Assembly: GCA_964187785.1 (NCBI GenBank)
Contig: OZ076417.1
Location: 16,306,001 to 16,370,000, forward strand
DNA: 64,000 bases
DNA from: Amphiscolops sp. MND2022
Taxonomy: Eukaryota
Reading direction: 5' to 3'
The stretch's first letter is position 1. Each line of letters begins with the position of its first letter. Of the stretch, positions 1 to 64,000 are shown piece after piece. The notes beneath the pieces are model-generated. The model saw only the letters and a program-made list of their open reading frames with translations. It did not search any database and was not told the DNA's origin. The translations under genes were made by a program, and so were the position numbers.

Positions 1-470
1 TCAACGTCATCGAGTTGATCGAATCAACTTCCTTGGCGAAACAGGATTCGGAGGTTGAATTTGTATTGAACACTCATGCCAGTACTGTTCTGGCATTCTG
101 TGGCAGGAACCTTCAAGCGAAAGGCTCCTGAGACCAATCGTGTACGGGAGCAATTTGATGAAGGCCACTTAAGCAAAGTATGGCGCTCCCAAACTGGGAA
201 TGTTTGGCTGTCTATCATTTCATTGTCAAGAATCATAGCTATCTGGCTTCCCGAAAGTTCACCGTAACGGTGGACAATCAGGCTGTGTCCTAGCAGAAAA
301 CGTGCTCCACCGATCAAGCCTCAATTGGTCGATTGATTATGGCACTCGAGAAATACCATCGCTCCAGGAATGAGCATCGTAATGCCGATGGACCCAGTAA
401 ACAAACCAACGAATATCAATGGCGAGAAAATCAGCTCGAACTAATGTAACTTCCTCTCACAGGAGGAATT
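1..470 (+). pseudogene. Degenerate Ty3/Gypsy RNase H fragment
   Basis: Translates with stops and frameshifts to FVLNTHAS...AKYGAPKL...NHSYLASRKFTVTVDNQAVS*QKTCSTDQASIGR. This matches FVLDTDAS...YGAPKLEMY...FHSYLAGREFTLRVDNQALSWL...CSMDQAIIGRW of the minus-strand Gypsy copy at ~57500-57800. Confidence 0.8.
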
Positions 471-699
471 TGACAGACTGCACATTGGTTCGATGCGCAT
501 TGCTGAGTGATACCCAATCACCCCTAACGGCCCGCTTACTTGCGGTACAGTAAACAAGACAACAAAACTGCAGTTTATCGTGGTGCAAAACATCGCAGGC
601 GCCGTCAAGCAGCTGAGAAAAAAAGAGCGGATAACTATTGCCTACTATACCAACATTGTGAAGGGAAGGTAAGACAATCACCTTGGAAATTGATATCCC

Positions 700-2250
700 A
701 AACGAGTTGGTAGTGGTGTCGGAATATTTGCAAAGAAAAGAGAGTAAATTTTAGTTGGTTCTTTGATTCGGGTACTCAGGGGGGTTTTTGAAGGAATTTC
801 GGAAAGAATTTTGAAGTATATCGGCGTGGAACCAATTATGAGGATTGTTTTCAATAGTGCGAAATTGTTCGATATTAGGGATGTCAAAATCAGTTTCTTT
901 TTGAAGAAAAGCTTGTATTGCGGTTGGGGTAAAAACATGTTGAGGCAAGAGATTGTTCTTTTCGGAGAGGATTTTGCAGAAGGTAGTAAAAGCTTGAGCG
1001 ATAGTGATATAAATAGGGATTGGGAATGAGAAGAGGGGGTTGTCAGACATTTTGATTGGCAGTGAGGATTGAACTTTAACCTTAGTCTGTCTAAAAAGAT
1101 ATCAAGATGTGTAGATGGAGTGATAGGATGAAGGTAAACGTAATGAGGGAGTTTATAGAGTATGTGTTGACAATGAAAAAGGAGTTGAGGAGAAAATTAC
1201 TTTAAGGAGAGGTGATCGATGTTCTTTTTAAAAGTTGGAACAGTGCCAATATTGGATTAGCGTTCAAACGGAAAAGGAGCTTAAGTTTTGAAAAGTTAAA
1301 ACTGAAAAGATGAAGTGATTAAAAAGGAAGAGTAGTTATTGTTAAAATGAGAGTGAGGTGAAATGTTAACAACAGGAGTGAAACGGAAACATTTGAGAAC
1401 TGTTGAATGGTATGGAGAAATGGGAGGGATTGGGGATAGTGTATCAATGAGAAAGGGAAGCAACAAAGTTTTCAAGGAGGAGAATTAAAAACAAGCATTG
1501 CATAAAAGTAAGGGGAAAAAGAATGATGGTGGCAAGATACTCAGTTAAGGACATTTTAAGCATTCGTGGAATTATCGGGGAATGAAATTAATCATAAATT
1601 TGTCGACGAGTAAAACGATTGCAAAAAGGCCAATAATATACAACAGAATTGAAAAAACACATATGGAATCATTTAAGGAATGTAATAAAGTGTAGAAAAT
1701 GTGATAAAAGTGTACCAACAGAATCGTTGAACGAAATATTGTTTGGTTAGTACAGAAGAAGGATTTGTACCGACTACGATGTCGAACCAGTTGTGAGATG
1801 ATTAGTACAGAAGAAGGGTTTGTACCGGCAAAAATGCTGAATCACGCGTGGTTATTTGTACAGAAGAACGTGTACAGACAAGTACCAATATAAATCAAAA
1901 GTGCTTTACAGATATAGAATATAGGTATGTCAACATGCTTTCAATACCGAGACATCCTGTTTCTGGCATACTCTAAGAAATATACTTTGAAATTTAATCC
2001 AGAGTTATGTTTACTAAGAATAGTATACCAAATGTTTAGCAAATGTAATCAGAACAGAAACTGGAGTGACAATTGTACATGTGTTACCAAGGTATGTAAA
2101 GTAGGAGTTATGTTGAAGAGCCTGGAGTATGGGCGTTTCTGCTCCCATGTTTACTCTGAGAAATTGTGGTTAGTCTATGCAGTTAAATCTCGAGAAAATT
2201 TGCGAAAGTGGACTGCTAACATTTTTATATCCTCCACCTAGAATGCCGAC
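700..2250 (-). mobile_element. Fragment of the accessory region of an env-type LTR retrotransposon family (related to 10.9-12.7 kb)
   Basis: Mirror-image strand composition. The minus strand has a small hydrophobic ORF ending DKFMINFIPR*, resembling DNFLKHFLPKF* at 11595-11714, followed by other weakly similar segments. End points are approximate. Confidence 0.5.
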
Positions 2251-2947
2251 CATTCCGTTTGGGTATTATAAAACAAGACACAAGGCGGGAACGTTTGTCT
2301 AAAGTCGGCGCTATATCTAAGGCTCTAAAAGCTTTAAAAAGCGTCTGAAAGCGCCTCTAAAACAGTCTATAGCTCAGCAAAAATTTGGAACATAGTTGCA
2401 CAGTGCCAAAAAAAATCAAGGGGGGCTATGGTGTTGTCCGCTTTTGCATCTCACGTTGAAAATGCAATACATGAAAGGGGACATCATGCATTAACATAGA
2501 TGCGTTTCCGTTTGGCGGTCTAATAGTTTAGTCAATTGTCCAGTAGTCAGTTCCGGAAAAAAGTGTCCACTACGCTTAGATTTCGTTGTCGGACGAAAAA
2601 AAAACCCTCAACTGTATTAGTCGAGCTCATTGTCTACTAAGGATAGTGTGACAATCATGACAGATGGAGTTAAAAAATTGACAAAAAAGAATGAGAGAAG
2701 TGTTAAATTTCACGAGTATTGCCGAGAGATTACACTGATGATCCGAGAAAATTTGAAGAGCAGAGAATGGTTGACTCGACAAAATGTGGATCCAAAAATG
2801 TATTTCGATTAGTAGAGAAAAATGTCTATCGACGGAATTGCCGAACTGCATCGTTCAGGTTGAAAAAGTCTTCCGTTGTTAAGATATTGAACCAAAAAGT
2901 AGAGAAGTTAATGGAAAGGTGAAGAAAATGCGGAATGATAAAAGGAC

Positions 2948-4371
2948 CCGGATCCAAATTCATAAGGCTTCCATGTTATTGGTGTAATTTTTGTAGCGCT
3001 AGCATTACTAGTGATCGAGAAATCTTAGCTGCAGTTTTGCTCGAAAATTGTATGAAAATGTCGAAAATATCGAATTTTAGTTGAGCATAGTGCAGATATC
3101 CTAGTACTTAAATTCTTGCATTTTCGCATACGTGGTACTAAACTCCGACGATTTCTGCAATTTGAGCAGCCGGCTGCCAGCCAAAGCTGAGAAATTGACT
3201 TTTTTGTGATTTTTGACCCGAAAAAGTGGTACCGCAGGTACATCAAGGTTTTGTCACCTCGAATCGCCAGATATTGATTCAGGCTCCTCGCCGCCGTGTA
3301 TTTCGGATGTGGGGGTATAAGGTACGCTCGCACACAAAGTTTTAGGTAGCTAGGACGCCTAGAAGGCGAGTTTGACTACTTTTTTTTGAAAATTTCTCAA
3401 CATAGAAGATTTTTTTTACTACAACATCGTTAAGTGACCGCATTTTACATGGAGTCAATTTTGACGCAAGCCGAGGTTAATTCCTCACAATTCAGCCAGT
3501 ATAGTAGACGGTGTGGAATTTTCAGGTCGCTGGCAGCGCTAGAAGTGATTTCCACCTTCGCCGGAGGTGCATGTTGACAAAAAAATGTTTTCTGAAATTT
3601 TGCGAAAAATCACATAGTTTTTGTCAGTGTACGTGCTATATTCCCCCGAATAAAGTTGTTACACCTTCCCACACTACTATTAAAACCATTCTGAACGCCC
3701 AAGAACTGAGAAATAAATTGTTCTTGGTGGAAACACGTATTTTCAGTACTGTTTCGAGGGTGTAAAAAGTGCATTCTGAAAATTTTTTGAGAGACCTAAT
3801 TTGGAACCAGCCAGGTTTCGCTTGCCTCTTTTCTGTTATTATAGAGTATAACGTTGCCAACGCAGAGAACCGCGAGTGATTCCAACCGATCTTTCAAGTC
3901 TCACTTGCGGAGTGACTCCAAAATTTCAGTATAACGACTTCGGTTTTCAGCTTTTGCAAACTATGGTTGCAGTTTGGAACCGAGTCCGACATTTTCGGAT
4001 GTGATTTCCGTTTTTTCTTGGACCTTGTTCCAGTGGTTCATTCAGTAACTTCAGATCTTATTCTAGAGGTTCTTCCTGTTGTTTTAGATCTTATTTTAAT
4101 GTTTTCGATATTTTTAGATGTCATTATTGTGGTTTCCTTCGTTTTCCATATGATTCAATCCGATTTCACGTTTTCACGATTTCACAATTATATAATTCCA
4201 TAGGATTCCATGCATGGAATTATATGATTCCATACGATTCCATGCATGGAACCATATGATTCCATGCGATTCCATGCATGGAAACGGCATGAAATTATTA
4301 TGAAATTATTGTATGGAACCATATGGTGCCATGTATGGAATCGCATGGAAGTCGAATGACTTTGGATCCGG
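2948..4371. mobile_element. Putative non-autonomous TIR DNA transposon, probably with a nested insertion
   Basis: Imperfect 28-bp inverted repeats: CCGGATCCAAATTCATAAGGCTTCCATG (2948-2975) and the reverse complement of 4344-4371 (CCGGATCCAAAGTCATTCGACTTCCATG). No TSD recognised. Confidence 0.5.
4195..4350. repeat. Palindromic minisatellite, 32-bp period
   Basis: The perfect palindrome TTCCATGCATGGAA occurs at 4206, 4238 and 4270, followed by inverted degenerate copies at ~4310-4350. Confidence 0.9.
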
Positions 4372-6133
4372 AAAAGAAATCCGTTCGTAGATGGTCACGT
4401 TGAATCTCTCTTCTGATGTGGTTATAAATCATTTTGTTAGTAGGCTATAGACTATATCAATGCAGAAAACAATTCATCGGTCAATACGAGGGATTATAAG
4501 CTGAGACTACTTTACAGTGTTACGACTGGTTATCTAGATGGTCGCATCAGTACATGTGCTCCAAATTGCATATGGGGCGAGAAGAAATCTACATCAAAAT
4601 TGTACGTTGACCTAGCGTTGCTGGAATAAACAAATTTTGAAAATTTTAGTCCTAATCAGTTTTTGACGTGAGGTTTCCCTTATGCGTATTCATTATTCAA
4701 TCCCACTGCTGAATCTTCTATTTACAAGGTGTTGACGTAATTTCTTTTTTACCCGTACAAAACCAAAAGAAGCCAAAAAGTGTACAAAAAATTGAAACTA
4801 CACCATCTCGGGAATATCAGCATTCAACCACTCTCTCAAATGTCTGTGGTTCCCATGTGTCAACAAAGGAGCCGATTTTGACGTTTTTAATATCCATGTT
4901 ATAATTGCTCCCCAGACTAAAAACACTCCAGAAACTTCAAATTTTGACTTGTCATTGAATTTGGTTACAGGGGCCGAAGCTGACTGAGGGAACAGGAACC
5001 ACCATTAGCGTCAGCTGGTAAAAGTCAACAATTGAATAAGTAGTTTGACATGCTTCGTAACTTTGGCTGAGAAAGGATACTCAAAAACAAAAAAGTCCCA
5101 CGAACCTCAATATGAATAAATCAAAGAACAACATGGTGCAGCATGAAACTGATGATAGTCACCCACTCGCCAACTCGGGGAAAGAATATGTGATTTTAAT
5201 ATTTGAGGCTATCTTGAAATTGTTTCTTGAATTTGAATCCCGGTTAGATCTAACGTGTAATTCACTCAGTTTTTCTACAAAACAAAACCAGATACCATTA
5301 AAAACATTCTATGACTATTCTCATCATTTGCTAACATTTGTGTGCTTAATTTGTGCTACATTCATGCTTTTAGAAGGATCAATTTATGACCCTCTTGCTT
5401 TTCTTTACGGTCCTTGAAAGACTGCCATCAATTTAATGATAGTTTGTATGACCCTTGTATAGCTTTCATAATTTCTATGGAAAGTTAAATGATAAATGTA
5501 TAAGACTTTCATGTTTCCATATATGATCCTAGTGTGACTTCCATAAGTCCCATCAAACATTATAATTGGAGGACAGGTTTTGTTTTTCAAAAACCATTTC
5601 CAAAAACAATGGCGATCGGCTGAAACAAAAATATGAAAGACATACACATTGCCCAGTGACACGAATCTTGGTAGCCTTGCCAAGATCTTGGAAAAACATG
5701 GAAACGCATGGTAGGCTTACCAAGACGCATGGAAAAACATGATGCATGCTACGCTTGGTAAGATCTTGGCAAGATCTTGGCAAGATCTTGACAAGCGTTC
5801 CATGTGGAAATGCTTGCCAAGATCATGGCAAGATCTTATCAAGATCTTGGCAAGCAAATGATATGAAGATCTCTTCTTCAGAAAAACTGAAAAAAACTTG
5901 TTTAACCCAATCTAATTGTCATTACATTTAGAAGAATTATGTTGCGCATATCAAATATGATGGCAACATCTTAACAAGGCTAGAAGAACTAATTCTAAGT
6001 CAAAAAACGCAGTTTACGATCTACTCTAGGTATCGTTACACCTTGAACCAAAGTCAATATGAATTAAGGATGTACCTAGAACGTTCCTAGAAACAAATCA
6101 GAGAGGGGAAGCTATAATTATCGCAAAGTTATT

Positions 6134-7517
6134 GGAACATTCAAGTTTTTTCCAGATCAACACTACTGTTTTCGAGTATCGCAATTTTTGTTTTTTACGT
6201 AGTTTTTCATGTTTCATGTTTTGAAATGTTTCCAGGTACATGCGACAACTTCAGCATTGTCCCCTGTAGTGCTTGAACTGCTCAGATCTCGAAGACTGCC
6301 ATCATAACTCAACTCAACACAATTGTTTTTCGGGCTCTTGCAGATACTCTTCCATGTCGGGCGATGTTCGAGTTAAAAATGACAGTTTCGTTTGCATGCC
6401 TTTAGTATATGCTTGATATACATTCTGAGTGGCTGTTTTGGCGTGCTGTGAGAGTTTCGAAATGGTTTCGAAAGTTTCGAAATGAGAGTTTCTTTGCGCG
6501 CTCTGACGCTATTTTTGTTTTGGGATTGTGACAAGCAGATGCGCTGCCGATGATCGATCCGGGTACTCGATGGCCTTCCAAGATGTTAAAATCTTTATGC
6601 TGGAAAATTTCCGTGGCGTTTTCAATAGGATTCTTTTTTGCTATAATGTGGCACTTAGTAATGTGGTATTCAAACGCTGGGCCGTGTTCAGCTAGAGTTT
6701 CGTGGAGTCGATGTAGATCTTTCAGTATCCTTACGGCGTTTCCGTCGTCGGCGTACCACTTCTGGACTCTATCGGTGTTCTCTAGTAACTTCACAAGTGG
6801 CAAAATGGCAATTCCACGCGTTGCCTTTGCAACAGGATCACCTTGAGTTGTGCCTTCTTGTGAAAGAATCACTTTACCCCTGACAAAAAGAGAGCAAGGC
6901 GATGCATAAGAATTTTTCAGAGGAATGAGAAGAGATGGACATACGACCTTTATGTTTTTCAGTACTAATTTTCTATTCAAACTATTGAATACCTTTGTGG
7001 CGTCAATTAGGAGCATTCCTTCCTATGTTATGCAGCCTCGTCGCCTGTGGTGATTGGACTTCTCGGATCTCAGCGTCTTTCAGCAGTACTCATTATTTGT
7101 TGGATGGTAAGTTTCTCTCTTGTTTTTGAAGACGTTTTTTTGTAAATTGCGTTCCTGCCCAATGGAACCCGTAGGCCTGGCAGAGTCTTTGAAACCTTTG
7201 ACTAGTTCGATTTTTTTCGTTTGCAAGTTTTTCATTGTTCTCTTTTGCTTTCTTTTCATTTCGAATGATTTGCTTCTCCACTTCGTAGAAAATTTGGAAA
7301 ATGTGTTCCTAACTTGAGAAAAATGTACTTCGCAACGCTAGAGCGGAACATTCAAGCTTTTTCCAGATCAACAACTACTCTTTTCGAGTATCGCATTTTT
7401 TTATGTAGTTCTTCACAATTCATGTTTTGAAATGTTTCCAGGTACATGCGACAACTTCAGCATCGTCCCCTGTAGTGCTTGAACTGCTCAGATCTCGAAG
7501 ACTGCCATCAGAACTCA
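6134..7517 (+). repeat. ~175-bp direct repeat pair (6134-6311 and 7345-7517) flanking the RT fragment
   Basis: GGAACATTCAAG...TTCCAGGTACATGCGACAACTTCAGCAT.GTCCCCTGTAGTGCTTGAACTGCTCAGATCTCGAAGACTGCCATCA.AACTCA is present twice with few differences. Confidence 0.9.
6402..7016 (-). pseudogene. Non-LTR retrotransposon reverse transcriptase fragment (CRE-clade-like)
   Basis: LLIDATKVFNSLNR, SQEGTTQGDP, QKWYADDGNA (YADD catalytic motif) and HGPAFEY..TKC. These motifs are typical of CRE-type RTs in marine invertebrates. Confidence 0.85.
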
Positions 7518-8343
7518 TTCTTTGTTTAATGGATAATATATCTCCAGCTTTCGAAGTTTTGCAAATTGTGTTGCTGTCCGTGGAAGAAACAAACTCCATT
7601 TGTCAAACTTTCGCATGATTTTCCAATTTTCTTTGGTGCTGCAACTACAATACTTACTGTTATAATATTTGAAAATCGAAACAATTAAATTTTGGTTATT
7701 CCAGTTTTCGAAAATATTCAATATAAAATCTCAAATGGCTCAAAAACACACGTAGAACGTATTAAGCTTTGCAAGTTACAACGAAAATCTTGGAATGCTT
7801 TGCAAAATGCATGAAAAAATCCTGGTTGGATTGGCAAGATGGATAGAAAAATCTTGGTATGCTTGGCAAGACACATGGAAAAGCTTGGTAAGATACATGG
7901 AAAATCTTGGTACGCTTGGTAAGACGCATGGTCAGCCTTGCCATGATCTTGCATGATCATGGTAGCCTTGGTAAGATCTTGGCAAGATCTTGCCAAGATC
8001 TTGGCAAGCATACCCATGCATCTTGGCAAGCGTGCCAAGATTCGTGTCACTGGGTGAAGAGCTTTGTTTACGCAAACGGTACAAACGGATGGATACGTTT
8101 TTATCCCGAGCATAAACGCTTTTGTATCAGTAACACACCCGTTTCAGAGAATATCGTGTTTCATTCCAGATCAATCGTGATTAAATTGCCTCAAGTCGCC
8201 AGAATTTTATGGTTGTGATGATGTCGTTACGTTTTATATAGAAAAATATACATTGGTTTAAGAGCAGTCAAGAAATTTGCCATTTAGGGAATCTTTAATC
8301 CACAAAGCGATATTATGATGGAAAACATCCATTCAATTGAATT

Positions 8344-8892
8344 CCCTGATTGGAACTGCTTGAACTTTTTACATGTTTTTGTAGATTACCAAGCTAATTT
8401 TCCATGCTTTTATAAAATTCTCAAAGAAATGTCCAGGCAATAAAACTTCACTGATTCGATTTAATTTTATCAAGCTGCATAAAACATGCATCCTAAATTT
8501 GGCGGCAATTTTGCGCCACAAACTTTTACAGGTTTCATTAAGACGCTGTTCTAATTTTGAAAGCAGCTGAGACCGTTATAACTTTTACCGCGCTTTCAAT
8601 GCAAATAAACTTCAGTCACATTATAAGTTTCAAAGTAGCGTCATATTCAGCGTGCTGCTTAACTAATGGTGATTACATAAGGTACTTAATTGAGAAACTT
8701 ACGCGTGAAAAGAAAGTGATCGCAGCGTTGAAGAAGTGGAAATGTTTTCAGTTTTAACTCAAATAGTGAAAGCTGCATTGTAATTCTACAAAATGTTTCC
8801 ATGAATGGTCCCGGATTTTTCCATGTTTTGTAAAAAATTAGCCTGCAAGTTTCCATGCAGCATGTAAAAAGTTCAAGCAGTCTCGACTAGGG
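8344..8892. mobile_element. ~550-bp MITE-like element
   Basis: Inverted repeats CCCT...ACTGCTTGAACTTTTTACATG (8344-8375) and CATGTAAAAAGTTCAAGCAGT...AGGG (8861-8892), with a 21-bp perfect core. No clear TSD. Confidence 0.65.
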
Positions 8893-8999
8893 ATATGGTC
8901 ATTTTTTGATTTAAATGTTTTGCTCATGTAAGTGCATTGTTTGACTGAACTGATTCCATGTATATTCATGTTATGAAGTTTCATGAGCGAGCATTTGTA

Positions 9000-10400
9000 T
9001 CTAGTAAGTTGGTTTTTAAAACTAATATTATTTAATAAAATTTATTTTTTTTACTTCTGTAAAATTAATGGGTAATACATGCATAACATTGGACAAGTTC
9101 ATTTGATATTCAGTTTCTGTTGATCATTCACTGTCACATTCACTCGTAACGAGTAACAAACGATTCAATGCTCTGATTCAACCCTAAGAGTTATCTCCTG
9201 TCGTTTCAAAATTCTTTTCATTTTTTAGTGCGTCAAGGTATTTTTTGAGTTTGTTTTCGATGAGCCAAATAGAAGAATTTTTCTCCTCGTAGTGTAAGAT
9301 AAGGCGAGTATATTATCTTTAGCGAACTAAAAACTATTATAAACATAAAATTAGCTTCAAATGAACAAAAAATACAGTTTAGGTAGATCAAAAATTTTGG
9401 ATTTTCTGGAATTTTTTCCTTTTCATTTGGTGAATAGAGTTATACATCTCAATTTTGAAGGAATTTCAAAAAGGGTGCAGGGCACAAATGTGGCTAGACA
9501 AAAGTCGATAATGTCCGCTCTTTACTCAGGCACGCTATTTTGTTTGAAAATGGTCTTTTCAAAGAGGTCGATGACAAACTCCTCAAAGCCGTCGTCAGAT
9601 AAATAACGTCGTGAACTCTCGAGATCTTTGAGGGCTTCGTTGGAAATCTTGTGTGATCAGTGCTAGAAGCTAGTATGGAACCCACTTCTTCATTTTTGAG
9701 CTGTCAAACAATGTGTCCAAGTTTACCGGACAGTCCTTGATTGTCTTCCGATATAGCAGATGTCATTTCTAAGAGCCGCAAGAGCGGTTCCAGTGTCAGA
9801 ACTGGCAGCAATCATTGTATTCTCACAACTCGCGTTTTCGTTAAAGTACTTGTTTCTGGATTGAGAAGGTTACGTTATTTTATATTATTTCAGAACCGGG
9901 ATGTGAGATACTTTAAGAAGACTATAACAGAGCTTCAATTACTAGGTCTTTAGAAAACGATGACAACTTGATGGTGAAGACTTTCTTTGAGTTGTGAACG
10001 GTTATACATCAGATTATTGCGTTACAGTATAAAGTATGGTACTGAATAACAATTAGGTACATTAGAGTTCGAGATACATAATTCAAGTCTAGACATTCAT
10101 ATAAAGAGTGGGGGTGATGATTGAATAAAAGAGTATAGGTAAATCATCCGACCGGGTTTTAAAAAATTACTTTGTACAAAATGAGTTATTATGAAGAGGG
10201 GTCAATAAAATGTACGAGTGCATGTCTGAGTTCAATTTATTAAATTTGAGTTGGTTGTATTATGATGAAAGAGTTGGTTTTAAAATTTTGAAGACTTAGA
10301 GAGGATGTGAAAAGGTATTTTGTGAGGTTTTTAATTTGAATTCAACACTAGGTTTTTTGTCGAGTTTTCATCAAATTAGGCATAATCATTCTTTCGTTAC
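9000..10400 (-). mobile_element. Inverted fragment of the 3' accessory region of a related env-type LTR element
   Basis: The minus strand gives FEANF...KDNI, weakly similar to FDASFVLNYSFTTKDNFF on the plus strand at ~19110-19150. Strand composition is reversed relative to 18.7-20.5 kb. Confidence 0.4.
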
Positions 10401-10450
10401 GTGAGTTTCGGCAAATATGCAATTTTTAGCTTGAGAAAAAATAAGAGAAC

Positions 10451-10897
10451 TGTGATGCCGTGATGCATGTCCTCAAGAACTTTAAAATATTTATCTAACA
10501 TTGACAGTCGCCCACTTTTATAAAGACAGATGTTACTCCATTTTGAAGTTGATTAAAGTGTTGACACCCGGATAACTTCATTAATAACTGATGAACATTT
10601 TGGGATAACTTGATCAGTAACCCATCTTATTGTTGTCACTTTAGATAGATTAGCATGACAATTTGATTATTATAATCATTGATGAAATTGTAGAATATAT
10701 CTACTCAGATAAAATGGAATATGATCTGAAGAACAGTCTTATGTAGAAAAAAAACCTAACTGAGATCTCAGAGTTATTTGAAGATAGCTAGCCAGTCAGT
10801 TAACTTAAGACCTCAGACGAATTTGATGTTAAGAATTTTCGAGTTCTTATGTGCTCGATAAAAGAATTAAGAACAACAACAACACTAATTTTTAACA
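10451..10897 (+). repeat. LTR copy 1 (TG...CA)
   Basis: Begins TGTGATGCC, ends TTTAACA and aligns along its length with 20665-21116. It is preceded by the purine-rich GAGAAAAAATAAGAGAAC (PPT-like). Confidence 0.85.
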
Positions 10898-11594
10898 GCC
10901 CAATTGATGCAATCACAAAAATTCTATTTTCTCTCCCTCTAGTACCAAAACTTCACTCTTCTTGTACATCTTTTCTCAACTTTCTGATCAGAATCTCTTT
11001 GTTCGACACACCGTCTCTCCTCCTCTCTTTATCATCTACCGTTATTAATTCAACGTTGCAACCAATTTCTTCCGAAATTGATTCTTGTTGCTATGGTTCT
11101 GACTGCGTCACTAAACGTAATTCCTGTCAGTTGAAATTCTCTGGTTTTGACTGCGTCATCAAGCGTAAGTCCTGTCAGTTCCAACCACCACTGTGTGAAT
11201 TCGTGTTCGTATTTTCTTTTCTTCTTTCCGTTCCAACCGCAGACGTGCCATACGTGTTGGTCTTTCTACAGTGCTTTCCAGCAATTCCTGCTAGTAAAAA
11301 CACTTTGGTTCTTCCCGCTTGGATCAACTTTAAAGTTGGCACACCTACAAAACACAACACTAATCCTACATCACCTCATTTTGATACAAATCAACTCTTC
11401 CAAACTTTTCAGTACATAACAACTATAAAACTTTTTCAGAGCAAGTTTAAGGGATCCAAATATTTTACACCAATATTTATTTAACAACTAAACTACATAA
11501 CTTTCAAATCCTAAATAACCTATTAAACAAATTTCATTTTAATACCTTTTATATCACAACTTTTGGAACAAAAATTTTCACCTCATATATAAAA

Positions 11595-11714
11595 ATGCTT
11601 TCTGCTGATGATATAGTACGATTCGTTGTATGCCTTTGGTTCTCGTTTGCACTCCTTGCCGGTCTTGCTCTTTTCTCTGACAACTTTTTAAAACACTTCC
11701 TACCTAAATTCTAA
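11595..11714 (+). CDS. 39-aa single-TM small hydrophobic protein
   Basis: ATG to TAA: MLSADDIVRFVVCLWFSFALLAGLALFSDNFLKHFLPKF. A homolog-like ORF lies on the minus strand at ~1583-1700. Confidence 0.45.
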   Translation: MLSADDIVRFVVCLWFSFALLAGLALFSDNFLKHFLPKF

Positions 11715-11735
11715 TATATAACTTTCTCCTTCTTT

Positions 11736-11864
11736 ATGTTTACAAGTATAGTACTAACTCTTTTTGGCCTACTTAGTATCTACCATACCTTTTGTACACT
11801 TATTATATATATTCCTAACCTTTTCCTTCTCATCCTTTGTACAGTACTTGCATTATACCTCTAA
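11736..11864 (+). CDS. 42-aa hydrophobic (two-TM-like) small protein
   Basis: ATG to TAA: MFTSIVLTLFGLLSIYHTFCTLIIYIPNLFLLILCTVLALYL. Confidence 0.35.
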   Translation: MFTSIVLTLFGLLSIYHTFCTLIIYIPNLFLLILCTVLALYL

Positions 11865-14149
11865 ATTGTCTTCATAGATCCAATTATGCCATACAACTCT
11901 AAATTTAATACAAAATATCTTATCTTACAGTAAAATTATCCTTGATGGCAACCCTATTATTCTGACTAGCCATTAAAGAGAACAAGGCTTCGTACTCCAT
12001 TTTTTAAATCTACAGATCAACGTCTAAAATGTTCTCTGACTCCAGATGTAATACCATTTTTGAATAACATCATATTTCAATACACAAACCCACTCTCATT
12101 TGAAACAGAACCCCATGTTATACATACTATTCATTTGGCAAGAGAATATTGTGACTCTTACTAATACTACTTTTGGTATAAAACCCTAGAAATAACACCA
12201 TCCCAAACTCCTTTTCAAACTATTTTTAACCCAGTTAATGGTATAAACACAGGAACATACTATATAACAATTCATTCACAACTCATAACTCTTTCTATAC
12301 AAGATGTTTTCATTGCTTATAAGGACAAATATATAGAACATAATGAGAATCTAGACACACCATTAGATCTTTTTTTTTTCATCTCGAAAGTCTCAAAAAA
12401 ACACGATTTCTTTGATGGAACCAGAGCTTGAAACAAAGATACAGTACCACAGTGAAGATACAGTACCACAAATCATAATCTTTTCACATTTCTATTAAAT
12501 TTTTTTCAGATTTAATTACCAGTTACTATGGAACAACAAGATCAAAACAAGTACAAAAACGTTCCTCAAGTACTATCAGAAATTGAACTTTTACCATTCG
12601 TAAATAGTAATAGAAACAAACATGTACACTACAGGGATCTCACTTCATATAACATCAATCAGTTTGAACTAATCAACTTTGACTAAAACTTTTTTTCTAG
12701 AACCATCTCAAAACCAATCTATTTTACCTCCTCCTCCAATAGAAAGAACTACAAAAACTCAATATCATCTGACACACCAACCAAAAATGGAATTATAGAC
12801 TTTTTTACCACCGTCAAAACTACAAAACCAATCATTCACTCTACTGGCTCAATGAAAACTGGTCAATGAAAAATTGGTAAAGCTTAGAAACTGTCGAAAC
12901 TGAATTTAGGCAATGAACTATAATCCAGGATTTTTTTCTGATACATCTCCTTCTGCTCCAAGTTTATTCACCAGTACCGAATCTCAAGCCACTACTACTA
13001 CTCATACTCGTAATGTAACTCCGTGACTCCTTCCAAAAGACCAAGGAGTCAAATTACTGATATATCTTCTATATCATCCTACCATCAACTACTACAAGTA
13101 GACCAACCATAACTGAATTCCCTATTAACCCTCGTTCTCAACCATCACCAATCAATACACCTTCGGTACATATACCAAACCCAGAATCTGTTGAACGATA
13201 CGTGAATTACAAACAACATAGAGCTAATAAAACTGGCAGACATCAACCTCAACTGAATCTTGTACACATTCCTGGCACTGTATATACACAACTACCTCCA
13301 TTACAATTACCATCAGAAGTAATTACCACTTCTTCAAAAATGTATCCTCCACTAAAACCCCTTAGAAAATCATCTACATCACTATCAATCCTTTTAGACA
13401 ACACTTCTGACTTTATACCATCACAGGAATCTACAAGTTCACTTTTCACTCCACATCATAGGTATAATCTCCGAAAACTCCCTTCACGCCGACTTAGTAA
13501 AGATACTTCGACACTTAATTTCTCTGCTCTTTCAAGTAATCCTGCTTTAAAGACTCCAAGACAACACGCACAACCTTTATCTTCTGATGCACACTTTTCA
13601 GAACTTCCTCAATCTCTCTCTTCTTCAATCATATCTTACATCTGGTCTTGAAACAGCTTCATTACTATCTTCTGATGCACAAACTGCATTCTTTTCTAGA
13701 AACATTTTCTCTGAAGTTTTAGTACCTACTACTCTTCCTGCACATATTAGTCTACCTGAATATTACACTGCAGATCATTCTAGACCCCCAACTCCGAATT
13801 TTGCCCAATTCGAGTTGACGGAACTACAATATACGATCCAAAAAACAATCCCCGTTTACCAATTCTTACAGAACGCTTTATTACAAATAACGACCTTTTA
13901 TATAAGAAAAGAAAAGAAACACAACTTGAAAGACCCCAAATTCCTAATCTAGAGCTAAAGTTTGAAGTTGAAGTTAAATTCCAAGGTTCAAATGCCCACC
14001 CAGTATTACACGTTGCAAAGAAAGAACAGAAAAGCACTCCTGCTCCTTCCTAAGTTGTACAGATTGATCTTGAACGAGATCCTAACCTTCCTACTCTAAC
14101 ATATGGCCAGATTGTAATTTATAACCCATACTCTGGTCCTAAAAAAAAA

Positions 14150-16400
14150 CAACTTCCTTTTAGACTCTATACCTTTATCAATGTCACTTATCTATTAATC
14201 CATTCATTCATACTAACTTTCACATCTATAATACCTATAACATCACCTAGTATAGAAAACTATCTCCCATCAGACGATCCAAATATTACAAACCTTATGG
14301 TTTCTCACTATATGATTGTGGAAAACAACATAGTCTACGACAATTCAATTTATTAAATGTGAAGCAATGTACAGAAGCTCCTTCAAACATTCAACACGCT
14401 AGTGTTGAAGCCCCAGTCTATGTAATAGCAAAAGTTAAACGCATTCAAGCTTACAAATGTGTTTTTTATGCCAAAAAAGAAAAAAGATTTGTTTCCAAGG
14501 CTCAGTGAAATATCGACGAGTTGACAGAACTGTATGGAACAATAACACTATGCCACTACCTGTTGCAATTGATCCTTTAGAATGTAAGATTATTTATTAG
14601 ACATCTCAATGGTACAAATAACAAAATATTAAACAACTTACATTACAATACCACTTCTACACTTTTGGAAGATCACTACTTCCAAAAAAGATTAGAACGA
14701 TATCAGACTCCTTTCACAGTACATCAACTAAATAAATTGTACACAGGCACCTTTACTTTTATGCCTGCAGATGAAGACTGGATATATAACCCAAAAAAAC
14801 CTTTATCACAACTGTTCTGCTCATCATCAATTCGAAGTCAACCTAGTAAGTTGGCGATTAGAAATTTCTGAAATAGAACTGACATATGATAATACAGAAA
14901 ACGTTATGATATTAGATGGACATACTCGTCCATGCTACTTTGCAGATGGTTTTTGCAAACTAACCACTGAAGCTCCTCTCACTCTTGTTTGGTTTAGCGA
15001 AGATTGTTGCTTAATCTTTACATTACAAGATTTTATTGGACGAATGACAAAAATTGAAGATCGATAAAAGATTGAAAAAGAAACTTTTGTACATTCTTCA
15101 CATTCAACAAAACCTGAGGCAACATCTGGCATTAAAGGTACACCACATCCTTATGTACATGCTCCGATACACTAAACCCGAATAATCCTAGTCTTTCACG
15201 TTTTGAAGTACTTCCAAATGCTCAAACTTTCTGTGGTAAACCCGACCATCTTTATTCTACACAATACTCTGGTCTTTTTGTAACATATACAGATGGTTTC
15301 AACATGCATACATGACAACCAAATCCTCAATCTATCAATACCGAATATATTTTCGGTAAAAATGTATTGGACAATTCTAGTAACAAATTTATGTTCCCTG
15401 CATTAAACGTTTCAAATAATTTTGCTACAATTGATTACGATGCTCAAAAAATACAAAAATTGACTTGACTATAAACCATGTTTTTCGCTCTATGACAGTA
15501 CAAAACTAAACACTCTTCATACAGTTTGTGAACTGGAACGAAATCAACATCTTACGATACTTGCAAGGTCAGTACAAAACCCTCAACTTGCTGGATTCCT
15601 TTTAACAGGCAATCGCAGTAACTTCTTCTACCTTGAAGGCTCAACTGCATGGCTTTACAATTGCCCACACTTTCTCTCTTCTTTATAAAAAGCTGATCGA
15701 TGCTTTGATCGTATACCTATACATTTGTAGACACTCTCATGTATGTAGACCCAATTATAAGACAAACTTATGACTATGCAACTCCTAGTGCATGTGATAA
15801 AAAGGCAAGAAACATTTTTGAACTAGACCCTGACTCTGATGATCAAAATTTTTACATTCTCGGACCAGAACCTATTAAACGAAAACCACCATTAACGTTC
15901 ACACCTTCTCAAATCAAAACTACAATACTTCCTAACACTTTCAGAGCTTAAGACGCTGGCAATAATGCTAATGCTGAGCTTGATTAATTTGGAACAGAAT
16001 TCTATTTTCAAAACATTCTGATTCTACACTTCAACTTCCGGGAAAAGCTCTTAGCTACTCCTTTATTTCATCTAATACACCTAAATATGATGCAAATTCT
16101 CCTCATGAAAATCCGTACAATACAATACGCATTGGTTTACATGACAAACTCATAGTTCTAACTCTTCTTTTTACACCCACATTGTTTTCAGATGTTTTTA
16201 TTGCACTGTTTGGATACCCATGTTACACTCTATTTCAATGTGGAATATTTTTTTTCTACATTTCTTTTCGTACAAGCAACTCTAACACCCATCAAAAAAC
16301 TATATAAAACAATTTCAATTGGATACAATCTTGAACAAAATGTTACTATATTTAGTTCTATAGCTAGCACATGGATTTCTTAATTTTCTCACAGTTCAAA
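14150..16400 (+). pseudogene. env: Envelope-like fusion glycoprotein (chuvirus G / class III-like), frameshifted
   Basis: The stitched translation has a hydrophobic N-terminus, YDCGKQ...NVKQC, many Cys and N-x-S/T sites, the motif LNTLHTVCELERNQHLTILARSVQNPQLAGFLLTGNRSNFFYLEGSTAWLYNC (~15506-15666), and a C-terminal TM segment (IALFGYPCY..FQCGIFFSTFLFVQ). Confidence 0.75.
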
Positions 16401-17071
16401 TGGTAAATGACCTCATTGATAGTAATCATAAAAAAAACCAAATTAGCACTCCAAATTTTCAAGTCTCTGACACATATGACTGACAACCCACTGGAAGCCT
16501 TTTCTGATAACCAAACAAATTCAATTAATAACCCAACTGGTAGTACTTCCCCTCCACCTTCTTATACAAACCAAACGTCCCAATAGACTTCAGATGATAA
16601 GACTCAAATTATTTCCCAAAAAGGAAACAATTTCACCAACATAAGATTCATCATAGAACTTCCACCCTTCAATCCTCTTCAGTACAACACCCAACTTTAC
16701 CTAATTATTCAAATGTCAATACCACTCCAAATGACGTTATCGTTGACAACATTTCTGTCACTGATGACACTGACAGCCCTATTAAGATATATTCCAAAAG
16801 AAATTATTGTTTTCCTCCGCCACCTTTTAAAATTCAAATAACTCTGCTTGCCTTTCTAATATAGAACGCTTGCCTGCCAAATCTCACTCTCGCTTGAAAT
16901 ACGCTTCAAAATTGAGCTACCTTCTCCGCCTGGATCAACTTCAGTTGTCCAAATTAGAATACACCATACCCATACTCCTATATTAAAAATTCGTGTGCTC
17001 ACACAAACTCCAACCAAAGTGGATAAAGCTACTCCTTAGTTTAACTTTCTCTATATTACAAATTTTTCACA

Positions 17072-18090
17072 ATGACACAAGCACAACTTGGTCTACAAAA
17101 TCAACAAGAAAAAACTTTTTCTAATCTCATTACACAACTTTTTTTTAATGATTCTCCTGTTCTCTTCCTTGAACCTATTGATCAAGTAAATGCTCGTCCT
17201 TCAGAACAAACTCAATATACCACTTCTTCAAAAGCTCACAATCCTTTTGATAATACACATGAAATACCAGCACCACCGCAAACACGCTACGAAATTACGA
17301 AAGATCCTGTCTTTCTCTCTTCCCCCATCTTTTCTCCTACAATACCAACTAAACCTTCACTTTCTACAAATCGTGATGATCATTTGATACCACTTCTCTC
17401 ACAAGATAATTTCACGTTTAAAGCACAACTGACTTCTCTCTATATGTATCCTACTGACTATACATTCCGTCTATATGACAAAAATCAAGGTTTCTTCAAA
17501 TCCATTGCTTCAAAAATAATGTTTCCATACCAATACTGGCTTGACAATGGACTAAAAATCTTCTCTCTACAGTTTAACTTTCTACGCCCGTCAATCTATG
17601 ATTTGAAAACGGACAAACTTGAACCTTCCTTCCTCTCACTTTCGCAAAAAGCTTCTCATCATGAAACAAACTCTAAATTTTTACAGCACACCAAACCACA
17701 GAACTACATTTTCGTCATTTATATATACACTTGACCATACAATATGACACATTTATACACAATAGACCACGCTCGCATAACAGGATACCTTCGTAAAATA
17801 CGATCCTATAAAGCAATATTTCTGCAACATCACGTCCACTTATTGTACCTCAAGAATATCTCATACACTTTGATGATTTTTTGTTGCCTTTCAACATTCC
17901 TACTCAAATTGTGAAACCTCTCACAGTTATAAAACACCTTGTTTCTTCTCCACTCAATGATGAACACCAATTATATTATACTGCTCTTGCTAAACAATCG
18001 CGTTCATACAACGAATTACTCTTTATTTCTGCTGATATTGTTTCATATATGGTACAAAGAGAACACAAAGCAGAACATAAACCGTCTTGA
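17072..18090 (+). pseudogene. Accessory ORF of the env-type LTR element, unknown function (220-aa ORF plus frameshifted continuation)
   Basis: ORF 17072-17734 continues in another frame to 17881-18090. No recognisable domain. Confidence 0.5.
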
Positions 18091-18859
18091 ACATACATCA
18101 CTCAATCGCAACACTCCTGAAAAACTTTCATCAGTACTCAATAATCGTATTATTCGCGATATAACACATCTATTGGACCCGTGCAAACGAAACTCCTCTG
18201 AATCTCTCGTCACCACTCTCACACCTATAATACACTCCAATGATAGAACACCCAAACTCCTACTATCACTCGACTTAGATTCACAACGTAACACACAATC
18301 ATCACAAGCAATACAATCTGCTCTTGAATATTTGACTACTCTTTTTAACTCAACTAATCTCCATTAAAAGTATACACAGGTAATACAAAATTTTTAAATT
18401 TTAATTCCTTTGAAACACTATTGGACACTAATGTTTGATCTTTAATACAGGTAACCTTTTTTACCTTTTTATATGAAGCTTTTTCCTAAACTTATAGTAC
18501 AGTTGTCATTTTGTTTCATACATACATTACTCTACTCTTTGAACTTTTGGTACATGCAATAATTTCTTACATTACACTTAAAAATTGAAGGATTGAAAAC
18601 ATATAAGAGACAAGACATATTAGCACCCAGTTATGATACTATAAAGCACCAAACCTTATAGCACACATGTTAAAAACTTGATGACAAGTTTCTCAGAACT
18701 TCATTGTTTTCGAAACTTCTATTCTTCCTTCTCCTTCCTCTTTTCGAATTTGGTTGAATCCATCCACTCTAACTTCTTTCTACCCGGACTTCTTGCGGAC
18801 TCTTCCACTTGTTGCCGCATCGTCGTATCACCAACACTTTCAGCATGGCTCAAGATCCT

Positions 18860-19280
18860 AAAGACAAAACAAAATTTATCTTATCTACAAACGCAAATAG
18901 CCTAAAAGCTGCAACATTCCTACCATGGCTTTTGAAATGTCTCTCGAGATTAACAATGATAAAGTCACGATACCTACAAAAAGATCTTTTCCCAAGGTCT
19001 TATACAATGTCTGCAAAATAAAAAAGAAAATAATCAACTTTGAACAATACACTCGTTTCCACCTTGATGGACCCAAAATGGCAATTTGAGAAACTGTATT
19101 TGACGCAAGTTTCGTACTCAATTATTCTTTTACAACAAAAGACAATTTTTTTCGCGCTCTGATCGACGAAGCTTGTGAAGCTTTCAACAAAATGATGCAT
19201 GAATTCGGGTACACCCAAAAACTCGAAATATATGACCCGACTAAGCATCAAACTTATCCTCCTCAACAACATCCATTCTA
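18860..19280 (+). pseudogene. Second accessory ORF remnant of the env-type element
   Basis: The plus frame reads EMSLEINNDKVTIPTKRSFPKVLYNVCKIKKKIINFEQYTRFHLDGPKMAI*ETVFDASFVLNYSF, with a weak homolog at ~9300-9500 (minus). Confidence 0.35.
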
Positions 19281-20664
19281 GTAACTCTAAATGCAAATTC
19301 TTTTCACTCTTCATTTTGCTACTTGACAATTCTTCATCTTTCTTCGATGAACGTAGTCGCAATGAAATTCCACCACTACTCTTCCGAACCTCTACAAAAG
19401 CAAGCTTCTTCACTGCGTTGCAGCACTTTCTTGTCTTCGATTGGTCACCATCATCCATCGTCTTAAGTGGCCTCATCATCTTCGCTGGCCCAATCACTCT
19501 TTGAACTGGTCTTCAACTCTTCGCCGCACTTCACTGTTTCAACTGGTCTCCAGTGAGTCAACTGCTTCAACTGGTCACCATTGCGTCAACTGCTTCAACT
19601 GGCTTTAACTGCTTCAACTGGTCTTTTCGGCACTGGCCCTTCGCAAGCCGAATTGATTATTTCAAACTCAACTGAGACTCAACTAAAATTAATTTAAAAA
19701 TACCTCACATTACTTCGAAGTAACTTGTATTTTTTTATTGTATTACTCTTATAACCTCGAAATTAGTAACTATTGTAATCGTAATTATAATCGTATAATC
19801 CCCCCGTAATTAGTGCTTCTATTTTTTAATAATTGTAGTATAATTACCATGTAACCACAAAACTTGCTTGTAAACTCTTTTATAATTACCCACATTACCT
19901 TGTGTTAAATACAAATCTATATCTCGTGTATGATACAAACCTCTAAGACAACTATTATCCACCTTTCGTTTACAGTACACAAGTCTTTCTCATGGAACAA
20001 AAATTTTTCAAGTTTTTGTGTACAGAACATCTAAATTCCTTCTTTAGAACATGCGAACGAATCATTTCAATCCTCAAAAACTTTCACTCAAAAATTGTTC
20101 CTCAAAAAATGTGAAAAACTCAAAACTTTTCCTCATTCTCTTGAGTACACCAACTTTTCAAACGTTTGAAACATTTCAACTCTAGAACAAATTCTCTGCA
20201 TCCGCTTGCTTGTCACTTTTGTTGAAAATGAACTCGAACTAGAACCTAGACGTTTCACTTTTGGTTCAAAACCCCGGCACTTTTGTTCACAACTCATTGA
20301 CAACTTCATAGAATCGTTCTTCAACATGAAAAAGTTTTCAATTCTGAATAACTCATGTTGAAGTACACAAATTTTTCAAACAAGCCGATGGCAGATACGA
20401 AAAATTAGCACATAGTAGTAAACATGTTGTCAATCAATAACTCGAAAACAACTATCAGTCACTTGTCAGTCAAACTGAAATTTTTGCACCAATTTGAATC
20501 GCCACTCACGTAAGAAGTCAAATCGTCATAGGTTGATCTCAGTCCTTAAGTATGATACGTTTTAGAACAAAACTCATGCATACAACATCTGAAACAAACA
20601 CTTTAGAACTCCTTTTTCCAAAGTGCAGATATACATTTTTCTTTTTCAAAATTTCCTGGTTGAT

Positions 20665-21116
20665 TGTGATGCCACGATACATGTCCTCAACAACTTTGAA
20701 ATATTTATTTAACTTTGAAAGTCACCCACCTTTATAAAGACAGACGTCAATCAATTTTGAAGTTGATTGGATTTGCTGACACCCGCAGAAAACTTCATTA
20801 AAAACTGATGAACATTTTGGGATAACCTTATTATTATCCCATCTTATTGTGGTCATTTTAGATTGATTAGCATGAACATTAGATTAGTATAATCATTGAT
20901 GAAACTGTAGAACATATCTACTCAGAGAAAATAGAATATGATCTGAAGAACAGTCTTATGTAGAAGAAAGACCTAACTGAGATCTCAGAGATATTTGAAG
21001 ATCGCTAGCTAGTCAGTTAACTTGGTACCTCGGACGAATCTGCTGGTAAAAATCTCAGACTTCTCATGTGCTCGATAAAAGAATTAGGAACAGCAATAAC
21101 ATATAAATTTAACAGC
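20665..21116 (+). repeat. LTR copy 2 (TG...CA)
   Basis: TGTGATGCCACG...TTTAACA; direct repeat of 10451-10897. Confidence 0.85.
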
Positions 21117-23643
21117 TCAGAACGGAGTTAACTAATCGATTGATGAACAACACCTAAAATCAGTAACAACTAATTCATCCTATTCACTTTGAAACAACGG
21201 AGCTCAACACTTTTGATAGTACTCAATATTGATAGCTAGTTAACGAGTGCATACTTATATACGGGTTGACAGAAACAAGCACAAAGAAATAAGCATGTAA
21301 TTACCAAGTTGGAAAGCACGGCATGGCGAACTGCCTGAAATTTATAGCGACAGTCCTGTGGCCTAGCAAGCGGCCTCAAAAGTTAGAATTGAAACGCCGG
21401 CCTGGCAAGGAGCCTCAAATTGAAAGATACGCTTTATTGGAATTGAACCACTTAGATATTACTGTTGAAGCAAGTAAGCACATGTCAACCTATTTATTGG
21501 ATTTGAACGATTGTAGAAACGATGCTGAACATGTAATTGTTATAAATGCTTGAAGATCTTTGTGGAATACGAGCGTTTGTGTACTACGGCCTAGGACGTG
21601 CCCCGGGGAAGAAAAATAAATATGTGTTGATGTTGATTATTGTTGTGTTTTAGCAAATTAATGAAACCATTAGCTAATCCCAAGGCTCTATTGTTGAATA
21701 TGTGTAGTTCGTAATTCTATCCAAGTGAAAATAGTAATCAGTTATTCATGCGTTCCAGACCGTAGCCTGAGACTGCGATATAAATTATTCTAAAACTCTT
21801 ATCCCCAATTTCCTAAAAAACCAGTAAAGTAGACCCGTTTCAAGCATTGCCATGTATTGTGAAAATTTTGAGTTAGATCGGATAGGAGTTTCCCCTTTCC
21901 GTAAAAACTGATTGTCATGATTTTTATTCCATTTTCCTTCTTCAAAGCGCTTCTTGAATCATTCTTATTATTCCACGACCAAGTTCAGGTACGCGCCTTG
22001 AAGGACGGGAAATAGAGGCGAAGGGAAGCTGAATCGCAATCGGACGGGACGTGGACCCTTGCTTTCCTCGGAGAGCGCTAACAAACTGAGAGTCTGAGGT
22101 CGACAAGGCGGAACTGAACTTCTGGTTTCTCTGTCTCTGAGGGATGCCGGACTGAACGAGAGGTGAATGATGTGTGCAAATTCCCCGGTAGGAAGTGAAG
22201 AAAGTATAATATGTAAAAAAATGAGCTATCAATCATAATTTTTGTTTGATTTTGCTATTGAAAAATATGAAAGTTGAATTAGCTCTTTCCTTATTGTTCA
22301 AGCAAATAGCATTGTTTAAATAGTTTTCCTAGAAAGATTTTTCGGGAAAACACAACCTTGGAATTACTGAAGAAATGCTCGAACCATTGTCTAAGAGAAA
22401 AGCCCAGAAAAGATTCGCGAGGTAGATCATTGTAGGAACAGAAAACAGCTAGCTTGAGAACTGAAAGTGTCACCAGCTTTTCGGATAAGTATTTCTCTAA
22501 GATCTCCAAGAAAGTCGAAAAATCAATTAGCAGAATGATAAAGGAAACAGAAACAAATCAGAGAGAGATCCTGAAAATTATCTTCTAAAACCGACTCTTT
22601 GTGTGGAAAGACCGCAAATGGGATAAAACCAAACGCAGGAATAGTCGACATATAAAATTTCCCGTCGACCTCTGAGTCGTGAAAACCTGAAAACATGGCC
22701 CACGCTGAAGGTCATTACAGATCCGTGTATCTATATATCAACCGACGAAGTTTGAGATGAAGATATTAGTAGAGAAATGTTGAACGTGTAGTTTGAGGAA
22801 AAGAAAAAGATTTTAAAAACATGAATGGAGACAATAAAAATGTTTATGGGATTGAATGTGGCAGAAAATAGTATGAAATTGAAGCATGAACTTTTTTAGT
22901 TTGTTGATGATTCCTTACGTTCGTTTTCCTCGCGAGCTACCTCAAAAACCATCGAACTTGATTTATGAAACGTTTTTTTGCAAATCAGACTAATTGAAAT
23001 ATTTGGAACTGAATTAGCTTTTCTTCGCCTTAGGTTTCTTCACAAGTCACAAAAAATCAACTTTTGTTGTCTTTCCGTATTGTATTTTCCGTGCTACTTT
23101 CCTCGTGTAGCGGAAATCAACCTGTAGTCTGGTAATAACTCCGAGTGAGTGTGGCTCCCGTCACGTTAAAGGCGCATGTTAGATTTGCCTCCAGTTTTTT
23201 ATGACACTTGTTACGAGAACACGTAATGTCAACAGAGAAAACTGTTGCAACGCTCAACACAAACGCCTCAAAGTACTATTTTTGATGTAAAATATCATCC
23301 GAAGTCAATGCAATTCTGAATTCAATCAGATATTGGAGATTCAGTTTAAAAATTGAAACTGCTCTTGGTTTTCAACTACTTTTTTATTAGCAAGGTAATT
23401 AATTTAATTGTCTTTCTCGCTCAAGTTCTTCTTGGTAACAGAATGGAATCTGAATGAATAAACCGAACCAAACAATTGTTTCTAATTTTCCCATGTAAAT
23501 GGATGGTGGACAGATCATTTTCGTCATTCCATTCTCTAAATTAGTAATTATGTTTCCCATTGTGCGCCTAATCTATGGTATTGTGAAGAAATGATTTTGA
23601 TTGCTTAATCTACGAAAACATATTGTGAAGACTTAAAAATGGT

Positions 23644-23733
23644 AGAAGAATACAGTCGCAAATAAACCAGGTACTTAGAACAGTTTTAAACCAAATTTAA
23701 ATTGAATAAAATTTTAACAAACACTTTTAAAAC
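23644..23733 (+). repeat. Left terminal inverted repeat of the Polinton
   Basis: AGAAGAATACAGTCGCAAATAAACCAGGTACTTAGAACAGTTTTAA, followed by AT-rich imperfect match out to ~90 bp. Confidence 0.95.
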
Positions 23734-23832
23734 TTCAAACCTTTGTTTGCTGCTGGGAATAAATATTTGATGATAAAGTAGGGGATAGTAGAAAAATAAA
23801 GGGATTTGTTCGCATGCAGAGCAGGGAGTTGG

Positions 23833-24608
23833 CTACTCCTGAGACCAGAAGTCGCGGTCGGATGAACAAATGTTCTCGAAATGCCGAACGCTCTGTGTAA
23901 GCTCCATCGGCGAGAATCCCGTGCGAACACGCCTCAGTTTCGGGAACTTTTTACAGAGCTCGTATATTCTTTTTGCCTCCGCGACTTTGGTTTTTCCCAG
24001 GAACACACCGAACTTCTGACGCTCGCTGGCAATGCGAGCGCAATTTTTTGTTGCCAGTTGGTGCTGGAGCACTTCCACAACCATTCCTCCGATATAAAAA
24101 CTTGGTCTATCAGACCTAAACTCAGCTCGCGCTCGTGCTGAAGTATATTTCGGCAGACTTGCCCGAAGTCCACAGAACGATCAAATAAGTTTTCATTTCG
24201 TAGCGCAGGAGATGATGACGGTGATTGCAAGCCGGACAAAAGTTTCTCTTTAACTTCGGCCTCTGTCAATTGACGTTTTCGTCTTTTTGGGACAGGGGCC
24301 GCATCGGAGGTGACTTCGGGAGACGATATGCTAGCTTCTGTAGCTGTCTCTTCCTGCTGCTGTTCTGGAAGCGGCTGCAACAAGAGGTCGTTCAGAAATG
24401 AAATAAACGATGGCAAGTTCATTTCCGCATTGGCCGGGGGAGGAACACGGGACCCTGTCCGCGAGCTCACAGAGAGCATTGCGGAAATCGAACGTAAAAT
24501 GCTATCAGCACGTTCGAATTGGTTTGGTGTCACAACCAAACCCGTTAACGAGTTTCGCAGCTGCATAAAAGCTGCTCTAAGGCTACTCGGCAACTGAAAC
24601 AAAAACAA
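23833..24608 (-). pseudogene. Polinton left-end accessory gene, unknown function (frameshift between ORFs 23934-24608 and 23833-24084)
   Basis: Contains a basic NLS-like PVPKRRKR and a C-terminal RIYELCKKFPKL...RDFWSQE segment. A strong splice acceptor TTGTTTTTGTTTCAG precedes position 24593. Confidence 0.55.
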
Positions 24609-24722
24609 CGAACATACTGAACACGTAAATTACTATACTTCACATAAAACATTGATAAAAATTATGTCAGTAAAGTTGCACAGTCAAATTTTACAAACTC
24701 TGAGCTTAAATATTATCATGCG

Positions 24723-25142
24723 CTATCTTGAAAGATGGACTAAAAATCTCAAAACGTCTTCTTCTGTGGCATATGACGGAAAACTCGAAATTTGAATCAA
24801 TTTTTCGCTTGTAAGTGACTGTTTTGTTCTATAGTAAAAATGTGCCAAATAAATACAATATATGCCACAGAATTGACTATCAGCAGGCTGAAGTAGCGTC
24901 GAAGATGGCTTGTATTGAAAGACACTTTGATTTCTCGGACGGACGGATCGACCAACTTTTGCAAAGATCTCCGCAAAATACTCTCGGAAATCTCTCCCGA
25001 AACTATTGTAAAGTAACACTGTGTCATTGTTCGAAGCGATGAGTAGCCAGTGTTCACCAGGTTGGGTTGAGGGATGTGTGTTCACAATAATGAATCCATT
25101 TTTTGCAAGGCAGGAAATGTATCTCGGGCATAACAACCTCAA
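24723..25142 (-). CDS. Adenain-like maturation cysteine protease (PRO)
   Basis: IIVNTHPSTQPGEHW (catalytic His), LYNSFG, and LQPADSQFCGIYCI (Gln/Cys motif). The start may lie further upstream. Confidence 0.9.
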   Translation of the reverse strand: MRLLCPRYISCLAKNGFIIVNTHPSTQPGEHWLLIASNNDTVLLYNSFGRDFREYFAEIFAKVGRSVRPRNQSVFQYKPSSTLLQPADSQFCGIYCIYLAHFYYRTKQSLTSEKLIQISSFPSYATEEDVLRFLVHLSR

Positions 25143-25196
25143 AACCGGAATTTGAGTACTGGGTCTTTGTTTATTAGGTCCGTTAACTGAGTGTTG

Positions 25197-26536
25197 TCAA
25201 CCATTGTAAATACTGGAGTTTTTGATAACTTCTCTGTTGCGATCAATGAGAACGATGGACCTCCTCTCGCCCATCAAAATGAGACGAATTGGTTTTGTTG
25301 TTGCTTTGGAGAACTTCAGCTCTAGAGCCAGCCGCGCGCCAGTGAGTTCAGGACGAATTGTGTTGTCCTCGATGTGGTAATCAGCAGTTAATTTAAAAAT
25401 CAGACATAAATGATTATTGAAATTGTCAAGAGTGATACCGTTACCACCATGTTCAAAACCAAGTGCCTTCAGAGTGTTGTAATAGGAACGAACGAGATTA
25501 TCATTGAGATGCAAAGGCGTGGCCCCTACAAGTGCTCCCTCTCGATTGATTCGTACAGTCTCGAGGTCCATTTGCTGAAAGTGGAAAGGATTTGTTTCAA
25601 AATTACTACTGAAGCTAGTTTCCGGCACCAAAAACAACACCAATCGACTTATCGGAGCACGGTTGAAGAGGTCGTCTCTGTAATACATAGTGACGCAGCT
25701 GGAGATTAGGAAGGACTTGGGGACCATCTCACGAAAATTGTATTGAGCGGCTTTTTCGGACAACATTCGGTCGATTGTTAGAAAAGTCTCATTTTTCAAT
25801 TCCAGCTTGTGAACCAACAAAGAGGCGCTTACACTTTGTAAGGAGAAATCACCTGCTGAGTCTTTCGCACATCCTTCATGGACCAACACAAATTGGTCGG
25901 GTGCGCGATGAAGTCGAATTCTGACCTCGACACCAGGAAGTAAAAACTTATGATTGTCTGCCAAGAAGTTATCGGCAATTCTACCGTAAAGACTCTTTAC
26001 TTTGACTCTTTACGTCCAATTTTCACCTAGTTTCTCCCTGTTGCTGAATCACCATTAGTGTCTCCAGGATTTGTTTCGAAACTGTACCCTTGACAGCGTA
26101 GCCAGCCTTCTTTACACGAAGCGTTATGCGAAAGTTCTGCCTCAACCAACGCTTTGTATGGATATAAATTGTTTGCTGACGACACTGGTGTCCCGTTAAG
26201 GGAAACCTCTACATTTTGGAATAAACTATGCATTAAATTGTTAACAAAAACAGGTTTCTTATCAGTTACATCGTCAACATCACCTCTGCCAACAAATTTC
26301 ATTTTGACTTCCAATTTAAGGAAAAGGTTAACCAAGTCTATTACTGTACCTCCAATGTCGGTTTTGGCCCCATGGAAATCAAACTCCAACACCGGCCCAT
26401 CCGCACTGTTTGCAGTGAAAATTTCCTCATGATAACCCCGTTGAAAATCGACAAGGATCTCAGAGGTCCCAAACAATGACAGTCCTGAATGCATGCCAGG
26501 TACTGGTGGCTCGGAGTAAATAAATGTATCAGGCAT
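25197..26536 (-). pseudogene. Major capsid protein (double jelly-roll, PY/hexon), split near 26000-26030
   Basis: VNNLMHSLFQNVEVSLNG...NNLYPYKALVEAEL, LYGRIADNFLADNHKFLLPGVEVRIRL, and NGITLDNF...CLIFKLTAD are typical Maverick MCP motifs. Confidence 0.9.
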
Positions 26537-26784
26537 AATGAAAAGTGAAGTATAATTAACATTTCAAAGTTTTTAATCTCAGTTATCGTAGCAGACGAAA
26601 AGATGGTCAGGCGCGATCAACTATTGAAGCAAAAAAGTCTTGCCGGCTTCTTTTTTTTTGATTTTGTTTTCCGTCGACGGACTGGTTTCCGTCCGATAAG
26701 AGAATCAAGTGACGATTTTTTTCTTTTTCAAAGGTTTCCGACGACGCTGTTTGCTTTTCTTCTTCTTTAGCTACGATTTCTTTT

Positions 26785-27120
26785 TTAGTTTTGGGTAGCG
26801 ACCTTTTTTCCCCGAGGAACGCCACTAACACGACGCCGGCGACCGGAGCACATTTGTTGTCGGATAGTTTTTTTAATTGCATTTTTCATGGCTGCTTTTG
26901 GCTTTGTACTTCCGTCCAAAAGGTTTATAACTTCTGGCGCTGCCTGTTGTAGAAAAGACTTTGCCACAGGAATACCATAACGCTTAACCATGGGAATGAC
27001 GAAGCCTTTGAGGCCAGCTTTGATTGCGGTACCTTTGCCGCTACCGTATTGGCGGTATGGTGATCCTTGGAAGTAATTTAAAGTAGGATGTTGTGGTCTG
27101 TTGTGATAAGAATAGCTCAT
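26785..27120 (-). CDS. Cupiennin-like / adenovirus pVI-pX-like core protein; basic tail probably continued to ~26580 before a stop arose
   Basis: YFQGSPYRQYGSG (FxG...QxGxG putative protease site), followed by an amphipathic Lys-rich helix and an Arg/Lys-rich C-terminus. It sits directly upstream of MCP. Confidence 0.7.
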   Translation of the reverse strand: MSYSYHNRPQHPTLNYFQGSPYRQYGSGKGTAIKAGLKGFVIPMVKRYGIPVAKSFLQQAAPEVINLLDGSTKPKAAMKNAIKKTIRQQMCSGRRRRVSGVPRGKKVATQN

Positions 27121-27337
27121 TACACCTCCAGGTTGACTTTTTTGCAGGACACAAAGGTAAAGCAACCAATTTGGTCTGAAGAGAATACAATTATGAATTA
27201 GGATTTTTGATTTGTTTTTAAAAAATGGCCATTGCTGCAAAGAAAGCAGTGGTAACAATCATGCACTTCTGAAACGCTTAAAAGCTAAACAAAGGAAATA
27301 AATACCATGCGTGTTATGATAAGGAAAATGGAAAAAA

Positions 27338-28168
27338 TCAAGTCTTCTTTCTCAATAAAAGAGTTAATGTTGTTCTTCCGATGCCAACGAAAGGTATCAG
27401 ATCTCCTGTATCAGTGCGTAATTCTATCAGCAAGTCGGTCAAAGTTTTCTTTGACACTTTTTTGAATACTGGAGTTGAAAAAGACATGAAAGAACAAACG
27501 CCGTATCCGAAACTCCCCCCAGGTTTCTCTTCCAAATCTCTTGGCGGCATCTGCTGAGGGTTGAACAAAGGGAAAGTGTTCAATAGAGGCGCTCTACTGT
27601 TTCCAACAAACTGCTGTTCTTTGAAATCGCCATACACGTAAACTTGATGCCAATGATGAAAATCAACTGGGAAATAGGATGGCATGTCATGAAAATGAGG
27701 TGGATGCTTTCAGGGTGACTTCACCCGCTGACATCCAAGAAAATGGAAAAGATCGGGCGACATATTTGCTAATTCGACAGTATTTGGGTAATTCAAAACA
27801 AATTTGTTTTCGGTATCGATTTTCCAACTGAAATAAACTTTCAACTTTTCTTTATTCCATGCCCCTCGCGCACGATGAATGCTTCTATTCATCTCATCAA
27901 TGATTTCCTGCACGTCGTTGTAAACACCCCTCTCAAATTTCCAGTTTTTGACCCACTTCTTTCCACCTACATCCCAATAGAAATGAAAGTAGGAGTCGCG
28001 TACGATATAAATTGTCCGGGGATACGCTATTTCCGTGATCGCAACCTCCCACGGGCCATCAAGTTCAATGGAAATCGGGAGGCATGTCCTGAATGAAGCC
28101 AGAGTGTTCGACTGATACACATCAAGGGAAGCATTAGAAGAGAGTGTGATTGTGAAGGACTCACTCAT
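27338..28168 (-). pseudogene. Minor capsid (penton, PX), split near 27690-27710
   Basis: MSESFTITLSSNASLDVYQSNTLASFRTCLP..IELDGPWEVAITEIAYP and VYVYGDF..QQFVGNSRAPLL...ELRTDTGDLIPF. Confidence 0.9.
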
Positions 28169-28273
28169 GCTACCACCAGTTACATTACTTGACCAAAAAC
28201 ATGGAGGCTTGATGGTAGCTTAATTTAAATAGTGGTGGTGTCGTAGACTGTGCTAAAGGGTAGCAGCTACAGC

Positions 28274-29305
28274 TCAATTTAGGATACGTTGATGACGCGG
28301 CCGGCTCCTGTTCTGTAGATAGTTGAAATGAGTGAGCTCGGAGGTGTAAAATCTTCCCGAAATTGGCTCGCCTTTGATATCTTCCAATCTGTAAGTCCTT
28401 GCCAGTCCAGTTTTCGTAGCCTTACAAATTTGATGAACTTTAAAAACTTCATTGGTGTACTGTTGTTTGTAGCCTTTCCGGAATGGCATGTTTTTCAGCG
28501 CAATACGTACTCGATCACCGACTTCAAATTGAGGTTTCTGCGGACGAGTCTTTGACTTTTCAAATTGGAGAGCAATTAATTTGGGAACGTCTTCAGCAGT
28601 AACATTGGCAGCAGGCATACCAATGGCGCGATTCTAACGCCTGTTTACAAGAGAAGCAAATTTTGGAAGTAGATGAACGTACTTGAAAGTTCGATGTTCT
28701 TCGAAAAACTTGTAGAGAATAGTTTTCAGTGTCCTGATGTAACGCTCGGCCATACAGCTTTTTGTTTCACTGAAAATACTGTAAACTTCAATGTCGTTAT
28801 CGTTGCAAAATTTCAAAAATTCACCCCTGAACTCTTTGCCTTGATCCACCCATAGCTTAATGGGTAACTGCATCGTCTCGAAATTCAACTTTTTCGCAAA
28901 GGCTGCGTTAGCAGCTGCAGCTGTTTTGTTCAACATCGGTTGCACCCAAATGTTTCTAGAGAGCGTGTCCACCGCAAGAAATAAGTATTTGTTACCATTA
29001 TTAAAATTGGCCAATTTATCCATATATGCCACATCCAGTGACCAAACATGGTTAATGCCAAGCGATACAACAGGAAAGCGAGCGAATTTCCGTTTTGTCG
29101 CCCTGAACTTTGTGTACGTCGACGACGATTGTAGGTAAGCCAAGACCTTAGAACGTGGCAAGCCACTTGCTTCCACCAAATTTTTATTGCTGCCAAAAGC
29201 GGCCGGGTCACTTGGGGAGGTATAGATTCCATGGAGTTTACGATATTCTGACTCAGTCAGCTTCCTCTCCTTGACATTTCGATGCCTGCTACGTTCGAAA
29301 GTCAT
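28274..29305 (-). pseudogene. Retroviral-like c-integrase (INT) with one internal stop
   Basis: WSLDVAYM, YLFLAVDTLSR, LWVDQGKEF, AERYIRTLK (DDE triad); C-terminal FEVGDRVRI...FRKGYKQQYT.EVF. Confidence 0.93.
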
Positions 29306-29363
29306 TGCATTCGCTGTGTATGAACGTTTTGATTAGTGATGTAGCTGAGACAATTGCGATTGA

Positions 29364-29921
29364 TTACAAGATCGTTGGCTCCTTTTTAAAGAAATTGCCT
29401 TTGTTGGGGGGAATTAAAATGTTCAAAACAAGAAAGTATTCTTGGGGCACCTTTTTTCGATACTGTTGAAGATCGCGGAGAAACTGTAGAATTTTGATGC
29501 TACTCGTTGGCGTTTCATGAGCCAAATTGTTACTCGTGAAAGAGAAGGTAGCATTGGATTTACTGAATCTTATTCCTCTGGTCGATATCATCAGGTCTAT
29601 TAACCCCTGAACTCTTTTTCTGCGGATAGACAATTCATGTTGTGTCTTTTGTAGGTCTTTTTCAGATTCGTTCTCTGTTTTGGATTGCGGTAAAGGTTCA
29701 ACAATTCCTTGGAGCCATTCTTTTTCAGCGGCGGGCGGCTCTTCACTGGAGTTTGATTGTTTTTCAAATGTTACATCGGGCTCAGAGTCCGGAGCATTTG
29801 GATAATGTGTTTGGTGGGTCGTGAAACGTGAAGTAGTCTCTGCTGTAGTACTGTTTATATCGCTGACCAATGAAGTAAGCTCAAGGTAATGAGATAGGGG
29901 AATCAAAACAAATTCTTCCAT
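29364..29921 (-). CDS. Polinton hypothetical protein between ATPase and integrase
   Basis: Intact 185-aa ORF starting MEEFVLIPL; its position is typical of a conserved Maverick ORF. Confidence 0.6.
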   Translation of the reverse strand: MEEFVLIPLSHYLELTSLVSDINSTTAETTSRFTTHQTHYPNAPDSEPDVTFEKQSNSSEEPPAAEKEWLQGIVEPLPQSKTENESEKDLQKTQHELSIRRKRVQGLIDLMISTRGIRFSKSNATFSFTSNNLAHETPTSSIKILQFLRDLQQYRKKVPQEYFLVLNILIPPNKGNFFKKEPTIL

Positions 29922-29982
29922 CTAAATTGATCCCATTGTAATACCAAAAATACTTCGATTCGGCGTGACCCAATTCACAGCC

Positions 29983-31034
29983 TCAACGATGATTCGGACT
30001 GTATAATGCATATTCCCGGTAAAGAATAGAAGAGGGCGACAACTTCGGAAAGGCAATGATTGGATAGTTTTTGGTCCTGTTTACAGTAATGTTGTGTGTG
30101 CCAACAGTGTGATCTTTATAGACACGAGCGTAATTGTTGAAAACTCTTTTAGGAACGTAAAACACAGTCGGTAGAACCTTTATGAGATTAATGAGGATCC
30201 GATTGTCTGGTTTCTCTTTCTTTTGCGTAATGTTGGTGAATGAATGCACTTTTGATCGTTGTTTGTTTTGTTTAATCAGCGTAGTTTTGTCGTCGCTAGC
30301 TGTGCAGATACGAGTGCTAAAACCTAGGGCATCATGACAGTTGGTGCTGAGATCAATCAGCAGGTGTCCATGTGGCACGGATGTGGCCAACTGGTAAGCA
30401 TCTTGAAGGAACGCAGCATCAGCAAATTCCAGTTCGGACCCCAGTAGCCTGAGCTGCCGACATATTCTTGGTGACTTGAGAATTATCAAATGTCTTGTAT
30501 TTTTGTTGACCGTGACACAATAGTCACCCTGCTGGTACAAGTTATGCTTGATAAAAATCACATTGACCCCTTTATGTCGACCAGCAGTTGCAAGATTGGC
30601 GAATGTTGCGCTCTGAAGAATTTCTTCGCACGAGTCAACAAAAAATGCCAATGCTTTTTCATTTCCAAACGTTGTATGGTATTTGCTTTCCTGGGATTGA
30701 TGATCCAAGAGTTTTGAAATCAGTGTATCTATTATTGAATGACTTGTCTTATGAACTGGGGTTTGGTGTTTCTGATTACCAAGTTTTGCAAGGCCGGTTT
30801 CGTTCCCCGTTTCAACCACGTTTTCGAAGAAAACTTTGCTTGGCACATCTTGATAAAATTGTTCGTAAATTGTTTGCCAATGGCGGTAAAAGAGGATAAC
30901 TTTTTCGAACCTCGGCCAGAAAATACCGTCGGAACGACTGGTCAGCATGTTTAGTAAAAGGTGTGTTTTACCAGAGCCTGATGCGCCACAGATACACATA
31001 AAAATGTGATTTCTGTGGAACTTAATTTAATCAT
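29983..31034 (-). CDS. A32/FtsK-family DNA packaging ATPase (probable 1-nt frameshift just after the true start at 31034)
   Basis: Walker A GASGSGKT, altered Walker B (FFVDSCEE), arginine finger AGRHKGVNVIFIKHNLY, and ATSVPHGHLLIDL. Confidence 0.92.
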
Positions 31035-31038
31035 TTCG

Positions 31039-31245
31039 TTATTCATTTGATCTGTCGAGATTATCAGCATTGGGTAACAAGTAGGCAATGCAAGTGGAAA
31101 GAATCTTGAAAAGAGCAGTTCGTTCTTCACAATTCAGTGAGGATACCAATAACATTCTACTAACGGAGAACAATACAAGACCCATGACGAAAAAATCTGT
31201 GAGAAAAAAATGAAAAAAGTTCGGCTTACTTGCCAATTGAAGCAA
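31039..31245 (-). CDS. Small membrane protein, Maverick type, paralog 1
   Basis: Two hydrophobic segments ending ILSTCIAYLLPN. Confidence 0.5.
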   Translation of the reverse strand: MLQLASKPNFFHFFLTDFFVMGLVLFSVSRMLLVSSLNCEERTALFKILSTCIAYLLPNADNLDRSNE

Positions 31246-31392
31246 ATGTCAGACTCCTATTCCACGTCAAAATTTATACTGCAGGAAAGATTCATTGCGT
31301 CTTTTGACTGGTTGTAAAGACTTAGTGTTGCATTTGATTCTGGCAAACAAATTTAGTCATGGTAATCCACGCCTTCAATCTGCGTGTCGGGT

Positions 31393-31890
31393 TCAATCTG
31401 CAACGCTACCGAAGTGTTTAAAACAGCAGGAACCTCGTTTTTTTCCCAGATTTGCTTCATTTGATTGCTGATCGTGACGTTTTTGAGGTGATGAAAAACC
31501 TTGCGCTGTTAATTCCGTTCTTTTTGAGTGTTGATTGGATGATTTCTTTACAGTGCGTTGTCTTTTCTCACTTTGGACTTTCACAGGTACTCTCGGGGCC
31601 GGAATAAGATAGGCTAACGTTGAGCTCAGAATGCTCATATAAATTGATGTATCAAGACACGAATTGTCAGTTATTTCTCGGTTCTGTTTTGTGCTTGCTT
31701 CAGTTTGGGATGTGATAAGTTTCAACAGACAGAATGCGTCCAAAATAAAAATGACAGCAAGTTGTGTCAAAAATACAGCTTGAGAAAACGGTAAGCAACG
31801 CGGTGACTGCCCAATGGACTCACAAAAAGACTCATCACTTTGTCGATCGCTAGCTTTGACCCTCTGACTCTGACTGTGGAGGTCCGCCAA
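31393..31890 (-). CDS. Small membrane protein, Maverick type, paralog 2
   Basis: FLTQLAVIFILDAFCLLKL...SILSSTLAYLIPAP, sharing the L(S)S..AYL.P motif with paralog 1. Confidence 0.6.
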   Translation of the reverse strand: MADLHSQSQRVKASDRQSDESFCESIGQSPRCLPFSQAVFLTQLAVIFILDAFCLLKLITSQTEASTKQNREITDNSCLDTSIYMSILSSTLAYLIPAPRVPVKVQSEKRQRTVKKSSNQHSKRTELTAQGFSSPQKRHDQQSNEANLGKKRGSCCFKHFGSVAD

Positions 31891-32308
31891 CTTGTAAGAG
31901 GTTAATTCTGATGACTCAGGGGAACTTTTCGTTCACGAAGAGGCGAGATGTCGCTCTTTTCAAATCTCGTCTTTATTTGTGTCCTCGTCTGTTCCGTCGG
32001 GTACAAATTGTATCGCAACCATGCATCTTAAAAGCAAATAAACATTATTATCGAGAATCTCTGTACAGTGACTTCGTTAGTATAAGCTGAGACAAAACAA
32101 TACTGAAACAAAGTAGTGAGAAGCCAAAAACAATACATTATCAACAGTATAAATTTTATCCATAGTAATAATGTGCACATAAATGAGAAAAAAGTTAAAA
32201 ACAAACTGATGGGAACCAAACAAAAACATACAGTTAGAAAAAGGTTTGAACAAAAACATGGAAAAAATACTAGCAAACTCTGAACACACAAAAAACATGA
32301 ATTGGACT

Positions 32309-33244
32309 TTATGTCAAAACGCTTGTTGTCGATGTAATGGGAGCTACTGGGGTTACAACCGGCCCCGACAAGTTGTTAATCGTCGAAGCAATGGATGTCA
32401 TTGAATCCGGAGGAAGTTGAAATTCGTCTTCAGATACTTCACTGTCAAAGTCATAGTCACCCATGTTATCATCGCTTTTGTTGTCACCTTGCCCGCTGTC
32501 CGTCTCTGACTGCTGCTCGACAGGAGCACGTATATTAGCTGCCGGAAGGTAGCGCAAGTCTGATGATGTTGAAGATCGGCCACCAGCGATAACTGATGAA
32601 TTGCAGGAGTTTTGTGGCTGGACTGAAGGATTGTTAGTGAGCGTGCTAGCAGCTCGATTGGAGTCAATTGTATTTAAATCTTGTTGCGTCATCCCATCAA
32701 AACTAGATGTGCTCGGCTGTGGGGCGTAACTTCTCAATGTCGGAATTATAGAGGTTCTGGGCACACATCAAGTATTGTTACACCAGATACCGGCAATATT
32801 CAAAAAATGAAAGGATCCGTTGGTATGCTGTGATGTATAGTGCCTCGTCATGTATGGCCTTTCTCTAACCAAAGTGTTTTGGGCTGAATAACCGTAATTT
32901 GCTGTATCGTTAACAACATGATTGGACGTAAAGCCAGGGTGTTGGACTGACATTGTGTTACTGGGCTGCTGGGGGGCTATTCCGCTTTGTAAATGAGAGA
33001 GAAGAATTTGTGACGGCCGGCTGTACATTGGGATACCCCGTTGAAGTCTCGTGTTGTCATTCTGAGCATTCGTGTAGTCACGAAATGTCAAAATGTTCAT
33101 TGCAAGAGGTTTGCTGTGAACTAAACTACAATACTCTTCCCAGCTCATATCAAATTGCTGCGTGCGACCGACAGAATCCAATGGCACTGGCCCATATAAA
33201 CCTCGGGGTTGCTCTCTAACTAGATACACTCTGGGATAGAGCAC
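32309..33244 (-). pseudogene. Polinton accessory ORF (~310 aa, Ser/Thr- and acid-rich), interrupted by one in-frame TGA at 32768-32770
   Basis: ORFs 32768-33244 and 32309-32764 are in the same frame. Confidence 0.55.
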
Positions 33245-33428
33245 TTGTTGAGGGTTATACGAGTAATTGTTGGATTGTGTAGGGAGGTTTTAATAGAACT
33301 GCAATGCAATGCGCAAAGAATCTGATAATGGAACATAAGCGGACATGGCTTTTGGATGTCAATCGCTGGAGCAATTATTTGAGAAGTGCGCCAAAGTATC
33401 TGAAATGAGTGGAATACCTGATTTTTAA

Positions 33429-34034
33429 TCAAAAGAAGAAGAAAAAACCTGTAAAATGCCCAAGCCAAAAAACATTTGGTAGTAACTGAAATGGTAGCAT
33501 ATAGTTGTAACTGGGACCCTTCTGACGAGACCGATACAAGTGGCCATAAGCATCATGGAAAACAGCGTGTAACTTCAAAATTGATGATATAGTTGAAAAA
33601 ACGTAATGCGTTCTGACGGTCATTCCAGGTCCAATTATACCGCCCCAAGGTGCACAATGCGACATATCAACCATTTTGAAAATTTTGTTGATAGCACATT
33701 GATCAAAAACTCCTTGACATGTACAAGAATTCGTTTCCACGATAATTACCGTTAAAAACAGAATGTGATTGAAATAAAAACGTCGGGGGACGGAATTGTC
33801 GAGTTGTAGGTGAATTTTCCGGCAAATAGCATCGTGAACGATTTCGCTTTCGTAACTTGCTGCAATCGCTTTGAGGCAATAATCAGCCACGATCTCATAG
33901 TTAGTTTTTGTGCAATGCCTGTGGAATTTGCGGGCAATTTCAAAAAACAATTCAAGTTTTGACAAAGTCAGCGCAAACTTGTCTGACCGCTCCAATGTAT
34001 TGAAACTGAGCAAAATGGTCTTTTCCAAAAACAC
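33429..34034 (-). CDS. Putative phospholipase A2-like accessory protein
   Basis: GGIIGPG followed 22 residues later by HDAY, resembling the parvoviral/adintoviral PLA2 pattern YxGPG...HDxxY. Confidence 0.45.
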   Translation of the reverse strand: MFLEKTILLSFNTLERSDKFALTLSKLELFFEIARKFHRHCTKTNYEIVADYCLKAIAASYESEIVHDAICRKIHLQLDNSVPRRFYFNHILFLTVIIVETNSCTCQGVFDQCAINKIFKMVDMSHCAPWGGIIGPGMTVRTHYVFSTISSILKLHAVFHDAYGHLYRSRQKGPSYNYMLPFQLLPNVFWLGHFTGFFFFF

Positions 34035-34204
34035 GCAATACTAAATAATCGAGTACTAGATTGTGGAAATAAAACCAATGATAGCCGACTTTTCCAAGAA
34101 AACATGGGGAAAAAACTCGCTGGGCCAGCTAAAGATTTGAAATAAAAATAGAAATTAGACGAATATTTTATTACAAGTAACCACCACGGACAACGTAAAT
34201 ACCA

Positions 34205-35115
34205 CTACAGACTCTGGTACATAGGGATACAATGAAGTTCCCAAAGAACACAGGCCTTCATTTTGGGGGCTCGCTTCGGAAAAAGCTCTCTGTTTGCATA
34301 GTCTGCCGATTGTCTTTTTCGCTCCATTTTCATTGCGTAATTGAAGGTATTTCCAACGATTGTGGTGAAACCGTCGTCAGCAGCACAACAAAGCTGGTCC
34401 ACAAGGAGTAAGGACACCATACATTTCTCTGTTGAACTGAAAAGCTACGAAATTCTTTGTTTTTCAAGTCGATGCTGAAAAATTTTTGTATTTGGCGAAC
34501 AACTGCTTCAAGTTGCCAATTGATGTTGGTCTCTGTAGTAACAACTGGGTCAAGAGGGTCTCTAAATGTGTCAATAGGTAATGTTGAGGGTGAAATGGTG
34601 GCACTCGGCAAATCTGCGCTTCTCTCAATGACGTTCAGGTTGCCACTGTTTCCAGAAACAGAAACTTGCGCAGCCTCTTCCACTTTTATACGCTTAGCAG
34701 ATGGATTCTTTCCTGCGACTGATTGTACAGAGACATCGTAGCCTACTTTACATTGTTGCCCTGTGGTATTTGCTGCTGGCACATGGACTAAAATGTGAAT
34801 ATGATTGTCGATAGTGGAGGCGTCCCTTGGCTCCGGCAAAATGTAACACCGTCCAGATGGGAACCTGTCATTTTGTATTTGCGGTGACACATCACAAATG
34901 CATCACACTTCATCAAAATTGTAACCGCATTGTCTGTAACAACTGAAAAGATGTGCCCCCATTAGATAATCGACAATTCTAGCAGCGAACATCTCACATA
35001 ATTTTTCCCGTACGTACAGACATTGCTTCACTGCTTTGTCTTCAGAGTTTGGGTTCGGGTAAAAAACGAAATGGGCATAAAAGGACGATGATTTACGTCG
35101 GAATTCCATTGACAA
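34205..35115 (-). pseudogene. Polinton accessory ORF with a Cys cluster, broken by one stop and one frameshift
   Basis: 34903-35115 and 34330-34890 are in frame across a TGA (CYRQCGYNFDEV*CIC), and 34205-34420 continues in another frame. Confidence 0.5.
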
Positions 35116-35149
35116 AAAGTCTGAAACACAGCAGTTCGTTAATTGGGCC

Positions 35150-38100
35150 AGTTTTGATTATTAACCAATGAGGATGTTTAATCCAGATGATCAATCGAGA
35201 TTTAAGCACAAATGTTATTTTCAAAAGCAAAGTAATAGCCACACAACAAAGACGAATGTTCTACAAACTTGATAAAAGTTATGTATGTCTAAAATGAGAA
35301 GTTATTGTTCAACCGACGTAACCAAACGGTGTAGATTCGCCGGAATTTGTGTTGAAAACACGTTTCTTACTTGTGACTCGGGCTCGTTTTTCACAAAACT
35401 TGATTTTCAGTTGGCCTGTTCAAACACAACGACTCAGACTACTGTAAGGACTTCGCAATTCATGAGTCTCACCAAGCACGAGTTTTCTGAAGGTATCGGG
35501 GTTGAATGTTTTCTCTGTAGCCCTATTCAGCGTTACACCCTTGACTTTGAAAAAATTATAATCCAGTCCTGTTTTAACGTTGTGACCAGACAAGCAATAA
35601 AACTTTGACCCTGCACTCCAAAACTTGTCAATCAAGACATCAGGAGGCTGTTCATCGGTCATTTCGCCCAATCCACTCCCAATTGAGATATCCGGGGAAT
35701 CGGTCAGAGATTGATCGTGGACATACATGGACACAATCGTGGACGAGCATGTGCAGTTGTGAAGGCAGCAAGAATCACATTTGTCTTCCGTGGAGCGTCT
35801 GCCGCGTCATCAATGAGTTGATATTGTAGCAGCATCAAATCATCGCCCACTAGAGTCGCATCAGTAACTCTTTTTGTTCGCGATGTGAAATAGTCCACGA
35901 CCTCTCGATAGTTGTTGACGTACCTCGTTTTTAGCATATTATCCCGCATTCCGAGATAAGAAGCTGTTCAAAAGTATTTTAGCAATAAAGCGTAGACCTT
36001 CGTTTTTCTCTATCCTCGCAGGGTCAAGTGAAATGCCTTCTTTCTTCTTCATCTCCTGAAGGTAACGCCTCTTATGCTCGCATATCATTTCTGTCGATGA
36101 ATCAGAATTCATCTTCTCTTCACAGCGGCATGTTTTTGGCCAACCAGATGCCTCCATTTTTATTTTCAAAAAGTTATCGATATATTCTTTGAACAATGTC
36201 ACAGACCTTTTTGCTCTCGACCAACACCAAATCTTTGCTACATCTATCACTCGGTATCCATTTTCCAAAGCAAGCTTAACTTCTGGGGTAGCAAATGTGC
36301 CCCAGAAACTCCTCTCTTCTACTTGGCGATGAACACACTTCTTTGACGTCAAGTCCACACTCTTTTTGTCAGGCATGCTGGATTTTTTTTCAACGCAACT
36401 TCGACATAGCGGTAAAAACAGTTTCGATTGAAATTTGAATGGTAAAATGGGTAGATGTATATCAGACGGTGGCAGTACTTGGCATTTTATCAGACCAAAA
36501 TAATCCTCGTTTTTCAGTTTTAATTCAACAAAAATTAAGGGGAATTCCAAAAGCGTTCGTTGCGAGAACTTTCGGAACCTCTGTGGTGGAGGCAGAGAAT
36601 GTGATTGTTCAGCTTTACATTGATCTCCTCCCGAATCCCGTTCGTTACTGGGCATTGTAAGAATCCTGTCAACCCGATCCAAAAATTTAAACTCCACAGC
36701 TTTACTTTGAGCTACATTCACATCCTCGTCAAAGCAACTTGTTTGAGGCGGTTTTTCATTGGCAGAGTTGCTGTTATTCCGAGCCTTTTCTTTACGCGCA
36801 ATCGATTGTTGTTGCTGTTCTGTAGCAATCAGAATCAAATCAGGATGCCCTGAAGGGTACACTGACCTCAAATTCACATATGGGTACAGCGAACAAACAT
36901 CGACATACTTGAAGGTCTGAGACTGTAGTTGTCGAGACCACTTCATGACAAAATTTTCTGTTCTTCCTCCAAAAAAAGCGTCACGAGGCTTTAACGGACT
37001 GTAACGAATGCTGTCATTTGACATCTGTTGCAGTAGTTTGATGCTCCTCAGCCGATACAGTAAGTTCTGATGTATTACACGACTTTATTCGACCTGCTGG
37101 ATGTCATCGGAAATGCTCGAGCGGGAGCTGCCGAGTCTTGCTGCTACTGACCTCGGCAAATGCGTCCACGTTGTATCAATTCCTTCATCGTCTTCAGATA
37201 TGGACAGTTCCAACAGTTTTTTAAACTCACATTCCCAAATGGAAAATATACTATGCACAACAAAACGTAAGTTATCTGTTGTTGTGAAGAATGTGCCGTT
37301 CGAGATTTGAGCTGATATCCAGTCCAGTCTGTCCAAAACTGTTGTGGTGTACAAATCATGCATTGTTGTAGCATTTTGTTTCTTGTTAACCTCATCTCGG
37401 TCTGTAAAACAAGAAGGACACCCGTGGAAGTAACATACAAAAAACTCCAAAACTATCGACAGTTGTGGTTTCTGGACAACACTCCCACATGTGGTACTCT
37501 TTGATTGAGAAGTTCGTTTGTACAGAAGAAGTCCGTCTACTTTGAATGATCCAAGTCGCTGCTCCTTACCTCTGCCTCGCTTCAATCCTCCGCCTGATTT
37601 ATACAGACGAATACTGAACTCGTTTGACTTCCGATAATTTGCAACTTGTTCCACCCACGACAGCCAAACGGCAGCCGGGAAAGACGTTAACTCATTGACC
37701 GTGTAACCGTTCTGAGGGAGGATTGTGATGGAGTCCTTCGGCATGAATAGTTGTCTATAAATGAAATTACATCCTGATGCTGCTATGCAAGCGACTTCGA
37801 ACGGATCTATTCCGCTGCACACTTTCTTGATTAATGTTCTAAACTTCAAAAAATCCTCTTTGAGTAGTTTAACATCTGGCTGACAGTACGACACGAGTTC
37901 TTGTTGAAAGTCGTAAACGAGCTTCTTAACGTTATAAAGCTGGGTCTGTGCTGAGTGCCATTCCAAAAACGTACTCACCGTTTGCTGTCCTTTCATCGAA
38001 TTCAAAGCAAAAAGGCACGCGGGTGGAAATTGGCCTTCCTTGAGAGCAAACTCTTGGCATTCTTCTTCTTGGTCATTTCCTGCATTGAAGCAGCTAACAT

Positions 38101-40306
38101 TGCTTTGTGTAGCTACACAGCGATTGCAGTCGTTGGAAACAATTTTGCGCAGATTGCAGTTTTCCCCTTTCTCGCATGTTTGTACACTATGCAGCTTTGA
38201 AGTAGCGGCGGGATAGAGGGCCTCTTTAGATGTCAAAAAATGAGGAAAGTATCCTTTTTTCAATTCCTTGAGATTGAACGTTGTGGGAAATTTTGATAAA
38301 GGTATCGGGATGAAAAGATAAGAATTTTTCCCCACACGCATTGACACAACCTTGTTACCTCTGAGCAAAATTTTGGGAACATATTTGTGTTGTTTGTAGA
38401 GCCATTCCAGGATTGAAAGGAAATCGAACCCACTGCCAAAATGGGCAATAAACCATTCAGTTTGACGAACCCTTTCAACACTAGCAAAAACATCCTCATA
38501 AAAATCGTTTATACTATCGTAGCCACAGTAAATAACTTCATCACCTGTCAGAGACTCTGCTGCCAGTAGAATTGGTTTATGTAGCCCTCCATTGCCACAA
38601 CTCTGGTCAGTTTCTATGTCAAAAACCCAAATTTTGTCATCCGAGGGAGCTCGTGCAAAGTTGTTTGCTGGCTGGTCACGGGACGTAACAGTACCATCGT
38701 CATCGACTGGAGCGTTGCTCATTTTCCTGCGTTTGATTTGCGTCATCGGATCTTCTTTCTCAACTTCTTCACGATAATTCTCTCCGCCCAATATTTCACA
38801 GTAAGGAAATTCGTTACTGGTATCACCATCCGGTATTTCTCGCTCTATACATCTCTTCGGTTTTTGTACAAAACATTGATGTTCCGATGAAGGCGAAGAG
38901 GTGTTTTTACGGTCTGACAATGAGTAATGAACGGAGCATGTAGAACAGCGTTTTTTGAGCAAATATGATTGGAGAATGCTCGCTTAGGTACAGTATTGTC
39001 GCATGTAGGGCACAAAGTGTACAAATGACACACCCCAGAGGTAACATGGCAATCCAGACACTTTTGGCTTCGTACCTTTAGCCTGCATCTATCATACTGG
39101 AAAACCGGTGATTGGCGAGGGGTCTTTGACAAGTCATTGGACAATGTAGTCCAATTGAGCGGCGAAAGGTTGATGAAACCGGTCCTATTGAGACAGCCAG
39201 ACTGCCGACACAGCAAACAACCACTGGCAGAGCACAAATGCTTCACTGTGGAAAAGGCCTTGTGACAACTGTAACAGTAGTGGCGAGCATCGAATAGTCC
39301 TTTCATTGAGGTAACTAAATCTACATGTCTGTTTTGAGCATCATACAAAAAGTCGATATTCTGCTGTGCTTCCTGATTATAACATCTAAGGAAAGTGCCC
39401 ATAAAGTTGCTATCGTAAACAGATAAACATAAGTCTTTCAACACTTGCGACAGACAAAAATTCTAAATCTTGTAGAGCAAGAGGTTTACCAGAAGCAGGA
39501 GAGATTTGAGCTGTCTGATAGTGAAGCAACCCAGTAGAGAAGTCGTCAAAGGCAGAGGTGGGAAGTCTTTTCGAGGAAGCACCACCGGCCAAAATTGTCT
39601 GCAATTCGTCTTGGGGGATGCTTGGATCAGATTTCAGAAGGGTTATCAAATGCTGCATTTCACGCGTTTGCACGGAAGCCCGATCCAGGCGCAAGTTTTT
39701 TTGTCGTTTTTCTTTTATTAGAAGGCCGGGGAGATCGCTCCTTAACTTTGATGCCAATTGCTATGGCCCGCAAAAGACAATCGTTCTGGTCACTTTTGAT
39801 TACAATTATTGACTTCTTTTGTTTTGTGAAGAGCTTGATATCGGGAACAGTCCTGCTCTGTATGCCTCCAAAGCGGTTTCCGCCCATTGTTGGTAAAGAA
39901 ACACTCAAAACGGTGACTTTGTTGTTGCTAATATTGTTGACAAAACTTTTTTGTTGACAAAATTGTTGCTAATATCAAATGACTCGTTGAAATTAACGAC
40001 CCTGTCAATTTCATCGAGAATCAGTTCGGCGTTGAAATCCGCCACGGACGAGAATGGGATATGAATAGGATAGTTGAGATTAGGCGCATTCAATACCAAT
40101 CGAATTCTGTGTGAATGACCAGAAAGATCTTGCTGTATCTCAGATATCAGTTTGTTGATGAGGTGGTTGAAAATTTCTTTGATTCGATCCAGCACACTTT
40201 CAATGTCCGTGAAGTACACTTCATAGTCTCTGCTGGCCGCTCGCAACAGACTACGTCTCTGTGGCATTCGATTTACACAATAGTACTGCTCAGGATTGAA
40301 CCCCAT
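35150..40306 (-). pseudogene. polB: Protein-primed DNA polymerase B (pPolB), multiple frameshifts
   Basis: N-terminal RIRLVL..PNL.YPIHIPF and NDCLLRAIAIG; ExoI VFDIET; ExoII AHFGSGFDF; KGYFPHF; ExoIII YCQPDV; VSR-like KVDG...EF..CYFHGCPSC; RDAFFGGRTE; YVDVCSLYP; AKILLNS; GLGEMTDE; KVKGVTL. Confidence 0.95.
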
Positions 40307-40464
40307 GGCATAATCTGCAACAAACGCAAAGCAACAAGAACTAAACGTGTCACAGCAGCAATTAAAACTACTGTAAGATTGATGAAGATTCCAAATAGTA
40401 AAAAAACAAAATCAACAACATAAATTATATGAAGAAGGTATTTAAATAAATGGTCCGGAAACAA
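40273..40464 (-). CDS. Small hydrophobic protein
   Basis: 63-aa ORF with a long hydrophobic stretch directly upstream of pPolB. Confidence 0.3.
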   Translation of the reverse strand: MFPDHLFKYLLHIIYVVDFVFLLFGIFINLTVVLIAAVTRLVLVALRLLQIMPWGSILSSTIV

Positions 40465-40926
40465 ACTTGTATACGCAACACGTCACAGAGGGGTTAGCCT
40501 GATGAGTATAAATGAGAACAGAAATACTGTATGAAAAAATGCCTTTTTAGAAGCCAATAAGGGAATCGTAATATGAGAATTTGACCAAAATTAAAAAATG
40601 TCAAACTCAACGCACGCGCAAGAACAAACAAACCAATGTACAACAAAACATCGATCTTTAAAAGACGTTTAGTTCATGAAAAATTCATCATCATCATCCT
40701 CAGTGGTGGCTATGTTCGTACCAGTCTCACCGTTGAACATAACAAAATCTCGTTTCTCAAACAATTTTTGGTTTTCAACGTCGGCCTCGATTGTTATGTT
40801 CTCATTGTCGCCATTGGTCAAACAGTCGTCCGTGACATTTTGGGCCCGCTTCTTCGATGTGGTTGTGGTTGACCCGACTTTCGAACCATTGACCTTGGAA
40901 AAACCTTTCTTGCCAGTAGGCTTCTT

Positions 40927-41379
40927 TCAAACGTTGAGATTGACGTAGGTTCTCGGAAACCACCCGTCAGAGCTTCCTCCATCGCTCTGTTGAACTCTCG
41001 CAGATTTCACCCCTGATGATTCCAATGCCGTCTTGTCACCTAGACCAAGCAAAGCCACAAACGTAGTCAGCTCTTCAACAGTGAACAAAAAGTGACCCTG
41101 CTGCTGCCACTGGCCGCTTTGAAAATCGGGTTTGAATAGTCGCAGCCCGATGTAAGTCGCAGTTGTCATCTCCGAAGAGAGGTTGTTTGGGTAGCACTTC
41201 ACTCCGATTCTAACCCAGCGATTATGCGACTTGGCAATGTCCCACCATTTGTCGTGGCTGGACTCGTCTTGCTCCGGTGAGATTCGCCAGGAAGACACAC
41301 CAGATTTTGCATTGTTTCCAACAATACCCAGAGTCTTCTTCTGGGAGCGCTTACGTACAACACTGTTCAACCAATTCAT
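40927..41379 (-). CDS. Hypothetical protein, possibly PC4-like ssDNA-binding fold
   Basis: Intact 150-aa ORF; pattern NRWVRIGV...YIGLRLF...W...FLFTVEELTTF resembles PC4/Whirly beta-sheet plus helix. Confidence 0.5.
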   Translation of the reverse strand: MNWLNSVVRKRSQKKTLGIVGNNAKSGVSSWRISPEQDESSHDKWWDIAKSHNRWVRIGVKCYPNNLSSEMTTATYIGLRLFKPDFQSGQWQQQGHFLFTVEELTTFVALLGLGDKTALESSGVKSARVQQSDGGSSDGWFPRTYVNLNV

Positions 41380-41809
41380 CTTTTTTCGTCAAAACAATGA
41401 GACTCTGAAACGGAAAGAGTACTGTGAATCTGAACTCTCAAAAATGTAGCAAAACCTGTAGTCAGCGACTTTAACAAAAAAAATTGAACTGTGATTTGAA
41501 GGGAGAAAACTTTTTGAGGCGCAACGAATACATATATAGTTTGCTGCGTTTCGGACAGAATGGGAGAATCAATTTCAAGACTCCAACTATTTTATGTCTT
41601 TTGCCAAAAAACCTCTAGACTGTATAGGTGACAAAATCCAAAAAAAAAAAACAGGACCGATTACAAACATTTTATTGATGAAGACTGATTCTTTCTCACT
41701 CCTTGAAAAAAATACCTTGAATTTTAAGCAAATTTAAGACAATTCAACGCTTCAAAAAACATGTTACAACAAGAAAAAACTGCTATCCAGCGCAACGTTT
41801 AGTTACAAA

Positions 41810-44800
41810 TTACAGAGCTTGCGATTGCATTCTGGTAATTCTTTGGGCTTCCAAGATAGACTTCCGGGAAACCATCAGGGGATGATGTTCATCAGTGACC
41901 GTTGAACCTTTTGAACAATTCTGAAAATAGAATTTTTTCACCAGATGTTCAACAAATTCGTTGGGCCATTCACAGCTAAACAAATCGTCGGCTTGCTCTT
42001 GATACATATTCAACAGACACTCTGGCACAAGACTTGACAAGGCTTTTGGCTGATTAAAAACCTCTAATATCATCAATGATTCCGTGGTTTTGGTGAAGTC
42101 AATTCTAATCTCATAAGCGAGGTCACTTTGGAAACAGATTGTCTGCAAAAGTAATTGGTCGTTGAGGCCAAATCGCAGCACACCCTGCTCAAAATCGACA
42201 ATGAGAAGAAATTCGAATATATTCTCTTCGTTATTGCTATTGAGCCAAATGGTCTCCAGTTTCTCTAGGCAGTTGTTTGGCAAGAAAATAAGAGTATCGT
42301 TTTCAACCAACTGCATTCCTCCAACATCCCAGTAAAATTTGATAAGGAACCCATCGTTGACGGATTCTACCGGCAGGCTGCTCAGACCAATAATGAAGCG
42401 TGTTTCCCCGACCAGCAAAGATGGGAAATCATTGATCTTCGCGAGAAGCTTGACGACCCTGACGGCTACATTGCCATTGAGGTTGTAGAAAATTATATCA
42501 GGAACTGTGACATCATGATTGAAGATCCCATCGTCACTCCAATCATCGTCCGAATCCGAATCGCCGGCGGGGAAATCTTTTTCAATTGCATCGTAGTCAA
42601 TACCAAGGACCAGATTGTCGAATGGTCGCTTGTAGTGATAGTCCATTACCTCGTATTTTTTCCATTTTATTGGCTTCACGTCCGTGTTAGATCCGAGAAA
42701 ACCTCGGTAAACGTGATTGACGTCCATGTCAATTGATTGACCGGGAGAAAAAACGTTGCTGTAGTCTTTCACTATAGCGCTGTAACCAAGGAAAATATTT
42801 GTGAACTGCACGACGTACGGCGTGAGGACCACAACGTTGAGACTTGACCGTCGACCTCTCCGAAAATAGTCGTATAGAAGTTGAAAAGCGTCCAGCTGCT
42901 TTCGGAACTGTATCTCCTGAACAAACAGAAAGATCATGTCAATTTACAATATCTACAATCATAGTCTGTAACTGTTTTATTACTAAAACTACTGATTTCA
43001 AATGAAGGTCCTGTTAGTCCAGTGGATACTGATTGGGCCGGATAATGTCGACAGAGTGTTCAGTGATGAAGGTTTGAACCACTGCCAGAGTCGAGGTTCA
43101 ACTTTCTGGAATAGATACCACTGTGATTGTTGATGTTTCGCATCACCTTGCCTTCCCAAGAGGCAGGCGACAATGTCTAGCGAATCATCATGGCCACGAA
43201 ATTAACAAGACTTTTTTTGTGCTTCAACATTTGATTGCCCAGGGAGCTTGGCAAATAGAAAAACTATCCGACCACCCACTGGGTCGTGACACAAGTCCTA
43301 CGTACGTGTGTGCACTTGTATTGTACATTGGCAATGCGCAAACAACAAAAAAACAACATTGCCCCATTGCCCAGGGAGCTTGGCAAAAGGAAAAAAAATC
43401 CGCGCGACGCGGATTTTCTCCGGCCACCCACTGGGTCGTGACACAAGTCCTACATACGTGTGTGCACTTGTATTGTACATTGGCAATGCGCAAACAACAC
43501 AAAAACAACAATGCCTCATTGACCAGGGAGCTTGGCAAAAGGAAAAAATAAAAATCCACGCGACGCGGATTTTCTCCGGCCACCCACTGGGTCGTGACAC
43601 AAGTCCTACATACGTGTGTGCACTTGTATTGTACATTGGCAATGCGCAAACAACACAAAAACAACAATGCCCTATTGACCAGGGAGCTTGGCAAAAGGAA
43701 AAAATAAAAATCCTCGCGACGCGGATTTCCACCGGCCACCCACTGGGTCGTGACACAAGTCCTACGTACGTGTGTGCACTTGTATTGTACATTGGCAATG
43801 TGCAAACAACACAAAAACAACATTGCCCCATTGACCAGGGAGCTTGGCAAAAGGAAAAAATAAAAATCCGGGCGACGCGGATTTTCTCCGGCCACCCACT
43901 GGGTCGTGACACAAGTCCTACGTACGTGTGTGCACTTGTATTGTACATTGGCAATGCGCGAACAACACAAAAACAACATTGCCCCATTGACCAGGGAGCT
44001 TGGCAAAAGGAAAAAATAAAAATCCGCGCGACGCGGATTTTCTCCGACCACCCACTGGGTCGTGACACAAGTCCTACGTACGTGCGTGCACTTGTATTGA
44101 ACATTGGCAATGCGCAAACAACACAAAAACAACATTGCCCCATTGACCAGGGAGCTTGGCAAAAGGAAAAAAAATAAAAATCCGCGCGACGCGGATTTTC
44201 TCCGGCCACCCACTGGGTCGTGACACAAGTCCTACGTACGTGCGTGCACTTGTATTGAACATTGGCAATGCGCAAACAACACAAAAACAACATTGCCCTT
44301 TTGACCATGGAGCTTGGCAAAAGGAAAAAATAAAAATCCGCGCGACGCGGATTTTCTCCGACCACCCACTGGGTCGTGACACAAGTCCTACGTACGTGTG
44401 TGGTTTTGTATTGTACATTGGCAATGCGCAAACAACACAAAAACAACGATTTCCAACAAGTCAACTATTGTGTGTGCCTCAGATTTGCCAAAAAAGATCA
44501 AAAAAAACTTTATCGAACTTTTCGTACCTTCGTTACAACAAGATATTCTATTAACGTGGCTTTTTTTGTTTCTTTTTTTTTCAAATTGATTGTGCAACTT
44601 GACTTTCGTTAAAGATTCGAATTTTCGCGAAGTAAACACCACAGTTGCTTGAAGTATGCAAATAAAAAAAACTGTCAAAAATATGAATATTGCTTCAACA
44701 TACCTGGGACATTGAGTCCTGAGAGATCTCCGATGGATAGACTTCTTCTTCCTCTTCGTAGGGCGGCGGCAAAACAAAGATCGTGGTGGTAAGCAGAGGC

Positions 44801-45039
44801 GACTGCGAGTTGGCGTTGATGATTCTAGAATAAATAAGGTTGATTTGCAAACTCGTGAATAAATTTAATAATGAAGTTTAATGAAATTTAATAAGAATTT
44901 GTCTTCAATCCAGTAAGCAAACGAACTAATAAATAACCCACATTTCCATTTCTGGATAGTTCTGGGTGGTGGTGGCGGCGATGCTGGTGGTGGTAGCGGC
45001 GGCAGCGATGCTGGTGGTGTTGTTGTTGTTTTGAGACAT
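41810..45039 (-). CDS. Predicted spliced Polinton gene (exons 45039-44942, 44824-44704, 42916-41810; 441 aa): PPxY + SPRY-like + SOCS-box-like protein
   Basis: GT-AG introns with matching phases: AT|GTGGGT...TTATTCTAG|A and CAG|GTATGT...TCTTTCTGTTTGTTCAG|GAG. The joined frame is open throughout. Motifs: LPPPYEEEEE, LLIVDFEQGVLRFGLND, and PKALSSLVPECLL...WPNEFVEHL. Confidence 0.6.
43230..44450. repeat. Tandem array of ~8 x 156-bp units inside the Polinton
   Basis: The anchor CCACCCACTGGGTCGTGACACAAGTCC starts at 43272, 43424, 43580, 43736, 43892, 44048, 44206 and 44362. Most units carry the hairpin AAAATCCGCG-CGA-CGCGGATTTT or a single-base variant. Confidence 0.97.
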
Positions 45040-45461
45040 GCTATAACAGAAAAAAAACTAAAGAAGCTTGCTATTTTTGTTGATTGGGAACGGAAATTCA
45101 GTTAGAAAAATACTAACATTTGCTGCGGGATTTTGTGTAGTCGTAGAAGATTGAGTAGAAGTGTTAGCGTTGAAGAAAGAGCTGCTGTTGTTGATAAAGA
45201 GTTGATGATGCATAGTTGTGCAATTGAAAATTACAACAGATGAGTGTGTGAGCCAATTCTATTGGCCGTGAGAGCACACGAAAGTAAAAAAATGCTGCAT
45301 GTGGGAACGGCGCGGAAAAATCCGCGCTCGTAGAGCCTGCGCGGATGAATCCGCGCTCGTATAGCTTGTGCGGATGCGTGCGCAAATTAAATTAAAAGCA
45401 GCCACGCGTGTGCGTATAGGAATGAAGACTCAATTCCTTTTCAGTGATTCTTAAAAGTATT

Positions 45462-45551
45462 TGTAAAAGTGCTTGTGTTAAATTTTAATTGAATTTATAT
45501 TTGGGTTAAAACTGTTCTAAGTACCTGGTTTATTTGCGGCTGTATTCTTCT
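45462..45551 (-). repeat. Right terminal inverted repeat of the Polinton
   Basis: Reverse complement reads AGAAGAATACAGCCGCAAATAAACCAGGTACTTAGAACAGTTTTAA, matching the left TIR. Confidence 0.95.
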
Positions 45552-46212
45552 AATGGTTTCTTTTCTGGAACTCGGTGTTAAGTCTGTTTAGTGATTCGAA
45601 AAAAATCTTGCGACAACGGAAAAACATTATCTCTTCCCTTCAACAGAACAGACAAATCGCGACACAATTTATGAACGATCATGTCGCGATTACGCTAAAA
45701 TCTTACTATTGATAATGTCACGATTCGTACAACGACTGACATGATGTCGTAGTAAGATCTTACTACTTACTGTATAATTGAGTTTGTATAATTTGACCAA
45801 AGCGCTCGAGTAAAGTTGCACCGTAGAGACAACACATATACCAATGCACACTTGTAGATTGAATCAAGTTATACGTTGAAGCTGCACTAGCTGCTTTGTT
45901 TTTGTTTCACAGTTTGAATTATATTTGAGCACCTGGCTATTTGTTCAGAAAATGAACGTGCTTCAAAACTGCACACAAGGTTGTGTATATTTGAAAAGAA
46001 GAAATTTTTGAATAACTCTACTCATGTTTTAGCTGCACGGTAACTTTAGATTCCTTATATACAGCTTATTACATTCATAGTGCTTCAAAAAATTGTTCCA
46101 CATATCCTTGATTCAGATAGATACCTTAGTTCCAACCGGATTACATTCTGATCAAGTGGTGTCCTTATCAACCTCATCACTCAAATATACAAGAGTTATT
46201 CGGTTGACAGCA

Positions 46213-47661
46213 ATGCATCCTTCTTCATCAAGGTCGAATCAAGCTGGGCAACAATCAACATCTGGACAACTGGGAACCAGAGTAAACAGAGATTTGATCG
46301 AGTGCCCTATCTGTACAATGACAGTTAAAGATCCTAAGTAAGTACAAAAAACTAGAATCCACTCAAAGACCTCAGCAAAGAAGAACGTTTTTAAAGGCAA
46401 CTTACCTTTGGGAGCCCAAATACAGATTCTTTTCTGAAACCAGAATGAATTTAAAGTATTGAATTGTCAATGATAAATGGAATAGCCGTAACGTTTCCAA
46501 AAAAATGTGAGCCGTCTCCAAACAAGTTACAACAACAACTGAAAAAATGGCAGGAGAGAATACTCTAGAATCTAGATGGCCATAACTGTAATTGAAATCG
46601 GAAAAAACTTTTCAAGTGGTGGGGAAAACATTTAATCAAATGATGACGCTTTTTATCCGTTTGGTTCCTCTAAGGCTTAACACTAAAAGTTGGGTGAATC
46701 ACGTGAATCATTTATAGACGGCTACAACTATCCCAATCGTTGCATTCAAAGGCCGTACTGTTCATCAGGAGTGAATTTCCTTTATCGACCAACCTCAACT
46801 GCTACAAACCAACCTGATACATCTGGAACAAAATGATCTGGTTTCCTCGAGCAGCAGAGCCTTCAAAAACAGGCCAAGATTCAGCATAAGACACCTGAAA
46901 AACTTGCAATGTAGTCCGGAACATAAGTGCCAATTTATAACTCAAAACCGAAAACTTCATTGGAAACCAATTCTTGCACATTGACATGAAACAATTGGTT
47001 TTCAGGAACATTTGCATATGTTTTCAAGTATTTTTTTGCCCCAGTCATCTATACAGTGTGGGTTTCGTGTAACGGATTCAGAAGATAGACACATAGTGGT
47101 TTATATGAACACTCAAAACTAAAAGAATTTTCAAGAAGAATTGTATTAATTTTGTTTTCAAGAGGGAAATACGGAAAGAGTATCTGATTTCCCGACGAGC
47201 TCTAAAACTATTTGGACTTTCCTATTGTATCCAGTCAACATACAATAAAAAGACACAAGTTAGGTTTTCAAAGATTTTCCGGAAAAACAAAACAATGATT
47301 GATGTCACGGAGATTTGTTACGGAGATAAAAGCTTATTTTTGATGTTCTACAACAGATGTACATTTTTTCAGTCGAAATTTTTGTTTCAGAATTCTTCCT
47401 TGTGGACATAGTCTGTGTGGTCCCCAGTCCGAGGAAAATTGTTTGCTCAAATGGGAAGGACGTCAAGAAGTATGTGGGGTGATAACGTGCCCCATATGTC
47501 GAAAAAGTCATCAGGTGTGTCGCCGTAGGTGTCTATCAGACCTACAGGTCAAACCTAGTGAGCACCAGGATGAAATTGTCTTAAGCACAGGCACCACTTC
47601 AAACTCAAAAAGCGTTCAAAAAGGTATCAAGAAATGTGAATTTGTTCAAATCCGCTTTTAG
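46213..47661 (+). CDS. Host C3HC4 RING-finger (TRIM-like) gene, first two coding exons (46213-46337 and 47391-~47623/47661)
   Basis: Donor CCTAA|GTAAGT and acceptor TTTTTGTTTCAG|A are phase-compatible. They join to CPICTMTVKDPKILPCGHSLCGPQSEENCLLKWEGRQEVCGVITCPIC, a complete RING motif. Confidence 0.85.
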
Positions 47662-50600
47662 GAAAATCTCATTATTGCTAGAGTGCCCAAATCTTCCAAA
47701 AGGCTCAAACGGCGTTTTTCCCCAAAATTAAGAAAAGGGAAAACAAAAGGGGAGCCTATGGTGGTATGTTTTTCAACGAAAAGTCTCTCAGAGCTGGGAA
47801 AAACTGAGGAGAATCTTCGTTCCGACATGATAGTTTACTGGGCGCAATAGCACTTTCACCATGCGTCAGAATATTGGCTGTTTCTATGTTTTGGCCGAGG
47901 AATTGTGAGATGGGCAGTGTCCACGATCTGTTAATTATTTGTCCGACTATAAAAGGCCGAAGGTCAACAACCAAAACTGAACAATGTTCACCAGAAAGTG
48001 ACGTTTCTGTGGGCTCACAATGTTTTCACTGGTCATGCTTTATGTTTTGAGAGTTGTACCTAGGAAATGATTTGAGATGTGCATAAACTGTAACCGACTA
48101 GCGACGCACATCTAGGAAGAGGGACAATGCCTAGGGTGCTTCAACAGGGGACCGTTGTCTTACTAACATTATCTAAATACTCAGAAAATAGCAATGAACA
48201 CGGGGATAAGCCCCAATTACCTTACAGTTTGTCGTCGTCCATCGATTTCTTGCCTCTAGCATCATTCTTCATCTTTGGGCACTTTTTCGGAGAGCTGGCA
48301 TAACACTCCGATCGGCTTGTTCTTTTCTTCTGATTTCTTTCAATTTTCCCTCACATTCTTCTTCTTCCTGGGTATTTCTCCACGTGCTCTCTTCATTGCT
48401 CTGTCTTCGCGTGGCTTCTTTTTTTGTTCATGTTCTCGTACCTGCTAGGTCGGCCATTTTGATTGTTCTATTTTGACATCGCACATTTCGAAATTTTCAT
48501 CGAAATTTTGTCATGCTTGTGGTGGACGTTACATCCTCCCTGGGCCGTAGTTTGTCGTCCTCGGCAACCGAGAGGATGTTCATACCCAGAGGGTAATTGC
48601 GATAAGGGAATCGGCTGAATAGCCAGACAAAATTCTATTGTTTTTGTTTCATTTTCTTTTAGCTTTTCTACTTTTGTCTTACTATTTCCTTTTGCACTAG
48701 TATCAACACACTTTAATAAGCTCAAGGGCACTGGACAAAATCACAATTATGACAGTCGATTTAAAATCTACTTGCAGTCTAGGTTAAAATCTTTTTTCTA
48801 AGAGATGCTCCTGCATGGCTTGAATAAAAATGATTGAGTCTTGGTACTAACTTTGAATCACTAAGTTTAGGGGGGAAGGGCACTGGCAACGTTGTACAAA
48901 TGAACTAGAATTTCAGGTAAATGCTCTTCGAGGACACTGAGTATTATTTCAGGATGTATTCTATAAAGCACCGAACCAAAGTGAGCGGCATAGCGCGGAG
49001 AACCCGGCAGGGCCGTCAAAACAAAAATTGGTTTATGCGCCATAGTAAGCAGTCATCATTTTGTTTATTTTCTTGTTTTCTGCTTAGTTAGCATGAGTGG
49101 TACTTTCTTTCTTTGTATTGGTTGGACTGCAGATTAGGGTTCAAGGTCAGCCGTTGGCTCCAAGTTTGCTGAGTGCTCCGCCACCAAGGGAGGGTATTGG
49201 CTAGAGTCGTCGAAAGTTAGTAAGTTGTTTAATTCTGACTATGTCAGCCGCATCCATTTGAGACATTCCCATGTCAGGTTTATCTTGAGCTGGAGTGGCT
49301 GCACCAGATAGGGTAAAATTGTCGTCGGTCATGATTTCATCGTGAAGACCCGTAGTAATCGAAGGGTTTTCTTGATCATCTTCCATTTGCGTTTCCATTC
49401 TATTTGAGGTGGCACCTCGGGTGGCAACTGTTGCGAACTGCCAGGGGCAGTTATACTTATTTGGTTGTTTTCAGCCATCATGCCTCCCAGTGGGAGTTCG
49501 GGTAGGTTGCCGGCCAATTCTTTGTGGCCATACTGCATGAATTTATTCTTGAAGATCTGAATGCCTGGTGCGTATTCTTCACCAACCGATTGTCCTCGTT
49601 CTTTCAGTCTGCTGTGCAGAGTTAAGAAAATTTCCAGCTGCGGACTTCGGTGCTAAGTGGCAGAGTCGTTTTGTTTGGTTCTCGGGCCACAGAGTGAATT
49701 GTGGCTTTCATGCGTTGAGATACTTGGTGGACTGCCAAATCAACTATCTCTGGTTTTGACCAGCATGTCGTCGCGTCCAGGATACGCGCGGTGTGTGCAC
49801 GGGGGTTGGTTCGCGAAGGTATCGCACACTTAGGGATAGCGCAACAGTGTGGGTGCTTCACCTCGCTTCCTGCCTCCCAGTCTCTGGATTATCGTTCCTA
49901 GGACTCTCAGGACCACTTCCGCATTCCAGTCCGCGAAAGAGTCTGCGGCGCCTGTTCCTTGGTTCAGGGGGGTATGTAACCACGCGACCGGGTGAAATTC
50001 CATAGGCATTGGGAGAGTGCATCGCGCACGTCCTGGGATGATCGATGTGAAATTGTATTCCACTTGTTTCTTTTCCTTGATAATTGTATTCGCCATAGGT
50101 GGTCGTAATGATGCGAAGTTCCTCACTGCTGTCTGATAGGTAGGACCCTATCATCAGTGGGATCTGTCCGATGTTACAAAGTGTAGAATGGATAGGGTGG
50201 GGGCAAGTGCTGCTACTCGTAGGGCTTGCGTAGGATATCGCAGCGCCATGACTGCTCCAAAGATTGGCCAGACTACAGGGGCGATCAAGGGCATTAAGTC
50301 TTCCGTCTCCACTAGCGTGCGGGTGGCGATCTGGGAGGGGAAGATGAAACCTGGTAGTTGGTTGGGCTCTCTGTTGACTACAGGGTTTTCATCCAGTGGA
50401 TGCATGATCCCCGCTACGTTGACCCACGTAGAATAAATCTATGCGACGAGGGCTTCAGTGTTAAGTTCCAATTGTTTCTTTAATTGCAAGGGACCCACTG
50501 GGTCCAATGCATGCAGAATTGCATTTATCCAGTTCTTTTGATTCTGGGAACAAAGAACCTGAAGAGGCATAAGCCTCCTTTTTCGAATATCAGCCTTTGC

Positions 50601-50667
50601 AACAGGCCGGTAGGTCCTTTGTACACTGTGTGTAGACCAGCTGCCATTGTGTAAGCCAAGATTTCAC

Positions 50668-51741
50668 TCATTGTGGCTCCAGAATGGAGGAAATGTTATA
50701 TAAGAACACTGGGAATGGGATCTCTAGTCGCACTGCGACTTGATTTAGTGTCTCACGCAACGACTGGTGCCAGGTCTGATATGTGTGTCTGGTCTCATCT
50801 TCGTTTTGCTCTACTAGGTTTCGCGCCATGACTATCAATAACGTCAGAGTAGGCGACGCCATACCAGGATGCGTGTCCATGGCTATTGTAGCCATTGGGA
50901 ATACAGTCGTATTGGTTCTTTCTGTTTCAATCGATTCTGTTACTTTAAATAGAGGTAGTAGCTCTTTGTGGAACTTGGGGTCGTGGGTTTTATCATCTAA
51001 GGTGGATTCGTCCTTGCGCTCATACCATAAACTTTCCACAAGGTGTTCACGTTCTCTTTCATTAGGATCATTTACTTGACGGATACCCTGCTCGTTCAAG
51101 GTTCTGCAAGACATCTGCATTCCATAGTCGTAAGCAGTAGCTTCATCGACTAGGAGCTGTGAGTTTCCTGCGTACCTGTGTATCCCTGTAGTGCCTTGGA
51201 TTTTTCTGCTAGGTAGGCAGGATAAGAGGCCTCGCAGAGGCGACATGTTGCTTCGTTGATTCTAAGGTTTGGCGCTACTATGTAGAAGTGCGAGTTCTTT
51301 GCATAGGATGCTTCTAGCACCAAATACAGGATTTGCTGGATCGCTCTTGGGAGGTACATGTACCCAGCGGGTGACACGAACACCGTACCTGTAGTTGCTT
51401 TTTGTCTTTCATCATCTTGGTGATGCTGGCCATTCTCTCTACGTGGGCCACTACTTCGTTCGTGACAAATCTTTTGGTGAATCTCTCGTTTTCTATATCG
51501 AAGTATCTCAATGTCCCTCGCAGGGCGAGGTGATCGATTACGTTTGAGTATACCAGACTTGGGGGAGTGGTATGGTTTCTGCCGCCGCAGGCATGAAAAT
51601 CTTGTCCGTGACTTCTGCCATCTCGCTGAGCGAGGTACAGGGCATGTTCATTAATCTGACGTCCATTAAAGTGTTGTTTGCTTTGTAAGAGGGTTTGATG
51701 GTCGAGTCGACAAAAAGGGCTATCCTAGGTTTCTGCATCAA
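50668..51741 (-). pseudogene. 3' accessory ORF of the Gypsy element, possible SGNH/GDSL hydrolase-like fold
   Basis: IALFVDSTI (GDS-like block I), then MPCTSLSEMAEV; four overlapping ORFs stitch into one reading frame. Confidence 0.3.
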
Positions 51742-53409
51742 GTCTTTTCCTATTGGTAGTAACGTGATGGGGTCTTTTGCGTAATTTTTGCTTTGCAGAC
51801 GATCTTCAGCAAATAAGCCTGGTCGTTGACGAGTTAGTTTAATAGCTGGTTGCAGAGGCTGGAAGTATGAAGAGTTGTGTTTTTGCAGACCCCTCCGTAG
51901 GCGCTCAAACCATGGTGGGCATCCGTTAGCTGTGAATATTTGTCGCTTGACGGGGAGAGTGTAGAGTACTCAAATAGTTGCCTTCTCTATGGTTCGTTGA
52001 TTGCTTGGTCGCATTTGCTAGTGGCACTTTCAATTTTTTGGCACTTCCTTCGACAGGTGTGGTCGGTACTTCACGTTGGAGACGCACTGCGTCCCTGGCC
52101 GTTATGTCTATTTGCTGCATCTCCGTTGTAGTGAGCCATTCGTTTGCTACTTTTTGTCTTCTGGCTTCTGGTTGGGTGGGGGAGGGAGCTGCAGCTCCTC
52201 TGTTCACTTTCGAGCCACATTGTTCGCCCTGCTCTCTAGCTCGCTTTCCTGCATTGAGCTTGTCTCTTAAATCTATGGGGCGTTGGTGGTTTCGCTCTCC
52301 ACCCGTTGCTGTTTCCGCTGTCGTTCTTGAAGTTTTGGGTCCTTTTGGAATCCTACTAGGCGGCTGGGCTCTTTTCTCGTGGCTTCGCTCCTGGCAGATG
52401 ATGGCGTTAATTCGTCGTATGAGTCTTGGAAGGTGACTGCTCTGGTGTCACGAAGTTCTCTTATTTGCTCTTCGTCCGCGGTTGGATTATTGGCAGTTGT
52501 ACTCACTTGTGCCCCTCCCCCCTGAAAGGCAGATGTAAGCATGGAGGTGGGGGAAGGCTGAGAGCGTAAGCGTACACCAACTGATGCCAAGGGCATGGGT
52601 GGGGTCAACAATGGAGGGGGTAAGGTAGGAAGGGTACAGCTAAATCGTGTGGGTTCCACCTGAAGAGGAGGAGCATGGATCTGTGGTTGTGGAAGGGGCG
52701 GTATTCGAAGAGGCGGTTGCATGGTTGGCGGAGAAACTCGAAGTGACCGTTCTTGGTTCATGGGAGGCCTAGGAGGCTCTCCATAGAGCGTGTGCGAGCG
52801 TGGATCGATGAGGTTATGGATTAGATTGTAACCGTGACAAGCTCCATCACGAAAGGTAGCGGAACGCTCGAGCGGTCCTATGGTACTGGTGATTGTAAGA
52901 AGGACTTCGGGGTACGCCGCTTGCGCTTGCATCTGGGCGATGATCATGGCAAAGCCATCGATCACTGTAGGCGTGGCCCCGTTGGCTGAAGTGGTCATGG
53001 TGGATGCAATGATCGGAAAGCCATGTTGACGATTTTGCTGACTGGTGGGTGCAGGTATACGGTTTCTTGCAGAGAAATCCATTAGTAGGGAATATGGAAG
53101 GGCTGAGGGGCAGTTAGATGAGATATGAGGGATTCAATGACGGTGAATTCCGGGAAAGCCGCGCAGAGGCGAAGCAACAGGATAAAACTGAAAAACAAGT
53201 TACGGGTAAACATAAAATGATAAATCGTGAACTGACTGAAAAGAAATAGGACAAACACAGAGGTATAAAATCAGGAAGCATGGAGATTGCGATAAAAAAA
53301 ATTTCGATCTGGGTGTCGGATGTTAAAAAACTAAAGTGCATTTTGTCATGAGGAAATAATATGTGAAATAGGTGAAAAAATCAAGGATAAGGCCGCTGGC
53401 CTTGGAATT

Positions 53410-53920
53410 TCATGGAATTTCGCCAATTTTTGTATGGATTGAAGTTATCAATGCGATGGAAACGTAAACTCGATCGTGGAGAATTATTTCTAGGTTTTGG
53501 CCTGCAAAGTGATCACGGAGTGTGGCGTACCAAGTTGGTAACAGGTTGATCGATCGTTCGGGGTGGTCATAGATGGGTAGGTGGAATTGTGTAATGCTAA
53601 GTCGGAGAAGCTGGTGTGAGAGGTGAGTGAGGCATGCGTGTAGGGTCTCGTGGAGCAATGGATGTTTGTTGGAAGCTCTGGTACACTGGAGAAAAATTTG
53701 ATTGTTCCAGGGTGCAGTGGAAGAGCGGATTAGGCGTATGTGGCAGTGCCGATTGATGGTCTCAGGCGAAATATGTTTTTTGGTCATATTCGCGAATTAC
53801 GTAGCAAGCTGTTGCAGAAAATGATAATATGTCAACCGGGCAGCATAATACTATTGTGCCTGGGGCTTGTAGGATGTCTGTGTTGGAGTAAGTTATCCAA
53901 GGAACGTAACTTGGGTTGAT
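53410..53920 (-). pseudogene. TARG1/OARD1-like macrodomain in the Gypsy 3' accessory ORF (frameshift near 53770-53787)
   Basis: ITYSNTDILQAPGTIVLCCPVD...YVIREY and QIFLQCTR..NKHPLLHETLHACLTHL...ITQFHLP...WYATLRDHFAGQNLEIILHD follow the TARG1 pattern (IxYxxGDLFxxP; IYYLITK; TYENLxxSL; LSMP; F...IxITVY). Confidence 0.6.
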
Positions 53921-55661
53921 CTTCGGCTGTGTTGTCTGCCATTTTCCCGCGGCGTTGTCGTTGTCGTCGATCGGTTGGGGTGTCAAGTGTTCAAAAACAG
54001 CTCTGCGATCTTCCCATACTGTGCGACGTAAGGGACGGTCACCCATTTGGATGCATGACCAGCCATGTACTATAGCGAGGGCTTCAAGGGCGGTGATGGG
54101 CGACTCTGGCGTGTAGGTTAATCGATCTATGATGTGGATTTTAGCTTGTCGACAGAAGGTAATATCTATTAGCTGCAGCCAATGTTGACTCGAAAACTTT
54201 CCGCGGTAGATGTCGGCAAGGTGAACGCAGAGAGTGTCTTGGGCCTCTACTAGGGTGCGTAAGTTTTCTAGGCACAATAATTTTGTGATGGGGGAAACTA
54301 GCGCAGAGTGATCGAGGGAATTGACCAAAAGCCACCAACTCTGGGTAGTTTGGTACACGTCACCCGGAGGGGAGACAACATGATATTTTGGTGTGCAGTG
54401 ATGCAACGAACCATCTGTGCATTATCGCATGTCTCGTTCACTCCACCAAAAAAAATAGAGGGTGGTAAGGGGGTATGACAGTGACTGGTGTAAATTCCAG
54501 TCCACCGCGCTCATGATGTGTCCATTCTTTGAAGCGGTAGGTGGAGCAGTCAGAGGGGGAGGAATCGTGCATTGCTCTCAATGTGGATTCTACTGGTGGT
54601 ACTAGCCCAGACTTTGTACTGGCGTATGTTTTCTCCACAGTTACGATGATGTGTCGGGTAGTTGGTTGGGTTATAGGTTCCTTTCATTGGGCCCGCACAA
54701 CTAGGACTCCGTATTGCGGATGTTCAGGCGTTCGTGCTTGTGCGAGATTGCAAGCGGGAATCGTCGCTCCCCTGGCCAATCGAAGATCCGGAGGTTCGAT
54801 AGTAATCTGGTGAATGCAAGTACAGTTGCAGGAACCGCAGGTTCCACATTTATAACGTGGTGCTCGATTTGCTGGAAGCTGGTAGCGTGGTGCTTGCGTC
54901 GAAGTATCTCCACGTGAGCCAGATTGAGTTGGCGAAGGGCTTTCGAGAATCTCGGGCAGCGTCATGGCTCTGTCATGAGTCGCGGGTGGGGCTCTAGTAG
55001 AGAACCTCGTTCGTGGGCCTCTTCTGGGTCGCAGTGTTGGTTTCCTAGAAGACGTGGTACGTTGATTTCTGCGACCGGGGGGTTTACCTCGTGGCCGTCC
55101 TCGTCCGCTAGCGATGCTTGGTTGCTCGGAAAAAGGGGGCCGTTTAGGGTTTTGGTTCTCGTGTTCGGCATTGGTTTCCTGTGGTTGCTCTGTCTGGGTC
55201 AAAGGTCTTTTGGGTTGAATAAAGGGAAGTTGCTTAGGGTGTCTGTAAGCGATGGGTTGGATAATATTGGAGCTGAGGTCCCTGAGGGTGATGGTGTTAA
55301 GCTTCTGGTGAGTGCTTCTGATTGAACTTCTTCTTGGTCGGAGAACATTGGTTCCAAGTCATCTAATTCAGGAAACACTACTTGTGGAGCTGGATCTGGG
55401 ATTGGAGGTTCGGTCATTGCTGGCTCCGAGTCGGAGTCGGGTGGATATTCGAAGTGGCGGAACCTTCTTCGTGAGATTCCCTGCTCTAGGGTAGTTTGTG
55501 TGCGAGTTTGGATGGTTCGCGGAGGAACCGATCCCGTTGGTTCCAATTCGAACGACGCTTCTGGGAGTTGTTGTGCAGAAAAGAATCTTTAGAATTGTCC
55601 GAGGTGATTTCTTCGTTACTCTCTTCTACGTATGGGTCAGCTATTATGGCCACGTTCTGAT

Positions 55662-56951
55662 CTAGGCCGAAGTTTGATGTGTAGCCCAGTCCCAAGGTGC
55701 AGGCACGTGTTTCTTTAGTCTTTCATAATGGATCTTTTGACCAGTATCTAGTACGTAGAGACGTCCATCTTGTAGTACGTCAGTCACTTTGTGGGGTCCG
55801 CGCCATGCGCGAGTTAGTTTGCGGGTACCACCTTTGGGTATTATGTGGCAAAAAACCCAAACAGCGTCGCCAATGGCGTGCGCTTTTGCTTTGAGGTGGC
55901 GATCAAATTTCAATTTCTGCCTAAGTTGTGCTTGATGAGTGTTTTTTCGAACCAATTCATGAATTTCTTGTTGTCTAGCTAGTAGGTGTTCTACAAATTC
56001 TTCTTTGGAATCGAATCCTCGCGCTGCGAATTCAGGCTATATGAACGATAGTGGAATGGATTTTTCTGCGCCATGTTGGAGCATGTATGGCGAGAATCCT
56101 GTTGTGGCGTATCGAGTTGAGTTGTAGGCGCCTAATATTCCGTCATCGTGGTCGTCCCAGTCTTGCATTCTGCGTGACGTATAAACTCGAAGCAGAGTGA
56201 GTAAGGTTCTATTTTGTCTTTCGACAAGTCCATTGCCTCTGGGGTGTGCAGGGGTTGACGTGACTTCAGTGACTTGCGATGCCTTCATCAGTTCTTGAGC
56301 TATTTCTGCTGTGAAAATTGTCGCGATGTCGGATTGCATTCTTGCTCGGGTGCCGTGTCTGGCAAACCATTTGTTGAGGATGATCTTTGCCGTGGTCTGC
56401 GCGTCGTATTCGTCATGGGCACATGGGACAGCTTCTGCGAACTTGGTAAAATGGTCTATCATGACCAGTAGTCCAGTATAACCTGATTCGGTTTTGCAAA
56501 GCTTCAGGTGATGGAATTGTACCAAATCGTTGGAGTTGCTACTGTTTATGCTTTGCAGGGGATAGCAAAGGTTTCCGGCGGGGTGTTTGGCTTGCTGACA
56601 TGTCAAGCAAGGTTTAATATGATTCACAACATCTCTTTTGATGCCCAGCCAGGTATGTCGCTCTTGTTTTCTCGCTAGTGCTTTTCCCACGCCTTGGTGT
56701 CTTGACTCGTCATGTGCTCGATATAAGATCTCGTTTTGAAAAAGTTGCGGCATGACGATCATGCATGGTTGTTGAGGGACGTAATTGACGAAGAGTGTGT
56801 CACCAGTGTTCAAAAAAAGTAAATCCGCTTTTTGATGATAGTATCGTTTCGCGAAGTCTTGCACACTGTCGGGAAATACTGGATCCTCCAAGGGTTCGTT
56901 CTTCATGAGTTTCTTCAATGCCAGGAGATGCACATCTCTGTTTTGAGCCAA
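55662..56951 (-). pseudogene. int: Gypsy integrase (HHCC, DDE, GPY/F)
   Basis: AHDESRHQG...CLTCQ, LVMIDHFTKFAE, MQSDIATIF, GNGLVERQNRTL, and AWRGPHKV. Confidence 0.93.
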
Positions 56952-57257
56952 GTGCAGGTCCCTTAGACCTTATTCGGTTAAGTGGTGTTCGTGCAGCTCT
57001 GTTCCTACGGTCCTCAGGATGTTTGCTTGCGTTTGACATTCAATGGGCAGTTCGCTCAAGGTTGAGCCAGTGGCATCTATTCGTGCCGGGGGCACTTTGG
57101 CGGTTATGCTCAAGATGGAATTTGATCTTTCATCTTCTTCGAGAGTTGGTGTAGTTTTCCATTGGACTTGAGGGTACCAGGGAGTGTCTCCGGTTGGTTC
57201 TTCAGGAAATTTGCTTTTCCGTTTCTTCCGTAAGATATACAATAGGGGTAGTCGAGC

Positions 57258-59269
57258 TCAAGCTTCCGGAGGAAGATTTGGGTGATGTGGAATAATGCGG
57301 CCGTGCTTATCAAAGTATGGCATAGTGGGGAGGTCGTCGTAGTCTTTTTGTGACATGAAATTGAATCCTTCGCTCACTTCTAGCATTTTTCCAAGGATTT
57401 GCTCGCGGTGGATGTAGTCATTGGTTCTTTTGCTAAGTCCGTCGACAATCTGATGTTGCGTGCGGGGCCGATGAACTGTTTTGAAGTGGTACTGGTCTAG
57501 GCGTGCGATCCAACGGCCGATTATGGCTTGGTCCATTGAACAGGTTTTAACCATGACAAGGCTTGGTTGTCTACGCGGAGCGTGAATTCTCGGCCGGCCA
57601 AGTAGGAGTGGAACTTTTCGACGAAGTAGATTAGCGCGTACATTTCCAACTTCGGGGCTCCATAGTTCGGTTGGGTTCTTGTCAGCGAATTGCTACTATA
57701 GACTATTAGTCTCAGAATTGTTTTGATGTAGGATACCGGCAATTGCAACCGTACTGGCATCAGTGTCTAGCACAAATCGTCCTTGTTCGTTAGGCGCAGC
57801 CAAGGTGGTTGCATCTGCCAAGGCTTGTTTCACCCAGTCGAAGGCCTTTAGATGTCTCTCTCCCCAGTAGAAATGTTGGTTCTTTTTCAATAGCTCTTGC
57901 ATGGGTTGTACTTTGGCAGCGTTGATTGGGATAAACTCACGATAGTAATTGGCAAACCCTAGGAAGCTTTGTAGTTCTTCCTTGTTTCTAGGGGGCAACC
58001 TTTCCTGGATTTTGGCTACTGCTTCCGGGTCGGTCTTGTTTCCCTCGGCGGACACGACTCGTTCCAGGTATTTTGTTTCCGTGCGCATGAAGTCGCATTT
58101 CTCCGCTCGCATTTTAAAGCCTGCCTCTCTGAGACATTCGAACACTTCTTTGATTCTCACGATGTGATCCTCGATCGTTTCCGTTGCGATTACTATGTCG
58201 TCAATGTAGGCCATGACGACACTTCCGTGTCTTTGTTGGATTCTTTGTAGGGCTCTTGTAATGGATCGTTGGAATGTAGCGGATGCATTGCACAGCCTAA
58301 AAGGCATGCGTCGCCAGTCAAATAAGCACAATTCGCAGGCGAATGCAGTTTTCCCTCTGTCGCATTTTTTAGTGGTATCTGCCAGAAGGCCCACGCTAAG
58401 TCGATACTCGTAAAAATTTTTGCATTCCCGATTCTGGATAGGATATATATGTGGGGGTGGCTTCTGGTTCTAGTTCAATGCGGTGTTTCGCTATTGTACA
58501 TCTGCCTCTGTCGGCGTTGTGCTTCATGAAAAGATCATCGTACTAATTTAGGACTTCCGCAAGTTGATCCCTAGCACCCTCCCCCACAAAAGAAAGGACA
58601 GATGAGAAGTCTGGGCCTGGTATGGGTTTCAACAATTGTGGATCAGTTCTCTCTTGTTTCTCATTTTCAGATAGACCTTCTTCGGAGATTTTAGTGGAGG
58701 AGAAAAAGTTTTCGGCAAAGGAACAAAATTCAGTACTCGTGTCACTTAAGTCAACAACATCAATATAAGTAACATGTTCCACAAAAGATACAGAAGTTTT
58801 GCCAGTTTGGTTGACCATGACTGGTCTGAACAAAAAGGTTCTCGGCTGTGCCTTTCCGAGGACAGTCTTACTGTGAAGTATCAAGTTTTCGTTGGCTGTC
58901 CGGTTTCTTACGGCTCGGAACACCGTGCTGTCTTCCCCTGTGCGTCTCATCCAGTTGCATCGTTTAACGGTCGCAACAGAAGGGAAGTTCGCAGGTCTTT
59001 TTCTTTAACATGACTATTCCACTAGCCCTTGGCGAGTAGGAAGGTTGGATTAAGCCGAGGGCTAGCAAGTTCCTCACTTCTTGATTGGCTTTGGCGGCTT
59101 TGTCTGGAGACATACGCCTGGCACCTTCCCTGTGGGGGGTGGCTTCTGGTTCTAGTTCAATGCGGTGTTTCGCTATTGTACATCTCCCTATGTCGGCGTT
59201 GTGCTTCTTGAAAAGATCATCGTACTCATTTAGGACTTCTGCAAGTTGATCTCTTGCACCCTCCCCCAA
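57258..59269 (-). pseudogene. pol: Gypsy reverse transcriptase and RNase H, rearranged by an internal duplication
   Basis: REGARRMSP, SIDLAWAFWQ, MPFRLCNASATFQR, YIDDIVI, FLGFANYYREFI, FVLDTDAS, and YGAPKLEM...DNQAL. Confidence 0.95.
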
Positions 59270-59622
59270 AAAGAAAGGACAGATGAGAGATCTGGGCCTG
59301 GTATGGGTTTCAACAATTGTGGATCAGTTCTCTCTTGTTTCTCTCTTTCAGATAGACCTTCTTCGGACATTTTAGTGGAGGAGAAAATGTTTTTGGCAAA
59401 GGAACAAAATTCAGTACTCGTGTCACTGAAGTCAACAACATCAATATAATTAACATAAAGATTCCACAAAAATACAGAAGTTTTGCCAGGTTGGTCGACC
59501 ATGACTGGTCTAAACATAAAGGTTGTCGGCTGTGCCTTTCCGAGGACAGTCTTACTGTGAAATATCAAATTTTCGTAGGCTGTCCGGTTTCTTACGGCTC
59601 GGAACACCGTGCTGTCTTCCCC
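58450..59622. repeat. ~490-bp direct duplication within pol (58450-58938 and 59131-59622)
   Basis: Both copies begin TGTGGGGG(G)TGGCTTCTGG and end GTGCTGTCTTCCCC, with scattered substitutions. Confidence 0.92.
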
Positions 59623-60799
59623 CACTGAAGTTAGGGTGTTTTCTGAAACAAATAGACATCGATTGTGCAACCCGCTGGGGTGTATCATTACGTTGCGGTA
59701 AAGGTATTCGTTCGGATTTTGGGTTATGAGCTGAGACTAATTTGCGTTCGAATGGACCTAGCACTACTTTTTCGGTGGAAATTACCAAAGAAGGTTCATG
59801 GTCACTAACCTCATGGATTGGTTTGAATTGGCGAGGAGCCTTGGGGTCGCGTATGGTGACTCTCATTGCAGTTAGGTCCACGAGAACGTTGTAGGAGGGC
59901 AGAACAGTGCGTCCTAGCAGGAAGTCTTCAGCTCCCAAGTGGTCTGCAATGACTATGAAATTCGTCTCCAGCGTATGACCACCCAGTTGGAAGTTTACGT
60001 TCTCGGCTATACCAATGGTGTTTATGGTTTTGCCGTTGGCAGCGTATAGTTGGATGTCATATGGCAGAAGGCTCAAAGCATGGGTTGAAGCAATCTTTTG
60101 GTATGCGGAAAGTGAGAGGATAGAGACCCCAAAACCGGTGTCTATCATGCCATACAAAGGAATGGGTTCTTGCAAGGTGTGAACCAATGATGCTCGTTCG
60201 TCTATCCTAGCTTCCCCCTGAGTATTTTGCAGACCAACGTTGTAGCATCGCAACTCCTGACGACCTAAGTATAATCGCTGTGGGAAGTGTCCTTCTAGAA
60301 CTACTTCTGCGTCAAATTTCATGTCAACGCCATCTATGCTGATAGCAACAGGAACTGGAGAAATTGTTTTTACTTTTTGGATAGGCGCTAGTTTAGTTTC
60401 ATCTTCTCTTGTGAAGTGTGGCAACGGTCGAGCGGCAAGTGTGTATTTGATGTTTCTACACTGCTCTTCGTTTAATTGGGTTAGCGTCAGCTCAGAGGGC
60501 GATACTTTCGTTCGGCCAAAAGAAGCAGATTTATGGAAATGAGAGTTTCGGTACAATTCGATGCAGGCGCTTCTAAGGTGGTGAGCACCTGTTTCTCGCC
60601 ACAGGTGACAATAACGGGGCGTGCGCGTCCTCCGGCTTCCGCGACCGAAATCACTCGGACTTGATCGTCTTGCGTTACGGTATCGAACTGGTTGGTGTGC
60701 AAGGCAAACCATGCCGCTCTGACTTGTTCTTCTTGTTTCGAGTGTTCTGGAGTCATACGTTCGGACGCTGAATGTTCGGTGCAGCCACAATTCACGCAA
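59552..60799 (-). pseudogene. Gypsy aspartic protease region
   Basis: LYGMIDTGFGVSILS (DTG motif) and DFLLGR. Confidence 0.85.
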
Positions 60800-60848
60800 A
60801 ATGCGACTGTTACCTGGATTGGTAGTGATGCTGGATGGACCTCGTTAT

Positions 60849-63320
60849 TCAATCCGTGTGGCTGTGATAGACAAGTCCAACCCCCAGTGGGTTCGTATGA
60901 CAAGAGTTCACTTGTTGTTGCACTGGCTTCCGTGCGCGATCTTTCAGTGGGCAGTCTATTACGAAATGTGATGGATCACCGCAATTGAAACACGCTCTCT
61001 GAGGCTGTTGTCGGTAGGGTGCCGGCTGTTGAAGTGGGGGTTGTTGAGCATGCTGTATTGGTGAGGGAATTGCCGGAGGCAATTTTGGTTGTTGATTAGG
61101 TTGTGGAGGTTGTTGTTGCTGTAGAGGGGGTATCTGGTAATTGTCTGGACGCGAGGAGCCATGCATACGTAGGTATTGTTGAACAGTGAAGCGGAGCGCT
61201 TCTACTGTGTGGGCGCTTCTACGTTTTATTCCGGGGCATACATGAGCGCGAGATTTCGTTTTAGCTCGAAATTGCGCACTCCATCAATGAATCTTTGCAT
61301 GATTTCGTATCGTCGAACAGTTACTTCCTCGTTTGGGTAACCTTGGCTACGCAAGCCTTCAAGGGCGTCTAGGTACTGCAGATAGTCTTCTTCATGGTTT
61401 TGGTTTCGGGTTCTGAATTGTTGTTGGATGTGGATCTTCCTTGATCCGGTTCCAATTCGACGAGCCAATAACGCGAAAACTTTGTCGTCAGTGTTCCTTT
61501 CCGCCTCGGACTTGTTGGTGATGTAATCCCCTGCTTTGTGTTCCAGGTATTCGATTATTGTCCCGGCTTTGTCAAGGTCCCTGGCATGCGGTTTTTCTAA
61601 ATGGCGTTTCATTAACATCATCCATCCGTCAGCATTGCCATCTTTTGTTCCTCGATACTTCGTGGGTTTGTCTTTTGATTCTTTGGCCGCCAGTAGAGGT
61701 CCAAGACCCTTTGACATGGCGGTCGATATGGCTTCTGCTAGCGCTTGTCGTTGACTCGTACTCGGAGTATCGGGGGTTGCATTCGAAGTTTCTGGGGTTT
61801 CTCCCATTTCGCTTTGATCATGTTGCAACATTCGCTCGGTTGTAAGTTTGTGCTGCGTCCAAGTATGTTTGCTTGGGCTGGTTGGTACTTGCATTGGTTC
61901 GCGTTGTGTAATAGTTTGACTCTCTGGAGGTCATTCCACTCGCAGGCGAATAATAGTCTCGCGTCGTCGATGCACCATGGGCGTAAGGATCAAATGAGAC
62001 GGTAGTCAATGGGTCCGTACTAACGTCACGTGATTCAGCTTGTAGGATTTTATCCATTTTGTTGGTTTTTGGGAGGTCTCTCTTGTAGATCGCGGGCGGT
62101 ATTAGTTTCAAAGGCTTGAGTTGTTCGACATTGGATTGTGCCACCTTTCGATAGGTGGTTTGCGTTGGTGGAGCTGCACTGGTAGAACGTAGGTCGCTCA
62201 AGTGGGGTACCATAGGCGCCGCTGGCGCTGCTTTTGCTTGTGCAGCGGCTGTTTGAGACACCATGGCTCTCACTCCTAACGTCAGGTCTTTTTTGTAGTC
62301 ATTAGGTCTATCATGCGGGTATCCGCGTCTGTCTCTCTGCGCTGCATTAGATCAGACATTAGCCTCATGCGTTCGTCGGATTGACGATATCTTTTTTTCA
62401 TCACAGCTGACTTTTCGGCCGTGCGAGTATCGGCTAAGTTTTCCCGCTGCTTGATTAAATCGTTCATGGATGCTTCAATCTTCCCTGGTTCTGGTGTCCT
62501 TCTGCTTGTATCTCTAGGAGGCCTTTTCTCATTTCATCCATGTCTCTCATAATCACGTCGGCGCGCATTACATGCTCGCTATTCTCTCGTATCAGTCGTG
62601 AGTGTACTTGGGTGAGTTGGGCAAGATTACTTCGGAAATCTTCCCTGGCCGCCTGCAATTCTTTTCGGATCTTTGTGATGGTTGAGTCTGGGGCTGTTCT
62701 CGCGGTGGTCCTGGAGTTAGGTGTGTAGGTTGATCGTTCGATGTTTCCAGGGCCGAAGTTCTGGCTTCTTGATGGGGGCGTCCTGAAGACATACCGCAGT
62801 GGGTTGTCTTCGATTTGTGTAGGCAGGTTTTCACTCGGTTTGTTTGGTGCCTTGGATGGCCCTCCTTGTTGAGCGTATCCACTATTGGTTAGCGCATGGG
62901 AACCCGATGGGTTCCCCTGGATTATTGGTGTTCGAGGAGCCGCTATCGGGGTTGTGATGCGGCTTCTTCGGTGGTATCTATTTCGCATAATGGCTTGTTG
63001 TTTGAATTTGGCCATTCCTCCAAACTATAGTCAGTGACTTCTGGAGGGGGGCATTCAATGTTTTGTGAGATTTTTCCAGCACCATCCACTTGATTGGTAC
63101 TATCGGGGGAAGCTGGCGACGAACTGGGTTGTTCAGCAGCAGCTTTTATTTCTGCATTTTGTTCCGAATTGGGGATATAGTCGGACATGAGCTCTGAAAA
63201 CATATATGTAATGGTGGATTCAAGGAGTTTTTCAGAGAGAGTCTCCCACCTGGTCATGGCTTCCATTTGGTTGCTGAATGAATTCGTGGCATGGAATTCC
63301 CCGAAAATTTTCTTGTCCAT
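60849..63320 (-). pseudogene. gag: Gypsy gag region with CCHC zinc knuckle, fragmented
   Basis: KPTKYRGTKDGNADGWMMLMKRHL..., QQFRTRNQ...DALEGLRSQGYP, and CFNCGDPSHFVIDCP. Confidence 0.85.
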
Positions 63321-64000
63321 TTTTACTAATTCCGTTGCGTACGAATCGATTGTGATTGGAGTTCTTGCTTTTGTTTGTGGTGGGGTTACGTACTCTACCC
63401 TTCCCCCCTTGAAATGGAAGCTGGTGGGTGCGGCGGGGAGCGATTTGGTTTTTCAAGATGGTGATCAACTAAAAGAACGGTAGTATTTTTGCTAGGTTAA
63501 CTAAGTTAATGCTATGCTTAATGTTACGACTATCAGAACATTTTGATTTCAACAATTTTTTTGTGTGTCTACTCGGACGGGGGTTTACAGGTTATTATAC
63601 GCCGATTCTTCACTGGGATACCTGTGAGTGAAACGAGTGAATTTTGACGGGAGTGTTGGGTGGCTGGTTAAATTTGGTAGTGATTATCGAGATGGCCTCA
63701 GCGCAGTGCGCTTATTTGACTAGTGGTGTTCAATACTCACTACGCTTTCCTGATTAATGAATTCGAGTGGAATGGGTCGAACGAAAATAGAGGTGGGTTT
63801 TAGGATTTAGTATGAAAAAAGGCACTGAGTTTGGATGTATGATTCGCATCGTAGTGGTGATGCTATGCCAATAAGCATCCACCTTTTTAGTAGGCTAGAT
63901 TATCAGTTTCTAGTTTTGCATCCCACAAAGCATGTTACTGGGAGTCTCTGACCTTGAAAACGCTTGGAAGGTGGTACAATCGGTTCAATGGGATGTGTTG

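Follow-up and report, generated by a model that had tools for sequence, protein, structure and literature searches.

Introduction

Polintons spread in the germlines of animals in spite of silencing by the host, and a function has been assigned to few of their accessory genes. The element described here lies in a 64,000-nucleotide window (the whole stretch of DNA analysed, G000:C9:16306001-16370000 of a 1.07-Gb genome) and carries a gene with predicted introns beside one terminal repeat, which a preliminary description had read as a captured, diverged SPSB-like ubiquitin-ligase adaptor. What does this cargo gene encode, and has the element or the host had use of it? We give a little more than an even chance to the reading that it is element-selected Polinton cargo, whose product is predicted to join a SPRY domain to a BC-box-like helix and is likely a substrate adaptor of an Elongin BC/cullin ligase, probably of the Cul2 type.

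The Polinton and its core genes

The element and its core genes were located as follows.

23644..45551, no strand assigned: Polinton/Maverick, complete but decayed, 21.9 kb long, with AG...CT ends and terminal inverted repeats (TIRs) of ~77 bp
23638..23643, plus strand: left target-site duplication AATGGT
45552..45557, plus strand: right target-site duplication AATGGT
35744..40421, minus strand: protein-primed DNA polymerase B (pPolB), by Pfam; broken in the window copy
29986..31070, minus strand: packaging ATPase (Pox_A32-like), Pfam below cut-off; broken
28277..29305, minus strand: integrase (rve), by Pfam; broken
25200..26536, minus strand: major capsid protein, by weak Pfam match and capsid comparison; broken
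24726..25204, minus strand: adenain-like protease, by Pfam; broken

The TIRs with AG...CT ends, the 6-bp target duplication on both sides and the gene set (pPolB, retroviral-type integrase, ATPase, protease and capsid, all on the minus strand) are those of a Polinton. Pfam detected pPolB, rve, Peptidase_C5, Pox_A32 and, weakly, Capsid_N; the ATPase and capsid matches score under the Pfam cut-off, and the capsid is backed by a separate genome-wide capsid comparison. Measured against the open frames of two sister copies, the core genes of the window copy have 35 breaks in 14.7 kb and 27 breaks in 12.7 kb, or 2.1-2.4 per kb. The element is complete but dead.

A conserved gene of ~240 aa, present in all four subfamilies described below, stands between the cargo gene and pPolB (window 40672-41379, minus strand); by eye its product resembles a PC4-type DNA-binding domain, and the Pfam scan gave no match to it. 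Elsewhere in the window, positions 49300-64000 are GC-richer, with many minus-strand frame fragments and a duplication of ~680 bp, and probably represent a further decayed element; short repeat and inverted-repeat units occur near 5.7-8.0 kb (5745-8016). Several further Polinton families in this genome have many young, almost identical copies, whose capsid is 32-39% identical to that of the window; five such loci are without the cargo gene. At G000:C9:25398696-25404864, tandem units of ~555 bp are built from the element terminal repeat and pieces of the promoter/5'-UTR (70-78% identity), and by its sequence this array is a satellite derived from this end of the Polinton.

Gene model of the cargo gene

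The predicted parts of the cargo gene, in order of transcription, are listed below.

45041..45117, minus strand: predicted intron in the 5' UTR, GTTAGT...TAG, with its acceptor 1 nt ahead of the ATG; missed in the preliminary description
44942..45039, minus strand: coding exon 1, 98 nt, phase-2 end, donor GTGGGT
44704..44824, minus strand: coding exon 2, 121 nt, acceptor TTCTAG, donor GTATGT, phase-0 end, LPPPYEEEEE in frame
43235..44472, no strand assigned: tandem array of a 156-bp unit, inside intron 2
41810..42916, minus strand: coding exon 3, acceptor TTTGTTCAG, 368 codons and stop

It had been proposed that the apparent start of a 375-aa open frame is a splice acceptor and that two upstream exons join it in frame, and both proposals held up in the DNA sequence. 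Exon 3 begins at 42916 directly after its acceptor, which reads AG in 20 of the 23 matches, and by arithmetic on GT-AG borders and compatible phases the exons sum to 441 aa (32+1+40+368). Exon 3 is laid out as an N-terminal region, an acidic insert, the predicted SPRY/B30.2 sandwich, the BC-box-like helix with a Cul2-box-like pattern, and a tail. Exon 1 is of low complexity (N/T/A/S) and varies in length by triplets; we weigh these length changes lightly, because triplet repeats would give triplet steps anyway.

Exons 1 and 2 were compared in 20 copies including the window, the best 20 of 61 upstream-region matches. Among these, the ATG, the exon-1 phase, donor 1 and acceptor 1 are intact in 20/20, as are the GT and AG of the 5'-UTR intron; the exon-2 phase and the GT of donor 2 are intact in 19/20, and three of the 20 have a premature stop in exons 1-2. 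The frame conservation in sister copies that was earlier set as a check on the model is seen, for the intron phases, in 19-20 of 20. Subfamilies B1 and B2, ~34% identical in exon 3, give by sequence a stronger test than close copies: exon 1 ends in phase 2 in 7/7 sequences delimited among 11 loci, exon 2 ends in phase 0 in 5/5 delimited sequences, and the motif YP[DS]EI[DS]xxxxSE, conserved family-wide, occupies the same place in exon 2. In subfamily C we recognised by eye a single 23-codon phase-0 exon in four copies. On these borders and phases we infer splicing of the cargo gene with high confidence.

A second open frame of exons 1-2 had been raised as a caveat and is rejected here: its opening ATG is private to the window copy, with ATT in the other 19, and in exon 2 pN/pS is 0.52 (p=0.048) for the called frame against 1.39 and 0.93 for the other two. 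Tandem arrays in the intron before exon 3 have units of 156 bp in A, ~149 bp in B2 and 134 bp in C (134-150 bp in sisters); the units differ among A, B2 and C although the site is the same, and B1 holds larger duplications there. The intron-2 array may be regulatory or replication-related.

Distribution and subfamilies

The genome search with exon 3 gave 77 matches, grouped into 40 loci, and 35 of the 40 lie within 12 kb of a pPolB match or 20 kb of a capsid match. Two of the remaining five are element fragments and three are without demonstrated core-gene linkage. Orthologues fill one position in four subfamilies (A, to which the window belongs, B1, B2 and C), subfamily C having been found through position, beside the same neighbour gene. 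Identity among the four is 64-81% in the capsid and 18-42% in exon 3, suggesting that the cargo gene is an old resident evolving faster than the core. At the five distant-Polinton loci it was absent (A4 profile against 918 frames, best E 0.94), and an intact host-located parent was not found.

Public sequence searches detected unnamed close kin only, nine proteins in one set and 28 of 1.84 billion representatives, none of them with a Pfam family. The best match of P0012 in this genome is 42%; with no close copy here, it indicates that the family probably extends to another genome. The viral contigs and metagenome contigs searched contained no loci of the family.

At G000:C8:53466698-53484868 (L077, L078) a B2-type exon 3 is present as degraded tandem pieces, with eight or more partial repeats, and exon 3 is tandemly duplicated in some elements (G000:C12:23176000-23185999, L072; C2:25168031-25174164; C3:80398172-80401121). 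A small tandem host family at G000:C6:21116541-21136098 and C7:16566742-16603565 encodes, in a single frame of ~350 aa, a SPRY domain with an unrelated C-terminal domain.

Predicted fold

Exon-3 residues ~80-290 are predicted as a SPRY/B30.2 bent beta-sandwich in an AF2 model built from 20 sequences (pLDDT 60 overall, 70-90 in the core, below 50 in the SOCS region). A first model from ten sequences had pLDDT 46 and left SPRY (Z 10.9) and galectin (Z 10.1) unseparated. In the VIA search with the 20-sequence model, the top 24 rows were all SPRY/B30.2 domains; the best row was TRIM67, a TRIM PRYSPRY and not an SPSB (Z 12.3, rmsd 2.6, 147 aligned), and SPSB3-EloBC aligned over model residues 78-315, into the SOCS box (Z 10.9, rmsd 4.3, 170 aligned). 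The best galectin reached Z 8.9, and NHR domains 9.2 and 8.7. Foldseek agreed, returning gustavus, SPSB1 and SPSB2 at E 1e-5 to 4e-5, so that the SPRY-like fold claimed earlier is supported by the predicted model.

The comparison with sequence profiles, part of the check proposed earlier, gave little or nothing. Pfam scans gave no SPRY (PF00622) or SOCS_box match in any family member, hhalign against a host SPSB-like SPRY was weak (E 0.064, probability 0.9%), and PDB sequence searches of the cargo protein gave no relevant match; a RAMP match in Pfam (E 0.003, below the cut-off) was rejected. For both the window (0.93) and B2 (0.92) the top ESM Atlas clusters combine a SOCS box with either SPRY or Neuralized; with a recognition value of 2123 (under the 2300 mark) and 167 shared features (just under 170), the lead is moderate by the calibration of the tool itself. 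The predicted SPRY fold, the BC-box-like helix that follows it and these neighbours make a captured, diverged SPRY-SOCS host gene, as first suggested, the likely source.

The galectin tie in the ten-sequence model would also suit a virion structural or attachment protein of the Polinton with a ConA-like or galectin-like head, as would the BFVD viral-library matches to ConA-like phage and giant-virus proteins (E 1e-5 to 4e-4), which are general ConA-like folds, and related viruses are listed with lectin-like genes in an adintovirus survey (PMC8502044). We consider this improbable: SPRY is ahead of galectin by more than 3 Z in the better model, the gene, with its introns, is placed next to the TIR and away from the capsid block, and it is missing at the five Polinton loci with distant capsids.

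Selection and decay

Selection on exon 3 was measured in 20 rows, the window and 19 subfamily-A loci, with duplicates, fragments and the most degraded copies excluded. Variants in at least two copies had pN/pS 0.28 (50 N, 49 S; p=6e-10), and singletons 0.99. For shared variants the value was 0.21 in the SPRY part and 0.49 in the SOCS+tail part (p=0.08), where constraint is weak. The core genes had 0.17 for shared and 0.79 for singleton variants in pPolB (14 rows), and 0.04 and 0.57 in the capsid (17 rows). Private to the window were 14 N and 2 S changes in exon 3; with an expected N fraction of 0.79 this gives p=0.89 for a deficit of N, as in neutral evolution. Purifying selection on shared variants together with neutral private ones suggests that the protein mattered during element replication and that inserted copies, the window's included, decay. 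The cargo gene is under purifying selection in the element lineage and decays neutrally in the window copy; selection across copies, proposed earlier as a check, thus appears in the shared variants and is lacking in the singletons and private changes.

It had also been pointed out that the frame is unbroken amid broken core genes. Both observations stand, and the special status implied by them does not: exon 3 is broken in 8/18 full-length sisters and intact in 10/18, against 3/13 broken for a pPolB stretch and 3/16 for a capsid stretch, the two stretches having been picked as open in the window, which biases the comparison in their favour. At the break rate of the window copy, 1323 unbroken bases have a chance of 0.04-0.06, which is unremarkable since about 15 frames were available and the gene was chosen for its intactness. 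Host domestication of the window copy would account for the intact frame, and that low chance is the point in its favour; it is contradicted by the neutral private changes, and the singleton ratio over the 20 rows, the roughly 15 candidate frames and the ten intact sisters argue the same way. We regard domestication as highly improbable.

BC box, cullin box and PPxY

The region following the SPRY domain contains one further feature.

41945..42049, minus strand: degenerate BC box and W-P-x-x-F-x-x-x-L, exon-3 aa ~290-325, Val at the Cys position

The BC-box consensus is (S/T/P)LxxxC/S/Axxx-phi (PMC4878042). Right after the SPRY domain it is present in strict form in B2, P0011 and P0012; B1 and P0014 also keep the Cys, with the first consensus position missed. 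The strict consensus in the ancestral register fails in the window, B1, C, P0004 and P0014, and subfamily A has it only in the +3 register, through a Cys absent from the other subfamilies. The replacement of the Cys by Val, noted as a caveat in the preliminary description, is confirmed in all 19 subfamily-A rows examined; P0004 has Gly and C has Thr. The BC-box Leu and the Pro two residues upstream are invariant in 13/13 rows, down to 19% identity. Val need not be fatal, since one host SOCS box above the Pfam cut-off (L159) has the same change. In poxvirus ANK/BC proteins loss of Leu and Cys abolished Cul2 binding (PMC6232478). With its degenerate box, the subfamily of the window may have weak affinity for Elongin. 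A small and weak profile built on seven host SOCS boxes gave scores reached by 80/200 shuffles for the window, 10/200 for B2 and 4/200 for P0012.

Of the SOCS box first described, a predicted BC-box-like helix directly after SPRY remains, and the Cul5 box and the Pfam SOCS_box are missing. Cul5 requires an LP-phi-P/LPxP box (PMC4812663), and LPxP was found in 0/8 members tested, so that the proposed recruitment of Cul5 is not upheld. The Cul2-box pattern phi-P-x-x-phi-x-x-x-phi (PMC4878042) fits better; by eye it is matched in the window and subfamily A, P0004 and P0012, with the Pro kept in B1 and absent in B2 and C.

The same residues bear on a ligase-less decoy, whose SPRY would shield or sequester a host protein or compete with host SPSB and whose C-terminal helices would be a SOCS-box relic, above all in the subfamily of the window. 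The substitutions at the Cys position, the missing LPxP and the stronger constraint on SPRY than on SOCS+tail (0.21 against 0.49) are consistent with it, and poxvirus ANK/BC proteins without the BC box still inhibit IRF-3 (PMC6232478). The invariance of the Leu and Pro and the Cys retained in B1, B2, P0011, P0012 and P0014 argue against it, and we hold the decoy to be possible but doubtful.

PPxY motifs bind NEDD4-family WW domains. The motif had been taken as a feature of the gene as such, and it proved to be confined to subfamily A: it is encoded in 20/20 copies (best 20 of 61) and in frame in 19, and it is absent from five delimited B1/B2 exon-2 sequences and from C. All four changes in its five codons are synonymous (4/4). 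A switch of ligase, from an ancestor using Elongin BC to recruitment of a NEDD4-family HECT ligase by the new PPxY while the BC box decays, would explain why the motif is restricted to the subfamily in which the Cys was lost and why the motif is retained. However, four changes are few, the motif is short and could readily evolve from the VLPP of B2, both Cys and PPxY are missing from subfamily C, and a consensus BC box survives in shifted register in A; we rate the switch as rather unlikely. A broader conjecture, that the Polinton clade keeps an SPSB-like cullin adaptor against a host protein of germline defence or DNA sensing and that the subfamily of the window turned to PPxY and NEDD4 as its BC box decayed, is unlikely too, by a shade less.

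Proposed origin, working and significance

In the favoured reading, that of a SPRY/BC-box adaptor, a host SPRY-SOCS gene of the SPSB or NEURL2 type would have been captured before the subfamilies split and would be expressed from a promoter adjoining the terminal repeat. The SPRY face would bind a host protein and the C-terminal helix would dock on Elongin C, with Cul2 a more likely cullin partner than Cul5; a precedent is given by poxvirus ANK/BC proteins, described as binding Cul2 via the BC box without cullin-box homology (PMC6232478). A host factor restricting the element would thereby be ubiquitylated during element replication. Host SPSB proteins bind Vasa (PMC2923778) and target cGAS (PMC10972748), which makes Vasa- or cGAS-like targets plausible.

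Intron-bearing Maverick cargo and viral BC-box adaptors are known already. The literature covered, with most subscription journals, supplements and Repbase annotations outside its scope, describes no SPRY/BC-box gene in Polintons, and the word SOCS has 0 occurrences in the main text, as distinct from the supplements, of the adintovirus survey (PMC8502044). A SPRY/BC-box gene under element-level purifying selection is a concrete counter-defence candidate, and the SPRY partner of its product would point to the host factor restricting Polintons. If the reading is true, a virus-like element may rid itself of a host defence protein by means of an adaptor-like product. Both the BC-box Cys and PPxY are present in some natural subfamilies and absent from others, which offers a ready comparison. 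Neither Pfam nor plain ORF calling detected the gene, suggesting that similar spliced cargo may be missed elsewhere.

Comparison with known systems

The closest known proteins in proposed working are SPSB1-4 and gustavus, CRL5 receptors with SPRY and SOCS box. The cargo protein shares with them a predicted SPRY followed by a BC-box-like helix, the SPSB3-EloBC alignment entering the SOCS box, and by eye the strands W-D-x-x-x-x-L-x-x-D and D-x-D-x-G-x-L-x-F. It differs in lacking the LPxP Cul5 box and a Pfam match, in the Cys lost in the subfamily of the window, in the acidic insert in the domain and the 40-aa tail after the box, and in being encoded by a Polinton; it also has no SPRY-box intron, while in the host SPSB-like gene of this genome the box is encoded by an exon ~7 kb downstream. 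The NNN pocket of SPSB1/2/4 consists of Arg77, Tyr129, Trp217 and Gly218 (PMC2923778); in this region B1/B2 have, by eye and in an unreliable alignment, Y-G-K-x-C-E against W-G-H-C-E in the host gene. Without a Cul5 box or a Pfam match, the protein is SPSB-like in its proposed working and is not filed as SPSB. Proteins of the NEURL2/OZZ type, Neuralized plus SOCS box, tie with SPSB in ESM Atlas (0.93 and 0.91), but their NHR domains are structurally lower (Z 9.2 and 8.7).

Among viral systems, adenovirus E4orf6 and lentiviral Vif are described as BC-box proteins without a canonical Cul5 box (PMC4812663, PMC4878042). With these and the poxvirus ANK/BC Cul2 adaptors (PMC6232478) the cargo protein has in common a viral BC box, the missing Cul5 box and a proposed host origin; its substrate domain is SPRY instead of ankyrin, and binding has been demonstrated there and is predicted here. 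Nematode Mavericks are reported to carry intron-bearing cargo beside the TIR, namely wasp/msft-1 and krma (bioRxiv 10.1101/2022.07.12.499685). That cargo resembles ours in its introns, its place adjoining the TIR and its poor conservation relative to the core genes; it belongs to another protein class, and in the elements studied here the same orthologue holds the slot in four subfamilies and is not exchanged.
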